Assembly (NCBI GenBank): GCA_024277895.1
Contig: JAJRUH010000181.1
Coordinates: 1-57,945, forward strand
Reading direction: 5' to 3'
DNA from: Bacteroidota bacterium
Lineage (GTDB): Bacteria > Bacteroidota > Bacteroidia > Bacteroidales > JAADGE01
Length of the DNA stretch: 57,945 bases
The notes beneath the pieces were generated by a model that was not told the DNA's origin, made no database searches, and worked only from the letters and a program-made list of their open reading frames with translations. Position numbers and translations under genes: made by a program. Numbering within the stretch: the stretch's first letter is position 1; each line of letters opens with the position of its first letter. This document shows positions 1 through 57,945 of this stretch, in pieces.

Positions 1-690
1 AAATTACTTGGTCGCAACTAAAACCGGTTCAGTATTATATGAAGTTTTTGAATAGTTTAAAATCGTAAAATTACTTCGCACAGATAACTCAAATAACTCA
101 GATTTTTAAATTATTTTGTACTTTCTGTGTAATCCGTGAAATCCGTGTGAAACTATTAACAAAAAATCCGTGTGATATTAATTATGCTGCCTTTTTCAAT
201 AATTATCCCAAGAAAAAAACGCTTTGCCCGATGAAATTACTTGGTCGCAACTAAAACCGGTTCAGTATTATATGAAGTTTTTGAATAGTTTAAAATCGTA
301 AAAGTATTTCGCACAGATAACTCAGATAACACAGATTTTTAAATTATTTTGTACTTTCTGTGTAATCCGTGAAATCTGTGTGAAACTATTAACAAAAATC
401 AGCGCAATCCGTGAAATCCGTGTGATATTAATTATGCTGCCTTTTTCAATAATTATCCCAAGAAAAAACACTTTGCCCGAAGAAATTACTTGGTCGCAAC
501 TAAAAATGGTTCAGTATTATATGAAGTTTTTGAATAGTTTAAAATCGTAAAACTACTTCGCACAGATAACTCATATTTTTAAATTATTTTATACTTTCTG
601 CGTAATCCGTGAAATCCGTGTGAAATTATTCACAAAAATCCGTGCAATTTGAGAAATCCGTGTGATATTTATTAATCTGCCTTTTTCAAA
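1..690. repeat. Tandem repeat array, about 2.9 copies of a 233-249 bp unit (units start at 1, 234, 483); open-ended at the window edge
   Basis: AAATTACTTGGTCGCAACTAAAA... recurs at 1, 234 and 483 with few substitutions. Each unit holds 3-4 nested ATCCGTG/ATCTGTG short repeats. The last unit merges into the 3' end of the CDS that ends at 672. Confidence 0.95.
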
Positions 691-1721
691 GCATCAAAAT
701 ACATTGCAAACGAACGATACAAAAAATGTGTCCACTTTCCGAAAGGAACAATTATTACTGCCCATTGCACAAGTACAATTAAATGTATAAGATACATCCA
801 AAGATTATTTTCAATTAAATCGGCATCAATAAATGTTCGAACAATAAATGCCGTTAAACCCATTAAAAATAACCAAATTACAAAAAACCAATCGCTTGGA
901 TGTGCGTGTCGTGCTAATTCTCTTGATTTTTTAATTCTTTCAAACATAAAAATAAACGTAACGATAAAAATCACGGCACTTTCGGCATAGCCCAAATAAA
1001 TTACGAATTTACTTTCGGTTCCGAACCAATCTAAAACTACGGTTGTGAAAAGCAGCGACAAATAACCGATTACCAAGATTAAATGTTCAAACCAACGAAC
1101 TTGGTTATCATCGCAACCCAATGCACGTTTTTGTGTAAACATATGAACGATTAATTCCCGAAGTTTTTTAAAATAAGTTGAAAATTTAACTTTTACTCCC
1201 GATTTTATAATTGTATAATACCACATTCGAATAATATTAGGTAATAAAATAACCGTAAAAACTCCGGCTATTGCAAACATTTCAAAATAATGCCCTATAT
1301 GCATAATATGTTCAACATTATATTTTTCATAAGAGCTGAAACCGAGAACTGCAGCTATTACCAAAATAAAAAAAGTAATACTTACGGGTAAGGATTTATA
1401 CAACAACCCAGAAAGTCTCGTCCAGTCGTATTTTGCAGTTAACCAACGCCTTAAAGTCATCATAAGCTCGCCCGGGAATGCCTGACGCGGGCAAGTTTCG
1501 CTGCACTCGCCGCAATAATAGCATAACCAAGGTTTTAATGAAGTTTTTAGATTTTCTTCTAAGCCCAAGACACTGAAACGCACCATTTCACGCGGGAAAG
1601 AATCGTCTTCGGTTGACAGCGAACATACGGCGGTGCAATGTCCGCAATTATAACAGGCATTCAAATCAAATGCTCCGTATTTTTTTAATTCATCTTTAAA
1701 ATCAGGATTTATTTTAGCCAT
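672..1721 (-). CDS. QmoC-like membrane iron-sulfur protein (HdrC-type 2x[4Fe-4S] domain fused to NarI/HdrE/DsrM-type cytochrome b domain)
   Basis: 349-aa ORF. N-terminal Cys motifs CYNCGHCTAVC and CYYCGECSETCP are followed by about six hydrophobic helices with conserved His (HIMHIGHYFE, FEHLILVIGY, LIHLIVLVQW). The ATG at 1721 overlaps the stop of the upstream ORF by 8 nt. Confidence 0.75.
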   Translation of the reverse strand: MAKINPDFKDELKKYGAFDLNACYNCGHCTAVCSLSTEDDSFPREMVRFSVLGLEENLKTSLKPWLCYYCGECSETCPRQAFPGELMMTLRRWLTAKYDWTRLSGLLYKSLPVSITFFILVIAAVLGFSSYEKYNVEHIMHIGHYFEMFAIAGVFTVILLPNIIRMWYYTIIKSGVKVKFSTYFKKLRELIVHMFTQKRALGCDDNQVRWFEHLILVIGYLSLLFTTVVLDWFGTESKFVIYLGYAESAVIFIVTFIFMFERIKKSRELARHAHPSDWFFVIWLFLMGLTAFIVRTFIDADLIENNLWMYLIHLIVLVQWAVIIVPFGKWTHFLYRSFAMYFDALKKAD

Positions 1722-1998
1722 TGTCTTTCAATTTATAATAAAAATATTCGTCCATATCGTCAATTCCGTCAACTTCAACAAAGCCGTATTTCAGCAAAGA
1801 CATTAAATAATACAAAATTTCGTCTTTGGGTTTGTTAATAACTTCCGACAATTCGGGAACCGTCATTTTTTTGTCTTTCAAAGCTTTTAAAATTTCTTTT
1901 TTTATTTTGACAAAATATTTCAAATTATCTTTTACTTTTTGCGGGACTTGTCGCTTTTCTTTCAGTATTAAAACTGTTTTTTTATTTCCGTTACTCAT
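1714..1998 (-). CDS. Small winged-helix-like protein of unknown function embedded in the Hdr/Qmo-like operon
   Basis: 94-aa ORF with no Cys. The segment MTVPELSEVINKPKDEILYYLMSLLKYGFVEV resembles an ArsR/MarR-type wHTH. It is tightly packed between the HdrA-like and QmoC-like genes. Confidence 0.55.
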   Translation of the reverse strand: MSNGNKKTVLILKEKRQVPQKVKDNLKYFVKIKKEILKALKDKKMTVPELSEVINKPKDEILYYLMSLLKYGFVEVDGIDDMDEYFYYKLKDNG

Positions 1999-2028
1999 AA
2001 TTCAAATTTTAAAAAAGTAAGCAATTTT

Positions 2029-3957
2029 TCAACTTTCCGCCAAAACACTTATCATACTCTCAATTTCAACATCCGTAAATCCGTCCATATCTATCGAATT
2101 GCTTTCGCAAACAGGCAGACACATTCCGCAACCTTTACAAACAGAAGCATTAATTTCGGCAATCTCTTTTCCGTTTTCTTTAATCATTTCTATTGCATCA
2201 TAAGGGCAGGCTTCGGCACATTTTCCGCACCAAATACAAGTTTTTTTATCAACTTTTGCAATAATAGGTTCAAGTGCAAGTTCTCCTTTATTAACAATAG
2301 AATAAGATTTTGCGGCTGCCGACAATGCAGAATTCATTGATTCCATAATATTTTTAGGTCCCTGACAAGCTCCTGCAATAGTAATTCCGTCAATAACGGT
2401 TTCTACGGGTCGCAATTTCATATGAATTTCATTATAAAATCGGTCTCTTCCTTTCGGAATTTTTAAAACATCACCTATGGTACAATCATTTCGAGGTTCC
2501 ATTCCGGTAACGAGAACAACCAAATCGGCATCAACTTCAATTTCTCGTCCGCCGGTTAAAATGTCTTCGATTTTAACATTGGTTTTCCCGTTCACTTTTT
2601 CAACAACAGGCGGGTCGTATTCGTAAGACTGAAGAAAAATATCTCCGAGACGCGATGCTTCGTCATAAATAACTTCTTGTTTTCCGTAAGTTCGTATTCC
2701 TCTGTTGAAATGATAACTGTTTATTCCTTTATATTTTTTATGGGTTAAGATTGAAGTATAAAGCGTTGCAGTACAGCAATATCTTGAACAATATTTATTA
2801 TCGCCGTCAACTTGTCTGCTTCCTACGCAATAGATATATGCAATATCTTTAATTTCTTTTCCTTTATAAATCAATTTATCGTCACACATATTAATAATAC
2901 GACGAAATTGGGGTAAGGTAACAACATTTCCGATTCCCCAACCAAACTCTCCGTCTTTGGGTTGATAAGGGTCAAAACCCGTAGCAGCTAAAATTGAACC
3001 TACGGTTAAATCTAATATTTCTTCTTTTTGAGAAAAGTCTATACTCGAACAAACCTTTTCACATTCTCCGCAACGCGTACAATTTTTATTGTCAATTGTC
3101 GGAATTTGAGGATATTCGCTGTCATAATTTTTGTAAATTGCTTTTCGTTTTGTAATATTAAAGTTAAAATCATCCTCTACTTCAACAGGACAAACTTCTA
3201 TTGCTTTTTTCAATTCTTCCGGATTACATTCTTTTTTTATAAAGCGCGGTGTTATTTTTACTTTTATTTTAAAATTTCCGATACTTCCGCCTTTTTCAAT
3301 TACTTCGGCACCAGTAAAAAGAGTAACGTTAGGATGCTCGTGAATTTTTTCATACAAATGTGTTACAAGTTCTTTCCCCGTAATATCAGCTCCGCACAAA
3401 TAATCTAACTGCGAAACTCTTCCTCCCGTAAAATGCTCTCGTTCAATTAAATATACCTGAATTCCTAAGTCTGCCAATTCTTTTGCAGCACGCATTCCGG
3501 CAACACCTGCACCTAATACGGCAATTGATTTTTGAGCTTTTATTTCTATAGGTTCTAAAGCTGCAGATTCTTTAACTCGTGCAATTGCAGCTTTAACAAT
3601 TTTTATGGCTTTCTCCGTTGCCGCTTCTTTATTATCGGAATGTGCCCAAGAAACTTGTTCTCGAATATTTGCGTGTACATAATTATATTTATTTAATCCA
3701 CCTCGTTCCGCACAGGCACTGAAAGTCGGATAATGTAATTTCGGAGAACAAGAAGCAACAACCAATCCGTCAAGTCCTTTCTCGGCAACATCATCAGAAA
3801 TTTGCTTTTGACTCGAATCGGCACAAGCAAACATTGTATCAAGCGATATTTCAACACCTTCAATATCTTTTACGGCTTCCCTAACCTTTTTAACATCAAC
3901 ATAATCAGAAATATTACCGCCGCAATGACAGATATAAACACCTATTTTAGTCTTCAT
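2029..3957 (-). CDS. HdrA/QmoB-like FAD and iron-sulfur flavoprotein (heterodisulfide reductase subunit A family)
   Basis: 642 aa. Has an N-terminal CHCGGNI motif, the GAGVAGMRAA FAD fingerprint, the HdrA signature CVGSRQVDGDNKYCSRYCC, and ferredoxin motifs CTRCGECEKVC, CIWCGKCAEACP and CKGCGMCLPVC. Confidence 0.85.
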   Translation of the reverse strand: MKTKIGVYICHCGGNISDYVDVKKVREAVKDIEGVEISLDTMFACADSSQKQISDDVAEKGLDGLVVASCSPKLHYPTFSACAERGGLNKYNYVHANIREQVSWAHSDNKEAATEKAIKIVKAAIARVKESAALEPIEIKAQKSIAVLGAGVAGMRAAKELADLGIQVYLIEREHFTGGRVSQLDYLCGADITGKELVTHLYEKIHEHPNVTLFTGAEVIEKGGSIGNFKIKVKITPRFIKKECNPEELKKAIEVCPVEVEDDFNFNITKRKAIYKNYDSEYPQIPTIDNKNCTRCGECEKVCSSIDFSQKEEILDLTVGSILAATGFDPYQPKDGEFGWGIGNVVTLPQFRRIINMCDDKLIYKGKEIKDIAYIYCVGSRQVDGDNKYCSRYCCTATLYTSILTHKKYKGINSYHFNRGIRTYGKQEVIYDEASRLGDIFLQSYEYDPPVVEKVNGKTNVKIEDILTGGREIEVDADLVVLVTGMEPRNDCTIGDVLKIPKGRDRFYNEIHMKLRPVETVIDGITIAGACQGPKNIMESMNSALSAAAKSYSIVNKGELALEPIIAKVDKKTCIWCGKCAEACPYDAIEMIKENGKEIAEINASVCKGCGMCLPVCESNSIDMDGFTDVEIESMISVLAES

Positions 3958-3984
3958 TTATTCGTATTTTGAAATTATGAAATA

Positions 3985-5304
3985 TTATACAGTCACTTTA
4001 TTTTGTGAAACTTTTCGAATATAATTTGCTGCTTCGCTTGATGCAGCTCCTGCTGAAAGTATAGAATCCGGAATATCCATAGGTCCCGAAGCCGTGCCGG
4101 CAACAAACACTCCGTCAACAGTTGTCATAGCCGGACTTTCAAGCGGGCTGGATTGAGAAACATAATTAAACGGATCTAATTCTAATTTTCTGTTTGTAAA
4201 CAGTCCGGTAATACCTTCATTAGGCAAAATCCCTACGGAAAGAACAACCATATCGTGTTCGGTTTCGGTAACTTTTCCCGTATTTATATCTTCATATCTT
4301 AAAATCAGATTACCGTCTTCTTTTTCGGTAATTTTAGCAACTTTGCCTTTTACAAATTCAACTCCCATTGATTGTGCCTGAGCATAAAACTCGTTAAACC
4401 CTTTACCGAATGCTCTGATATGCAGATAATAAAGCGTAATATCCGCCATCGGCAACGCTCCCATCAGCAATTGTGCTTGTTTTGTGGAATACATACAACA
4501 AACTTGTGAACAAATAGGAGTCCCTACGGTTTTATCCCTGGAACCCGTACATAAAATATATGCAATATTGTCGGGCATTTTTCCGTCACTCGGTCTTAAA
4601 ACCGTGTTAAAAGGTCTTGTTGGTGCAAGTTGTCTTTCCATTTGCATAGAAGTAATAACATTTTTAAACCTTCCGAAACCGTAACGCGGAATTAAGGTCG
4701 GGTCAAACAGCTGAAAACCGGTAGCTGCAACAACTGTTTTACAGGAAATTGTATATTTTTCTTCAGTTTGAGTAAAATCTATACAATGCGTAGGACAAGC
4801 TCTTTCACAAGCTCCGCATAAAGTGCAATTTTCAATATCAATTGCAGCAGCACGCGGACTGGCAATACTAAACGGAATAAATGCAGCTTTTCTGCCCGCC
4901 AAACCATATTGATATTCGTCTTCAACATTAACGGGACAAGCCTCTTCACACAATTGACATCCCGTACAATCTTCAACGACAACATATCTCGGCTGTGTTG
5001 TTATAAGAGCTTCAAAAGTTCCGTCATCTTTTTGAATAATATCGGATGCTTCGGTACTTGTTAAAACAGTTATATTCGAGTGCCTTGCAATTTCGGAAAC
5101 TTTCGGTGTCGTAATACATGCCGAACAATCTAAAGTAGGAAAAACTTTACTTAACATTATCATTTTTCCTCCGACCGTTAAATCTTTATCAATCAGTAAA
5201 ACTTTGTTTCCTAAATTCGCAAGATTTAAAGCCGCTTCACCTCCGGCTATTCCGGCACCAATAACTAATGCATCATATTCTTTTATTTTTTGATTGTCTT
5301 GCAT
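3985..5304 (-). CDS. HdrA/QmoA-like FAD and iron-sulfur flavoprotein
   Basis: I chose the ATG at 5304 (MQDNQKIKEYDALVIGAGIAGG) because it abuts the stop of the upstream gene. The ORF-track start at 5385 lies inside that gene. Has the FAD fingerprint GAGIAGGEAA, ferredoxin motifs CTGCQLCEEACP and CTLCGACERACP, and the HdrA signature CTGSRDKTVGTPICSQVCC. Confidence 0.85.
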   Translation of the reverse strand: MQDNQKIKEYDALVIGAGIAGGEAALNLANLGNKVLLIDKDLTVGGKMIMLSKVFPTLDCSACITTPKVSEIARHSNITVLTSTEASDIIQKDDGTFEALITTQPRYVVVEDCTGCQLCEEACPVNVEDEYQYGLAGRKAAFIPFSIASPRAAAIDIENCTLCGACERACPTHCIDFTQTEEKYTISCKTVVAATGFQLFDPTLIPRYGFGRFKNVITSMQMERQLAPTRPFNTVLRPSDGKMPDNIAYILCTGSRDKTVGTPICSQVCCMYSTKQAQLLMGALPMADITLYYLHIRAFGKGFNEFYAQAQSMGVEFVKGKVAKITEKEDGNLILRYEDINTGKVTETEHDMVVLSVGILPNEGITGLFTNRKLELDPFNYVSQSSPLESPAMTTVDGVFVAGTASGPMDIPDSILSAGAASSEAANYIRKVSQNKVTV

Positions 5305-5306
5305 CT

Positions 5307-5714
5307 TTAATTTGTTTTTTGTGTTACAAGATATTCCGTAAAGTTTTTCATTTGTTTTACGAATGCTTCGCTGCAAACAGAACATATGGCAGCCATTCTC
5401 AGTTTAGCCGGTTCAATACCCTTTTCTTTAAGCATTTCTTGTGTTCGTTGAACAACAACACCTGTTTTTTCGGTACAAGATTCTCCGTAAGGACAATCCG
5501 TACCGTCGGCAGCTATAAACACCCCGTCAAAACCCTGTTCAAATGCTTTCAAAATCCAGCGCGGCTTTACGGCACTCGAACAAGGTATCGGAATGGTATA
5601 AACACGAGGCGGATAATGCAATTTCAGCAAGCCTGCCATATCTATAGCCGGATCCGAAATTTTTTCGGTTGAGAAAACAAGTATTTTCGGCAAATCATTT
5701 CCCGATAAATTCAT
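5307..5714 (-). CDS. MvhD/FlpD-like hydrogenase iron-sulfur subunit family protein
   Basis: 135 aa with a Cys pattern (IPCSS, GTDCPYGESC, ICSVCSE) and size typical of the FlpD/MvhD domain. It sits directly upstream of the HdrA-like genes. Confidence 0.7.
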   Translation of the reverse strand: MNLSGNDLPKILVFSTEKISDPAIDMAGLLKLHYPPRVYTIPIPCSSAVKPRWILKAFEQGFDGVFIAADGTDCPYGESCTEKTGVVVQRTQEMLKEKGIEPAKLRMAAICSVCSEAFVKQMKNFTEYLVTQKTN

Positions 5715-5715
5715 T

Positions 5716-5967
5716 TTATCCCTTTTTTACATAAATTTTAAAATATCCGCTTTCTTCAACAGTTCCGAGATATTCGTGTTTTTTCTTAGTTGCCCATTTC
5801 GGAATGTCTTTTTTGGTTCCTTCATCGGCAGATAAAACTTCTAAAATATCTCCGCTTTTAATTTCTCCCATTGCTTTTTTTGCTGCCAATAATGGTCCGG
5901 GACAAGATGTTCCTCTTGCATCAACGCTTTTATTTACTTTTAAACTTTTTAATTCTTCAGTTGTCAT
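5716..5967 (-). CDS. tusA: TusA/SirA family sulfurtransferase (sulfur carrier)
   Basis: 83 aa with the active-site CPGP loop (DARGTSCPGPLLAAKKAM). Confidence 0.85.
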   Translation of the reverse strand: MTTEELKSLKVNKSVDARGTSCPGPLLAAKKAMGEIKSGDILEVLSADEGTKKDIPKWATKKKHEYLGTVEESGYFKIYVKKG

Positions 5968-6033
5968 AATTTTTTATTTTATATATTTATAATATGTTTT
6001 AATTTTATAGCATTACAATTGATTTTATTTATT

Positions 6034-6582
6034 TTAAATAAACAATTGCATACTGCTTTCGCCGGCATCAGCTAAAAATGTTGCTACACCGGCATAACCC
6101 AAATTAGGATAATCTATCATTTCTTCTTTTTTAAAACCCATTAAATCCATTGACATCGTACAAATATCTATATCGATGCCAAGTTCACCGGCAACAGCAA
6201 GAAGTTCATCAAGTGAAGAAACATTATTATGTTTCATAATTCCCTTAATCATATATTTACCTATGCCCTGCATATTCATTTTAGAAAGTTTTAATTGTCC
6301 TAATCCCTTAGGGAGCATAGTCCCGAACATTCTGGCTGTTACATCCTTACCTTTAGCTTGTTTCATATGTTCTTTTCTTAATGCAGAAATTGCCCAAAAA
6401 GTAAAAAACATTTTTACCTTAGTATCCATAGCTGCAGCTCCGACAGCGATAATAAATGCTGCCAGCATTTTATCCAAATCATCGGACATTACAACCATCG
6501 TAAGTTGATCTTTTCGAGAATATTCCAATACATCAACCTTTTTTTCAAGTTTTTCCAACCTTTGTTCTATTGTTTCAAACAT
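6034..6582 (-). CDS. DsrE/DsrF/DrsH-like family protein (DrsE_2 type)
   Basis: Motifs MVVMSDDLDKMLAAFIIAVGAAAMD, FFTFWAISALRK, ICTMSMDLMG and a C-terminal LFI. I prefer the ATG at 6582 over the GTG at 6585. Confidence 0.8.
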   Translation of the reverse strand: MFETIEQRLEKLEKKVDVLEYSRKDQLTMVVMSDDLDKMLAAFIIAVGAAAMDTKVKMFFTFWAISALRKEHMKQAKGKDVTARMFGTMLPKGLGQLKLSKMNMQGIGKYMIKGIMKHNNVSSLDELLAVAGELGIDIDICTMSMDLMGFKKEEMIDYPNLGYAGVATFLADAGESSMQLFI

Positions 6583-6585
6583 CAC

Positions 6586-7014
6586 CTATATAAATAAATG
6601 AACATCAGATTCTTGAGCAGCGGTAATACATTCACCGATACCGACAATATCATCCGTAATATCAACAAAATCCGAAACTTTATCAGCACCCCAAACTTTT
6701 CCGGCAAGCCCGCAAATATGAACTTTTACATTTGCCAATGATTTAGCTTCTCTGAAAAACTCAAGCCAAGTTTTTACTTTCAAATTTTCTAACGATTTCA
6801 GAAATTCTTCTTTTAATTCAACATTTTCGGCCATATTTAGTTTTTTCGGATCATCGGCAATATCTTTTCTGAAAGCTCTTGCTCCTTGTAACAGGACATA
6901 AATATCAACATCCATATCATCAGCAACGGCTCCGCTTAAAATAACTCCTGCAGCAGTTAATTTATCAATGCTTCCCGAAAAAAGCACCATACACATTTTT
7001 TTATTTTCTTCCAT
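6586..7014 (-). CDS. DsrE/DsrF/DrsH-like family protein (DrsE_2 type)
   Basis: Motifs MCMVLFSGSIDKLTAAGVILSGAVADDMDV, HICGLAG and a C-terminal HLFI. I prefer the ATG at 7014 (MEENKK) over the TTG at 7050 because a -7 promoter box overlaps 7048-7055. Confidence 0.8.
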   Translation of the reverse strand: MEENKKMCMVLFSGSIDKLTAAGVILSGAVADDMDVDIYVLLQGARAFRKDIADDPKKLNMAENVELKEEFLKSLENLKVKTWLEFFREAKSLANVKVHICGLAGKVWGADKVSDFVDITDDIVGIGECITAAQESDVHLFI

Positions 7015-7047
7015 AATTGAAAAATTTTTAGTGATTAATATATTTGA

Positions 7048-7055
7048 CAAAGTTA
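7048..7055 (-). promoter_or_regulatory. Candidate Bacteroidota -7 promoter box (TAACTTTG on minus strand) for the dsrE-tusA-hdr/qmo-like operon
   Basis: The plus strand reads CAAAGTTA, which is TAnnTTTG on the minus strand. It lies 34 nt upstream of the ATG at 7014. Confidence 0.45.
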
Positions 7056-7107
7056 TGTTTGTAATTATCGGCTGCCAAGTAATCGGTATTGAGATATATC
7101 CTTACAC

Positions 7108-7127
7108 AATGTGATATATTTCACATT
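7108..7127. promoter_or_regulatory. Perfect CRP/FNR-family palindrome AATGTGA-TATATT-TCACATT in the divergent promoter region
   Basis: Two 7-bp perfectly complementary arms with a TGTGA-N6-TCACA core. It lies between the operon start (7014) and the Crp/Fnr gene start (7184). Confidence 0.7.
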
Positions 7128-7154
7128 AAAATTTTTTTATAATTTCTGTTTTTT

Positions 7155-7162
7155 TATATTTG
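7155..7162 (+). promoter_or_regulatory. Candidate -7 promoter box TATATTTG for the Crp/Fnr regulator gene
   Basis: Matches TAnnTTTG 22 nt upstream of the ATG at 7184. It overlaps the TTG start proposed by the ORF track (7160), which argues against that start. Confidence 0.45.
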
Positions 7163-7183
7163 GAAAAATATAGATATTTACTT

Positions 7184-7864
7184 ATGAAAAGGTTTGATTG
7201 TTCATTATGTGTTCTTAAATCGGATGCTGCAAAAAATTTATCAACCGGGGAATTAAACTTGATGAATGAAAGTTGCGTTGAAGTAAATTTCAAAAAAAAT
7301 GAAGTAATTTTTAAGCAAAATGCCCTGTCATCCAATATTATTTATTTGCAAAGCGGAATGGTTAAATTGATTATTGAAGGTCCTTTACGCAAGCAGATTT
7401 TAAAAATTAAAAAAGCACCTTGCTATTTGGGATTACCGACTACAATGGGTGATAAAATTAATCATTATTCTGCTGTTGCAATTCTTCCGACACGTACCTG
7501 TTTTATTGACATAAAAACTTTTAAAGAATTGTTGAGACTTAATCCTGATTTTTCTTATGAAATAATTACGGAATTATGCAAAAATGAACTCGAACAATTT
7601 CACAGATGCGTAAACTTGGTTCAAAAACAAATTTTCGGAAGATTTGCAAATAATCTTTTACAATTTGCGGAAGACTTATTTCAATCCGATGAATTTGATC
7701 TTCCGCTGAATCGAAATGAAATTGCGGATATGGTTTGTACCTCAAGAGAAACAATAAGCCGAATGTTTACAGAACTTGCTGACGAAAATATTATTAAAGT
7801 AAACGGAAAAAAAATAAAAATTCTTAATAAAGAAATGCTGAAAAAAATTCGTGAAAACGGATAA
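7184..7864 (+). CDS. Crp/Fnr family transcriptional regulator
   Basis: An N-terminal cNMP-binding-like barrel plus a C-terminal HTH (RNEIADMVCTSRETISRMFTELADENII). It has an N-terminal CSLC plus two further Cys. Confidence 0.85.
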   Translation: MKRFDCSLCVLKSDAAKNLSTGELNLMNESCVEVNFKKNEVIFKQNALSSNIIYLQSGMVKLIIEGPLRKQILKIKKAPCYLGLPTTMGDKINHYSAVAILPTRTCFIDIKTFKELLRLNPDFSYEIITELCKNELEQFHRCVNLVQKQIFGRFANNLLQFAEDLFQSDEFDLPLNRNEIADMVCTSRETISRMFTELADENIIKVNGKKIKILNKEMLKKIRENG

Positions 7865-7904
7865 GTCAAAACAAAGAAATATCTCTAACCTGAAAAAAAT
7901 TAAA

Positions 7905-8948
7905 ATGAAATTAACAAAATTACTAATCGTATTATTTTTACTTATGACTTTTCAAAAAACTTTTGCACAATTTCCGGAAGGAGTAAATTTCATCAATGCA
8001 AAACCTAATACCGTCACAACTTTTTCGGGAAATTTATCTTCCGGAAAATTCATAAATGACTTAAGTTGGGCATCAAAGAGTTCGGTTGCGTGTTTTCCCG
8101 CTACACAAAATAAAAAATTTACCGGCAAACACGTATTACACGGTTTTAAAATTCCTCCTTATTCGGAAGTCTATGTAAGTGTTATTCCGAAAGAAAGGAA
8201 TAAAAATTTCAGTATTTACGGATACCAAGTCGGAGCAAACAGCTATCCCGTGGTTCCGAATTTAACTTCCTGCGTTTCATGCGAAGCCGAACACAAGTGG
8301 GATTACAAAAAAGCCGGGAAAACACAAGACCATACTCGAACAATTCGATTTAATTCCACAAATCACCCTTACAATATTTTTATAGGAGTAACAGGTGCCG
8401 ACGGGCTTGCCGAAGGAGAATACACATTGGAAATAAACCTTAAATCAAGAGTTCAAAACAAAGAAGAACAAAAACCGCTTAAAATGTATTCCGCTAAAAG
8501 CGTAAAAGGCAAAACCGTTGCATACAAAGGAGATTTGGCTGACGGAGTAAAAATTCACGATTTAAGATGGGCATCAAGAAGTTCGGTTGCGTGTTTTCCC
8601 GCTACGCAAAATCATAAATTTACGGGGAACCACATAATTTACATTACCGAAATTCCGCCGCATTCTAAAATGGACATAACAGTTATTCCCGACGATAAAA
8701 ACAAAAATATGAGCATTTACGCATATATGGTCGGATTAAACAACAATGCCATGGTTCCGAATTTATCTTCTTGCGTTACCTGCGAGGCAGAACATAACCG
8801 GGACTACAAAAAAAGAGGTAAAACACAAGATCATACCAGAACAGTACATTTAAATGCAATAAACAATCCCTACAAAGTTGTTATAGGGGTTGCCGGAGCA
8901 GACGGATTAACCGAAGGAAGTTTTATTTTGAAAATAAAAACCGAATAG
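7905..8948 (+). CDS. Secreted hypothetical protein made of two tandem Cys-containing repeats of about 150 aa
   Basis: The ATG at 7905 gives a signal peptide (MKLTKLLIVLFLLMTFQKTFAQ). Internal duplication is visible: DLSWASKSSVACFPATQNKKFTG / DLRWASRSSVACFPATQNHKFTG, and NLTSCVSCEAEHKWDYKKAGKTQDHTRT / NLSSCVTCEAEHNRDYKKRGKTQDHTRT. Confidence 0.7.
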   Translation: MKLTKLLIVLFLLMTFQKTFAQFPEGVNFINAKPNTVTTFSGNLSSGKFINDLSWASKSSVACFPATQNKKFTGKHVLHGFKIPPYSEVYVSVIPKERNKNFSIYGYQVGANSYPVVPNLTSCVSCEAEHKWDYKKAGKTQDHTRTIRFNSTNHPYNIFIGVTGADGLAEGEYTLEINLKSRVQNKEEQKPLKMYSAKSVKGKTVAYKGDLADGVKIHDLRWASRSSVACFPATQNHKFTGNHIIYITEIPPHSKMDITVIPDDKNKNMSIYAYMVGLNNNAMVPNLSSCVTCEAEHNRDYKKRGKTQDHTRTVHLNAINNPYKVVIGVAGADGLTEGSFILKIKTE

Positions 8949-8951
8949 TTT

Positions 8952-9389
8952 TTGGAAATAAAAGAAATAAAATACCTGTCTTCCGAATATGAGCAAGCTC
9001 TTGAATTAAGAGATAAAATTTTGAGAAAACCGCTCGGAATGAAGTTAACGGAAGAATTTTGCCGGCAAGATAAAGAAGATTTTATTTTCGGAATATTTGA
9101 AAAAAATCGGATAAGGGCGATATTACATTTAAAGCCCTTATCCGATTCTGTTTTAAAAATGAGACAAGTTGCCGTTGACAATACGCTGCAAGGAAAAGGA
9201 TACGGCAGCAAACTTGTTATGTTTTCGGAAAGATTTGCCCGAAATAATAATTACAAAAAGATTGTTCTTCATGCCCGCAAAAATGCCGTTCCTTTCTATC
9301 TCAAATTAAACTATAAAATTACGAGTGATGAGTTTTATGAAATAGGAATTTTGCATTTTAATATGGAGAAAACTATTTTGCATTTTTAA
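8952..9389 (+). CDS. GNAT family N-acetyltransferase
   Basis: 145 aa with acetyl-CoA binding motif A (QVAVDNTLQGKGYGSKLV). TTG start as given by the ORF track. Confidence 0.8.
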   Translation: MEIKEIKYLSSEYEQALELRDKILRKPLGMKLTEEFCRQDKEDFIFGIFEKNRIRAILHLKPLSDSVLKMRQVAVDNTLQGKGYGSKLVMFSERFARNNNYKKIVLHARKNAVPFYLKLNYKITSDEFYEIGILHFNMEKTILHF

Positions 9390-9403
9390 CGTGAATTCGA
9401 TAT

Positions 9404-9435
9404 AAAAAAGCCGCCTGATTTCAGGCGGCTTAAAA
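9404..9435. terminator. Bidirectional intrinsic terminator
   Basis: AAAAAAGCCGCCTGA-TT-TCAGGCGGCTTAAAAA. A 9-10 bp GC-rich stem flanked by an A-run and a T/A-run, between convergent genes. Confidence 0.85.
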
Positions 9436-9450
9436 ATTTCAGAGGTTAAT

Positions 9451-12240
9451 TTACTTTGTATTCGTCGGAATCAAGATAATGCTCAAATAATAATCATGAA
9501 GCAATTTTTCGGCTTGCTTTTTTAATATTTTTTTATTTAAAGAATCCGCAATATCCGAATAACTCGTTACGAAATCCGGTTTACCTCCGGTTTGATACAT
9601 ATACAACAGTTGATTTATCCAATATTTGTTTGTCTTAATATTTGTTTCGTATTCGCGTTTCAATTTTTCAATTGTTTTTTGCATCTCTTCATCGGGTATT
9701 TCAACTGACGAAAAGTTTTTGGCAATTCTCATAATTCGTTTATTTACTTTTGAAACATTTTCGGGAGAACTGCTGAAAAAGATACCTATTGTGTATTGAT
9801 TGTTTACAAGAGATTTAAAACTTGAATTTGCCGAAATGCTGTATGTCCACTGATTTTTTTCTCTTATTTGATCCAGTAAACTGTCAGTCAAGACAAAAGA
9901 AAGTGCTTTCAGGTAAATCTGATTTTTTAAATTTTGCTTTGCGGTACCGGAAAATATAGTATAAACCAAACTTTTAGGATCTGAACCTTTTTTGGCATAA
10001 ACCTTTTTTGTTTTCTTCGGAATTAATAAATCCGGATGTTGAATTGTTTCTTTTTTATCAACAGAAGATAAACTTCCGAGATATTTTTCTATCAACGGTT
10101 TAATTTTTCCCGGATCTATGTTTCCCGTAAATATAAATGTAAAACTTCCCGGGTCAGAAAATCTTTCTTTGTATATTTTTTCTGCTTTTTTATTATCAAT
10201 CTTCGGTAAATCTTTCAAAGTCATAGGTGTCATAAAGGGACTGTGGTTATATATATTTGAAAATAAAGAATCTCTCCAAACAGATTGAGGGCTGTTAGCC
10301 GAATTTGTAAGAATTGTTTTTTGTTGTTGTATGTATGTTTGAAAAGCATCATCGTCAAATCGCGGTTGCATAAAATATAAATAAGTTAATTGCATCATAA
10401 CAGGGAAATCATCAATGGTGGAATTGCCGTTAATTCCTTCTGTTGACAAACTAACAAAAGGAGAGCAGGAAACTTGCTTATCGGAAAGAAATTTTGACAA
10501 CTGAATATTATTAAAATCTCCTACACCGCTGTTATCGGCTATATCGGCACAATTTTTTGCATTAATAATGTCATTCGGATAAAGAGAATATCCACCATAA
10601 CTGTATGCTTTCATTAATATTTCATTATCTTTAAATTCAGTCGGTTTCAAAACAACTTTTATTCCGTTATTCAAAGTCCAAATGGTTGTTCCGGTAACAT
10701 CATCCTTTTTTTCGTTTACAACTTTTCCCGCTGCCGGTTCTTTTGAAATTAACTTATCGCTTATTTTATCTTCAACATAAGCTTTTATATCAGATTTTTC
10801 AGTAGTATTATAAGTGTCCAATATCTCTTTTTCGGAAGGAACATCTATTTTGGGAGCAGTAAGAGTAATAACTGTATTTTTATCAATTACCATCTTATCA
10901 ATAGCTTTATTTACATCATTTAATGTAATTTCAGGCAAATAAGTTCGGTATAATTTATATTTTAAATCGAAACTGTAAGCCGGAGATTTTGAAAGTCCGA
11001 AATTTTCATGCAGAATCCTTGCCCATTTATCTGATGACAGTTTTTTCTTATCGTCAAACTGTTTTTTTACATCACTGAGAAGAACTTTTTTTTGTCTTTC
11101 CAATTCGCTTTGAGTATAACCGAATTTTTTAGCTCTTTGAATCTCTTCGGTTCCTTTTGTAACGGCATCTAATATTTTATCATTCTTAACTATTGCAAAA
11201 AAATTAAAAGCAGATTTTTTTCCGAGAAACTGACCGTATCCCACACCTACATACGCAAAAGGAGCATCGGGTTTTTTAGATAATTCAGAGAATCTCATAT
11301 TTAACATTCCGGTTGCTAATTCGTCAATAATTTGTTTTTTCAAATCTGCATATGTTTTTATCGTACTAAATTTGTTTTTCATATATATTGACAATATTGT
11401 ATAAGGAGCTTCTTTATCGGTTGCAACTTTTACAATGGTTTTTTTATGATCCGGTATTTCAGGATAAATTCTTGCCCGTTCGTTTTTTCTTGCAGGTATT
11501 TGACTGAAAAGTTTTTTAACCTGTTCGGTAACTTTATCTGCATCAAAATCTCCGACAACAATAACTGCTTGTAAATCCGGACGATACCAATCTTTATAAA
11601 AATTTCTTAAATTATCGGGAGGGCAATGCATAAAAACAGTTGTGTCTCCTATCGGCAAACGTTTTGCGTATAATGATTTATATAAAACAGCCGGAAAAGT
11701 TTGTCGTGTAAGCCTGTCTTGTGCTCCGCGACCTAAACGCCATTCTTCACGTATAACACCGCGCTCTGCGTTTATTTCATCAGTTTCATAGCTTACATTA
11801 GAAGCCCAATCGTAAATTACCTGAAGTCCTTTTGAAAGATAACCTACTGAGTCTAAGGGAATTTCAATCATATACACTGTTTCGTCAAAACTTGTATATG
11901 CATTCAAATCAGCCCCGAAACGCATTCCTAAAGATTCGAGGAATTCGATAAGTTTATGTTTAGGGAAATTTTTTGTTCCGTTAAAAGCCATATGTTCACA
12001 CATATGAGCCAATCCGCGTTGATTATCATTTTCTAAAACAGAACCGGCATTAACAACTAATTGTAAATAAGCTCTGTTTTCAGGTTTATCATTATGCCGA
12101 ACATAATATGTTAAACCGTTGTCTAATTTTCCGTAATGAACATCTTTATCCAAAGGTAAAGCATCGTTCGGATTAAAGTTTTGAGCAAATCCCGCAAAAA
12201 ACAAGGATGCAAAAAACAGTACTAAAACATTTTTTTTCAT
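9451..12240 (-). CDS. M16 (insulinase/pitrilysin) family zinc peptidase, double-length
   Basis: 929 aa with a signal peptide and the inverted zinc motif HxxEH (HMCEHMAFNGT). Confidence 0.9.
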   Translation of the reverse strand: MKKNVLVLFFASLFFAGFAQNFNPNDALPLDKDVHYGKLDNGLTYYVRHNDKPENRAYLQLVVNAGSVLENDNQRGLAHMCEHMAFNGTKNFPKHKLIEFLESLGMRFGADLNAYTSFDETVYMIEIPLDSVGYLSKGLQVIYDWASNVSYETDEINAERGVIREEWRLGRGAQDRLTRQTFPAVLYKSLYAKRLPIGDTTVFMHCPPDNLRNFYKDWYRPDLQAVIVVGDFDADKVTEQVKKLFSQIPARKNERARIYPEIPDHKKTIVKVATDKEAPYTILSIYMKNKFSTIKTYADLKKQIIDELATGMLNMRFSELSKKPDAPFAYVGVGYGQFLGKKSAFNFFAIVKNDKILDAVTKGTEEIQRAKKFGYTQSELERQKKVLLSDVKKQFDDKKKLSSDKWARILHENFGLSKSPAYSFDLKYKLYRTYLPEITLNDVNKAIDKMVIDKNTVITLTAPKIDVPSEKEILDTYNTTEKSDIKAYVEDKISDKLISKEPAAGKVVNEKKDDVTGTTIWTLNNGIKVVLKPTEFKDNEILMKAYSYGGYSLYPNDIINAKNCADIADNSGVGDFNNIQLSKFLSDKQVSCSPFVSLSTEGINGNSTIDDFPVMMQLTYLYFMQPRFDDDAFQTYIQQQKTILTNSANSPQSVWRDSLFSNIYNHSPFMTPMTLKDLPKIDNKKAEKIYKERFSDPGSFTFIFTGNIDPGKIKPLIEKYLGSLSSVDKKETIQHPDLLIPKKTKKVYAKKGSDPKSLVYTIFSGTAKQNLKNQIYLKALSFVLTDSLLDQIREKNQWTYSISANSSFKSLVNNQYTIGIFFSSSPENVSKVNKRIMRIAKNFSSVEIPDEEMQKTIEKLKREYETNIKTNKYWINQLLYMYQTGGKPDFVTSYSDIADSLNKKILKKQAEKLLHDYYLSIILIPTNTK

Positions 12241-12283
12241 TTTTTGATATTTTTAATTTTTAAAATAATGTAAATATATGTTG

Positions 12284-13672
12284 TTAAATATGAATAACCT
12301 CTCCGTAAGCCGCTGCCGCCGCCTCCATAATTGCCTCCGACATTGTAGGATGCGGATGTATTGATTTTATTAAATCGTGCCCTTTTGCTCCGAGTTTTAA
12401 AGAAACTACGGCTTCGGCAATCATTTCCGTTACGTTAAGTCCCACAAAATGTGCTCCGACCAACTCGTCGGTTTTTGCATCAAAAATAAGTTTGATAAAA
12501 CCGTCACGGTTGCCTGCTGCGGTAGCTTTTCCGGATGCCGTATAAGGAAATTTTCCGATTTTTACTTCGTAACCCTTTTCAATTGCCTGTTTTTCCGTTA
12601 AACCGACAGAGGCAACTTCGGGTGTGGTGTAAACAGCTCCGGGAACTTTGCCGTAATCTACGGGAGGCGGATTTAATCCCGCTATTTTTTCAACACAGGT
12701 AATTCCTTCTGCGGAAGCAACGTGTGCAAGTGCTTGTCCGAGAACAATATCGCCTATGGCATAAACGCCTTCAATGTTTGTTCTGTAATACTCGTCAACT
12801 TTTATTTTTCCTTTTTCAAGTTCAATACCGGTTTCTTCCAAACCTATATTTTCCAAATTCGGAACAACACCGACGGCAGACAAAACAATATCTGCTTCAA
12901 GCGTTATTTCTTTTCCTTTTGAATTAACGAAGGCAATACATTTTTCGCCGGAAATATCGACTTTTTCCACTGCCGAAGATACCATAACTTTTATTTTGGC
13001 TTTTTTAAGCGACCTGCCTATTTGTTTTGAAACATCTTCATCTTCAAGTGGTAATACATTGGGTAAAAACTCGACCAATGTAACTTGTGTTCCTATTGAA
13101 TTATAAAAAAATGCCAATTCGGTTCCTATTGCTCCGGAACCGACTACTATCATACTTTCGGGTTGTTTTTTGAGAGTTAATGCTTCCCTGTATCCTATTA
13201 TTTTTTTGCCGTCTTGTTTTAAATTCGGCAGTTGTTTTGATCGTGAGCCGGTTGCCAAAATAATGTGTTTTGCCGTATATTTTTCAATATTTCCTTCGGT
13301 ATCGGCAACTTCAATCGTATTTTTCCCGGCAAGTTTCCCGAAACCTTGCAATACGGTAATTTTATTTTTCTTAAACAAATATTGAACACCTTTGCTCATT
13401 TGCCCGGCAATTCCTCGGCTTCTTTCAATTATTTTTGAAAAATCGGCTTTATAATTTTCAACACTTATTCCGTAATTTTCGGAATGTTTGATATAATCGT
13501 AAACCTGTGCACTTTTAAGCAACGATTTTGTGGGAATACATCCCCAATTTAAACAAACTCCGCCTATTTCGGCTTTTTCGACAACGGCAACATTCATTCC
13601 GAGTTGCGATGCTCTTATTGCGGCAACGTATCCGCCGGGCCCGCTTCCTATAATTATTATGTCGTAATTCAT
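12284..13672 (-). CDS. lpdA: Dihydrolipoyl dehydrogenase
   Basis: Motifs IIIGSGPGGYVAA, the redox-active disulfide GGVCLNWGCIPTK, and C-terminal HPHPTMSE. Confidence 0.93.
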   Translation of the reverse strand: MNYDIIIIGSGPGGYVAAIRASQLGMNVAVVEKAEIGGVCLNWGCIPTKSLLKSAQVYDYIKHSENYGISVENYKADFSKIIERSRGIAGQMSKGVQYLFKKNKITVLQGFGKLAGKNTIEVADTEGNIEKYTAKHIILATGSRSKQLPNLKQDGKKIIGYREALTLKKQPESMIVVGSGAIGTELAFFYNSIGTQVTLVEFLPNVLPLEDEDVSKQIGRSLKKAKIKVMVSSAVEKVDISGEKCIAFVNSKGKEITLEADIVLSAVGVVPNLENIGLEETGIELEKGKIKVDEYYRTNIEGVYAIGDIVLGQALAHVASAEGITCVEKIAGLNPPPVDYGKVPGAVYTTPEVASVGLTEKQAIEKGYEVKIGKFPYTASGKATAAGNRDGFIKLIFDAKTDELVGAHFVGLNVTEMIAEAVVSLKLGAKGHDLIKSIHPHPTMSEAIMEAAAAAYGEVIHI

Positions 13673-13762
13673 TTTATTCAGTTAAAAGGTAAAAGTGTAA
13701 AGTTAAAAATTTTGTTATGTGAAAATGTTATTCCCGAGTTTCTAATTCTCGACTACTTTCTG

Positions 13763-14605
13763 CTAAACTGCTTTCAAACTCAAATCCAAACTTTTAATTT
13801 GATGTGTTAATGCTCCTACGGAAACAAAATCGACACCGCATTCGGCATAACTTCTGATAGTTTCGAGAGTGATGCCTCCGGAAGACTCGGTTTCGTATTT
13901 TCCGGCAATCATTTTGACGGCTTTTTTTGTGTCTTCAACACTGAAATTATCAAGCATAATTCGATGTACTTTTCCTACTTTCAAAACTTCGTTTAGCTCA
14001 TCAAAATTACGAACTTCAACTTCAATTTTTATGTTTTTGTTCTTTTTTTTAAGATAATCGACAACTTTGTTAATTGCTTTTTCTATGCCTCCGGCAAAAT
14101 CAATATGGTTGTCTTTGAGCATCACCATATCGTAAAGTCCCATTCTGTGATTTGTTCCGCCGCCGATTTCTACGGCAAGTTTTTCGATATGTCTTAATCC
14201 CGGAGTTGTTTTTCGGGTATCGAGAACTTTGGTCGGCAAATCTTTGATAATTTCGGCATATTTTGCCGTTTGCGAAGCAATTCCGCTCATTCTTTGCATA
14301 AAATTCAGCAGCAAACGTTCTGCCTGCAAAATGGAAATTACTTTTCCGGAAACAGTAAAAGCAATATCGCCCGGTTTAATTTTTGTTCCGTCTTTAAGAA
14401 AAATTTTCATCTTTAAATCGGGGTCAATTTTTCTGATAATTTCTTTTGTAATTTCGACACCGGCAAGTATTCCTTCTTCTTTCACGAGAAGTTTTACTTT
14501 GCCTTGTTCCGTTTCCGGAATGCACGAAAGCGACGAATGGTCGCCGTCGCCGATGTCTTCGGCAATTGCCAAATCAATTAATTTGTCGATAAATTTATTT
14601 GTCAT
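13763..14605 (-). CDS. nadC: Nicotinate-nucleotide diphosphorylase (carboxylating)
   Basis: 280 aa with typical QPRTase motifs (TRKTTPGLR, MLDNF, SSGGIT). Confidence 0.92.
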   Translation of the reverse strand: MTNKFIDKLIDLAIAEDIGDGDHSSLSCIPETEQGKVKLLVKEEGILAGVEITKEIIRKIDPDLKMKIFLKDGTKIKPGDIAFTVSGKVISILQAERLLLNFMQRMSGIASQTAKYAEIIKDLPTKVLDTRKTTPGLRHIEKLAVEIGGGTNHRMGLYDMVMLKDNHIDFAGGIEKAINKVVDYLKKKNKNIKIEVEVRNFDELNEVLKVGKVHRIMLDNFSVEDTKKAVKMIAGKYETESSGGITLETIRSYAECGVDFVSVGALTHQIKSLDLSLKAV

Positions 14606-15326
14606 CCTCAGTTTTTTTTAATTTTTCAGCTAATAATTTATTTAGTTTGTCGTGAAATTGCACAAAATCATCCGGAAATTTATCAAATGCAGCGACCTCA
14701 ATAATTGCAACAGTTTCATTACCGGATAAAATCGGAATAAATAACAGACTTTTAGGAGAACCTGCACCCAAACCGGAAACAACCTTAATATAATCTTCCG
14801 GAATATCGCTTATTTGTTTTATTTTTTTATTTTTTGCAACTTGCCCCGAAATTCCTTCCCCTTCAGAAAAATCGTGAATTTTATTGCTGTTATACATTGC
14901 ATAAGTTGCATTAACTTTAAATTTATCTTTATCTTTTACATAAACCAAACCCTGAACAATATAAAATTCCTTTGCAAAAGCTTTTAAAATAAGTTCTGAA
15001 AATTTTTTATCCGGTCTTGGTCTTTCAAGTTCAGAAATAATATTATTGATTTTAGTTTCTGTTTCGTTTATATCTTTTTTAATTGTCAACTCAATATCTT
15101 CTTTTTCTTTCGCTGTACCTTGCTTTTTTATGTATATTTTTTCCGTTTGAAACTTAAAAGTAAAAACAAACAACAATAAAACAGACAAAAACAATCCGCC
15201 GAAATAAATAAAGATTTTATTTTCATCCAAACTCCCGGAGGTTTCGGGAAAAATAAGTCGAATAAAAAATAAAGATGAAATAAAAAGAACAGTCGATACT
15301 ATTTTTCTTACAATATTTTTAGACAT
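14595..15326 (-). CDS. Membrane protein with two N-terminal TM helices, a charged helical linker and a C-terminal GAF-like domain
   Basis: 243 aa with hydrophobic segments at the N terminus and a GAF-like C terminus (GEGISGQVAKNKK...LLFIPILSGNETVAIIEVAAF). It overlaps cheB by 8 nt and nadC by 11 nt. Confidence 0.65.
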   Translation of the reverse strand: MSKNIVRKIVSTVLFISSLFFIRLIFPETSGSLDENKIFIYFGGLFLSVLLLFVFTFKFQTEKIYIKKQGTAKEKEDIELTIKKDINETETKINNIISELERPRPDKKFSELILKAFAKEFYIVQGLVYVKDKDKFKVNATYAMYNSNKIHDFSEGEGISGQVAKNKKIKQISDIPEDYIKVVSGLGAGSPKSLLFIPILSGNETVAIIEVAAFDKFPDDFVQFHDKLNKLLAEKLKKTEDDK

Positions 15327-15891
15327 TACTATTAATATTTAAAATATATTTGATAATATTTTGCGAAGATAAAATATTTTTCGTTCCCGAAATTTTAATT
15401 GCCGCTTCCGGCATTGTTGCAACAATTGCATCTTTCGGGTCTTGAGCAACGGCAATACCGCCGAAATCAATAACATCTTTCAATCCGACTGCTCCGTCAC
15501 TATTTGCACCGGACAATACAATGCCGAGCATATTATTATTAAAAGAATATGCTGCAGAACTTAAGGTTACATCAATTGACGGACGAGAATGGTTTACAAC
15601 ATCTTCCGTTGAGAGTGCAAAAGTTTTATCCGGTTCAACATACAAATGGTAATTTGCCGGAGCAATATAAACTCTGCCGGATAAAATTTTTTCTTTATCA
15701 AACGGTTCCTGAACCGGTAATTGCGATTTAATTGTCAGTGCATCGGTAAAACCTTCTTTAATATGCTTTAAGCGATGCAAAACCAAAATTAATGTGTGAG
15801 GAAAATTTTTAGGTAATGCTTCCAATATTTTCGTAACAATTTGAAAACTGCCGGCAGACCCTCCTATAACTATGTATTTAATTTCAGACAT
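15319..15891 (-). CDS. cheB: CheB-type protein-glutamate methylesterase, catalytic domain only (no receiver domain)
   Basis: 190 aa with motifs IGGSAGS, HSRPSIDV and SGANSDGAVGLKDV..GG.AVAQD. Confidence 0.78.
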   Translation of the reverse strand: MSEIKYIVIGGSAGSFQIVTKILEALPKNFPHTLILVLHRLKHIKEGFTDALTIKSQLPVQEPFDKEKILSGRVYIAPANYHLYVEPDKTFALSTEDVVNHSRPSIDVTLSSAAYSFNNNMLGIVLSGANSDGAVGLKDVIDFGGIAVAQDPKDAIVATMPEAAIKISGTKNILSSQNIIKYILNINSNV

Positions 15892-15894
15892 TTA

Positions 15895-16713
15895 TTAAAA
15901 AATTCGTTTCTTGTAAACCGATAATTTTGATGTTATTTTTTTAAACTTTCCGGACATTTGTCCTAAAATTTCTTTCTCTCCGAGAATCAGATATCCGCCT
16001 TTTTTTATACTTGCATTGATTTTGGGCAATACAGTGCTTTGCAAATCTTCATTAAAATAAATCAGGCGATTACGAAACAAAACCAGATCAAACTCTGAAA
16101 TATACTGTTGATTCATTATCTTTTCCTTTTTAAAATTCACATTTCCCCTGTAAAAATGATTAATTCTCATTTGATTTGTTTGCCCGATAAAAACATCTTC
16201 CGGATTTAACACATTATTAAGTAACTCAATATTTTTTACACACTTTTTTAAATCTTGTTGATTAAATTTTCTGTTTTTGATAAAATTTTCATTTTCACTT
16301 AAAGGGTAAGAAACTGTAATCGTAACACCCGAAGATTGGAATAATCCGAGAAAAAACATCAAAGAATAAACTTCTTCACCGCCGGTACAACAGGGAATAT
16401 GTATATTAACGTCTTTTTTTAAAAGCAGTTTAGGAAAAATCTTCTCATTTAAATAGTTCCACAATTCGGCATCTCTGAATAGTTCTGTTTGAGGGACAAA
16501 GAGAAACCTTACAAAATCGGAAACAAATTTGTCAGATTGATTAAACCGATAAATTAAATCATCAACATTAAAAACTTTTTGAGTTTTCATAAAAAGAATA
16601 ATTCTTCTCCTTTTAAATGAAAAAGCATAGTCAATAAAATCAAAATCCGAAAGTGATTTTATTTCAGAATAGACTTGATTGACATCCGGTACGAATATTT
16701 TTAATTCAGACAT
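15895..16713 (-). CDS. cheR: CheR-type protein-glutamate O-methyltransferase
   Basis: 272 aa with motifs TELFRD, CCTGGEEVYS and DLVLFRNRLIYFN. Confidence 0.8.
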   Translation of the reverse strand: MSELKIFVPDVNQVYSEIKSLSDFDFIDYAFSFKRRRIILFMKTQKVFNVDDLIYRFNQSDKFVSDFVRFLFVPQTELFRDAELWNYLNEKIFPKLLLKKDVNIHIPCCTGGEEVYSLMFFLGLFQSSGVTITVSYPLSENENFIKNRKFNQQDLKKCVKNIELLNNVLNPEDVFIGQTNQMRINHFYRGNVNFKKEKIMNQQYISEFDLVLFRNRLIYFNEDLQSTVLPKINASIKKGGYLILGEKEILGQMSGKFKKITSKLSVYKKRIF

Positions 16714-16747
16714 AAAAGAGAGATGTAAACTCCTGAGAAAAAATTAT

Positions 16748-16755
16748 TATCTTTG
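16748..16755 (+). promoter_or_regulatory. Candidate -7 promoter box TATCTTTG
   Basis: Matches TAnnTTTG 43 nt upstream of the ATG at 16798. It overlaps the ORF-track TTG start at 16753. Confidence 0.45.
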
Positions 16756-16797
16756 TTAATTCAACTATGTAAAAATAAAAATAAATTCAATATAATT

Positions 16798-17808
16798 ATG
16801 CAATACCCCAAAAAAGTAGAATTAGGAGACATAACAATCCGAGACGGGTTCCAACATGAAGAAAAATTCATTCCTACGGAAGCAAAATTATGGCTTGCGG
16901 AAGAATTAGTTTTGGCAGGATACAAGAAAATAGAAGTTACAAATTTCGGCAACCCGAAAGGAATGCCGCAATTTAAAGATGCCGATATTTTAATGAAATC
17001 AATTAGAAACAGTAAAAAATTAAAAGATAAATTGAATGATGTCGAAATAACTTGTGTTACAATAAGAGAACGAGCTATTGAACGAGCCATTGAAGCAAAA
17101 AAAGAAGGTTGGGGACCCGACAGAATTTTATTAATGGTTTCTACCAGCGAATCACATCAATATAAAAATTCAGGTTTATCTCATGCCGACTATTGGAAAA
17201 TGAGTGAAAAATACATCAAAAAAGCACATGATGCAGGTATAAAAGTTAACGGAACAGTAAGTACAATTTGGGGTTGTCCTATTGAAGGACCCACAGAGCT
17301 GAAAGATGCCGTTGAATTTACAAAAAGATGGTTAGACATAGGAGCTGACGACATAGAACATGCGGATCACGACGGAAGTGCTTCGCCTGACAGAGTTTAT
17401 AAATATTATTCAATGCTTTTAGATGCCTTACCTGACTCATCATTACATCTTGCTCATTTTCATACAACGAGAGGTTGGGGATTGGCAAATATATTGGCGG
17501 CACTGCAAGCCGGTATTACGCGCTACGAATCTACAATAGGCGGTATAGGCGGACAACCGGCAAACTTTATTGACGGAATTCCGGTTTCAGGTACCGGAAA
17601 ATATTATTATAAAGACCCGAATGCCGTAGGACTTATTACCACAGAAGATATGCTTGTAATGATGGACGAAATGGGTATTGAAACCGATATTGACATTGAT
17701 AAAATTTTGGAAATAGGAAATACGGTTGAAAAAATTGTCGGAAGACGACTTCGTTCGGAAACAATAAAAATGGGAAGAATACCTAAAAATTTATCGGGAA
17801 GAAAATAA
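16798..17808 (+). CDS. Hydroxymethylglutaryl-CoA lyase (HMGL-like family)
   Basis: I chose the ATG at 16798 (MQYPKKVELGDITIRDGFQHE). It has a TIM-barrel HMGL-like pattern with the metal ligands HFHTTRG. Confidence 0.8.
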   Translation: MQYPKKVELGDITIRDGFQHEEKFIPTEAKLWLAEELVLAGYKKIEVTNFGNPKGMPQFKDADILMKSIRNSKKLKDKLNDVEITCVTIRERAIERAIEAKKEGWGPDRILLMVSTSESHQYKNSGLSHADYWKMSEKYIKKAHDAGIKVNGTVSTIWGCPIEGPTELKDAVEFTKRWLDIGADDIEHADHDGSASPDRVYKYYSMLLDALPDSSLHLAHFHTTRGWGLANILAALQAGITRYESTIGGIGGQPANFIDGIPVSGTGKYYYKDPNAVGLITTEDMLVMMDEMGIETDIDIDKILEIGNTVEKIVGRRLRSETIKMGRIPKNLSGRK

Positions 17809-17810
17809 CA

Positions 17811-19265
17811 ATGCAGGAAAGAAAAAGCGGAATATTATTGCATATAACCTCCCTGCCGGGAAAATACGGTATCGGAACTCTCGGAGAAGAAGCATATCGA
17901 TTTATTGATTTTCTGAAAGAAACAAAACAAACTTACTGGCAAATTTTGCCGTTAGGACATACGGGGTACGGGAATTCACCTTATTCTTCTTTTTCGGCTT
18001 TTGCCGGAAATCCGTTACTTATTGATTTACAGGCACTGCCCGTAACTTGTCTGAAACAAAAAGAACATAAAATTTCCGCTGTTGATTATAACTTTGTTAA
18101 AAAAACAAAAATCAGTTTACTAAAAAAAACAGCTTTTGATTTTATAAATTCCGATATTGAAAAACTCGATTTTGAAAAGTTTAAACACGAAAACAAATTT
18201 TGGCTTTTTGATTATGCTTTTTTCATAAGTTTAAAAGAGTATCACAACGAAAAACCATATTGGGATTTTGAAAAAGGTTTAAAATTTCGAGACAATAATA
18301 TTTTAGAAACTTTCCGAACAGAATTAAAAGCACAAATTGAAATATACGAAGTAATTCAATATTTTTTCTTTGAACAATGGTTTCGTTTAAAAACCTATGC
18401 CGCCGAAAACGGCATAAAAATAATCGGAGATATTCCGCTTTATGTTGCACCGGACAGTGCCGACACGTGGACACACCCTGAAATTTTTCTGCTGAATGAT
18501 AATTTATCACCCGTAAAAGTTGCCGGAGTTCCTCCGGATTATTTCAGCCCCACAGGACAACTTTGGGGTAATCCGGTTTACAATTGGCACAAGCAAAAAA
18601 AAGATAATTACCGGTGGTGGGAAGAACGTATTAAAATGAATTTCAAACTGTTTGACATTGTCCGCATAGACCATTTCAGAGGCTTATCAGAATTTTGGGC
18701 AGTTCCTTTCGGAAATGAAACCGCAGAATACGGCGAATGGATACCCGGACCCGAAGACGATTTTTTTGAAAAAATATTTAAAAATAACCCGAATTTTATT
18801 GCCGAAGACTTGGGATTTATAACAAAAGAGGTTGAAGTTCTTCGTGATAAATACAAATTGCCGGGAATGAAAATTTTGCAATTTGCATTTAATTCCGGAG
18901 CTTCAAATCCTTTTTTACCTCATCATTACGAAAAAAATTGTGTAGTTTATACAGGCACACATGACAACGACACTTCCGCCGGAATGTTTAATAACTTTTC
19001 GGATGAAGAAAAAATATTTTCGAAAAAATATTTTCATTATACAAATAAAAACTTTGCTCACAATTTAATGAAACTTGCCTGGTCGTCGGTTGCAAACACA
19101 GCAATTGCACCTATGCAGGATTTTTTGCAACTTTCGTCGGAACATCGAATGAATATACCCGGAACAATTAGTGATAACTGGATTTGGCGATTTAAATTTG
19201 AAGATATTTCACAAGAAGATAAAGATTTTCTGAAAGAAATTACAGAAACATACGGCAGAACATAA
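17811..19265 (+). CDS. malQ: 4-alpha-glucanotransferase (amylomaltase)
   Basis: Motifs SGILLHITSLPG, SPYSSFSAFAGNPLLID, VRIDHFRG and YTGTHDNDT. Confidence 0.95.
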   Translation: MQERKSGILLHITSLPGKYGIGTLGEEAYRFIDFLKETKQTYWQILPLGHTGYGNSPYSSFSAFAGNPLLIDLQALPVTCLKQKEHKISAVDYNFVKKTKISLLKKTAFDFINSDIEKLDFEKFKHENKFWLFDYAFFISLKEYHNEKPYWDFEKGLKFRDNNILETFRTELKAQIEIYEVIQYFFFEQWFRLKTYAAENGIKIIGDIPLYVAPDSADTWTHPEIFLLNDNLSPVKVAGVPPDYFSPTGQLWGNPVYNWHKQKKDNYRWWEERIKMNFKLFDIVRIDHFRGLSEFWAVPFGNETAEYGEWIPGPEDDFFEKIFKNNPNFIAEDLGFITKEVEVLRDKYKLPGMKILQFAFNSGASNPFLPHHYEKNCVVYTGTHDNDTSAGMFNNFSDEEKIFSKKYFHYTNKNFAHNLMKLAWSSVANTAIAPMQDFLQLSSEHRMNIPGTISDNWIWRFKFEDISQEDKDFLKEITETYGRT

Positions 19266-19276
19266 AACGTTACCGA

Positions 19277-20734
19277 ATGGAAAATAATTCAAATAACAAT
19301 AACGAAAATAATAACGGCAATTTTATAAATAATTTTATAAAATTTTTTACCGACATTTTCAATATTCGTGAAGGAACAGACAGAGTTAAAACTATTGAAT
19401 TTATTCAAAAAGACATTGAATTTAAAGGAAGGGGTATTTGGATATTAATCGCTTCTATTTTTATTGCTTCACTTGGATTAAACATAAATTCTACTGCTGT
19501 TGTTATCGGTGCTATGCTTATTTCTCCGCTGATGGGACCTATTCTCGGAATGGGACTTGCCGTAGGAACAAACGACTGGATTATCTTAAAAAAATCTTTA
19601 AAATATTTTTTAATTTCAATAATTGTAGGCGTTCGTACATCTGCTGTTTATTTTATGATTTCTCCTTTAAAAGAAGCATCATCCGAGCTGTTGGCAAGAA
19701 CACAACCCACACTTTTAGATGTTTTCATAGGCATATTCGGAGGAATGGCCGGGATAATAGCCCTTTCGGGTGACGAAAAATCAAACGTTATTCCGGGTGT
19801 TGCCATTGCAACGGCTCTAATGCCGCCGCTTTGCACAGCCGGATACGGACTTGCAACTTGGCAATTACATTTCTTTACCGGGGCTTTATATTTATTTTTC
19901 ATTAATTCAGTTTTCATAAGTTTAACAACTCTAATTGCCGTAAAATATTTAAGATTTCCTAAAATGAATTATGTAAATCCGAAACGCGAAAAAAGAATAA
20001 GATTTTACATATTTATTTTCATTATTATCATTATTCTTCCGAGTGCACAAATTTTTTGGAACGTAATTAAAGAATCGCAATTTAATCGCAGAGCCGACAA
20101 TTTTATTACAGAAAACTTAAAACCTTATAAACCGGATATTATTTACACACAAAAACACTATTCCGATACACTTTCCGAAATAAATATTTATTTAACACAT
20201 TATAGTATTCCGGATGCAGAAATAAAAGATTTACAAGATAAATTACAACTTTACGGTCTTTCAAAAAAAGGTTCTGCAATACGAGTTACCGATTCTACAG
20301 CTCTTATTTTCCATCAGGAAAAAAACAATTTCGATACTTTGGTAAATAAAATTAATAATATACAAAAGAATCTACCTGAAAAATTAAGAATCGGCGTATT
20401 AGAAGAAATATATAAAAATCAGGAAAAAGCAATTACCGGAAAAAATACTAAAATAGAATTTCTTGAGAATCAATTAATCAGAATAAAACAAGATACGATA
20501 CCTTTATACAGTTTGAAAAAAGAATTAGCTGTCCAATATCCGCGAATTGAAAAGTTTGCTTTCGCAAAAAGCATTGAACTTAACAATTCCGGAAAATACG
20601 ACACTATACCGACAATTCTTGTTAAATGGAAAAAAGGAACTTACAACAGTTATATAAGAAAACAATCAAAAACTTTAAGAGACTGGCTGAAAATAAGATT
20701 AAATAAAGACACTTTAAGAGTTGTAAAATTTTAA
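19277..20734 (+). CDS. DUF389 family membrane protein with a long soluble C-terminal extension
   Basis: Hydrophobic core with AMLISPLMGPILG and ALMPPLCTAGYGLA motifs typical of DUF389. Confidence 0.7.
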   Translation: MENNSNNNNENNNGNFINNFIKFFTDIFNIREGTDRVKTIEFIQKDIEFKGRGIWILIASIFIASLGLNINSTAVVIGAMLISPLMGPILGMGLAVGTNDWIILKKSLKYFLISIIVGVRTSAVYFMISPLKEASSELLARTQPTLLDVFIGIFGGMAGIIALSGDEKSNVIPGVAIATALMPPLCTAGYGLATWQLHFFTGALYLFFINSVFISLTTLIAVKYLRFPKMNYVNPKREKRIRFYIFIFIIIIILPSAQIFWNVIKESQFNRRADNFITENLKPYKPDIIYTQKHYSDTLSEINIYLTHYSIPDAEIKDLQDKLQLYGLSKKGSAIRVTDSTALIFHQEKNNFDTLVNKINNIQKNLPEKLRIGVLEEIYKNQEKAITGKNTKIEFLENQLIRIKQDTIPLYSLKKELAVQYPRIEKFAFAKSIELNNSGKYDTIPTILVKWKKGTYNSYIRKQSKTLRDWLKIRLNKDTLRVVKF

Positions 20735-20752
20735 CGAAGCCGGCACAACAGC

Positions 20753-23700
20753 TTATATTCTTACACCCATAACAATAATATCATCTGTCTGTTCAAATTC
20801 GCCTTTCCATTTAGTAAGGATTTCTTTCAGAATTTCTTTTTGTTCCTGCATCGGTTTATTATAAATCTTTAATAACAGTTTTTTAAAATTACGTTTATTA
20901 AATTTCTGATTGTTATATCCGAACTGATCCGAATAACCATCAGAGAAAGTATAAATCATATCATTCTTTTTCAACTCAAATTTTTGATATTGAAAAGGAT
21001 TTTCTTTATGATGTATTCCAATCGGATTTCGATTTGCTTTCAACTCTGTTAACTCACCGTCTCGAATAATGTATGCAGGATTAAAAGCCCCTGCAAATTG
21101 AAGCTGCATATCTTCATGGTCTATAATACACAAAGCAATGTCCATTCCGTCTTTCGATTCAATACCGGCAGTTGTTTGATTCAATGAGCTTTTTATCTTT
21201 TTTCTTAATCTGTTCAAAAATTCATCCGGTGTATCGAAACGTACTTTTGTAACTATTTCACTAAGGAAAGAAATTCCGAGCATACTTAACATTGCCCCCG
21301 GAACACCGTGTCCGGTACAATCTCCGACGGCATAAACAGTATATTCTCTGATTTGTTTTATCCAATAAAAATCTCCGCTTACAATATCTCTCGGTTTAAA
21401 AAATACAAAATAATCTGTCAACGATTTATCTAAAACATTTTTTGACGGCATCATAGCCTGTTGAATACGTTTTGCATATACAATACTGTCTTTAATGCTT
21501 TTATGATTTTTTACAATTTGATTTCGTTGTTCTTCGATTGTTTTCGTTCGTTCTTTAATTTTTTGCTCCAATAATTTCTGATTTTTCTTAAGTTTTCGTT
21601 CCCTCAATTTAATAATCAAAACAACAATCAAAACTAATAACAAGCCGGAACTTATTAAAAACCAATCTTTTTCCCAAAATGCTTCTTTAACGAAAAAAGT
21701 TATCTTCTCTTCTTCACTTATTGAATTAAGAATATTTTTTGCTTTAACATGAAAAATATATTTACCATGCGGTAAATAAGGAAAAGATATTTCATTATTT
21801 TTCCCCCATTCCGAAGGTTTTTTCATCAATCCTTCCAAAAAATACTGATACTCAACGGCATCTTGTTTAATAAAAAACGGAGCAGACAATGTTATTTTAA
21901 TATTATTCTCATCAGCATCCAAAGATATATCCGTTAAAGAATATTTTTTACCTTTTTGATTTGTAACAGTTTTAATGAATAAGTTTTGTTTGGGATTATA
22001 AAATGAAACATTCAAATTATTTATTTTGTACAGATTATTTTTATCGTCAATAATCCAAGTGTCATTTAATTTATCTACATACAAATATTCAATATTGTCA
22101 AATAAATTCAAATAAATATTATTATTACAATCATAGTTTTTAGGATATATAAGAGAAATCCATGAGTTGTTTTCATTCATCCATAAAACATCAGGTTGGG
22201 TTTTAATAAAGGACAGCTCCTTACTTTCCAAAACGATTATACTATCCTGTTTTTCGCTGTAAGCCAACACCTTAGACGGAAGTAACACATAAATAGTATT
22301 CTCAAATTCTTGAATCAGAGTAGGTTCTTCATACTTGTTATTGATTTTATAAGATTTTATTTCTGTATTACCAAAATTCAACAAATAAATATTTCCTGCC
22401 GTACCGACCCAAACAGCAGTATCATTTGCTGATACCGAAGTTACATTATTACCCTTTAAGTCATTTACTTCTGAAACCTTATATTCTTCTTCATTAAATT
22501 CCAAAATAAGCAATCCGCTGTTAGTACAAACATAAAACAGATTCGAATTGTTTTTTGACTGAATAATATTATTAATATAACGATCGGAAATTATATGCTC
22601 GGCTTCTTTATCTTTAATTAAATATACGCCGTTATTCCCTCCCGCCAATAATTCGTTGCCGTACGGAACCAAAATTTTACACCTGTCATTTAAATTCTCA
22701 ATCTTTTTATAAGAATGGCTTACAGATTGCATCCCTAATAACTTTCTTTTTCGAATCAAAGAATTTCGTTTTCTTTCAGATAAATTGATAGTATTGTCAG
22801 GAGAAACGAAATCCTTTATTTTTTTCTGAAGACCGGCAAAAAGCCCTTTCTTTTTCGCATCTTCTTTGGCTTTCATCCTTTTCTTAGTTTTTAATTTTTT
22901 GGAAACCGTTTTAATTTCATTTTCAATGAGTCGTGCTCGCTTATGGGCATCTAATTCTTCCAAAAAAAATAAACTTTCGTTTGTTCCGACATAAATTGTA
23001 TTATTAAGATTTATTACAGACAATAATCTTCCTTCAATACCCGGATAGCTGTTGTAAAGTTTTACCGGAACAGAAAAATCAATACGACTTATTCCTAATC
23101 CGTGAGATAACCACAATCCGTTATTATCATCCTTGCCGATTGCAAAAATCTCATTGTCAGGCAATCCCGATGAGTAATTAATGTTTTTAACGGTTTTTCT
23201 TGTTTTAGAATCAATAATCAAAATACCGCCGATTAAAGTTGATAAAGCAATCTGTGTATTTGTAAGCAAAACTGCATTGGTTAATATGCTTTCATCCAAA
23301 TATTTCTGATCTCGTATGTTAAATTGCCAAACAGATTTCCCGCCGAAATAATACAATTTATTATTTGTTGTTCCAATTAAAGTCTTTGTTTTACTTATAG
23401 GAAAATCAAAAACTATTTTACCGATATTTTTTTTATTTTTTATACGTCGAAAATAAATCGAATCATTCTTCAATTTATAGAATGTGTTATCTTCAGTAAC
23501 AAAAAATATTTGATCTGACTGATTAATAATTCTGTTTATCCGTTTATTGTTTTTAAAGTTCAAAATCTGTTTTATAACAGTATAATCATCTGTATTATAT
23601 ATTGTTATAAAATTTTCCGACACTACAATAAGTTTATTTCCCAATGAAGAAATTTCAATAACTTTTCCGATATTTTCAGAGTTATTTTTTATGGAAACAA

Positions 23701-24046
23701 AAACCTGAATACCTGTAGTATCCCTTTTTAAATAACCGACATCATTAACACATCCCGCATAAATTTTATTATCTGCTGTATCCGAATACATCGTTAAAGG
23801 CATCGCCGGTGTCGGAATAATATCCCAGGCAGAACCGTCAAAACTCAAAATTCCTTTTTGATTTGCAAAAAACATATGTTGCTTTTTACCTTGAATAATA
23901 AACCAATTATTAAGTTTATATTTATTATTTAACTTATAATTTGTAATAAACGGGCTTCCTTCCTGAGCTGAAACCGAAAAAGTTATAATTATAAAAAATG
24001 CAAAAACCAAAATTCGGTTTAAATATACACTGTGTTTCAATTTCAT
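20753..24046 (-). CDS. Sensor phosphatase: periplasmic two-component-regulator propeller/Y_Y_Y region, one TM helix, coiled coil, C-terminal SpoIIE/PP2C domain
   Basis: The ATG at 24046 (MKLKHSV) gives a signal peptide. The PP2C motifs are DIVSGDFYW, GDCTGHGVPGAMLSM, DGMDIALC, SDGYSDQ and TDDIIVMGVRI. Confidence 0.8.
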   Translation of the reverse strand: MKLKHSVYLNRILVFAFFIIITFSVSAQEGSPFITNYKLNNKYKLNNWFIIQGKKQHMFFANQKGILSFDGSAWDIIPTPAMPLTMYSDTADNKIYAGCVNDVGYLKRDTTGIQVFVSIKNNSENIGKVIEISSLGNKLIVVSENFITIYNTDDYTVIKQILNFKNNKRINRIINQSDQIFFVTEDNTFYKLKNDSIYFRRIKNKKNIGKIVFDFPISKTKTLIGTTNNKLYYFGGKSVWQFNIRDQKYLDESILTNAVLLTNTQIALSTLIGGILIIDSKTRKTVKNINYSSGLPDNEIFAIGKDDNNGLWLSHGLGISRIDFSVPVKLYNSYPGIEGRLLSVINLNNTIYVGTNESLFFLEELDAHKRARLIENEIKTVSKKLKTKKRMKAKEDAKKKGLFAGLQKKIKDFVSPDNTINLSERKRNSLIRKRKLLGMQSVSHSYKKIENLNDRCKILVPYGNELLAGGNNGVYLIKDKEAEHIISDRYINNIIQSKNNSNLFYVCTNSGLLILEFNEEEYKVSEVNDLKGNNVTSVSANDTAVWVGTAGNIYLLNFGNTEIKSYKINNKYEEPTLIQEFENTIYVLLPSKVLAYSEKQDSIIVLESKELSFIKTQPDVLWMNENNSWISLIYPKNYDCNNNIYLNLFDNIEYLYVDKLNDTWIIDDKNNLYKINNLNVSFYNPKQNLFIKTVTNQKGKKYSLTDISLDADENNIKITLSAPFFIKQDAVEYQYFLEGLMKKPSEWGKNNEISFPYLPHGKYIFHVKAKNILNSISEEEKITFFVKEAFWEKDWFLISSGLLLVLIVVLIIKLRERKLKKNQKLLEQKIKERTKTIEEQRNQIVKNHKSIKDSIVYAKRIQQAMMPSKNVLDKSLTDYFVFFKPRDIVSGDFYWIKQIREYTVYAVGDCTGHGVPGAMLSMLGISFLSEIVTKVRFDTPDEFLNRLRKKIKSSLNQTTAGIESKDGMDIALCIIDHEDMQLQFAGAFNPAYIIRDGELTELKANRNPIGIHHKENPFQYQKFELKKNDMIYTFSDGYSDQFGYNNQKFNKRNFKKLLLKIYNKPMQEQKEILKEILTKWKGEFEQTDDIIVMGVRI

Positions 24047-24068
24047 AAATATAATATTAAACAACCTG

Positions 24069-24076
24069 CAAATTTA
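24069..24076 (-). promoter_or_regulatory. Candidate -7 promoter box (TAAATTTG on minus strand) for the sensor phosphatase gene
   Basis: The plus strand reads CAAATTTA, 23 nt upstream of the ATG at 24046. It sits only about 5 nt upstream of the ORF-track TTG start codon (24062-24064), so transcription would begin at or past that codon. Confidence 0.4.
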
Positions 24077-24170
24077 CTTAAAATACTTATCCCGTAAAAA
24101 GAAGTTTTGTTTTTTCAATAATTTGTTAATAACCTACACACAGCATTACGCATAAGTACGATAATTTTAA

Positions 24171-24178
24171 TATTTTTG
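24171..24178 (+). promoter_or_regulatory. Candidate -7 promoter box TATTTTTG for thyA-folA
   Basis: Matches TAnnTTTG 21 nt upstream of the ATG at 24199. Confidence 0.45.
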
Positions 24179-24198
24179 TATCTTAAATTTTAAACTCA

Positions 24199-24993
24199 AT
24201 GCAACAATATTTAAAGCTGTTAGACAGGGTATTAACAGAAGGCGTAAAAAAAGAAGACCGAACCGGAACCGGAACAATCAGTGTTTTCGGTCATCAAATG
24301 CGTTTTAATTTACAGGAAGGTTTTCCTTTGATTACAACAAAAAAACTACATTTGAAATCAATCATTTATGAACTGCTGTGGTTTATAAAAGGCTCTTCAA
24401 ATGTTAAATATCTGCAAGATAACGGAATAAAAATTTGGAACGAATGGGCAGATTCAGATGGCGAACTCGGCAGAATTTACGGCTATCAATGGCGTTCGTG
24501 GACAACAGAAAACGGCGGACATATTGACCAACTTATAAATGTAATAAAGCAACTGAAAAAAAACCCTAATTCCCGAAGACATATTGTAAGTGCCTGGAAT
24601 GTAAGTGATTTAGATAAAATGAATTTGCCTCCTTGCCATATTCTGTTTCAATTTTATGTTGCCGAAAATAAATTGTCCTGCCAATTGTATCAACGAAGTG
24701 CTGACATTTTTCTCGGTGTGCCTTTTAATATCGCATCTTATGCTTTGCTTATTATGATGGTTGCCCGAGAAACCGGCTACGAACTCGGCGATTTTATTCA
24801 TACTTTAGGAGATGCACACATCTACACCAATCACATTGAACAAGTAAAATTACAATTGTCAAGAGAACCGCACCCGCTTCCTACAATGTTATTAAATTCC
24901 GAAGTTAACAATGTTATTGATTTTAAATACAAAGATTTTACTCTCGAAAATTACAATCCGCATCCGCACATCAAAGGTGCAATATCTGTTTAA
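24199..24993 (+). CDS. thyA: Thymidylate synthase
   Basis: 264 aa with motifs [20 protein letters not shown] and [17 protein letters not shown]. Confidence 0.97.
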
Positions 24994-24995
24994 TT

Positions 24996-25502
24996 ATGAC
25001 AATTTCAATTATAGCCGCCGTTGCAGAAAATAATGTTATCGGAAAAAATAACGATTTAACTTGGCATATTTCGGAGGATTTAAAACGGTTTAAAAAATTA
25101 ACATCAGGACATCCTGTTATTATGGGCAGAAAAACTTATGAATCTCTGCCGTTTAAACCTTTACCCGGAAGAAAAAATATTGTTTTAACTTCTCAAAAGA
25201 AAATCAGTTTTGAAGGAGCACTAATTGTAAACTCAATTAAGGAAGCACTGAGTAAATGCTCAGATGATGATGAAGTTTTTATATGCGGAGGGGCAGCCAT
25301 ATACAAACTTTTCTGTCCTTTTACCGAACGACTGTATTTAACAAAAATACATCATATTTTTGAAGGAGATACTTTTTTCCCTGAAATTAAATATTCAGAA
25401 TGGAAAACGGAATTTAAATCTGAGCTGTTTTTTGATGAAAAAGCTCAATTAAAATACTCATTTATAAATTATATAAGGAAACAAAAAAAAGAGGCTTTAT
25501 AA
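24996..25502 (+). CDS. folA: Dihydrofolate reductase
   Basis: 168 aa with motifs ISIIAAVAENNVIGKNNDLTW, VIMGRKTYESL and ICGGAAIY. It starts 3 nt after thyA. Confidence 0.92.
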   Translation: MTISIIAAVAENNVIGKNNDLTWHISEDLKRFKKLTSGHPVIMGRKTYESLPFKPLPGRKNIVLTSQKKISFEGALIVNSIKEALSKCSDDDEVFICGGAAIYKLFCPFTERLYLTKIHHIFEGDTFFPEIKYSEWKTEFKSELFFDEKAQLKYSFINYIRKQKKEAL

Positions 25503-25512
25503 CCTCTTTTTG
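25490..25512. terminator. Intrinsic terminator overlapping the folA stop codon, usable by both convergent genes
   Basis: AGAGG-CTTTATAA-CCTCT followed by TTTTTG and preceded by an A-run. Confidence 0.6.
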
Positions 25513-25533
25513 AATTTTGCAAGTTTATAAAAT

Positions 25534-26424
25534 TTATTCCAACGTTACCGTCATTACCGGTAAAGCCATATGCCATTTTGTATTTTCATTGTCAAAATTT
25601 AAATCTCCCGCACCAAAAGCTCCGCTGCCGTCTTTATCTTCAAATTGCCAGCAATTATTTACATTAAAATCAAGAATAATGTTTTCGCCTGCGTTATCTG
25701 TTAAATCAAAATTTATTACCGCAGAATATACCGGATGCGGAGCATTGTTCATAAAATCTACATCGCCGAAAGGTCCGTAATTATTTCCGGGTTTCCCGGC
25801 AAAATCAAACCAAATATTTCCGTCCCCCAAGCCGTCATCACTTTCATCTTGAGTATATGCAGCAGATCTGGGAGAAACAGGTGTCATATCCGGACTTTGT
25901 CCGTTTCCGAGCAGCCATCCTTCTTCGCTTCCGGCATCATTAATTTGAGTCATATCACCGGGTTGATGTAATCCGCCTTCCGTTTCGGCATCATCAGATA
26001 AATAAATGCGAATATTTCTCGGTTCATTACCGCTGCTTGCAGTAATATTTAATTTCATTTGCAAATAATAAATTTCAACTTTAACTGAAGAATAAGTTCC
26101 GTCGGGAACTGTTGTTCCCTGCATTAAAGAATGAGTTGTATTTGCATCCGAAAAATCAAATACCAAAGAAGAACTTAAATCACTTTTATTAAATATTTCA
26201 AAATCAGGAGTGCCGTCATCTCCCTGTAATACAACACTTTTTAGTGCTACATAATAATTTGCCGGTGTTTGTTTTGTCATATCAATTTTAGAAGCATCAA
26301 TCGGAGCATTAAAATCAATTTTTAATTTCACATCTTTAATACTTCTGAAAGAATCTTTTTTACAGGCTCCCGCCGAAATCAAAACGGCAATAAAAATAAT
26401 ACTTATTTTTGTAATAGTTTTCAT
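25534..26424 (-). CDS. Hypothetical lipoprotein
   Basis: The ATG at 26424 gives MKTITKISIIFIAVLISAGAC, a lipobox ending in Cys. I recognise no catalytic motif. Confidence 0.6.
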   Translation of the reverse strand: MKTITKISIIFIAVLISAGACKKDSFRSIKDVKLKIDFNAPIDASKIDMTKQTPANYYVALKSVVLQGDDGTPDFEIFNKSDLSSSLVFDFSDANTTHSLMQGTTVPDGTYSSVKVEIYYLQMKLNITASSGNEPRNIRIYLSDDAETEGGLHQPGDMTQINDAGSEEGWLLGNGQSPDMTPVSPRSAAYTQDESDDGLGDGNIWFDFAGKPGNNYGPFGDVDFMNNAPHPVYSAVINFDLTDNAGENIILDFNVNNCWQFEDKDGSGAFGAGDLNFDNENTKWHMALPVMTVTLE

Positions 26425-26572
26425 AATAAATAGTTTTAAATTTAATATGTAAAAATACAAAAATTTTATTTCAATTTTTACATCCTGTTAAATAACATCA
26501 TTAAACCTTTGCTTATAAAAAGAGTCATATTGATGAAAGATATAAAAATTTCTCATAATCAAACGACAGGAG

Positions 26573-26598
26573 CCTGCATAAAATTATGCAGGTTTTTT
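26573..26598 (+). terminator. Orphan plus-strand intrinsic terminator with no annotated plus-strand gene upstream
   Basis: CCTGCATA-AAAT-TATGCAGG (8-bp perfect stem) followed by TTTTTT. Confidence 0.6.
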
Positions 26599-26661
26599 AA
26601 AGAATATTAATAAAAAAACAATATTTCAGAAAACAAATAACAAAAATAAAAAACAAACAGT

Positions 26662-26669
26662 TATATTTG
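26662..26669 (+). promoter_or_regulatory. Candidate -7 promoter box TATATTTG
   Basis: Matches TAnnTTTG 17 nt upstream of the ATG at 26686. Confidence 0.4.
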
Positions 26670-26685
26670 AACAAATTTAAAATTG

Positions 26686-27297
26686 ATGACTTTTAAAAAA
26701 AGAATTGATAAATACAAGAAAAAATCAATCGGAGCTAAAATCTCGGATATTATTTTCATAATCTTTGTTGCCGCTATGCTTACATCATCAGGAAGAATGG
26801 CAATAGGCGGGTTTGTTAACCGCATTAAAGCGATGATAATCGCCCCTTCCGTCAATTCAGAAAAGAATATTATTCAACTCTCAGAAACCGATTATAATTG
26901 GGAACTTAAAAACATTAACGGAAACAGTATAAATTTTTCGGATTATAAAGGCAAAGTTATTTTTTTAAATTTTTGGGCTGCCTGGTGTCCGCCATGTGTA
27001 GGCGAAATGCCCGAAATTCAAAAATTATATAACATTTATAAAAACAATAAAAATATTCAATTTCTGCTTGTTACGAACGAACCTGTTCAAAAAGCACAAG
27101 AATTTATCCGAAAAAGAGAATACGATTTCCCTGTTTTTTCATCCGTTTCGGCAACTCCTTCGGTTTTCAAATCAAATGTAATTCCTACAACTTTTATTAT
27201 TTCAAAAGATGGGAAAATATTGGTGAACGAAACCGGAGCAACAAATTGGAGCGGAAAAACAACAACAGAACTTATAGAAAAGTTAATCAATGAATAA
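26686..27297 (+). CDS. TlpA/ResA-like thiol-disulfide oxidoreductase (thioredoxin fold, membrane anchored)
   Basis: An N-terminal TM segment and the WAAWCPPC active site. Confidence 0.85.
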   Translation: MTFKKRIDKYKKKSIGAKISDIIFIIFVAAMLTSSGRMAIGGFVNRIKAMIIAPSVNSEKNIIQLSETDYNWELKNINGNSINFSDYKGKVIFLNFWAAWCPPCVGEMPEIQKLYNIYKNNKNIQFLLVTNEPVQKAQEFIRKREYDFPVFSSVSATPSVFKSNVIPTTFIISKDGKILVNETGATNWSGKTTTELIEKLINE

Positions 27298-27325
27298 ATC
27301 AATTATTAATTTAAAATTTTAAAAC

Positions 27326-27928
27326 ATGAAAAAACTATTATTAGCAATTGCTGTTATCTTCCTTGCGGGAAATATACAGGCACAAAGAATTAAACTCGTT
27401 GACGGAAATCTAAAATTTTTAAAGGGTGTAAAAGATTTGAATTTGGAATATACTTATAACGATATGAAAGTCGGTAAATATTCCGAAGCCGATTATGTGG
27501 CAAAAAAAACAGAAGAATATAATAAAAAAGAAGCCGGACGCGGTGATAAATGGGCAAATATGTGGGTTGAAGACAGAGAAAAAAGATTTGAACCCAGATT
27601 TGAATTGCTGTTTAACAAATACATCGCAAAATATGATGCTGTTGCGGAACAAAGTAATAATGATGCGGAATACACTATGATTTTACAAACATATTTTACA
27701 GAACCCGGTTATTATATCGGAATATCTTCTGCGCCTGCTTCCGTCAATTGTAAAGCAATTTTTGTAAAAACATCCGATCCGAATACCGTACTTGCTAAAA
27801 TTGACATTAAAAAATCTCCCGGACGTGCAGGAGCAGGTTGGGACACAGGTGAACGCATAAAAGAAGCTTATGCTAAAGCCGGAAAAGAACTTGCAAAATT
27901 TTTAATAAAAAATAAAGCTTTTAAATAG
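27326..27928 (+). CDS. Hypothetical secreted protein
   Basis: 200 aa with the signal peptide MKKLLLAIAVIFLAGNIQAQ. No recognisable family. Confidence 0.55.
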   Translation: MKKLLLAIAVIFLAGNIQAQRIKLVDGNLKFLKGVKDLNLEYTYNDMKVGKYSEADYVAKKTEEYNKKEAGRGDKWANMWVEDREKRFEPRFELLFNKYIAKYDAVAEQSNNDAEYTMILQTYFTEPGYYIGISSAPASVNCKAIFVKTSDPNTVLAKIDIKKSPGRAGAGWDTGERIKEAYAKAGKELAKFLIKNKAFK

Positions 27929-27957
27929 CATACTTTTACATTTTAATAAAATACAGG

Positions 27958-28054
27958 CAGAAACAGCTTGCTGTTATTTCGTATATTTTTAACTTTTAAT
28001 ACGACCGGAATCATTTAAAGGCTTACAAAACGAAACAATTGCAAGCTGTTTCTG
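27958..28054. repeat. Inverted repeat pair: CAGAAACAGCTTGC (27958-27971) and GCAAGCTGTTTCTG (28041-28054)
   Basis: 14-bp perfect arms separated by 69 nt. The first arm also forms a local hairpin (AACAG-CTTG-CTGTT) followed by a T-rich run, which is a likely terminator for the upstream gene. Confidence 0.7.
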
Positions 28055-28109
28055 TACCCGGCTCTCTGTCTGTCCGATACAAAAATATTGCAATAAATAT
28101 CGAAATAAA

Positions 28110-28117
28110 ATATCTTT
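28110..28117 (+). promoter_or_regulatory. Candidate -7 promoter box TATCTTTG for ruvC
   Basis: Matches TAnnTTTG. It overlaps the ORF-track start at 28116, which argues for a downstream start. Confidence 0.4.
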
Positions 28118-28157
28118 GCATTCTAACTTATACCGAATCACTTACATTCAAAAAAAA

Positions 28158-28709
28158 TTGGCAGAAGAAAAATATATACTCGGAATAGATCCCGGAACTG
28201 CATTTACCGGATACGGAATTATTAAAATTGTCGGAAAAGCACCGCAACTGGAAACATTCGGTTATATTGAGCTTTCAAAAATTGAAAATCCATACGATCG
28301 ATTAAAAAGAATTTATAATAGAACCGTGCAGTTAATTGAGAATTATCCCGTTTCCGAATTTGCAATTGAAGCACCCTTTTTCGGAAAAAATGTTCAGTCG
28401 ATGTTGAAACTCGGAAGAGCACAAGGTGTAGCAATTGCTGCTGCTTTGTCAAAAAATTTATCTGTTTATGAATATTCACCGCGAAAAATAAAATTAGCCG
28501 TAACCGGAAACGGAAATGCTTCAAAAGAACAAGTTGCCGCCTTTTTGCAAAACACTTTAAAATTTAAAGATATGCCTGCCAAACTTGATGCTACCGACGG
28601 ACTTGCCGTTGCCGTTTGTCATCATTATCAAAATCATTATACGGTAAAAGGAGCAGCAAAAAGCTGGAAAGATTTTATAAATAAAAATCCCGGGCGTGTG
28701 AAAAAATAA
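28158..28709 (+). CDS. ruvC: Crossover junction endodeoxyribonuclease RuvC
   Basis: ILGIDPGTAFTGYGII at the N terminus, then FAIEAPFFGKNVQS and ATDGLAVAVCH. The start is uncertain. I prefer the in-frame TTG at 28158 over 28116 because of the promoter box. Confidence 0.88.
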   Translation: MAEEKYILGIDPGTAFTGYGIIKIVGKAPQLETFGYIELSKIENPYDRLKRIYNRTVQLIENYPVSEFAIEAPFFGKNVQSMLKLGRAQGVAIAAALSKNLSVYEYSPRKIKLAVTGNGNASKEQVAAFLQNTLKFKDMPAKLDATDGLAVAVCHHYQNHYTVKGAAKSWKDFINKNPGRVKK

Positions 28710-28876
28710 TATTTGTTTGAAATATGTTAATTAAAATTTACAAAAACACTTTAGAATTAGCAATTTAATTATTAAATTTGTATTGTTAATAGTATAAAGT
28801 AATCTCCGGAACATAAAAATTCGTTCCGAAAAGTTTATTATTTGTAATACAATATTGTTTAATAAAACCAAAAATT

Positions 28877-29896
28877 ATGAAATTATTAAAAATTTTTATT
28901 CTCGGCTTGTTCGTTGTTTTCTTGTCTGATGCGGCACAGAGCCAAGTTGTAACTTATTCTGCAGCAAAAAGTTTGCTTAATACCGAACAAATAAAAGTTT
29001 TAGCAAAAGCAGAAAAATATATTGATAAAGCAGAAGCTAAAATTTCAAAAGCAGAAGCAATTGAAAAAAAATACGAAAAGAAAAAAAGAAAAAAGAAAAA
29101 ATACAATAAAAAAACTTGGGAAGCTAAAAAATTCAGAATACAAGCTGAAAAAGATTATTTAAGAGCCTATCAGGATGCTTCTTCAGTTTATTCGCAAATT
29201 ATTGTAGGTGCAACTTATTATGACGACAGTGATAAATCCGAAGCACATAAATTAAATGACGATGCAGTATCATTAATTGAAAGTGCCGATAAAAAAATGT
29301 CGAAATACAATAAAAAAATCGGAGATAAAAAATATTTAAAAAAATTATCTTATTCAAGCGTAACCGGTGCAGCAAGCAGTGCCAGGAGTTCTAAAGAAAA
29401 TGCCTATTCAAAACAAACCGAAGCACTGGATATTGTTTTAAACCAAGGTAAGAAAAAAGAAGCATCCGAAAAAGATAATAAAGCTTGGGCAAATGCTCAA
29501 AATATTAACACAATTACATCTTATCAGGATTATATCGATAATTTTCCGTCAGGAAAATTCATAAGCAGAGCTCGTCAAATGATAAGACAATTACAAGCGG
29601 AACAAAAGAAAAAGAAACCCGTTGTTTCAAATTATGTTTTTAAAGTTCAAATTGCAGCGTCAAGAAATCCTGTATCTAAATATGAACTTGCCGGAAAATA
29701 TTCAAATACTTCCGAAATAGAAAAAGAATATTCCGGAGGATTTTACAAATACAGAGTAAAATCATTTCCGACATACTCACAAGCTGCTGCTTTCAGAGAT
29801 CAACTTTTGAATTCTACGGTGCCGGATGCCTTTGTTGTAGCATACGACAAAAACGGAAACCAAGTTGAAGTTACCGATGAAATGAAAACACATTAG
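28877..29896 (+). CDS. SPOR domain-containing protein with a Lys-rich coiled N-terminal part
   Basis: It has a signal peptide and a C-terminal SPOR-like segment (FKVQIAASRNPVSK...YKYRVKSFPTYSQAAAFRDQL). Confidence 0.75.
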   Translation: MKLLKIFILGLFVVFLSDAAQSQVVTYSAAKSLLNTEQIKVLAKAEKYIDKAEAKISKAEAIEKKYEKKKRKKKKYNKKTWEAKKFRIQAEKDYLRAYQDASSVYSQIIVGATYYDDSDKSEAHKLNDDAVSLIESADKKMSKYNKKIGDKKYLKKLSYSSVTGAASSARSSKENAYSKQTEALDIVLNQGKKKEASEKDNKAWANAQNINTITSYQDYIDNFPSGKFISRARQMIRQLQAEQKKKKPVVSNYVFKVQIAASRNPVSKYELAGKYSNTSEIEKEYSGGFYKYRVKSFPTYSQAAAFRDQLLNSTVPDAFVVAYDKNGNQVEVTDEMKTH

Positions 29897-29919
29897 AAAT
29901 TTTTATAATTATAACAAAA

Positions 29920-29950
29920 AGAGAAGATCTCGGAAGGTCTTCTCTTTTTA
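29920..29950 (+). terminator. Intrinsic terminator
   Basis: AGAGAAGA-TCTCGGAAGG-TCTTCTCT followed by TTTTA. Confidence 0.75.
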
Positions 29951-29961
29951 ATTAAAATAAC

Positions 29962-29969
29962 TACATTTG
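29962..29969 (+). promoter_or_regulatory. Candidate -7 promoter box TACATTTG for rarA-kdsA
   Basis: Matches TAnnTTTG 38 nt upstream of the TTG start at 30007. Confidence 0.4.
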
Positions 29970-30006
29970 TTTTTCATTAAAAAGAAAAGATATTTCTAAT
30001 CAACCT

Positions 30007-31269
30007 TTGGCAGAACGCTTGAGACCCCGAACTTTAGAAGGGTATGTCGGACAAGAACACCTTGTCGGGAAAGGGAGTGTTTTGCGAAAAATTATAGAGT
30101 CGGGGAATTTACCTTCTTTTATTCTTTGGGGACCGCCCGGCGTAGGGAAAACAACTCTGGCAAAAATAATTGCAAATACTCTCGAACGACCTTTTTATAC
30201 CTTAAGTGCCGTAAGCTCCGGAGTAAAAGATGTTAGAGAAGCCATAAAAAAAGCAAAAAGTCAGGCGTTTTTTTCAAAGCCGAATCCTATTCTTTTCATA
30301 GATGAAATTCATCGTTTCAGCAAATCGCAACAAGATTCTTTGCTCGCTGCCGTTGAAGACGGAACTATAACATTGATAGGCGCAACAACCGAAAATCCGT
30401 CTTTTGAAGTCATTTCTCCCTTGCTTTCGCGTTGCCGGGTTTATGTATTAAAACCTTTGGATATTTCCGATTTGGAGAAACTTTTACGGAATGCTTTAAA
30501 AAATGAAACGGAACTTAAAAAAAAGAAAATAAAAATTGAAGAAACACACGCCTTATTTTTGCATTCGGGAGGCGATGCCAGAAAGTTGTATAATATTATT
30601 GAATTAACAGTAAATTATTTTTCCGATAAGGAAGAAATTATTATTAATGATAAAAATATAATTGCCGGTTTACAAACCGAAACAGCGACATACGACAAAA
30701 ACGGTGAAATGCACTACGATATAATTTCGGCATTTATAAAATCCGTTCGCGGAAGCGACCCCAATGCCGCCGTTTATTGGTTGGCACGAATGATTGAAGG
30801 CGGAGAAGACGTAAAATTTATTGCCCGAAGGTTAATAATTCTTGCTGCGGAAGATATCGGACTTGCAAATCCTAATGCTTTACTTATTGCAAATAATTGT
30901 TTTTCGGCGGTTAATGTTATCGGATATCCTGAATCTCGAATTATTCTTTCGGAAGCAACAATTTATTTGGCAAATTCGCCTAAAAGCAATTCGGCATATA
31001 AAGCAATCGATAAAGCACAAGATTTAGTGCGAAAAACAGGAAATTTATCCGTTCCTTTGCATCTCAGAAATGCTCCCACAAAGCTTATGAAAGAACTCGG
31101 CTACGGAAAAAATTATAAATATGCCCATTCTTATGATGAAAATTTTGTAAAACAAGAATATTTGCCCGAAAAATTAAGCGGAAAAAAATTATACGAAGCT
31201 CAAAATAATTCTGCGGAAGAGAAAACAAAACAATTAATGCAAAAACGTTGGGGAAATAAATACGAATAA
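30007..31269 (+). CDS. rarA: Replication-associated recombination protein A (AAA+ ATPase)
   Basis: Motifs AERLRPRTLEGYVGQEHL, Walker A GPPGVGKTT, FIDEIHRF and the MgsA C-terminal region (AVYWLARMIEGGED). Confidence 0.93.
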   Translation: MAERLRPRTLEGYVGQEHLVGKGSVLRKIIESGNLPSFILWGPPGVGKTTLAKIIANTLERPFYTLSAVSSGVKDVREAIKKAKSQAFFSKPNPILFIDEIHRFSKSQQDSLLAAVEDGTITLIGATTENPSFEVISPLLSRCRVYVLKPLDISDLEKLLRNALKNETELKKKKIKIEETHALFLHSGGDARKLYNIIELTVNYFSDKEEIIINDKNIIAGLQTETATYDKNGEMHYDIISAFIKSVRGSDPNAAVYWLARMIEGGEDVKFIARRLIILAAEDIGLANPNALLIANNCFSAVNVIGYPESRIILSEATIYLANSPKSNSAYKAIDKAQDLVRKTGNLSVPLHLRNAPTKLMKELGYGKNYKYAHSYDENFVKQEYLPEKLSGKKLYEAQNNSAEEKTKQLMQKRWGNKYE

Positions 31270-31281
31270 AAAAACAAACAA

Positions 31282-32103
31282 ATGATACCCGAAATTAAGA
31301 ATATCAAAAATAAAGAAAGCAATAATTTTTTTTTATTTGCCGGACCTTGTGTCGTTGAAAGCGAAAAAAATGTTTTTGAAATTGCAGAAAAACTTTTGAA
31401 AATAACCGATAAATTAAAAATTCCTTTTGTTTTTAAGGCATCATTTAAAAAAGCTAATCGTTCGCGAATAGATTCTTTTACCGGAATAGGCGATGAAAAA
31501 GCCCTTAAAATATTGCAAAAAGTTAAAGAAATTTCAGGTTTACCTATTGTTACCGATATTCACTCTCCCGAAGATGCAAAAAAGGCGGCTGATTTTGATA
31601 TTGACATTCTTCAAATACCCGCTTTTTTATCCAGACAAACAGACTTGCTTATTGCTGCCGGAAAAACAGGAAAATTCGTAAATATTAAAAAAGGACAATT
31701 TATGTCGCCCGAAGCAATGCAATTTGCGGCTCAAAAAGTCGAACAAACCGGAAATTCAAATATTATGCTTACCGACAGGGGCACTATGTTCGGCTACGGC
31801 GATTTAATCGTTGATTTTCGTTCCGTACCGATTATGCAGAAAACGGGTTTTCCGGTTGTAGTTGATATTACACACTCGTTACAGCAACCCAACCAAACTT
31901 CCGGAATAACGGGCGGACAACCCGAAATGATTGAAACAATAGGCAAAGCTGCAATTGCAACCGGAGCTGACGGTATTTTCCTGGAAACACATCCGAATCC
32001 TGCAGAAGCAAAATCAGACGGAGCAAATATGTTGCATTTAAGTTTGGCTGAAAATTTATTAAGTCGATTGGTTATAATAAGACAGGCGATAAATTCGTTT
32101 TAA
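31282..32103 (+). CDS. kdsA: 3-deoxy-8-phosphooctulonate (KDO-8-P) synthase
   Basis: Motifs AGPCVVES, KASFKKANRS, QIPAFLSRQTDL and VDITHSLQ. Confidence 0.95.
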   Translation: MIPEIKNIKNKESNNFFLFAGPCVVESEKNVFEIAEKLLKITDKLKIPFVFKASFKKANRSRIDSFTGIGDEKALKILQKVKEISGLPIVTDIHSPEDAKKAADFDIDILQIPAFLSRQTDLLIAAGKTGKFVNIKKGQFMSPEAMQFAAQKVEQTGNSNIMLTDRGTMFGYGDLIVDFRSVPIMQKTGFPVVVDITHSLQQPNQTSGITGGQPEMIETIGKAAIATGADGIFLETHPNPAEAKSDGANMLHLSLAENLLSRLVIIRQAINSF

Positions 32104-32112
32104 GATTAGAAA

Positions 32113-32550
32113 ATGAAGAAAATTTTAAGTATAAGCATATTAATTTTTCTCGGAATTACCGGTTTTGCACAAAGCGGAACGATAAAAATTATAATTCCCG
32201 ATATTTTGAGTAATAAAGGAAATATTAAAGTTGCTCTGTATAATAAAGCAGGGAGTAATGGTTTTTTAAAAGATTTGAATTCCGCATACAGAAAAAAAGA
32301 ATGTGAGATAAAAAATAATTCCGCCGTTATTGTTTTTAAGAATATTCCTTACGGAAAATATGCCGTTTCTTTGTTTCAAGATGAGAATAAAAACAATAAG
32401 ATTGACAGAGCTGCAATCGGCTTTCCGACAGAGCCTTACGGTATTTCCGGAAATAAAAATACTATAGGTCCGCCAAAATTTAAAGACGGAGAATTTGAGC
32501 TTAAATCGTCGAATTTAACTTTAAAAATTACTCTGAAATCTTTTTTATGA
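32113..32550 (+). CDS. DUF2141 domain-containing secreted protein
   Basis: 145 aa with a signal peptide, G.I...I......G.I.VALY and the FPTEPYGISGN pattern typical of DUF2141. Confidence 0.7.
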   Translation: MKKILSISILIFLGITGFAQSGTIKIIIPDILSNKGNIKVALYNKAGSNGFLKDLNSAYRKKECEIKNNSAVIVFKNIPYGKYAVSLFQDENKNNKIDRAAIGFPTEPYGISGNKNTIGPPKFKDGEFELKSSNLTLKITLKSFL

Positions 32551-32934
32551 AAAACTAATAAGGGCAATCTGCATTATTCCGGTTTTCATCCCAACACCGC
32601 CAAATAGTATCTCCGAAAAAATCAAAATATGTCCGGACTTCGCACACTTACAAACCTAAGACATTGATATACAACGGAGTCTGTTTTTTCTCAGGCACTA
32701 CAAATGTTATTTAATTTCGTAGGGGATGGTGGTGTGTTTTCTGTCGTAAAGTTTGAGGATTTTATAGGCGTCTTCTTCAATTTTTAAAGGAAGTGCATAA
32801 AATTTATTTGTTGACTTATCTTTTAGTATAGAAGTTTGAAAAAAGTTGTCTTAACAAATGGGGGAAGTATAGTAAACTTTACTTTTGTGTTTTTTTGAGT
32901 ATTCTTGTAAATTTTAACTTTGTTAAACTAAAAA

Positions 32935-32963
32935 ATCAGTTCAAAAATTTGAGCTGATTTTTA
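32935..32963. terminator. Intrinsic terminator downstream of prfA (bidirectional shape)
   Basis: ATCAGTTC-AAAAATTT-GAGCTGAT (one G-U pair) flanked by A-run and T-run. Confidence 0.6.
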
Positions 32964-33006
32964 TACTTCCTGCATTGCCTGAATGTCCCTAAGTAAACGG
33001 TAAAAA

Positions 33007-34095
33007 CTATTCCATTCCCGAAGATTTTAATTTTTCCGTATTTTCCGCAATTTGAAGTTTCTCAATAATTTCGGTAATATCTCCGTTTAAAATATTTTGC
33101 AGATGGTATAAAGTAAGTTTAATACGGTGATCGGTTACTCGTCCCTGCGGATAATTATATGTCCTGATTTTTGCCGAACGGTCACCGCCGGAAACCATAG
33201 TTTTTCTTTTAGAAGAAATCTTATCCAAATATTTTTGATATTCCAAATTGTAAAGACGTGTTTTTAATTCTTTCATAGCCTTTTTCAAATTCTTTATTTG
33301 TGATTTTTCATCTTGGCAGGTAACAACCAAACCTGTCGGAATATGTGTTAATCGAATAGCCGAATATGTTGTGTTTACAGATTGTCCTCCCGGTCCGGAA
33401 GAACAATAAGTATCTTTTCTTACATCGGCATCATTAATTTCAACATCAATATCTTCAGCTTCGGGAAGTACGGCAACCGATGCCGCAGATGTATGAACTC
33501 TTCCTTGTGTTTCCGTATCCGGAACACGTTGAACACGATGCACACCGGATTCATATTTTAATATACCGTAAACACCGTTCCCCGTTACTTGGAAAACAAT
33601 TTCTTTGTAACCTCCCTGTGTTCCTTCGGTAATGTTATTAATTTCAATTTTCCATTTTTTCAGTTCGCAAAATTTTGTGTACATTCTGAACAAATCTCCG
33701 GCAAAAATACTGGCTTCGTCGCCTCCTGTCCCCGCTCTTATCTCAACAATAGCATTTTTATCATCTTCCGGATCTTTCGGTAATAATAATATTTTAATAT
33801 CTGCTTCTAATTCGTTTTTTTGAGTGATAAGCGAATCAATTTCATTTTTTGCCATTTGTTTCATCTCGGCATCATCCTCTTCCGAAAGCATAATTTTTGA
33901 AGACTCAATATTCTCAATAACATTTTTATATGTTTTATATGCTTCGATAATCGGTTCGAGATTTTTATATTCTTTATTAAGTTTTACATATTTTTCCTGA
34001 TTAGAAGCAACGGAAGGTTCTGATAATAAACGCTCTACTTCTTTATATCTGTCATAAACTCCTTTTAATTTATCTAAAATCATATTCTTACTCAT
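33007..34095 (-). CDS. prfA: Peptide chain release factor 1
   Basis: 362 aa with the GGQ motif (SGPGGQSVNTT) and a PxT-type anticodon loop (RVPDTETQGRVHTS). Confidence 0.96.
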   Translation of the reverse strand: MSKNMILDKLKGVYDRYKEVERLLSEPSVASNQEKYVKLNKEYKNLEPIIEAYKTYKNVIENIESSKIMLSEEDDAEMKQMAKNEIDSLITQKNELEADIKILLLPKDPEDDKNAIVEIRAGTGGDEASIFAGDLFRMYTKFCELKKWKIEINNITEGTQGGYKEIVFQVTGNGVYGILKYESGVHRVQRVPDTETQGRVHTSAASVAVLPEAEDIDVEINDADVRKDTYCSSGPGGQSVNTTYSAIRLTHIPTGLVVTCQDEKSQIKNLKKAMKELKTRLYNLEYQKYLDKISSKRKTMVSGGDRSAKIRTYNYPQGRVTDHRIKLTLYHLQNILNGDITEIIEKLQIAENTEKLKSSGME

Positions 34096-34122
34096 ATGCT
34101 CCTTGTTTCAATTTATAAAATG

Positions 34123-34130
34123 CAAAATTA
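34123..34130 (-). promoter_or_regulatory. Candidate -7 promoter box (TAATTTTG on minus strand) for prfA
   Basis: The plus strand reads CAAAATTA, 28 nt upstream of the ATG at 34095. Confidence 0.4.
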
Positions 34131-34181
34131 TAAAATATAAAAATAAATCTTTCATTATATCTAAATAATCCGCAGAATTAT

Positions 34182-34189
34182 TATTTTTG
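34182..34189 (+). promoter_or_regulatory. Candidate -7 promoter box TATTTTTG
   Basis: Matches TAnnTTTG 44 nt upstream of the ATG at 34233. Confidence 0.4.
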
Positions 34190-34232
34190 TCTGCATTCAA
34201 AATTAATAATAATAATAATAAATTATAAAAAT

Positions 34233-34979
34233 ATGAGATTCGGAAAAACAACAAATCCTGTTTTATCGGAAAAACGTTTCGAAAACATTCATGTACAATC
34301 AGGTGTATTTACAGAACCGATGACTTTAAGCGGAACAATTAACAAAACACTGTTACTTTTTCTTCTGTTATTAATTACGGGAAGTTTATCTTGGCGAATG
34401 ACTGTGTCGGGAAGTATAAACCCGGGAATATTTATTTGGGGCGGTGCAATCGGAGGATTAATCGTTGCAATTTTCACTGTTATGAAACCGGAAAAATCTC
34501 CGATAACAGCACCGATTTATGCTTTGCTTGAAGGATTATTTGTCGGTTCAATATCTGCTTTTTATGCAAAATTTTACAGCGGAATTGTGATACAAGCTGT
34601 AGGTTTAACATTGTCAATAATGTTTGTAATGTTAATTTTATATCGAACCGGTGTATTAAAAGCCACTCCTAAATTTAAAAAAGGTGTAATAGTTGCAACA
34701 GGCGGTGTTGCATTGTTTTATATTCTAAATATTATTGCTTCGGCTTTTGGCGGCGGTGTTAATTTTTTTAAACTCGGCACACTCGGTATCGTAATTTCAT
34801 TAGTTATCATTGTTATTGCAGCAATGAATTTAATATTAGATTTTGATATGATTGAAAAAGGCGTAAACACAGGTCAACCCAAATACGTTGAATGGTTTGC
34901 CGGATTTGGTCTTATGGTAACTTTAATTTGGTTATATCTTGAAATTTTACGATTATTAGCATTATTATCAAGAAGATAA
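34233..34979 (+). CDS. Bax inhibitor-1/YccA-like integral membrane protein (COG4760-type)
   Basis: 248 aa with about 7 hydrophobic helices and the N-terminal SNP/TNPVL motif typical of this family. Confidence 0.65.
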   Translation: MRFGKTTNPVLSEKRFENIHVQSGVFTEPMTLSGTINKTLLLFLLLLITGSLSWRMTVSGSINPGIFIWGGAIGGLIVAIFTVMKPEKSPITAPIYALLEGLFVGSISAFYAKFYSGIVIQAVGLTLSIMFVMLILYRTGVLKATPKFKKGVIVATGGVALFYILNIIASAFGGGVNFFKLGTLGIVISLVIIVIAAMNLILDFDMIEKGVNTGQPKYVEWFAGFGLMVTLIWLYLEILRLLALLSRR

Positions 34980-34991
34980 GTCAATTTGCAA

Positions 34992-35495
34992 ATGAAAAAA
35001 ACACTTATAAAAAGCTTGTTATTTTGGGGTGTATTAGTACTTTTTACGCAATGTCATACAACTAATACAAAAGAAATAAGAACTAATGACAGCAGAACTG
35101 AAATTCTGCGTGATAAAGTTGTAAACTATGCTAAAAAACAAATCGGAGTAAGATATAAATATGCCGGGAATACGCCGAAAACAGGCTTTGATTGTTCGGG
35201 TTATACAAAATACGTATATGCTCATTTCAACTATGATTTACCTCGTCGTTCAGTAGATTATACGAATATCGGTAAAAAAATTAGTGTGAAAAATTGTAAA
35301 AAAGGCGATATCTTACTTTTTACGGGAAGTAACAAGCATAAACGTGTTACCGGGCACTTAGGAATTGTCGTTTCAAATAAAAAAGGAACCATTAAGTTTC
35401 TTCACGCATCTTCATCTCGAGGTGTTGTAATTTCTGACCTCAGTATTTCTTATTTTAAAGATAGAATTCTGGGTGCAAGAAGAATTATTAAATAA
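34992..35495 (+). CDS. NlpC/P60 (C40) family peptidoglycan peptidase lipoprotein
   Basis: The ATG at 34992 gives a lipoprotein signal ending in FTQC. The catalytic motifs are GFDCSGYTKYVY and GHLGIV. Confidence 0.85.
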   Translation: MKKTLIKSLLFWGVLVLFTQCHTTNTKEIRTNDSRTEILRDKVVNYAKKQIGVRYKYAGNTPKTGFDCSGYTKYVYAHFNYDLPRRSVDYTNIGKKISVKNCKKGDILLFTGSNKHKRVTGHLGIVVSNKKGTIKFLHASSSRGVVISDLSISYFKDRILGARRIIK

Positions 35496-35503
35496 TTAAT
35501 ATA

Positions 35504-35911
35504 ATGCAGGTATCAGATAATAAAATAGATATAAGTAAATTTAATTGGTCCGGCTTAAAAATTCTTATCGCAGAAGATGAAATAATGAATTATCTTTATC
35601 TTGAAGAAGTGTTACGCGAAACTTTTGCTGAAGTTATTTGGTGCAAAAACGGTCAGGAAGCCGTTGAGAAAGTTATTGCAGAAAAAACTCCGTTTAATAT
35701 TATATTAATGGACGTTAAGATGCCGATTATGAACGGATATGAAGCAACAAAAATTATTAAAAAATACAAACCGGAAATTCCGATAATTATACAAACAGCT
35801 TACGCTATGCAAAATGAAAAAAATAAAGGATACAAAGCAGGTTGTGATGAATACCTTGAAAAACCGATTAAACAAGACAGATTATTAACAACAATCAGTA
35901 AATTTTTATAA
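35504..35911 (+). CDS. Stand-alone response regulator receiver protein
   Basis: 135 aa with the acidic pocket AEDE, the phosphoacceptor in ILMDVKMP, and a conserved Lys (YLEKP). Confidence 0.9.
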   Translation: MQVSDNKIDISKFNWSGLKILIAEDEIMNYLYLEEVLRETFAEVIWCKNGQEAVEKVIAEKTPFNIILMDVKMPIMNGYEATKIIKKYKPEIPIIIQTAYAMQNEKNKGYKAGCDEYLEKPIKQDRLLTTISKFL

Positions 35912-35921
35912 TTCTTAATTT

Positions 35922-36224
35922 ATGTTTGATAAAATAATGGCTCAAATGCAGGAACAAGCAGCTGAAACAAAAAAGAGACTTGATAATACTGTTGTTGAAG
36001 CTGAAGCAGAAAACGGTTTGGTAAAAATAACTGCCACGGGTAATAAAAAAATATTATCAATTAAAATAAACGAAAAAATTGCCGACGACAAAGAGACTGT
36101 TGAAGATTTAGTCATACTTGCCGGAAACAAAGTACTCAAAAAAGCAGAAAAAATTGCTCAAAATGAAACTAAAAGTATGGCAAAAAATGTTCTTCCCGAC
36201 GGTTTCGGAAATATTTTCGGATAG
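35922..36224 (+). CDS. YbaB/EbfC family nucleoid-associated protein
   Basis: 100 aa with size and pattern (VEAEAENGLVKITATGNKKILSIKI...EDLVILAGNKVLKKA) typical of YbaB. Confidence 0.85.
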   Translation: MFDKIMAQMQEQAAETKKRLDNTVVEAEAENGLVKITATGNKKILSIKINEKIADDKETVEDLVILAGNKVLKKAEKIAQNETKSMAKNVLPDGFGNIFG

Positions 36225-36252
36225 AATTATTCATTTAATTAATATACAAATT

Positions 36253-37452
36253 ATGAAATACATTAAATTATCAATTATCATTTTTGCATTATTTGTATCA
36301 AATACAGTAATTGCTCAAAAAACGAATGATACGATTAAAGGCTATGTCTTTAAAGAAGATTTCCGCTTACCTGCAACAAGTGTAAAAAATCAATATCGCT
36401 CAGGTACCTGCTGGAGTTTTTCCGGTCTTTCTTTTTTAGAATCAGAAATGTTACGAAAAGGAAGAGATACCGTTGATCTGTCTGAAATGTTCGTTGTAGA
36501 TCATTGTTACAAAGACAAAGCACGATTAGACGTAAGAATGCAGGGACATATTAATTTCGGCGGCGGCGGAGCTTTTCATGATGATACGTATGTGATGAAA
36601 AAATACGGATTAGTTCCTGAAAATATTTATACCGGTTTACATTACGGAACAAAAAAACATGTTCACGGTGAGTTAGACGAAGTATTGAAAGATTTTGTTG
36701 CCGGAGTTATTAAAAATAAAAACAAATCCATAACACCCGTTTGGGGAAAAGCATTCGATGCCATCATCGATACATATTTAGGAACACTCCCGGAACACTT
36801 CTCCTATAAAGGGAAAATATATACACCAAAAAGTTTTGCTAAAAATTATGTCGGATTAAATCCTGATGATTATATTGAAATAAGCTCATTTACACACCAT
36901 CCTTTTTATTCAAAATTCATTTTGGAAGTTCCGGATAATTGGATGTCAAAAAAAGTTTATAATCTGCCGCTTAAAGAATTTGAACAAGTTATAGACTATT
37001 CCTTAAAAAACGGATATACAATTGCCTGGGGTGCTGATGTCAGTACTAAAGGATTTATGTATAACAAAGGTGTTGCCGTTATTCCGGAAACGGATATTGA
37101 AAATCTCAACGGATTAGAAAAAGCAAAATGGGAAAAATTAACCGAAAGAGAACGTAATACTCAAATTTATAAAGAAAGCGGACCCGTACAAGAAAAGAAA
37201 ATAACACAAAAATTGCGTCAGGAAAAATTCAACAGCCAAGAAACAACTGATGACCATGGAATGCACATTATAGGCATTGCTCACGACCAAAACGGAACAA
37301 AATATTATATCGTAAAAAATTCTTGGGGCGTAAATTCAAAGTATAAAGGTTATTTTTATGCTTCAAAAGCTTTTGTTTTATTACAAACAACGGATATTAT
37401 GGTAAATAAAAATGCCGTTCCGAAAGCAATTCGTAAAAAATTAGGATTATAA
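36253..37452 (+). CDS. C1-family aminopeptidase (PepC/bleomycin hydrolase-like), secreted
   Basis: The ATG at 36253 gives a signal peptide (MKYIKLSIIIFALFVSNTVIAQ). The catalytic Cys lies in QYRSGTCWSFS and the His in DDHGMHIIG, followed by KNSWG. The ORF-track start at 36118 overlaps ybaB. Confidence 0.85.
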   Translation: MKYIKLSIIIFALFVSNTVIAQKTNDTIKGYVFKEDFRLPATSVKNQYRSGTCWSFSGLSFLESEMLRKGRDTVDLSEMFVVDHCYKDKARLDVRMQGHINFGGGGAFHDDTYVMKKYGLVPENIYTGLHYGTKKHVHGELDEVLKDFVAGVIKNKNKSITPVWGKAFDAIIDTYLGTLPEHFSYKGKIYTPKSFAKNYVGLNPDDYIEISSFTHHPFYSKFILEVPDNWMSKKVYNLPLKEFEQVIDYSLKNGYTIAWGADVSTKGFMYNKGVAVIPETDIENLNGLEKAKWEKLTERERNTQIYKESGPVQEKKITQKLRQEKFNSQETTDDHGMHIIGIAHDQNGTKYYIVKNSWGVNSKYKGYFYASKAFVLLQTTDIMVNKNAVPKAIRKKLGL

Positions 37453-37497
37453 TACTCATTTTGAAACTTAACCCGGGGTTGCCTGAAAAATTATGTT

Positions 37498-37579
37498 TGT
37501 CATGCTGAACTTGTTTCAGCACCTTTATAAAACGTTGAAAATAAACCTTGTAATATACAGAAACAAGTTCAGCATGACA
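37498..37579. repeat. 20-bp perfect inverted repeat TGTCATGCTGAACTTGTTTC / GAAACAAGTTCAGCATGACA separated by 42 nt, followed by a T-run
   Basis: Direct reading. It lies between pepC-like stop and the ispF promoter, so it may act as a terminator for the upstream gene. Confidence 0.85.
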
Positions 37580-37587
37580 TTTTAATA

Positions 37588-37595
37588 TATTTTTG
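37588..37595 (+). promoter_or_regulatory. Candidate -7 promoter box TATTTTTG for ispF
   Basis: Matches TAnnTTTG 28 nt upstream of the ATG at 37623. It overlaps the ORF-track start at 37593. Confidence 0.45.
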
Positions 37596-37622
37596 GGCAT
37601 CCTCATTTTTTTATTGAAACAC

Positions 37623-38099
37623 ATGAAAATAAAAACCGGCATAGGCTACGATGTTCACAAACTTGTAAAAGACAGAACTTTAACCGTAGGCGGAATTGAA
37701 ATTCCTCACGAAAAAGGCAGTCTCGGTCATTCCGACGGCGATGTTCTCATTCATGCAATCTGCGATGCTTTACTCGGTGCCGGAAACCTACGGGATATCG
37801 GTTTTAATTTTCCTGATACTTCCGAAAAATATAAAGGAATTGACAGCAAAATTCTGTTAAAAGAAGTTGTAAAATTAATACGAGAAAAAGGATTTGAAAT
37901 TTCCAACATCGACAGCACAATTGTTCTTCAAAAACCCAAAGTTAAAGAGTACATTCCTAAAATGAAAGCCGTTCTTGCCGAAACTATGCATATACCGGTT
38001 GATGATATTTCTGTTAAAGCAACAACTACCGAAAATCTCGGTTTCACCGGAAGGGAAGAAGGCATAGCTGCTTATGCAAGTGTTTTGATAATAAAATAG
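37623..38099 (+). CDS. ispF: 2-C-methyl-D-erythritol 2,4-cyclodiphosphate synthase
   Basis: Motifs MKIKTGIGYDVH, GHSDGDVLIHAICDALLGA and the C-terminal TTTENLGFTGREEGIA. Confidence 0.95.
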   Translation: MKIKTGIGYDVHKLVKDRTLTVGGIEIPHEKGSLGHSDGDVLIHAICDALLGAGNLRDIGFNFPDTSEKYKGIDSKILLKEVVKLIREKGFEISNIDSTIVLQKPKVKEYIPKMKAVLAETMHIPVDDISVKATTTENLGFTGREEGIAAYASVLIIK

Positions 38100-38196
38100 G
38101 GCTTACTGAAAAGCTCAGATGTGCGTCTGTTTTGGATTTTATGAGATGTAGATGTATGTAAATGCCTCAAATTGAATAAAATACGGTAGTATCCCT
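38098..38196. mobile_element. Truncated or internally deleted copy of the AGGGCTTGCTGAAAAGCTCA... MITE-like element
   Basis: The first 27 nt, AGGGCTTACTGAAAAGCTCAGATGTGC, match the left end of the 46731 copy. The end ...TAGTATCCCT resembles its right end with the TTTTCAGCAAGC part missing. The ispF TAG stop (38097-38099) overlaps the first bases. Confidence 0.55.
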
Positions 38197-38211
38197 TTTT
38201 GTGTGTATTTT

Positions 38212-39003
38212 TTATTTTCTGAATATTTCTTTCTTCAAGTTATCAAAAGCATCAAAAGCAAATCGATTGGAAAATAAAATTGTTAAAACCACATTCAAAA
38301 CTGCCGAAGAAAATATAGTTATTAATAACATAATTTGATATTTCACTGCAACATTAGGGTTACTGCCTCCGAGAATTTGTCCCGTCATCATTCCGGGCAG
38401 GGAAATTAAACCCATAATTGCCGTCGTCGCAATCATCGGATTAAAAGCAACTTTTAATGCATCTCGCATAAAAGGCAAAAGAGCTTCTCTTTTGTTTGCT
38501 CCGTTTGCTAAGTGCCATCGATAGTAGGTTTCCTCTTCATCAATTCGTCTGTAAAAAGCATCAATGGCAATAACAACATTTTTAATCGTATTTCCGAGCA
38601 ACATTCCCGTTATCGGAATAAAATACCGAGCATTAAAAACATTATCCAATTTAATAACAAAACCTAAAAAAAAAGCATCCGTAACAGCAATACTTATTAT
38701 TCCTGAAAATAAAACAGGAATAAAAAATAATCGCAAACGTAAACCGCTTCTTCGAATAATTGTGTATGATGCAATAACCGACATTAAAATAACCCAGCCG
38801 ATATTTATCAGGGTATTATTCAACTTAAAAATATACTCCAAATATAAACCGACCAACAGCAGTTGAACAGTCATTCTTGCCGTTGCAATTAGTGTATCTT
38901 TTACCAATCCGGTTTTATAATACCACAACACAAATACCGGAATAAGCATTAATGCATAGCCCGAAAACAGAGCAAAATAATTTATGTCAACAACTTTTTC
39001 CAT
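38212..39003 (-). CDS. fetB: FetB/YbbM-family (UPF0014) ABC-type iron export permease
   Basis: 263 aa, multi-pass, with an ARMTVQLLLVGLYLEYIF-type motif. It is paired with an upstream ABC ATPase. Confidence 0.72.
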   Translation of the reverse strand: MEKVVDINYFALFSGYALMLIPVFVLWYYKTGLVKDTLIATARMTVQLLLVGLYLEYIFKLNNTLINIGWVILMSVIASYTIIRRSGLRLRLFFIPVLFSGIISIAVTDAFFLGFVIKLDNVFNARYFIPITGMLLGNTIKNVVIAIDAFYRRIDEEETYYRWHLANGANKREALLPFMRDALKVAFNPMIATTAIMGLISLPGMMTGQILGGSNPNVAVKYQIMLLITIFSSAVLNVVLTILFSNRFAFDAFDNLKKEIFRK

Positions 39004-39012
39004 TTTAATCCT

Positions 39013-39039
39013 TCAATCTTGTTCAATCTCCCTCAATCT
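39013..39039. repeat. Three direct TCAATCT repeats at an exact 10-nt period in the fetA-fetB spacer
   Basis: TCAATCT occurs at 39013, 39023 and 39033 (AGATTGA on the coding strand). Confidence 0.8.
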
Positions 39040-39085
39040 TCTTTTAACACAATTCAACAAATTTATCCGATTTTTTTATCCAATA

Positions 39086-39661
39086 TTAATCGTGTGTTGC
39101 CGCAACCACCGTAAGATTTTTTCGGTTTAAAATATAATCGGTAATTTTCCTTTTTACTTTTTCATCTAATGCAGAAGTCGGCTCATCAATCAGTAACAAG
39201 GACTTTTTTAATAAGAAGCAGCTTGCAAGCATAATTCGCTGTTTCTGTCCGCCTGAAATTTCGTTTATTTTTTTATCAAGCAGGCTTTCGGATAATTCAA
39301 ATTCTTTAAAAATTTCAGCAATTTCATTTTTCCCGGGTTTGTTTTTTTTATTTATCTCAAATTCAAAAGGTGCATAAAAAAGTTCTTCAACAGTTTTTAC
39401 GGCTAATGATGTGTCTTGCGGTAACCACGCAATATTTTTTCTTATTTCGGAAATGTTCTCTGCATTAAGGCTCTTTCCGAATATGCTTACAACACCTTTA
39501 TAATCAGGAACAAATCCTGCAAGTAAATTTAATAAAGTAGTTTTTCCTTTTCCGGATTTACCGGTTATCGCTACTTTTTCTCCTTTTTTTATCAAAAGTG
39601 AAAAATTACTGAAAATAATTTCGTCTTTAAAATTTATATTGAGCTTCGAAATTTCTATCAT
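39086..39661 (-). CDS. fetA: ABC transporter ATP-binding protein (FetA/YbbL-like)
   Basis: I chose the ATG at 39661 (MIEISKLNINF). It has Walker A GKSGKGKTT, signature SGGQKQR and Walker B LLLIDEPTSALD. The ORF-track extension to 39835 would overlap the divergent promoter and marR. Confidence 0.82.
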   Translation of the reverse strand: MIEISKLNINFKDEIIFSNFSLLIKKGEKVAITGKSGKGKTTLLNLLAGFVPDYKGVVSIFGKSLNAENISEIRKNIAWLPQDTSLAVKTVEELFYAPFEFEINKKNKPGKNEIAEIFKEFELSESLLDKKINEISGGQKQRIMLASCFLLKKSLLLIDEPTSALDEKVKRKITDYILNRKNLTVVAATHD

Positions 39662-39728
39662 TTGAGCGTAAATCTTTGTACAAAGAAAAATAATTATTTC
39701 AGTAAAAAATAAAATTATTAATAAATAC

Positions 39729-39760
39729 TTTGCTTGCATAATATTTTTTATGTAAATTTG
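39729..39760 (+). promoter_or_regulatory. Candidate Bacteroidota promoter: -33 TTTG (39729-39732) and -7 TAAATTTG (39753-39760) for the marR/beta-oxidation operon
   Basis: The two elements are spaced 20 nt apart. The -7 box is 28 nt upstream of the ATG at 39788. Confidence 0.5.
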
Positions 39761-39787
39761 CAATGCACGCATAATAAATGTGAAAAT

Positions 39788-40240
39788 ATGAATTTGAAAG
39801 ATACCGTTGATTTTCATATCAAAGGAACATGGCATACATTAACAAAAATGTACAATCGCTTAGCAGCCGAGCATGGCACATCGCAAACCGTTGCTTATAT
39901 TCTTGTAAATATAGATAAAGAAGGAACACCCGCCACGCAAATTGCTTGTCGACTCGGAATGGAACCGACAAGTTTAAGCCGAGTTTTAAAAAAAATGGAA
40001 GTTCAAAAATTTATCTTTAAAGAAGTTGATGAAAAAGATAAAAGAATAATGAAAATTTTTTTAACCGATTTCGGAATTAAAAAAAGAAAATTAGTAAAAC
40101 AAATTTTAATTGATTTCAATAAAAAACTTCTGAACAAAACAGACAAAACAGAACTTAAAATTTTTTATAAAGTGTTAAATCAAATTAATGAATTAGCCTA
40201 TAAAGAAAATCCGGCTAATCAACAACAGACTAATAAATAA
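39788..40240 (+). CDS. MarR family transcriptional regulator
   Basis: The ATG at 39788 (MNLKDTVDF) is preferred. It has the wHTH IACRLGMEPTSLSRVLKKMEVQKFI. Confidence 0.8.
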   Translation: MNLKDTVDFHIKGTWHTLTKMYNRLAAEHGTSQTVAYILVNIDKEGTPATQIACRLGMEPTSLSRVLKKMEVQKFIFKEVDEKDKRIMKIFLTDFGIKKRKLVKQILIDFNKKLLNKTDKTELKIFYKVLNQINELAYKENPANQQQTNK

Positions 40241-40258
40241 ATATAAACCCCTATTATT

Positions 40259-42661
40259 ATGACAAGAAGAATTAAAAAAGTAGCAGTTCTCGGCTCCGGA
40301 GTAATGGGCTCCGGAATAGCTTGTCATTTTGCGAACATCGGTCTCGAAGTTTTGCTTATCGACATTGTACCTCGCGAATTGACTGATGCAGAAAAAGCAA
40401 AAGGGCTGACACTTGACGACAAAGCAGTACGAAATCGTATTGTAAACAGTGCTTTAAAAAACGCACTTAAATCAAAACCATCTCCCATTTATAAAAAAGA
40501 ATTTGCCAAACGTATTACGACCGGTAATTTCGATGATAATCTTAAAGACATCGCAACTTGCGATTGGGTAATTGAAGTTGTAATCGAACGCCTCGATATT
40601 AAGCAACAAGTTTTTGCCAATGTCGATAAATTAAGAAAAAAAGGTGCATTGGTAACTTCAAATACTTCCGGTATCTCAATCGAAAAAATGATTGAAGGAA
40701 GAAGTGAAGATTTCCAAAAACATTTCTGCGGAACACACTTTTTTAACCCCCCGCGATATTTAAAACTCTTCGAAATCATACCTTCGTCAAAAACAGACCC
40801 CGAAGTTATTGAATTTCTCGGCTATTATGCTCGCCGTTTCTTGGGAAAAACAACCGTTCACGCGAAAGATACCCCCGCATTTATTGCAAACCGTATCGGA
40901 ACATTTTCAATAATGTATCTTTTCAATAATGTGAAAAAATACGGATTGAACATTACCGAAATTGATAAACTTACGGGAACATTGATAGGACGTGCAAAAT
41001 CAGCCACTTTCAGAACGGCGGATGTAGTAGGTCTTGACACTTTGGTTCACGTTGCAAACGGAATTAAAGAAAATACAAGTGATGAGGGAAATGAATATTT
41101 TGCAATTCCTGATTATGTTCAAAAAATGTTGGACAACGGCTGGCTCGGTTCCAAAACTAGAAAAGGTTTTTCGACAAAAGTTATGGTTGACGGTAAAAAA
41201 ACATTCCCTACTCTCGATTTTGAGACATTGGAATATACTGTTGACCCGAAACCGAAATTTAAAGTTTTTGAAAAAACAAAAGGAATTGAAAATATAGGTG
41301 AGCGTATCGCAATTTTCATGAAAGATAAAGATAAAGTCGGTGAATTTATGCGTGATAGTTTTTATGCACTTTTTTGGTATTCTTCAAATCGTATTCCCGA
41401 AATTACCGATGCTCTTTATAAAATTGACGATGCTCTGAATGCAGGTTTCGGATGGAAACTCGGACCTTTTACGACTTGGGATGCGGTAGGTGTTGAAGAA
41501 ACCGTAAAAGCAATGGAAGAAGCCGGCAGAAAACCTGCTCAATGGGTTTACGATATGCTCGAAAGCGGTGCAAAATCTTTCTATAAAGTTGAAGAAGGTA
41601 AAAAATTATATTATGATATTCCTTCAAAATCCTATAAAATAATTCCGGGCAGCGAAGGCATAATTTCTCTTGATATTTTACGAGAAACAAATGTTATTTA
41701 TAAAAATGAAGAGGCATCGGTTTTTGATATCGGCGACGGAGTTCTTAATGTAGAATTCCATTCAAAAATGAATGTTATCGGTGCCGGAACTTTGCAAGCT
41801 CTTAATAAAGCAATTGACTTGGCAGAAGCCGACTATAAAGCGGTTATTGTGTCAAACGAAGCTGACCATTTTTCTGCCGGAGCAAACGTAGGAATGATTT
41901 TTATGATGGCTGTAGAACAAGAATATGATGAATTAAACTATGCCGTACAAATGTTCCAAAACACTATGATGCGACTTCGTTACTCATCAATTCCGGTAAT
42001 TGCCTGTCCTCACGGAATGGCACTCGGCGGCGGTTGCGAACTGTCAATGCACTCCGATAAAGTTATTGCTCACGCAGAAACTTATATGGGACTTGTTGAA
42101 TTCGGTGTCGGATTAATTCCCGGCGGCGGCGGAACAAAAGAATTTGCACTTCGCCTCGGAGACGAAATAAGAGACGGTGACATCCGCTCAAATCTGTTCC
42201 TCAACAGGTATCTTACTATCGGACAAGCAAAAGTATCAACATCAGCTTACGAAGCTTTCGATTTAGGTTATTTACGTCCGGGCATTGATGAAGTCATTGT
42301 CAGCTCAGTTGATCAAGTATCTTATGCTAAAAAAATTGCTTTGCAAATAGTTGAAAAAGGGTATTCACAACCGGCTCCGCGAAATAATGTTAAGGTTCTC
42401 GGTAAGGAAGTTCACGGACTCTGGCTTGTAGGTGCCGACAGCTTTACAAAAGGCGGCTATATGTCGGAACACGATAAATTAATTGCAGAAAAACTCGGTT
42501 ATGTCATTTCAGGAGGAGATATTTCTCAGGCAATGACAGAAGTTACGGAAAAATATCTGCTGGAACTCGAACGAAAAGCTTTTATGGAACTTGCTATGCA
42601 AAAGAAAACATTAGAGCGTATGCAAAGTTTAATAACTAAAGGTAAAATACTCAGAAATTAA
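40259..42661 (+). CDS. Bifunctional 3-hydroxyacyl-CoA dehydrogenase / enoyl-CoA hydratase family protein (FadB/FadJ-like, dehydrogenase domain first)
   Basis: 800 aa with the N-terminal NAD fingerprint VAVLGSGVMGSGIA and a C-terminal crotonase-like region (FSAGANVG, GGGCEL). Confidence 0.9.
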   Translation: MTRRIKKVAVLGSGVMGSGIACHFANIGLEVLLIDIVPRELTDAEKAKGLTLDDKAVRNRIVNSALKNALKSKPSPIYKKEFAKRITTGNFDDNLKDIATCDWVIEVVIERLDIKQQVFANVDKLRKKGALVTSNTSGISIEKMIEGRSEDFQKHFCGTHFFNPPRYLKLFEIIPSSKTDPEVIEFLGYYARRFLGKTTVHAKDTPAFIANRIGTFSIMYLFNNVKKYGLNITEIDKLTGTLIGRAKSATFRTADVVGLDTLVHVANGIKENTSDEGNEYFAIPDYVQKMLDNGWLGSKTRKGFSTKVMVDGKKTFPTLDFETLEYTVDPKPKFKVFEKTKGIENIGERIAIFMKDKDKVGEFMRDSFYALFWYSSNRIPEITDALYKIDDALNAGFGWKLGPFTTWDAVGVEETVKAMEEAGRKPAQWVYDMLESGAKSFYKVEEGKKLYYDIPSKSYKIIPGSEGIISLDILRETNVIYKNEEASVFDIGDGVLNVEFHSKMNVIGAGTLQALNKAIDLAEADYKAVIVSNEADHFSAGANVGMIFMMAVEQEYDELNYAVQMFQNTMMRLRYSSIPVIACPHGMALGGGCELSMHSDKVIAHAETYMGLVEFGVGLIPGGGGTKEFALRLGDEIRDGDIRSNLFLNRYLTIGQAKVSTSAYEAFDLGYLRPGIDEVIVSSVDQVSYAKKIALQIVEKGYSQPAPRNNVKVLGKEVHGLWLVGADSFTKGGYMSEHDKLIAEKLGYVISGGDISQAMTEVTEKYLLELERKAFMELAMQKKTLERMQSLITKGKILRN

Positions 42662-42670
42662 TTTATAGTA

Positions 42671-42707
42671 CGCTGATTATTATGATTGTTATGATGTTTT
42701 AAGATTT
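42671..42707. repeat. Left arm of an imperfect inverted repeat abutting the GxxExxY ORF start
   Basis: CGCTGATTATTATGATTGTTATGATGTTTTAAGATTT matches the reverse complement of 43095-43130 at 28 of 36 aligned positions by hand count (15 of the first 17). Confidence 0.65.
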
Positions 42708-43094
42708 ATGAATTCAAATTATTTACATTCTGATATAACCGGTAAAATTCTGAAAGCATTTTATAATGTTTATAATAAACTCGGTTTTGGTTTTCTTGAA
42801 AAAGTTTATGAAAAATCAATGTTAATTGAACTTCGTAAACTTGGATTAAAAGCTGAAAATCAAAAGCAAATTAAAGTTTATTACGATAATGCAGAAGTAG
42901 GAGAATATTATGCAGATATTATAGTAAATAATTGTATTATTATTGAATTAAAAGCCGCTGAAAATCTTATACCGGAACATGAGGCGCAATTAGTAAATTA
43001 TCTTCGTGCAACGGAAATAGAAGTTGGACTTTTACTTAATTTTGGTAAAACACCTCAAAAAATCAGGCGAGTTTTAACAAAAGAGTATAAATAA
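42708..43094 (+). CDS. GxxExxY protein (PD-(D/E)XK nuclease-like small protein family)
   Basis: 128 aa with the GFLEKVY motif (GxxExxY), YADIIVNNCIIIELKA and a LLLNFG tail typical of the family. Confidence 0.88.
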   Translation: MNSNYLHSDITGKILKAFYNVYNKLGFGFLEKVYEKSMLIELRKLGLKAENQKQIKVYYDNAEVGEYYADIIVNNCIIIELKAAENLIPEHEAQLVNYLRATEIEVGLLLNFGKTPQKIRRVLTKEYK

Positions 43095-43130
43095 AATCAT
43101 AAGAAATCTTAATAATCATAAAAATCAGTG
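43095..43130. repeat. Right arm of the inverted repeat abutting the GxxExxY ORF stop
   Basis: AATCATAAGAAATCTTAATAATCATAAAAATCAGTG. See the left arm at 42671-42707. Confidence 0.65.
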
Positions 43131-43161
43131 TCCTGTTAAATCATTAAATAAATTAAAAAAA

Positions 43162-44331
43162 ATGGAAGCATATATAGTAGGCGGATACAGGTCAGCAATA
43201 GGCAAAGCACCTCGGGGAAAATTCAGATTTACACGCCCCGATGATATTGCCGTTGACGTAATAAAGCACCTGATGAACGATTTTCCGCAAATCGAAAAAA
43301 ATAAAATAGACGATGTAGTTGTCGGAAACGCATTTCCCGAAGCCGAAAGCGGATTAAATATGGGAAGACTACTGTCTTTAATGAGCTTAGATACAGTGGA
43401 AGTTCCCGGCTCAACAATAAACAGATATTGTGCATCCGGATTGGAAACTATTGCCGTGGCAACAGCAAAAATCCGTGCCGGATTAGCAGATATTATTATC
43501 GCCGGAGGAGCAGAAACAATGTCAATGATTGCTATGGGAGGTTGGCGAAGTATTCCTAACCCAAAGGCATCAAAAAAACACCCCGACTGGTGGCACGGAA
43601 TGGGCTTAACTGCCGAAGCAGTTGCAAAAGAATACAATGTTAGTCGCGAAGCACAAGACGAATTTTCGCTGAAATCTCACGACAAGGCATTAAAAGCAAT
43701 TGCCGAAGGAAAATTTAAAGACCAAATAGTTCCGATTGAAGTAGAAGAAACATATTTCGATGAAGACAAAGCTAAAACAAGAAAATATGTTGTTGACACC
43801 GACGAAGGACCTCGAAAATCAAATATTGAAGGTTTAGCTCGTTTAAAACCGGTTTTCGCTCAAGGCGGAAGCGTAACCGCAGGAAATTCATCTCAAATGT
43901 CCGACGGTGCAGCTTTTGTTCTCGTAGTATCGGAAAAAATGTTGAAACAATATAATTTAACCCCTATTGCTCGTTTGGTTGATTATCAAGTTGCCGGAGT
44001 TGAACCCTACAAAATGGGTATAGGTCCTACTGCAGCAATTCCGAAAGTGTTGAAACATGCCGGAATGAAACTTAATAACATTGAACAAATTGAATTAAAT
44101 GAAGCTTTTGCTTCGCAATCAATAGCTGTTATTAATGAATTGGGATTAAATCCCGATATCGTAAATGTTAACGGCGGTGCAATTGCAATGGGACACCCAC
44201 TGGGATGTACCGGGGCAAAACTTTCTGTTCAACTGTTAAATGAGATGAAACTCAGAAAGCAGAAATACGGAATGGTAACAATGTGCATAGGAACCGGACA
44301 AGGCGGCGCAGGAATATTTGAATTATTATAA
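43162..44331 (+). CDS. Acetyl-CoA C-acyltransferase (thiolase)
   Basis: 389 aa with the active Cys in NRYCASGLE, then GHPLGCTGA and CIGTGQGGA. Confidence 0.95.
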   Translation: MEAYIVGGYRSAIGKAPRGKFRFTRPDDIAVDVIKHLMNDFPQIEKNKIDDVVVGNAFPEAESGLNMGRLLSLMSLDTVEVPGSTINRYCASGLETIAVATAKIRAGLADIIIAGGAETMSMIAMGGWRSIPNPKASKKHPDWWHGMGLTAEAVAKEYNVSREAQDEFSLKSHDKALKAIAEGKFKDQIVPIEVEETYFDEDKAKTRKYVVDTDEGPRKSNIEGLARLKPVFAQGGSVTAGNSSQMSDGAAFVLVVSEKMLKQYNLTPIARLVDYQVAGVEPYKMGIGPTAAIPKVLKHAGMKLNNIEQIELNEAFASQSIAVINELGLNPDIVNVNGGAIAMGHPLGCTGAKLSVQLLNEMKLRKQKYGMVTMCIGTGQGGAGIFELL

Positions 44332-44340
44332 TTTAGATAT

Positions 44341-44394
44341 GAGTATTGAGATTGGAGAGAAATAATCAGATAAACATCTCACATCTCAATACTC
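44341..44394. repeat. Hairpin upstream of the four-helix-bundle ORF: GAGTATTGAGAT ... ATCTCAATACTC
   Basis: 12-bp perfect arms at 44341-44352 and 44383-44394. Confidence 0.75.
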
Positions 44395-44418
44395 TAATTT
44401 TACATCTAAAAAAGCAAG

Positions 44419-44775
44419 ATGCATAATTTAAAAGAACTTTCAGTTTGGAATAAAGCAATGGTTTTAACAATTGAAGTTTATGAAGCAGTTTCAAATTTCC
44501 CTGTTGATGAAAGATTTGGATTAACTTCACAAATTAAGAGGTCAGCAGTTTCTGTTCCTTCAAATATTGCAGAAGGAGCAGGAAGAAATAATGTTAAAGA
44601 ATTTATTCACTTTCTCGGAATATCAAACGGATCGTCTTTTGAATTGCAAACTCAAATAATACTTGCAAAGAATTTAAACCTTTTAAGTAAAGAAACTTCA
44701 AATTCAATATTAAATAAAATTGATGAAGTTCAAAAAATGACGTATGGTTTAATTAAAAATTTAAGAAATAATTAA
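44419..44775 (+). CDS. Four-helix-bundle protein (23S rRNA intervening-sequence protein family)
   Basis: 118 aa with ERFGLTSQIKRSAVSVPSNIAEGAGR and FLGISNGSSFELQTQ, diagnostic of the family. Confidence 0.9.
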   Translation: MHNLKELSVWNKAMVLTIEVYEAVSNFPVDERFGLTSQIKRSAVSVPSNIAEGAGRNNVKEFIHFLGISNGSSFELQTQIILAKNLNLLSKETSNSILNKIDEVQKMTYGLIKNLRNN

Positions 44776-44826
44776 TCTGATTTGAAACAAAAGCTATCAG
44801 ACTTTAAAAAGTCTCTCATATCTTAA

Positions 44827-44847
44827 ATCTCAAATCTCAAATCTCAA
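44827..44847. repeat. Three tandem ATCTCAA heptamers just upstream of the acyl-CoA dehydrogenase start
   Basis: ATCTCAAATCTCAAATCTCAA read directly. It is complementary to TTGAGAT in the upstream hairpin arm (44346-44352). Confidence 0.85.
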
Positions 44848-44851
44848 AAAA

Positions 44852-46636
44852 ATGGAAAATAAAAAAACAATAAAAGGAGGAGAATTCTTAATAACAGAAA
44901 CCTCATACGAAGACATCTTCATACCCGAAGAATTTAACGAAGAGCAAGACATGATGGCTCAAACAACATCTGATTTTGTTGAAACACAGGTTCTTCCGAA
45001 AATTGATGATTTGGATAATCATGACAGAGAATTATTAACAAAACTCGTAAAAGATGCCGGAGAACTCGGATTGCTCGGAGTTTCCGTTCCGGAAGAATAC
45101 GAAGGTTTCGGGCAAAATACCGTAACTTCAATGCGCGTTGTGGAAGAAATCGGAAAGTCTTTCTGCTATTCAGTTGCTTTTTCGGCACATACCGGAATCG
45201 GAACTTTACCCATTTTGTATTACGGAACCGAAGAACAAAAGAAAAAATATCTTCCTAAACTTGCTTCCGGCGAATGGATAGGAGCTTATGCTCTAACTGA
45301 ACCCGATGCAGGCTCTGACCCTAATGCCGGTAAATCAAAAGCCGTATTAAGTGATGACGGTAAATATTATCTTTTGAACGGTGTAAAAATGTGGATTACA
45401 AACGGCGGGATTGCTGATTTGCAAATTGTTTATGCAAAAATTGAAGATGATAAAAATCTGAGTGCGTTTATCGTAGAAAGAGCTTGGGACGGAATTACAA
45501 TAGGTGCAGAAGAAGAAAAAATGGGAATTAAAGGATCTTATACCGTTCAGATTTATTATAATGACGTAAAAGTTCCTGTTGAAAATCTTCTCGGTGACAG
45601 AAACGGAGGATTTAAAATTGCCTTAAATATTTTAAATCTCGGAAGATTAAAACTCGGTGTTGCCACAATAGGTGCAGCTAAAGGAATAATTACCTATGCT
45701 GTGCAATATGCAACGGAAAGAAAACAGTTTAAAACACCTATTGCTCAGTTTGGTGCAATTAAATACAAATTAGCAGAAATGGCAATCAGAACATTTGCCG
45801 GTGAATCTCTCGGATACCGCATCAGTCAGAATATTGATGATGCCATTGACGGATACATTGCCGAAGGAATGGATAAAGGAAAAGCCGCACTTGAAGGTTT
45901 ACGCCAATTTGCTATTGAAGCATCTATTGCAAAAGTACTCGGTTCTGAAATTTTGGACTATGTTGTTGACGAAGGCGTTCAAATATACGGCGGTATGGGA
46001 TACTCTGCAGAAACACCTGTCGAAAGAGCTTACCGCGATTCGCGTATTAACAGAATTTTTGAAGGAACCAACGAAATTAACCGTATGGTTATGGTCGGAG
46101 AACTTCTTAAACGAGCTTTTAAAGGCGAATTAGAAATTTTAGCTCCTGCAAAAGCCGTAGCTGAAGAATTAATGGGAATACCCGATTTCGGAGATACCAC
46201 ACAAGATTATTTTGAATTAAAAAAGAAAGCAATTAAAAATTTCAAAAAAGCAATTTTGATGGTTGCCGGTGCTGCCGCTCAAAAATTTCAGGATAAATTA
46301 CAAAACGAACAAGAAATTTTATTTGCAGCAGCTGATATGCTTATGCTGACTTATTCTTCTGAATCTTTTATGTTAAGAGTTGAAAAACTTGAGCATATGA
46401 AAGGTGCCGATAAGGTTGAATTACAAAAACTTATGCTTGATGTATATATTTATGATGCAGCAAATGCAATTAAAAAATTCGGTGACGATGCCTTAAATTC
46501 ATTTGCCGAAGGAAACGAAAAAATGGGTATGCTCACTGGGATGAAACGTTTTACAAAAGTTGACGGGGTTAATGTCATAAATGCAAGACGAAAAATTGCC
46601 GACAAATTGATTGAAGAAAATAAATATCCGTTTTAA
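44852..46636 (+). CDS. Acyl-CoA dehydrogenase (long form with C-terminal extension)
   Basis: 594 aa with motifs GAYALTEPDAGSD, WITNGG, YGGMGY and IFEGTNEI. Confidence 0.92.
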   Translation: MENKKTIKGGEFLITETSYEDIFIPEEFNEEQDMMAQTTSDFVETQVLPKIDDLDNHDRELLTKLVKDAGELGLLGVSVPEEYEGFGQNTVTSMRVVEEIGKSFCYSVAFSAHTGIGTLPILYYGTEEQKKKYLPKLASGEWIGAYALTEPDAGSDPNAGKSKAVLSDDGKYYLLNGVKMWITNGGIADLQIVYAKIEDDKNLSAFIVERAWDGITIGAEEEKMGIKGSYTVQIYYNDVKVPVENLLGDRNGGFKIALNILNLGRLKLGVATIGAAKGIITYAVQYATERKQFKTPIAQFGAIKYKLAEMAIRTFAGESLGYRISQNIDDAIDGYIAEGMDKGKAALEGLRQFAIEASIAKVLGSEILDYVVDEGVQIYGGMGYSAETPVERAYRDSRINRIFEGTNEINRMVMVGELLKRAFKGELEILAPAKAVAEELMGIPDFGDTTQDYFELKKKAIKNFKKAILMVAGAAAQKFQDKLQNEQEILFAAADMLMLTYSSESFMLRVEKLEHMKGADKVELQKLMLDVYIYDAANAIKKFGDDALNSFAEGNEKMGMLTGMKRFTKVDGVNVINARRKIADKLIEENKYPF

Positions 46637-46688
46637 TTTAACTTTTTATTTATCTTTAAGGGTAATAAACTGTCAAAATTTTTATACC

Positions 46689-46718
46689 GTGCCGTGCTGT
46701 AGTGCGGCACAATTTTAT
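46689..46718 (+). terminator. Intrinsic terminator of the beta-oxidation operon
   Basis: GTGCCG-TGCTGTAGTG-CGGCAC followed by AATTTTAT. Confidence 0.65.
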
Positions 46719-46730
46719 ATTAAAATATTT

Positions 46731-46965
46731 AGGGCTTGCTGAAAAGCTCACAGGTGCATTAGATTTCAAGCTTCTCGTTTGAAGTCGTATATAAATACTG
46801 CGAAATAAGAGAAATTTGAAAGATGGTGTGCCTGTGGGCAGCTAAAATATTTTACACAAGTGCATGGAAATAGGATGAAATGAATTAAAAACCTTGCACT
46901 TGCATATGTAAATAACCTTATAAGTAACTGAAACACAAATATATTAGTATTTTTCAGCAAGCCCT
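46731..46965. mobile_element. MITE-like non-coding element, 235 bp, terminal inverted repeats AGGGCTTGCTGAAAA / TTTTCAGCAAGCCCT
   Basis: 15-bp perfect TIRs read directly. A second full copy sits in opposite orientation at 49579-49814. The internal 64-aa ORF (46766-46960) is not conserved between copies. Confidence 0.8.
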
Positions 46966-47013
46966 ATTTAATTATTTATTTTAGATTACCTCTTTTTTGC
47001 CGGTTCAAAAATT

Positions 47014-47021
47014 TATCTTTG
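47014..47021 (+). promoter_or_regulatory. Candidate -7 promoter box TATCTTTG
   Basis: Matches TAnnTTTG 30 nt upstream of the ATG at 47051. It lies inside the ORF-track N-terminal extension (46997). Confidence 0.45.
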
Positions 47022-47050
47022 CAGGCAGTTTCAATTTTAATTTCAATATA

Positions 47051-48349
47051 ATGAAAAATATAAGCATTCCCGAATTAGTTAACATCCTGAAAAAAAACAA
47101 TATAAACCGTTTTTATCTTATTTTTAATCCCGAAACAAAAAAAGTTGAACCTTCTCATAAAGAACTTCAATTTCTTGCCGATTTCATTAATTCGGACACA
47201 CGAGATTTTGAAGAACACGAAGGAATGTTTTTTCAACTTACCGAAAAATATGATGTTTTACAAGGTGCTTTTGTTCACCGAACAAAAAGAGGGCAAGCTG
47301 CCGGAGGCGTTCGTTTTTGGCAATATGACAATCTTGAAGATTATTTGCGTGACGGTATGCGACTCGCAAAAGGTATGACACATAAAAACGCACTTGCCGG
47401 ACTTTGGTGGGGAGGCGGAAAAGGTGTTATGGTACATAACCCTAAATATGACAAACAAAATAAAGAATACCGTAAATATGTTTACACCGAATACGGAAAA
47501 TTTCTGACAAAGTTAAACGGTTGCTACGTTACTGCCGAAGATGTGGGTACAAGCGTTGAAGATATGGCAAATATCTATAAAACAACACGTTTTACGACTT
47601 GCATTCCCGAAAGCATTGGCGGCAGCGGAAATCCGTCCGAACCGACTTCGAGAGGTGTGTTAGCTGCGATGGAAGCAGCCTTAGCATTTAAAGGCGAGAC
47701 TTTGAATGGAAAAATCGTGGCAGTTCAAGGTATGGGACATGTTGCCGAACCTCTAATCGGTCATTTATTCAATAAAAATGTAGGAAAAGTAATAGCTGCA
47801 GACATAAATTCGGATGTAGTAAATTCCGTAAAGAAAAAATTTGCCGGTAAAAACTTAAAAGCCGGAGTTACGAAAAAAACTGATAACTCAATATTGTTTG
47901 AAGAATGTGATATTTTGGCTCCTTGTGCAACCGGTGCAATCTTAAATATAAATACAATTCCGAAAATAAAAGCGAAAATTATTTGCGGTGCCGCAAACAA
48001 CCAACTCGAAGACCACGACCGAGACGACAAAGCTCTTGCTGACAGAGGAATTATTTATGTGCCTGATTTTTTAAATAACAGAATGGGAATTGTAAATTGT
48101 GCCAATGAGCAATACGGGTATGTTAATAATGATGATTTTATTGAACGTCATTTGCAAAGAAAATGGAATCACGGGGTTTATCAAACTACTTTGTCGGTTT
48201 TAAAAGAAGCAACAGAAACCGGACAACCGACTTCTAAAGTTGCTATAATACAAGCAACAAAATTGTCAATGCAGGAACATCCTGTTTTCGGACACAGGAG
48301 TTTAAAAATTATTCAATCTTTAGTAAATGATGACAGATTTATATCTTGA
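47051..48349 (+). CDS. Glu/Leu/Phe/Val dehydrogenase family protein (leucine/valine dehydrogenase-like)
   Basis: I chose the ATG at 47051 (MKNISIPEL). It has the catalytic Lys region WWGGGKGVM and the NAD fingerprint VQGMGHVAEP. Confidence 0.8.
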   Translation: MKNISIPELVNILKKNNINRFYLIFNPETKKVEPSHKELQFLADFINSDTRDFEEHEGMFFQLTEKYDVLQGAFVHRTKRGQAAGGVRFWQYDNLEDYLRDGMRLAKGMTHKNALAGLWWGGGKGVMVHNPKYDKQNKEYRKYVYTEYGKFLTKLNGCYVTAEDVGTSVEDMANIYKTTRFTTCIPESIGGSGNPSEPTSRGVLAAMEAALAFKGETLNGKIVAVQGMGHVAEPLIGHLFNKNVGKVIAADINSDVVNSVKKKFAGKNLKAGVTKKTDNSILFEECDILAPCATGAILNINTIPKIKAKIICGAANNQLEDHDRDDKALADRGIIYVPDFLNNRMGIVNCANEQYGYVNNDDFIERHLQRKWNHGVYQTTLSVLKEATETGQPTSKVAIIQATKLSMQEHPVFGHRSLKIIQSLVNDDRFIS

Positions 48350-48391
48350 AACTTACAAAATTCAAGATGAATAAGAAAGTTAAATTATAAA

Positions 48392-49045
48392 ATGACAAAA
48401 AGAATAAGTATAAAAACTGAAGAAACAGTTAATTCTTCGACACATTTAATCGGATTAGTGCTAAGCATTGCTGCTACTGCATTGATGATTGTTAAAGCAT
48501 CGTATTACGGTTCGACAATTTCAATTGTAAGTGCTGCAATATTCGGTGCAAGCTTAATAGTATTGTATTCAGCATCAACACTTTACCATTCCACAAGCAA
48601 TATACGCTTAAAATATAAACTGAATAAATTCGATCATTCGGCAATTTATGTTTTAATTGCGGGAACTTATACACCGTTTTCAATCGTATTGCTGCAAGGC
48701 GGTTGGGGTTGGAGTATTTTTGGCGTTCAATGGGGTTTGGCAATAATAGGGACTTTTTATAAAATATTCTGGTATAAGCCGAAATACAGAGCAATTTCTG
48801 CTTTTGCATATATTGCAATGGGTCTAATGATTGTGATTGCTGCAAAGCCATTGGCTGAAGTAATTTCGGTAAAATGTTTTACGTGGCTGGCAATTGGCGG
48901 AGCTTCTTACCTTATCGGTGTTTTCTTTTATTTGAATAAAAAAATACCTCTGGGGCACGGAATATTTCATCTTTTTATTATAGGCGGCAGTTTTGCTCAT
49001 TTTTGGGCAATTTATAATTATGTATTACCGAATTTAACATTATAA
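48392..49045 (+). CDS. Hemolysin III / PAQR family membrane protein
   Basis: 217 aa with 7 TM segments and conserved His motifs (HLIG, YHS, DHSAIY, HLFIIGGSFAHF). Confidence 0.88.
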   Translation: MTKRISIKTEETVNSSTHLIGLVLSIAATALMIVKASYYGSTISIVSAAIFGASLIVLYSASTLYHSTSNIRLKYKLNKFDHSAIYVLIAGTYTPFSIVLLQGGWGWSIFGVQWGLAIIGTFYKIFWYKPKYRAISAFAYIAMGLMIVIAAKPLAEVISVKCFTWLAIGGASYLIGVFFYLNKKIPLGHGIFHLFIIGGSFAHFWAIYNYVLPNLTL

Positions 49046-49049
49046 ATAT

Positions 49050-49544
49050 ATGAACAGTGCAGAGAAATTTCGAGAAACAGTAAGAAATAAATTTAAGTTT
49101 AAATTATTTATGCTGAAAGAATTACCGTCGGCTTTTTTTTCGGGGATTAATGTTACGGAAATTACGGAAGAGAAAGCCGTAGTCAGAATTCCGTTTAAAT
49201 ATCTTACAAAAAACCCGTTTAAATCAATGTATTTTGCATCACAGGCAATGGCAGCCGAATTATCAACGGGTATTTTGGCTTTATCGCAAATTTCGGGTCG
49301 TAAACCGCCGGTTTCAATGCTGGTTTTTGATATGAAAGCTCATTTTTCAAAGAAAGCCAGAACTGCCGTAAATTTTGTTTGTGAAAACGGCAAAGAAATA
49401 AAAGCTGCCGTTGAAGAAACTATAAAAACCGGTGAAGGTATTATTGTGGAAGCAAAATCACTCGGTTATGATAAAGAAGGTGATATCGTTTCGGAATTTA
49501 CTTTTGTATGGACATTTAAAGTGAAACAAAAAAGGCAATCGTAA
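49050..49544 (+). CDS. DUF4442-like hotdog-fold (thioesterase-like) protein
   Basis: 164 aa. The pattern LPSAFFSGINV...NPFKSMYFASQAMAAELSTG resembles DUF4442. The assignment comes from memory of the family, not a search. Confidence 0.55.
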   Translation: MNSAEKFRETVRNKFKFKLFMLKELPSAFFSGINVTEITEEKAVVRIPFKYLTKNPFKSMYFASQAMAAELSTGILALSQISGRKPPVSMLVFDMKAHFSKKARTAVNFVCENGKEIKAAVEETIKTGEGIIVEAKSLGYDKEGDIVSEFTFVWTFKVKQKRQS

Positions 49545-49578
49545 TGATTGCCGTATGTGATAAATTATGCAATAAATT

Positions 49579-49814
49579 AGGGTCTGCTGAAAAACACTAA
49601 AATATCTAATATTCAATTAGTTATCAAAACATTTATATGTACATGTGCAAGGTTTTTAGTTGACTATACACTATTTTCTTGCATTTGTGTAAAACAATTT
49701 TAGCTGCTCACAGACACATCATTTTTCAAATTTCTCTTATTTCATAGTATTCATATACGACTTCAAACGAGAAATTTGAAATCTAATGCACCTGTGAACT
49801 TTTCAGCAGACCCT
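49579..49814. mobile_element. Second full-length copy of the MITE-like element, inverted relative to 46731-46965
   Basis: TIRs AGGGTCTGCTGAAAA / TTTTCAGCAGACCCT. The reverse complement aligns along the whole 46731 copy. The half next to GCTGAAAAG(C/T)TCACAGGTGCATTAGATTTCAA is clearly better conserved. Confidence 0.8.
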
Positions 49815-49817
49815 AAA

Positions 49818-52154
49818 TTACCATTTTTTAAGATTGAATTTTATCCCCCAAATGGTGATATCATCTCTTTGTTTTTCAAGACCTTGATGCTCATCTAATT
49901 TATTCAAAAAAAGTCTTTTTTGTTCTTTCAGTCCTAAATCTTTTGCTTCTTTTAAAGTTTCAATAAATTTAGGCGTTCCGAAACGTTTTCTGTCAGCATT
50001 ATTTTGATCGATAATTCCGTCAGTTGATAACCACATAATATCATTTTCAAACAAATAAAAATCCTTATTTGTAAATTCAATATTGCCTCTTTTTTGTTTT
50101 GTTCCGCCAATTGAACGCCTTTCAGAAGAAAGAATTGTTATGTCATCACTTTTATGAGAATAATAATATAAATCTGATTTTGCACCGGAATATGTTATGT
50201 GATATGAAGTATCTTCTTTTTCTATAACACAAACAGCCATATCCATACCGTCGTTATTATCTGTTGTTTCCTGCCTTAAAGCTGTTTTAACTTTTTTATC
50301 TAAAATTGTAAGAATATCTTTAGGACCGGTAACATTTTGTTCCGATACAATTTCACTTAATAATCGACTTCCGATCATTGACATGAATGCCCCCGGAACT
50401 CCGTGACCCGTACAATCTACCGTTGCAATAAATATTTTATCGGGTTTTCCGTCCTTGCCTGCTTTTTCATAAAACCAATAAAAATCACCGGATACAACAT
50501 CTCTCGGTTTAAAAATAAGAAATGATTCAAAATATTTTTCTAAATCTTCGGCAAGCGGCAAAATTGCCTGTTGAATTGTTTTTGCATAGTTAATACTGGA
50601 AGTAATTTGTTCGTTTTGAATTTCAATTTGATCTTTTTGTTTGCGAATTTCAATCTCAGACTTTTTCTCAGTTGTGATATCTGTATCAATAGAAATTAAC
50701 TGTCTAACTTCATTATTTTCATCCAATATCGGTGTAATTGTTGTCTGTACCCAAATTTCATTTCCGTTTCTTGTTTTACTTAAATTTTGATAGGAACCGG
50801 TTTGTTTTGTTTCAATAATATGGTTTAGTATGTTTTGTACCTCCGGGTTGCTGCTGGCACCTACAATATTATCGTCAATTTCATTTCTCAAAAGCTGTAA
50901 AGTATATCCGTACAGTCTCGTGAAGCCGGCATTTATCCATTGGAAATTTCCTTTTATATCCATAATTGTTACGGCATTATCAGTTTCCGAGGCAACAATT
51001 GATAATTTTTCAAGTTCGGTATTAACAGACTCAAGTAATTTTGCTTGATTTTGAATTTCATCTTTCTGACTGTTAATAGCTACATATTGTTCACTTAATT
51101 GCTTGTTAATTTTTTGCTTGTTGATATAACTGCTCACAATAATAACCCCAAGAAACAAGAATATAACAAGTGCTGCAATTGCAAAATAGATTATGTTTTT
51201 TTGTGTCGCAACGGTTTTTTGAGATTTACCTAACTTTTCTTGGTTTTTTCTTAATTTTTCTTCTTGATCTTTCAGATTTTTACTTTTAGAAAGGATTTCA
51301 ATATTTAACTTTTTAGCAAACTCCTTTTGTTTAGCAATATTTTTTTCCTGTATTTTTAAAAATGCCTGATTTTTTGTTAAATCTTTTCTTTGTTGAAGAA
51401 CTTCGGCACTCATAGAATCTAATCGTGCATTTTGGTCCTGCAATTCGCCTTCTTTTGCCGAAATTAGGTTTTCTTTACTTGCAATACTGTCCCTTTGAGC
51501 TTTAATACGTGCTTCTTGTTCTGATAACAGCTTTTCTTTATCGGCAATTTCTTTTTTCTTTTCCTCAAGAGCTTTTTTTTCGGCTAACAACTTACGATTT
51601 GTTTCGGCATAAATTCTTTGAATAACTTCTCGACTTCCTCCGATTTTAAGCAATTGACGAGAAATAGTAATATTATTTTCACCGGCTAAACGGTCATTAA
51701 TGTCAAATGGCTTAGAATCTCCTATTTTTCTAAAGTTAATAATGCTGTAGTCAGGTTGTTTTGACCGATCGGAAATAATTAAAACATTTTTCCCTTTAAA
51801 TTTTTGATATACAAGTCCCAAATACGCATTCTCATTTCTTGAAACATATACAATGTGGTTTGCCTGAATATCTTTATAATTTAAATACCGTATAACTTCA
51901 ACGGGTTTTCCTTTAATTTTTTTTGTTTTCGCTTGTTTTTGAAGTTCGGAAAACATAGCTTTTGAAGAAAAAACTCCAATTGTGTAGGATGTAATATTAG
52001 CTTCATCCTGCCATGTAATACCGTATGAAATATTAAAAATCCATTCGGCTCGTTGAGCTTCATCTGAAATTTTCTGAGCATTACTTTGTCTGATAATAAG
52101 AGAAAACAAAAATAACAATATAAAAAACGGTAAATATTTTTTTTGAGCTTTCAT
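49818..52154 (-). CDS. Sensor phosphatase: YfiR/DUF4154-like periplasmic domain, coiled coil, TM helix, PAS domain, SpoIIE/PP2C domain
   Basis: 778 aa with a signal peptide and an N-terminal domain paralogous to the upstream gene. The PAS-like region is AVTIMDIKGNFQWINAGFTRLYGY. The PP2C motifs are DVVSGDFYW, VDCTGHGVPGAFMSM, DGMDMAVC and TDGIIDQ. Confidence 0.8.
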   Translation of the reverse strand: MKAQKKYLPFFILLFLFSLIIRQSNAQKISDEAQRAEWIFNISYGITWQDEANITSYTIGVFSSKAMFSELQKQAKTKKIKGKPVEVIRYLNYKDIQANHIVYVSRNENAYLGLVYQKFKGKNVLIISDRSKQPDYSIINFRKIGDSKPFDINDRLAGENNITISRQLLKIGGSREVIQRIYAETNRKLLAEKKALEEKKKEIADKEKLLSEQEARIKAQRDSIASKENLISAKEGELQDQNARLDSMSAEVLQQRKDLTKNQAFLKIQEKNIAKQKEFAKKLNIEILSKSKNLKDQEEKLRKNQEKLGKSQKTVATQKNIIYFAIAALVIFLFLGVIIVSSYINKQKINKQLSEQYVAINSQKDEIQNQAKLLESVNTELEKLSIVASETDNAVTIMDIKGNFQWINAGFTRLYGYTLQLLRNEIDDNIVGASSNPEVQNILNHIIETKQTGSYQNLSKTRNGNEIWVQTTITPILDENNEVRQLISIDTDITTEKKSEIEIRKQKDQIEIQNEQITSSINYAKTIQQAILPLAEDLEKYFESFLIFKPRDVVSGDFYWFYEKAGKDGKPDKIFIATVDCTGHGVPGAFMSMIGSRLLSEIVSEQNVTGPKDILTILDKKVKTALRQETTDNNDGMDMAVCVIEKEDTSYHITYSGAKSDLYYYSHKSDDITILSSERRSIGGTKQKRGNIEFTNKDFYLFENDIMWLSTDGIIDQNNADRKRFGTPKFIETLKEAKDLGLKEQKRLFLNKLDEHQGLEKQRDDITIWGIKFNLKKW

Positions 52155-52182
52155 TAATATTAAATTTTAAAAAACGAAAATA

Positions 52183-52866
52183 TTATTTTTTAGTTTTATC
52201 GGAATCTTCGTACTTTTTCAATAACTTTTCAAGTGTTTTGATAACTTGTTTCAACGAATCTGTTTCTTTGTCTTTTTCTTTTAATTCTTGTAAAGTAATT
52301 TGAAGATTGCCGTTTGTTTCAGAATAAATTTTTTGAAGAACTTCCCGATTGCTGCCGATTTTTAACAGTTGTTTTGAGATTTTAATATGATTAATAACAG
52401 CAAGTTTGTCATTTATTAAGAACGGTTTTGTTTCTCCGATTTTATCAAAATTAAGAATGCTGAATTGGGGTTGATGAGAACGATCCGAAATTATCAAAAC
52501 ATTTTTTCCTTTTAATTTTTGATATACAAATCCCAAATACGCATTCTCATTTTTTGAAACATAAACTATGTTATTTGCCTTAATATCATTATAATTTAAA
52601 TAACGTATAATTTTAACGGATTTTCCTTTAATTTTTTTTGTTTTTGCCGATTCTTTTAATTCAATGTACATTTTTTCTGAAGAAAAAACACCAATAGTAA
52701 AAGTATCAATATTTTGCTCATTTTCCCACGTAACACCATCTGCAATATTAAAAATCCATTCTGCACGAATAGTTTCCTTTGATTTTAATTGAGCAGAACT
52801 TTGCTTAAATCCGAAAGAAAAAACTAACAAAAAAAGAAAAAATGTAAATTGTTTACTGTAAAACAT
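52183..52866 (-). CDS. YfiR/DUF4154-like secreted protein (stand-alone paralog of the sensor N-terminal domain)
   Basis: The ATG at 52866 (MFYSKQFTFFLFLL) is preferred. About 150 aa align closely with residues of the downstream sensor (AEWIFNI..GVTW, KTKKIKGK, VYVS.NENAYLG, GKNVLIISDRS). Confidence 0.75.
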   Translation of the reverse strand: MFYSKQFTFFLFLLVFSFGFKQSSAQLKSKETIRAEWIFNIADGVTWENEQNIDTFTIGVFSSEKMYIELKESAKTKKIKGKSVKIIRYLNYNDIKANNIVYVSKNENAYLGFVYQKLKGKNVLIISDRSHQPQFSILNFDKIGETKPFLINDKLAVINHIKISKQLLKIGSNREVLQKIYSETNGNLQITLQELKEKDKETDSLKQVIKTLEKLLKKYEDSDKTKK

Positions 52867-52913
52867 CACTATCAATTTAATTTATCAGTTTATTGTTATA
52901 AATACTTAATCTA

Positions 52914-52921
52914 CAAAAATA
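52914..52921 (-). promoter_or_regulatory. Candidate -7 promoter box (TATTTTTG on minus strand)
   Basis: The plus strand reads CAAAAATA, 48 nt upstream of the ATG at 52866. Confidence 0.35.
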
Positions 52922-53002
52922 ATACAATTTTGAATATAAAATACGTTTTTTTTAAGATTTTCTTACTTTTATGCTTTAGTTTTTACGTACAAACAGTAAA
53001 TA

Positions 53003-53572
53003 ATGCGACATTTTTTACATCAAATAATACAAAGAGATATTAATTTATTTCTGCTTTTCAACCAATATCACAATCATTTTTTTGATATTGTAATGAGTTT
53101 TATAAGCGGGAAATATTCTTGGATACCGCTTTATGCTTTTATTTTATTTTTAATTTTCCGAAAATTCAAACTTAAAAAAGGATTACTTATATTATTAAGT
53201 ATAATTATGTTAATCATTTTAACCGACCAAACGTCCGTTTTCCTTTTTAAATTCACATTTCTCAGATTTCGCCCCTGCTATAATCCGAATATTGCAAGTC
53301 TTGTACATACCGTAAAACTTCCCGGCGGAAGATACGGTTTTATTTCATCACATGCTGCGAATGCTTTTGCTTTTGCTTTTTTTACAACTTTAATATTCAA
53401 AAATAAGCTTTACACAATTTTAATATTTTTTTGGGCAATTACAGTTGCATACAGCAGAATCTATTTAGGTGTTCATTATCCTTCAGATGTTTTTGTCGGT
53501 GCTGTATGGGGAATATTTTCTGCATATTTGATTTTTATTTTATTAAAAAACAAAATTTTCAAAGAACAATAA
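53003..53572 (+). CDS. PAP2 family phosphatase (undecaprenyl-diphosphatase/lipid phosphatase-like)
   Basis: Three PAP2 motifs: KFTFLRFRP, SSHA, SRIYLGVHYPSD. Confidence 0.9.
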   Translation: MRHFLHQIIQRDINLFLLFNQYHNHFFDIVMSFISGKYSWIPLYAFILFLIFRKFKLKKGLLILLSIIMLIILTDQTSVFLFKFTFLRFRPCYNPNIASLVHTVKLPGGRYGFISSHAANAFAFAFFTTLIFKNKLYTILIFFWAITVAYSRIYLGVHYPSDVFVGAVWGIFSAYLIFILLKNKIFKEQ

Positions 53573-53575
53573 ATC

Positions 53576-54196
53576 TTATTTTTTTTTATAATAATATTTT
53601 ACAGGCTCATTTTTATATTTACTTGTATCTAACGGAATAGTATGCCTGCTTCTTTTCAGGTGCAAACCGCATTCGGGACAAATTAAATCTATATCTGATA
53701 AATATTTTCCGCATGCGGGACATCTGTTTTTATCATTTAACCATTGTTCCTGCTCTGTTGTCAATATTTCTTTTTCTGAAGAAATGAGTTTGTATTTTTT
53801 TAATATTTTAAGAATAGAAGAGTTTACAAAACTGTTAATAATCAATATATTAAATATATAAAAAATAACAGAAAACAAGGATGAAAACCAAAAAAAGAAA
53901 CTTAAAGAAGTATATGAAAATAATGCCGAAAAAATGATAACTGCAAGAATAATTTTAATTAAATATTCTAAGTGAACGGAATAAGAAATTTCTGAATTTG
54001 TTACTTCAATATTTATTTGAAAAGGAATTTTTAAAAACGGAGAAGAGGTCTTTAATAAGCCGGATTCTTTGTTCTCGGAATATCCGGACAGTTTCCCTGA
54101 AGTTAATTCCTTAATAATAATGTTTCGCAATTTTTTTGACGATAATTCATTCTTTGAGAATGTAATTGTATCGGAATATGTGTAAGGAAAGCTCAA
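53576..54196 (-). CDS. Hypothetical membrane protein with a C-terminal zinc ribbon
   Basis: 206 aa with two to three central TM helices and CPACGKYLSDIDLICPECG. It starts 7 nt after the Hpt gene. Confidence 0.5.
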   Translation of the reverse strand: MSFPYTYSDTITFSKNELSSKKLRNIIIKELTSGKLSGYSENKESGLLKTSSPFLKIPFQINIEVTNSEISYSVHLEYLIKIILAVIIFSALFSYTSLSFFFWFSSLFSVIFYIFNILIINSFVNSSILKILKKYKLISSEKEILTTEQEQWLNDKNRCPACGKYLSDIDLICPECGLHLKRSRHTIPLDTSKYKNEPVKYYYKKK

Positions 54197-54202
54197 TTTA
54201 TT

Positions 54203-54562
54203 TTACAATGTTTCTTCAAAAATTATAATCTCCGAAACAGCCTGTTCACAGTCATCCAAAAAGTTATTTATCCGTTTTTCAAGTGTTTCATAATTTTCGG
54301 AATTTCGAATATCTGTTTCTATTTTTTTTAAATCATCAGCCTGCTTCATCATTCCGAGAATTGAGATACTTGATTTTGCTTTATGTGTAAGTTTCGCTAA
54401 TTCTTTATAATTTTTATCAATTAACAATTGAGGCATATTTTCTTTATACACTTTAATTTCAACTTTAAATAAAGAAATTATTTTTTTTATAAAGTCTGTA
54501 TTTTTTGAAACTCCGTCTAAATACTCAGTATTAATAAATTCAAAATTATTTGTTGTTTTCAT
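54203..54562 (-). CDS. Hpt (histidine phosphotransfer) domain protein
   Basis: 119 aa. The phosphoacceptor context is LTHKAKSSISILGM. Confidence 0.75.
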   Translation of the reverse strand: MKTTNNFEFINTEYLDGVSKNTDFIKKIISLFKVEIKVYKENMPQLLIDKNYKELAKLTHKAKSSISILGMMKQADDLKKIETDIRNSENYETLEKRINNFLDDCEQAVSEIIIFEETL

Positions 54563-54603
54563 AATTTAAAGTTATAAGAAAACGTTTAAATATAAAAAAA
54601 GAT

Positions 54604-54611
54604 TATTTTTG
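54604..54611 (+). promoter_or_regulatory. Candidate -7 promoter box TATTTTTG
   Basis: Matches TAnnTTTG 45 nt upstream of the ATG at 54656. Confidence 0.35.
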
Positions 54612-54655
54612 TTTTTTAATTGTAAATAAACAAATTTACAAAATTTAAAATCATT

Positions 54656-55735
54656 ATGAAAAAAATATTACTCATTTTGCTCAGTTTAAATTTCGGACTT
54701 TTGAGTTATGGCCAAAACAACAGCATTACGGCTTCCGGTCAGGAGGCTGAACTTCAATATAATAAAGGAGTAAAAAGTTACTTACAGCAAGATTTTGTAA
54801 CAGCAATAGCCTCTTTAGACAAAGCCATAGAATTAAAACCTAATTTCGCAAAAGCATATTTTAATCGCGGTGTAATTAAAAATGAATTAAATGACTATGA
54901 AAGTGCAATCGCCGATTTGTCCGTTGCTGCACAATTAGACAAAAATATGCCTAAGATATATTTTGCCAGAGGCTTTTCTCGTATAAATATAAAGGATTTT
55001 GACGGTGCCGTTAAAGATTTTACACAAGCATTAATGAACGGGTATAAAAACCCGAATGCTTATTATTACAGAGGTGTTGCTTATTTAAAATTAAAGAAAT
55101 ATGATAAAGCAATAAATGATTTCAACAAAGCTGTTGCAGTTAACTCAAATTATGCATATGCCTATCACGACAGAGGAAGTGCCAAAAGATTAAAAGGAAA
55201 CTTGGAAGGTGCTGCCGAAGATTACAGAAAAGCAGCTCAAGTTGACTCCCAATTATATTTTGCATATAATAATTTAGGAGCCGTTTTAAATGAACTTAAA
55301 AAATATGACGATGCCATTAAAGCATATACTAAAGCATTAAGTATAAATCCCGAATATTATCAATCATATAACGGGAGAGGTTTAGCAAAATATGCCGAGG
55401 GTCTTCAAAATTATAATTCAGATAAAAAAACTGATGCTGAGAAAAATTTTGAAGATGCAGTAAGCGATTTTGAAAAAGCTGTTAATTTTAATAACACTTA
55501 TGCCGAAGCATATAATAATCTCGGAGTTGCAAAAATAAAACTCAAAGATTATATCGGAGCAGACAAAGCATTTACAGAAGCAATAAAGATAAATGAAAAA
55601 TTTTCGGAGGCATATGCTAACAGAGGAACTGCAAGAGAAAATCTTCGTAAATTTACGGCAGCTTGTAATGATTGGAATAAAGCTGTTGAATTAGGTCTGA
55701 AAAATTCTGAAAAATTTATAAACGCTTGCAATTAG
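54656..55735 (+). CDS. Tetratricopeptide (TPR) repeat protein, secreted
   Basis: 359 aa with a signal peptide and repeated A..Y..RG......Y..AI.D..KA...NP units. Confidence 0.85.
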   Translation: MKKILLILLSLNFGLLSYGQNNSITASGQEAELQYNKGVKSYLQQDFVTAIASLDKAIELKPNFAKAYFNRGVIKNELNDYESAIADLSVAAQLDKNMPKIYFARGFSRINIKDFDGAVKDFTQALMNGYKNPNAYYYRGVAYLKLKKYDKAINDFNKAVAVNSNYAYAYHDRGSAKRLKGNLEGAAEDYRKAAQVDSQLYFAYNNLGAVLNELKKYDDAIKAYTKALSINPEYYQSYNGRGLAKYAEGLQNYNSDKKTDAEKNFEDAVSDFEKAVNFNNTYAEAYNNLGVAKIKLKDYIGADKAFTEAIKINEKFSEAYANRGTARENLRKFTAACNDWNKAVELGLKNSEKFINACN

Positions 55736-55753
55736 TTAAATCAAAGAAAGTCT

Positions 55754-57832
55754 ATGAAACTTAAAATAATAATATTACCATTAATTTTTGCCGGACTGTT
55801 TGCAAATATTTCAAATGCACAAAAATTTGTAAAAGTTAAAAAATCTGAGTATAAAATTGAAGATGAGGGATTTAAGGAGGCATGGAAACATGTTAAGAAT
55901 GGAAATCGGTTATTCAAAATGAACAAAAAAGGTGCTTTTGCAGAAGCTCTTAATGATTATTTAACTGCATTAAATTATAATGAAGATAATGCAGCATTAA
56001 ATTATTTAACGGGCATTTGTTATTTAAAAACGGCAGAACCGCGCAAAGCTCTAAAATATTTAGACAATGCATACTTCAACTATTCCGGTGTTACCGAAGA
56101 TATTCAATATTGGCTCGGCAAAGCATATCAATATAATTACAAGTTTAAGGATGCAACAGAGAATTATGAGGATTACAGAGAATCTCTTTCTTCCAAAAAA
56201 TATAAAAAACTTCAATATAAAATTAATAAACGAATTGAAGAATGTGAAAGCGGTGAAAAATTAATGCAAAACCCCGTTCGCTGTTTTATTGACAACTTAG
56301 GAAGCGGAGTAAATACAAAAGCTCCGGAATACAGTCCCGTTTTCTTTTTTAAAGATTCTGTTTTATATTTTACATCCAGAAGAGAAAATACTACAGGCGG
56401 TAAAAAAAACCCGCATACACGACTTTATTATGAAGATGTTTATATGTCGCATTTTTCAAACGGTAAATGGCAAAATGCCGAACAATTAGAATATCCTGTT
56501 AACACAAAACACAATGATGCTGTTACCGATATCTCTCCGGAAGGCAGAGAATTATGTATTTACCGAGGTTATAAAGGTGCCGGGGATTTATATAACAGCC
56601 AATATAAAGGTGATTACTGGACAAAACCTCGAAAAATGAAACGTATTGATAAAAAAAATTACAGAGAAAGTTCGGTTTCCGTAACAAAAGATTCTATGAT
56701 TCTTTATTTTATCAGTAACAGAAAAGGCGGGCAAGGCAGACAAGATATTTGGGTAAGTTACAAAACACAAGACGGACGGAAATGGCAAACACCTCAAAAT
56801 TTAGGACCCGTAGTTAATACAAAATACGATGAAGAAACAGTTGAGATTTCTTCTGACGGTAAAGACTTGTATTTCAGCTCAAAAGGTCATAATTCAATGG
56901 GTGGATATGATGTTTTTAAAACTCACAGAAATGATGACGGAACTTGGACGGAACCTGTTAATATCGGCTACCCGATAAATACACCCGGAGACGATGTCTT
57001 TTTTATGCTAACCCCTAACGAACATTTCGGATATTATGCTTCTGACAGAGAAGGCGGATACGGAGATAAAGACATTTATCAAATCGTTTTTCTGGGTCCG
57101 GAAAAACCGCTTCTTATTTCAAAAGAAAACCCCAATGATTTAATTGCATATTTTGCTGAACCGGTTAAAGAAACAGATATTGAGAAACCTGTAAATATCA
57201 AAGTTATCCAATTATCAACAGTAAGCGGAATTGTTACGGATGCATTATCCGGCGAACCCGTAAAAGCAACACTTGAACTTGTTGATAACGCAACCGGAGA
57301 AGTTGTAAAAGTTGTACAATCATATGCTTCCACGGGAGCATATACCGTTCCGCTGCCTCCGGGTAAAGACTATGCGCTTACGGCAGGTGCTCCGGATTAT
57401 TTTTTCCATTCCGAAAATTTTATAATTGCAGATACTTCCACTCATGAAGTTATTCGTAAAGACATACAGTTGCAACCTATGGGTGTAGGAGCAAAAATTG
57501 TTTTGAATAATGTTTTCTTCGATACCGGAAAATCAACACTAAGACCCGAATCATTTCCTGAATTAATCAGATTAGCTACATTATTAATAAAATATAAAAA
57601 TATAAGAGTTGAAATTTCCGGACATACCGACAGCCAAGGTTCTGCTGCATTTAACCAAAAATTATCGCAAAGAAGAGCCCAATCAGTAGTTGATTACCTG
57701 TTGACAAGGGGTGTTAATCTGGCTCAGATTGTTGCCGTAGGATACGGTGAAACTCAACCGAGAGCAGATAATGCCACAAGAGACGGACGTCAGTTAAACA
57801 GGCGTGTAGAAGCAAAAATTCTTGAAAAATAA
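55754..57832 (+). CDS. OmpA family protein with N-terminal TPR, TolB-like WD40 repeats, a carboxypeptidase-regulatory-like domain and a C-terminal OmpA peptidoglycan-binding domain
   Basis: 692 aa. The OmpA_C motifs are NVFFDTGKSTLRPES, ISGHTDSQGSAAFNQKLSQRRAQSV and GYGETQP. It also has repeated PVNT..D....S.DG..LYF units. Confidence 0.9.
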   Translation: MKLKIIILPLIFAGLFANISNAQKFVKVKKSEYKIEDEGFKEAWKHVKNGNRLFKMNKKGAFAEALNDYLTALNYNEDNAALNYLTGICYLKTAEPRKALKYLDNAYFNYSGVTEDIQYWLGKAYQYNYKFKDATENYEDYRESLSSKKYKKLQYKINKRIEECESGEKLMQNPVRCFIDNLGSGVNTKAPEYSPVFFFKDSVLYFTSRRENTTGGKKNPHTRLYYEDVYMSHFSNGKWQNAEQLEYPVNTKHNDAVTDISPEGRELCIYRGYKGAGDLYNSQYKGDYWTKPRKMKRIDKKNYRESSVSVTKDSMILYFISNRKGGQGRQDIWVSYKTQDGRKWQTPQNLGPVVNTKYDEETVEISSDGKDLYFSSKGHNSMGGYDVFKTHRNDDGTWTEPVNIGYPINTPGDDVFFMLTPNEHFGYYASDREGGYGDKDIYQIVFLGPEKPLLISKENPNDLIAYFAEPVKETDIEKPVNIKVIQLSTVSGIVTDALSGEPVKATLELVDNATGEVVKVVQSYASTGAYTVPLPPGKDYALTAGAPDYFFHSENFIIADTSTHEVIRKDIQLQPMGVGAKIVLNNVFFDTGKSTLRPESFPELIRLATLLIKYKNIRVEISGHTDSQGSAAFNQKLSQRRAQSVVDYLLTRGVNLAQIVAVGYGETQPRADNATRDGRQLNRRVEAKILEK

Positions 57833-57843
57833 TTTTTTAAATT

Positions 57844-57870
57844 AAGGCGGTTTTTTAATCGCCTTTTTTT
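57844..57870 (+). terminator. Intrinsic terminator
   Basis: AAGGCG-GTTTTTTAAT-CGCCTT followed by TTTTT. Confidence 0.75.
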
Positions 57871-57945
57871 AGTATGTCGGGCATGGTAGTAATCTTGCAG
57901 GGTGTAAGTCCTTGTATATGCCGAGTTGAAAGGAAATATTAGCGA

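Follow-up and report, generated by a model that had tools for sequence, protein, structure and literature searches.

A conserved Hdr/Qmo-like operon linked to TusA and DsrE sulfur carriers in anaerobic Bacteroidota

We describe an eight-gene operon in anaerobic Bacteroidota, found also in Chloroflexota and Planctomycetota, that is real, widely conserved and uncharacterised. Its products are two proteins of the DsrE2B type, TusA, an MvhD-like subunit, two HdrA proteins (one short, one full-length), a winged-helix protein of 94 aa and a [4Fe-4S]/cytochrome b anchor of the QmoC type (Table 1). The initial annotation of this DNA had not recognised a characterised system, and our literature search likewise found no paper describing one. 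This TusA/DsrE-linked Hdr/Qmo-like operon is probably an unstudied route of reducing (or oxidising) protein-bound sulfur.

Gene content and cofactor sites

All eight open reading frames were confirmed on the minus strand between positions 7014 and 672 of the window (the whole 58-kb stretch of DNA analysed). Gaps of 3, 66, 1, 2, 27 and 30 nt separate them, together with one 8-nt overlap between the winged-helix stop and the qmoC start, which bears out the earlier reading of a single packed operon. Longer 5′ starts (TTG at 7050, ATG at 5385) find no support in homologue lengths. Bases 1–689, downstream of the operon, are a non-coding tandem repeat of ~249 bp, so no gene is hidden just 3′ of it. 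Pfam and NCBIfam profiles and structure matches upheld the family assignments, including those of both flavoproteins to the HdrA family (as matches to methanogen HdrA) and of the membrane subunit to QmoC.

Table 1. Features of the operon and its upstream region (positions in the window).
Feature	Position	Strand	Evidence or detail
DsrE2B-type sulfur-carrier protein, 142 aa, soluble	6586..7014	-	PF13686 6e-8, PF02635 1e-4; 2QS7 (DsrE2B) 3e-16, full length
DrsE_2-family sulfur-carrier protein, 182 aa	6034..6582	-	PF13686 2e-48; 3PNX 2e-25
TusA sulfur carrier, 83 aa	5716..5967	-	PF01206 3e-24; single Cys22 in CPGP loop
MvhD/FlpD-fold protein, 135 aa	5307..5714	-	PF02662 7e-30
Short HdrA (HdrA_S), 439 aa, 'QmoA-like'	3985..5304	-	Matches HdrA residues ~142-565 of 8RVV/5ODC, E 1e-112
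Full-length HdrA (HdrA_L), 642 aa, 'QmoB-like' without fused MvhD	2029..3957	-	5ODC_A end to end, E 1.6e-136
Winged-helix protein (wHTH), 94 aa, no Cys	1714..1998	-	HTH_5 1.5e-5
QmoC-type membrane anchor	672..1721	-	NCBIfam qmoC full length, 149 bits against a cut-off of 300; HdrC over residues 3-97
Crp/Fnr-family regulator, divergent	7160..7864	+	cNMP_binding and HTH_Crp_2 (Pfam/NCBIfam)
Perfect CRP-type palindrome TGTGATATATTTCACA (TGTGA-N6-TCACA)	7110..7125	.	Between regulator gene and operon

The motifs quoted in the initial annotation are all present. The candidate active site of the 142-aa DsrE is Cys101 (HICGLAG), invariant in 27/27 orthologues. The 182-aa DsrE, in which we found no TM helix or hydrophobic segment, has a single cysteine, Cys141 (ICTMSMD), also invariant (27/27). 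The 142-aa DsrE2B type is the sole DsrE upstream of tusA in 22 related loci and the 182-aa DrsE_2 type is the sole DsrE in 20; both types occur together in three related loci and the window. The C-P-G-P of TusA is invariant across 53/53 orthologues. TusA matches the YedF model more weakly (1e-8), its top match being TusA itself.

Both flavoproteins have a FAD domain and Cx12Cx3CC. HdrA_S adds a complete inserted 2x[4Fe-4S] ferredoxin domain and DCSxC (C60, C63, corresponding to Cys194/197 of 5ODC_A), and is without the N-terminal and C-terminal domains. HdrA_L, whose residues 3–636 align with 5ODC_A 4–646 and whose top NCBIfam match is HdrA2 (549 bits), has the N-terminal Cys4 domain and the C-terminal 2x[4Fe-4S] ferredoxin domain; DCSxC is absent, and its inserted ferredoxin domain retains one cluster motif only. 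That HdrA_S has DCSxC without the N-terminal domain, and HdrA_L the reverse, fits an obligate heterodimer. In the QmoC-type anchor an N-terminal HdrC-like 2x[4Fe-4S] domain is fused to a cytochrome b domain of ~6 TM helices. Its eight Fe-S cysteines are invariant, as are all cofactor-site and carrier cysteines among orthologues, and of its four conserved histidines H213 is invariant, H313 and H332 are kept in at least 90 per cent and H274 in most sequences. The winged-helix protein adjoins QmoC in 74/85 loci, is fused in frame to the HdrA_L C-terminus in 14 and occurs in the hydrogenase-linked cluster L078 too. Because of these fusions it is probably a structural subunit or domain of the complex, and not obviously a regulator.

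The MvhD-like protein has five cysteines (C45, C74, C80 and C111-x2-C114), all invariant in 52/52 sequences. Aligned to 5ODC chain D, it has lost the N-terminal CCxxC and the GC motif, and a new CxxC sits where canonical MvhD has ISASEG. The changed pattern is present in 54/54 TusA-linked MvhDs as against 0/8 hydrogenase-linked ones; in L079 (Anaerolineales), of these cysteine motifs, the CxxC alone remains. We propose that this set may form a thiol/disulfide (or cluster plus dithiol) site facing TusA/DsrE, although the five cysteines of the Bacteroidota protein could instead simply bind a cluster with different ligands.

Conservation, variants and regulation

The core TusA-MvhD-HdrA_S-HdrA_L-wHTH-QmoC has the same order in 51/53 related loci (those with ≥4.6 kb of upstream DNA, from species-level genome representatives), an arrangement far beyond chance. 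Of the 47 loci with enough DNA upstream of tusA, 45 have a DsrE gene there; in L079, one of the two exceptions, it is downstream of qmoC. The module also occurs in Anaerolineales/Chloroflexota, Planctomycetota, Krumholzibacteriia and a 'Ca. Kr...' genome, so that the tusA/dsrE linkage, named beforehand as one of the features on which the first reading would stand or fall, is kept in at least four phyla. Flanking genes vary between loci, and the unit is thus self-contained. The hosts' habitats are sulfidic (Black Sea, sulfidic caves, Zodletone-type springs, Guaymas).

As the initial annotation had it, no HdrB, Apr/Sat or Dsr partner accompanies the operon: HdrB (CCG domain), Apr/Sat, Dsr and LbpA were found neither in the operon or ~60 related loci nor elsewhere in the window. 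No subunit has a recognised S-S/persulfide catalytic site (no CCG/HdrB domain, no Mo), and no low-potential partner gene lies within the operon.

In paralogous clusters, including Bacteroidales ones that keep MvhA/MvhG, the NiFe hydrogenase genes MvhG, MvhA and HycI take the place of TusA/DsrE. In nine loci HdrA_S carries an inserted GltD/NfnB-like NAD(P)H module, giving a 927-aa protein with a Fer4_20 and Pyr_redox_2 insertion; L081 has the module as a gene of its own. Genes for YeeE, four exported rhodaneses and a porin share the operon in L011, L018, L024, L033, L052, L054 and L080 (some of these are cut off or are missing one such gene), and DsrE and YeeE lie downstream of the module in Anaerolineales. 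The window contains no YeeE, rhodanese or porin gene.

The Crp/Fnr regulator, in which the N-terminal C14-x2-C17 is invariant and C39 mostly conserved, has a divergent orthologue in 29/42 related loci with enough upstream DNA; some relatives (L083, L088) have an ArsR-type regulator. A perfect TGTGA-N6-TCACA lies in the same intergenic region in 26/33 sequences (32 related loci and the window), while the remaining 7/33 have no perfect site, with a near-match in most. In all, 34 perfect sites occur in the 1.36 Mb examined, and these 26 make up most of them. The palindrome is likely the operator, at which the dedicated Crp/Fnr-type regulator would act.

Proposed function and rival readings

From the gene content, cofactor-binding motifs, conserved linkage, MvhD cysteine switch, fusions and operator, we infer complex formation, partners, a site of S-S chemistry and a direction. 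With about even confidence, we propose a flavin-based confurcating/bifurcating complex linking menaquinone, a low-potential carrier and TusA/DsrE sulfane sulfur, with reduction to H2S the more likely direction. The membrane complex would be built on an asymmetric HdrA heterodimer and comprise HdrA_L, HdrA_S, the MvhD-derived subunit, the winged-helix subunit and the QmoC-type anchor, whose two [4Fe-4S] clusters and dihaem cytochrome b would link the menaquinone pool with the flavins. Sulfane sulfur may travel as cysteine persulfides on TusA and on one or two proteins of the DsrE2B type, or alternatively be held as a TusA-S(n)-DsrE hetero-di/trisulfide. It would come from polysulfide, S0 or thiosulfate, in some relatives be taken up through the porin, exported rhodaneses and YeeE of the same operon, and then be loaded onto TusA/DsrE and passed to the MvhD-like subunit, at the docking place of the NiFe hydrogenase in paralogous clusters. 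Its reduction to H2S would use electrons that are confurcated at one HdrA flavin, one from menaquinol and the other from ferredoxin, or from NAD(P)H in HdrL-type variants.

The textbook potential of the S0/HS- couple is about -270 mV, and the mean of the two donor potentials is close to it, so the reaction would run near equilibrium and be reversible. With menaquinol at about -75 mV (PMC3333476), the plain quinol:persulfide oxidoreductase suggested in the initial annotation is energetically implausible. The full HdrA architecture, the hydrogenase-linked paralogues and the HdrL-type variants instead point to a third, low-potential partner and flavin-based con/bifurcation; confurcation has been argued for the Qmo complex (Ramos 2012, PMC3333476). 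Thermotoga maritima, a fermenter, reduces S0/thiosulfate in the cytoplasm, and its yeeE/dsrE/tusA unit is induced 42.6-fold by thiosulfate (PMC9431562). However, the best documentation of import through YeeE and then TusA/DsrE comes from sulfur oxidisers (PMC11094781, PMC11582611), a precedent that favours the oxidative direction over reduction.

The same complex could run oxidatively, from sulfide to TusA/DsrE persulfide or by oxidising imported sulfane sulfur, with the electron pair bifurcated to menaquinone and ferredoxin, as an anaerobic, energy-conserving SQR counterpart for sulfide detoxification or reduced ferredoxin supply. Besides the relays established in sulfur oxidisers (PMC11094781), the hosts' sulfidic habitats and energetics that allow either direction, the hydrogenase-linked paralogues run most naturally from H2 to quinone and ferredoxin, and Yadav 2024 (PMC11129491) guessed at sulfide detoxification by 'Hdr' genes in Ancylomarina, Labilibaculum and Lentimicrobiales isolates. 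We nonetheless consider this direction unlikely. No onward enzyme (HdrB/LbpA, Dsr, Sox, SOR, persulfide dioxygenase) is present in any of the ~60 loci, so oxidation would go no further than persulfide and leave the carriers saturated; as fermentative heterotrophs, the hosts need electron sinks and not donors, and the T. maritima precedent ties yeeE/dsrE/tusA to reduction. That no catalytic sulfur site is recognisable, that the HdrAA'-QmoC core occurs without sulfur carriers in hydrogenase-linked clusters and that HdrL-type variants add an NAD(P)H module would all suit a sulfur-independent NAD(P)H/ferredoxin:menaquinone oxidoreductase (Fix/Etf-like, bifurcating), in which TusA/DsrE serve only maturation, repair or regulation (e.g. 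sulfur supply to clusters, redox sensing). This is distinctly unlikely given TusA in 51/53 loci, a DsrE gene missing from one or two loci at most, an MvhD cysteine switch that tracks TusA linkage perfectly, and an operon-level YeeE, four exported rhodaneses and porin that maturation alone hardly accounts for; private TusA/DsrE genes are not known from other Fe-S complexes.

The carriers might hold thiosulfonate (R-S-SO3-) and not persulfide, the complex cleaving thiosulfate- or tetrathionate-derived adducts reductively to sulfite and sulfide, in effect as a cytoplasmic thiosulfate reductase driven by ferredoxin. Thiosulfonate on DsrE3A/TusA has been shown in Metallosphaera, and DsrE/TusA homologues bind thiosulfate (PMC4175335), which YeeE family proteins import and which induces the T. 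maritima unit; the very low potential of thiosulfate cleavage would also explain an HdrA-type low-potential branch. But the window's DsrE proteins are DsrE2B-type, not DsrE3A, no enzyme that handles sulfite lies close by, menaquinol would have nothing to add at about -400 mV, and the rhodaneses of extended operons would already split thiosulfate into sulfite and persulfide, all of which makes this very unlikely. Least probable, finally, is a genuine QmoABC whose APS reductase partner lies elsewhere in the genome, or a YedE/YedF-related system for handling selenium. Two HdrA paralogues with an HdrC-HdrE fusion are the Qmo architecture (PMC3333476) and JGI names some orthologues QmoC, yet aprBA/sat are linked in no locus, the qmoC equivalog score is half of the cut-off, the flavoproteins are nearer methanogen HdrA, and 'type II' genes also occur in organisms without Apr/Dsr (Neukirchen 2023, PMC10504309). 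For selenium there are the weaker YedF match and YeeE/YedE relatives near some loci, against TusA's best match to TusA and no selD or Sec machinery nearby.

Comparison with known systems

The likeness to QmoABC of sulfate reducers and green sulfur bacteria drawn in the initial annotation stands for gene content: short and long HdrA-related flavoproteins, an MvhD module and a QmoC-type fusion (HdrC-like 2x[4Fe-4S] and HdrE-like dihaem cytochrome b domains) linked to the menaquinone pool. A third, low-potential partner has been proposed there too (PMC3333476). It does not extend to canonical QmoAB, since the flavoproteins are HdrA-type, fitting 'type II Qmo' (in the sense of PMC10504309), and MvhD has a gene of its own, placed first, and a different set of cysteines. 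The operon further differs in its extra wHTH subunit, its below-cut-off qmoC score and its partner, TusA/DsrE and not AprAB. With methanogen MvhADG-HdrABC (5ODC, 8RVU, 7BKB) it shares HdrA, matched domain for domain by HdrA_L, the MvhD fold, the HdrC-like domain of QmoC and the logic of flavin-based electron bifurcation, and the paralogous Bacteroidales clusters even keep MvhA/MvhG. In contrast, it has no HdrB and hence neither non-cubane CCG clusters nor CoM-S-S-CoB, its high-potential branch would end in a membrane cytochrome b and quinone, its HdrA would be a heterodimer instead of a homodimer, its MvhD cysteine pattern is changed, and sulfur carriers replace the hydrogenase.

The sHdr-LbpA system with its TusA/DsrE2/DsrE3 relay also shows genetic coupling of Hdr-type proteins to carriers of the TusA and DsrE families, commonly together with importers of the YeeE/SoxT type and rhodaneses. 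The ArsR-type regulator of some relatives (L083, L088) is a further likeness to it. Unlike the operon, it needs HdrB1/B2, HdrC1/C2 and lipoate-binding LbpA, has a short one-cluster sHdrA (6TJR) in place of full HdrA, and lacks QmoC and MvhD. In DsrMK(JOP)/DsrC trisulfide reduction a small sulfur carrier is likewise the substrate of a membrane-bound, quinone-linked Hdr-related complex, but DsrK, which is catalytic, resembles HdrD and has a CCG domain, DsrC has two C-terminal cysteines and there are no HdrA flavoproteins. The yeeE/dsrE/tusA units of sulfur-reducing or disproportionating anaerobes (the T. maritima cluster, the YTD cluster) unite YeeE, TusA and DsrE-like genes without Hdr/Qmo genes. 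Thiosulfate induces the unit of T. maritima, a fermenter with cytoplasmic reduction of sulfur compounds (PMC9431562), whose reductase is a separate NAD(P)H-dependent flavoprotein. HdrL of Desulfobacterium autotrophicum, an HdrA with an NfnB/GltD-like NAD(P)H module, is unlinked to QmoC/TusA/DsrE in sulfate reducers, and the window's HdrA_S is without that insertion; its counterpart is the 927-aa protein that replaces HdrA_S in the nine related loci.

Operon layout, conservation, and surroundings

All eight minus-strand ORFs were found where the initial annotation had placed them, with gaps of 3, 66, 1, 2, 27, and 30 nt and a single 8-nt overlap. Profile searches (Pfam and NCBIfam) bore out the family named for each product, including the assignment of both flavoproteins to HdrA, and every motif string that had been quoted was present in the operon proteins. 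A 26-nt AT-rich tandem repeat (2.4 copies) fills the spacer between the second dsrE gene and tusA, the only sizeable gap in the operon, and might act as a promoter within the operon or as a processing site. A scan for sigma-70-type promoters tells little in a Bacteroidota-like genome.

Features of the operon and the rest of the window
Feature	Coordinates	Strand	Evidence or remark
~249-bp tandem repeat	1-689		at least 2.7 copies, 86% matches; no Rfam match
QmoC-like	672-1721	-	NCBIfam qmoC over whole length, 149 bits against a cut-off of 300
Winged helix (wHTH), ArsR/TrmB-type	1714-1998	-	weak match, 1.5e-5; 94 aa
HdrA_L, full-length HdrA	2029-3957	-	642 aa; HdrA homologue, E 1.6e-136
HdrA_S, short HdrA	3985-5304	-	439 aa; HdrA homologue, E 1e-112
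FlpD/MvhD	5307-5714	-	profile match 7e-30
TusA	5716-5967	-	profile match 3e-24
26-nt tandem repeat	5971-6030
DsrE-family, DrsE_2-type	6034-6582	-	182 aa; PF13686 2e-48; 2QS7 match 2e-12
DsrE-family, 2QS7-like	6586-7014	-	142 aa; PF13686 weak; 2QS7 match 3e-16
Perfect TGTGA-N6-TCACA palindrome	7110-7125		between Crp-like gene and operon
Crp/Fnr-family gene	7160-7864	+	upstream of operon, divergent
365-aa ORF	7851-8948	+	N-terminal hydrophobic segment; no Pfam match
Dihydrolipoamide-dehydrogenase-type pyridine nucleotide-disulfide oxidoreductase	12284-13672	-	5 kb from operon
GAF protein, CheB, CheR	14595-16713	-	no chemoreceptor visible
SpoIIE-type phosphatase sensor proteins, two, large (Y_Y_Y; DUF4154/PAS)	20753-24064 and 49818-52154	-
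Fatty-acid beta-oxidation genes	40259-46636	+	FadB-like 3HCDH/ECH fusion, thiolase, acyl-CoA dehydrogenase

Neither aprBA nor hdrBC lies just past the qmoC-like gene. The bases there are a non-coding tandem repeat, so the unit has no further gene on this side. The final ~25 nt of the qmoC-like gene recur at the end of every repeat unit (175-215 and 420-460 compared with 664-700), and the 3' end of the gene and its terminator region have therefore been tandemly duplicated. The absence of HdrB, Apr, Sat, and Dsr partners claimed in the initial annotation also held more widely. No CCG domain (HdrB) was matched among the operon products in Pfam or NCBIfam or at related loci, and HdrB, AprAB, Sat, Dsr, and the lipoate-binding protein LbpA were absent from the rest of the 58-kb window and from all related loci examined. 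A Pfam scan of the ~40 other ORFs in the window found no sulfur enzymes.

Among those ORFs, the 365-aa protein has two internal repeats of ~150 aa, with …DLSWASKSSVACFPATQN.KFTG.H… present twice, and an ORF of the PDDEXK_3 nuclease family sits between the first two beta-oxidation genes. The dihydrolipoamide-dehydrogenase-like oxidoreductase was considered as a partner of the operon and dismissed; it is probably unconnected, since it is not kept beside the operon in relatives.

We surveyed related loci in one genome per species, using a diverse QmoC alignment as probe, and mapped the neighbourhoods of the resulting 80 loci by tblastn with nine window proteins. Upstream DNA of 4.6 kb or more was available at 53 loci. 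At 51 of them wHTH-QmoC is preceded, in the same orientation, by genes for TusA, MvhD, HdrA_S, and HdrA_L, so that the proposed linkage to tusA/dsrE is indeed conserved. The genes flanking this module vary between loci. The module also occurs outside Bacteroidota, in Anaerolineales and other Chloroflexota, Planctomycetota, Krumholzibacteriia, and a 'Ca. Kr...' genome. A DsrE gene often lies 3' of qmoC in these non-Bacteroidota modules, and in Anaerolineales DsrE and YeeE are found downstream. Of the carriers in the set, one alone has been cultured, Ancylomarina longa T3-2 (locus L017).

Several loci (L011, L018, L024, L033, L052, L054, and L080) have an operon extended at its 5' end, where genes for a YeeE/YedE 'sulphur transport' protein, four rhodaneses, and a Porin_O_P porin, or some of these, immediately precede dsrE-tusA; all four rhodaneses of L018 have a signal peptide or lipobox. 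None of these accessory genes is in the window. The divergent Crp-like gene is absent from these extended operons. Among the thirty-three sequences that do have it (thirty-two related loci and the window), twenty-six have a perfect palindrome in the same place as the window, and most of the other seven have a near-match. These intergenic sites make up most of the 34 perfect palindromes in the 1.36 Mb examined. With C14-x2-C17 invariant and C39 mostly conserved, the regulator may be an Fnr-like sensor that responds to redox state or sulfur.

In a paralogous Bacteroidales cluster (L061-L068), the gene order is HdrA-QmoC-HdrA-MvhD-MvhG-MvhA-HycI, and in L076 and L078 it is HdrA_L-MvhD-MvhG-MvhA-HdrA_S-wHTH-QmoC-HycI. 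These orders indicate one HdrAA'-MvhD-QmoC core, with a NiFe hydrogenase standing where TusA/DsrE sit in the window. The hydrogenase-linked cluster, found in Bacteroidales and other MAGs, brings together MvhA, MvhG, MvhD, HycI, two HdrAs, and an anchor of the QmoC type. As a candidate H2:menaquinone/ferredoxin bifurcating hydrogenase, it too looks uncharacterised.

Redox subunits and sulfur carriers

HdrA_L is a complete HdrA whose residues 3-636 align end to end with residues 4-646 of HdrA in 5ODC, the methanogen Mvh-HdrABC structure. It has the N-terminal Cys domain, FAD domain, Cx12Cx3CC cluster, and C-terminal 2x[4Fe-4S] domain, and has lost its DCSxC motif and one of the two cluster motifs of the inserted ferredoxin domain. 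HdrA_S corresponds to HdrA residues ~142-565; it is missing both terminal domains and keeps both inserted-domain clusters and the DCSxC motif (C60/C63, matching C194/C197 of 5ODC_A when counted along the alignment). These features hold in 50-65 orthologues. Cys197 of one HdrA reportedly completes the partner's N-terminal cluster in the 5ODC complex. If this role is right, the complementary losses would make HdrA_L and HdrA_S an obligate heterodimer with a single electron-input path. Nine loci encode, in place of HdrA_S, a 927-aa protein with an insertion of Fer4_20 and Pyr_redox_2 (GltD/NfnB-like, 'HdrL'-type), and in L081 an HdrL-type NAD(P)H-binding protein is a separate gene after qmoC. The flavoproteins of the operon are an instance of the 'type II Qmo' situation, in which qmoAB-like genes are nearer hdrA, hosts occur with or without Apr/Dsr, and the role was left unassigned (Neukirchen et al. 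2023; PMC10504309).

Two CxxCxxCxxxC motifs supply the QmoC-like anchor with eight invariant cysteines; it also has ~6 hydrophobic segments and four conserved histidines (H213 invariant, H313 and H332 at least 90 per cent, and H274 in most sequences), a pattern that fits two predicted [4Fe-4S] clusters and two haems b. It has over 3000 relatives, of which at least 120 have identity of at least 69 per cent, all Bacteroidota-type MAGs. In L073, L074, L077, L080, and L084, the soluble subunits are ~55-75 per cent identical to those of the window and QmoC only ~40 per cent, so lineages seem to have swapped anchors. No Fer4 domain was detectable in the L086 anchor, which gave only a weak CitB match.

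The MvhD-like protein (135 aa) is encoded by a separate gene upstream of both hdrA genes; its cysteine pattern is altered, and mvhAG genes are absent. We cross-tabulated MvhD motifs with linkage, using translations taken from HSP frames. In 5ODC_D and in all eight hydrogenase-linked MvhDs, the N-terminal CxxC and GCxxxDC are present and a C-terminal CxxC is absent. In all fifty-four TusA-linked MvhDs, the N-terminal motif is missing and 'AAIC(S/T)VC' replaces the canonical 'ISASEG'. Five cysteines are invariant across the Bacteroidota MvhD-like proteins (52/52), and only the CxxC remains of these motifs in L079, from Anaerolineales. This cysteine switch is the strongest hint as to where sulfur chemistry may take place.

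Each carrier has an invariant cysteine: C22 in TusA (53/53) and C141 and C101 in the DsrE proteins (27/27 each). Both DsrE proteins match 2QS7, which is a DsrE2B (PMC11094781). They are soluble and DsrE2B-like, and the 182-aa protein has no TM segments. The membrane-anchored DsrE2A type was rejected, as its two TM helices are missing from both. Upstream of tusA, a DrsE_2-type gene occurs in twenty loci and a 2QS7-like gene in twenty-two. Three related loci have both, as does the window, so the second DsrE is not peculiar to it.

The winged-helix protein contains no cysteine, forms an in-frame C-terminal extension of HdrA_L in fourteen loci, and is also found in hydrogenase-linked L078. For these reasons its sequence marks it as a predicted subunit or domain of the complex rather than a persulfide-sensing repressor. 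The ArsR/sHdrR-type repressor was rejected as its main role on the lack of cysteine and the fusions.

Proposed reaction and its direction

In Mvh-Hdr, HdrA is the bifurcating flavoprotein, MvhD is the entry point for hydrogenase electrons, and HdrC relays electrons to the catalytic subunit; in QmoC, a cytochrome b takes the place of that exit. The inventory here is a quinone-linked dihaem/Fe-S anchor, two HdrAs with a full cluster complement, an MvhD-fold protein with a novel CxxC, and three carriers with a single active Cys. At about -270 mV, the S0/HS- couple falls halfway between the potentials of menaquinone and ferredoxin; persulfide reduction by quinol alone would therefore run uphill, and a confurcating reductase would be near equilibrium and reversible. 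The interpretation in the initial annotation is thus supported in part, and its quinol-only persulfide reaction should give way to a con/bifurcation scheme of three partners, in which menaquinone and a carrier of low potential would be coupled to sulfane sulfur bound to TusA/DsrE. For a Qmo complex, Ramos et al. considered menaquinol (-75 mV) alone too weak for its acceptor and put forward confurcation with a partner of low potential (PMC3333476). Proteins of the TusA and DsrE families transport sulfur as persulfide or thiosulfonate (PMC11094781, PMC4175335); here the MvhD-like CxxC would be the place where it is handled. As low-potential carrier, ferredoxin would act at the ferredoxin domain inserted in HdrA_S, with NAD(P)H taking this part in the HdrL variants. 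We infer flavin-based con/bifurcation from HdrA architecture and analogy.

We favour reduction to H2S, in which sulfur would be an electron sink for the re-oxidation of both ferredoxin and quinol. The hosts are fermentative anaerobes, enzymes for further sulfur oxidation are never linked, and T. maritima, which reduces sulfur compounds in its cytoplasm, induces a yeeE/dsrE/tusA unit 42.6-fold in response to thiosulfate (PMC9431562), all of which argue for this direction. The main rival is the opposite one, in which sulfide would be oxidised to persulfide and quinone and ferredoxin reduced; it is backed by the hydrogenase analogy and by a suggestion of Yadav et al. 2024 (PMC11129491). We give less weight to a sulfur-independent NAD(P)H/Fd:quinone module, to thiosulfonate cleavage, to selenium handling, and to a true Qmo serving a distant Apr; apr and sat genes were found neither in the 58-kb window nor at any related locus examined.

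It is possible, though on balance doubtful, that the operon represents an unrecognised class of respiratory/fermentative sulfur enzyme. This would be a membrane-anchored, flavin-based confurcating 'protein-persulfide (or TusA-DsrE heterodisulfide) reductase' with an MvhD-derived CxxC subunit in the catalytic role of HdrB, found widely among anaerobic Bacteroidota, Chloroflexota, and Planctomycetota and accounting for cytoplasmic turnover of zero-valent sulfur or thiosulfate by 'fermenters' of sulfidic habitats. Through a conserved, regulated complex that ties TusA/DsrE to the quinone pool and an HdrA bifurcation module, Bacteroidota and Chloroflexota of marine sediments, digesters, and sulfidic waters, usually counted as plain fermenters, would have a hidden part in zero-valent sulfur cycling that surveys by dsr, apr, psr, phs, and sqr markers would overlook, and an Hdr-type enzyme would act on an S-S substrate without HdrB. 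One core plugged into either hydrogenase or sulfur carriers would also be a natural experiment. The system is a tractable one for the old question of whether Qmo-type complexes con/bifurcate between quinol and a low-potential partner.

Comparison with known systems

The system was claimed to be uncharacterised, and we found no description of the cluster in full-text literature beyond two passing remarks, on 'type II Qmo' (PMC10504309) and 'Hdr system' genes (PMC11129491). Searches with the QmoC-like and HdrA proteins found no Qmo structure in the PDB. In public records the parts go under the names 'hypothetical', '4Fe-4S dicluster domain-containing', 'HdrA family', 'TusA family', 'DsrE/DsrF/DrsH-like', and, wrongly, 'NADH dehydrogenase FAD-containing subunit'. 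The last is a propagated misannotation, given in several public MAG records to cluster members of the DrsE_2 protein.

The two HdrA-homologous flavoproteins of QmoABC (QmoA and QmoB) are matched by HdrA_S and HdrA_L. The anchor has the QmoC architecture (8 Cys, ~6 TM, 4 conserved His) with an equivalog score below the cut-off. MvhD is separate rather than fused to the C-terminus of QmoB, and coupling to APS reductase (aprBA, sat) is missing from the window and the related loci examined, which places the system outside QmoABC. HdrA_L has all the HdrA domains of HdrABC-MvhADG (N-terminal, TrxR-like FAD, inserted and C-terminal ferredoxin), but the operon lacks both the catalytic HdrB, with its two CCG motifs (non-cubane [4Fe-4S]), and the canonical-Cys MvhD that docks NiFe hydrogenase, the latter being present in the hydrogenase-linked loci. 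From sHdr-LbpA (shdrC1B1AHC2B2, or B3, with lbpA) it shares TusA and DsrE-family sulfur transferases with an active-site Cys, and has only the HdrA-type and HdrC-like (QmoC) parts. Without HdrB it stands outside Mvh-HdrABC, and without HdrB or LbpA outside sHdr; on their defining tests, the system thus belongs to none of the three. It is like a hybrid of QmoABC and Mvh-HdrABC to which an sHdr-type sulfur relay has been added, and we rate the operon as encoding a putative complex of the Hdr/Qmo type in which MvhD has been re-purposed and the substrate module is uncharacterised.
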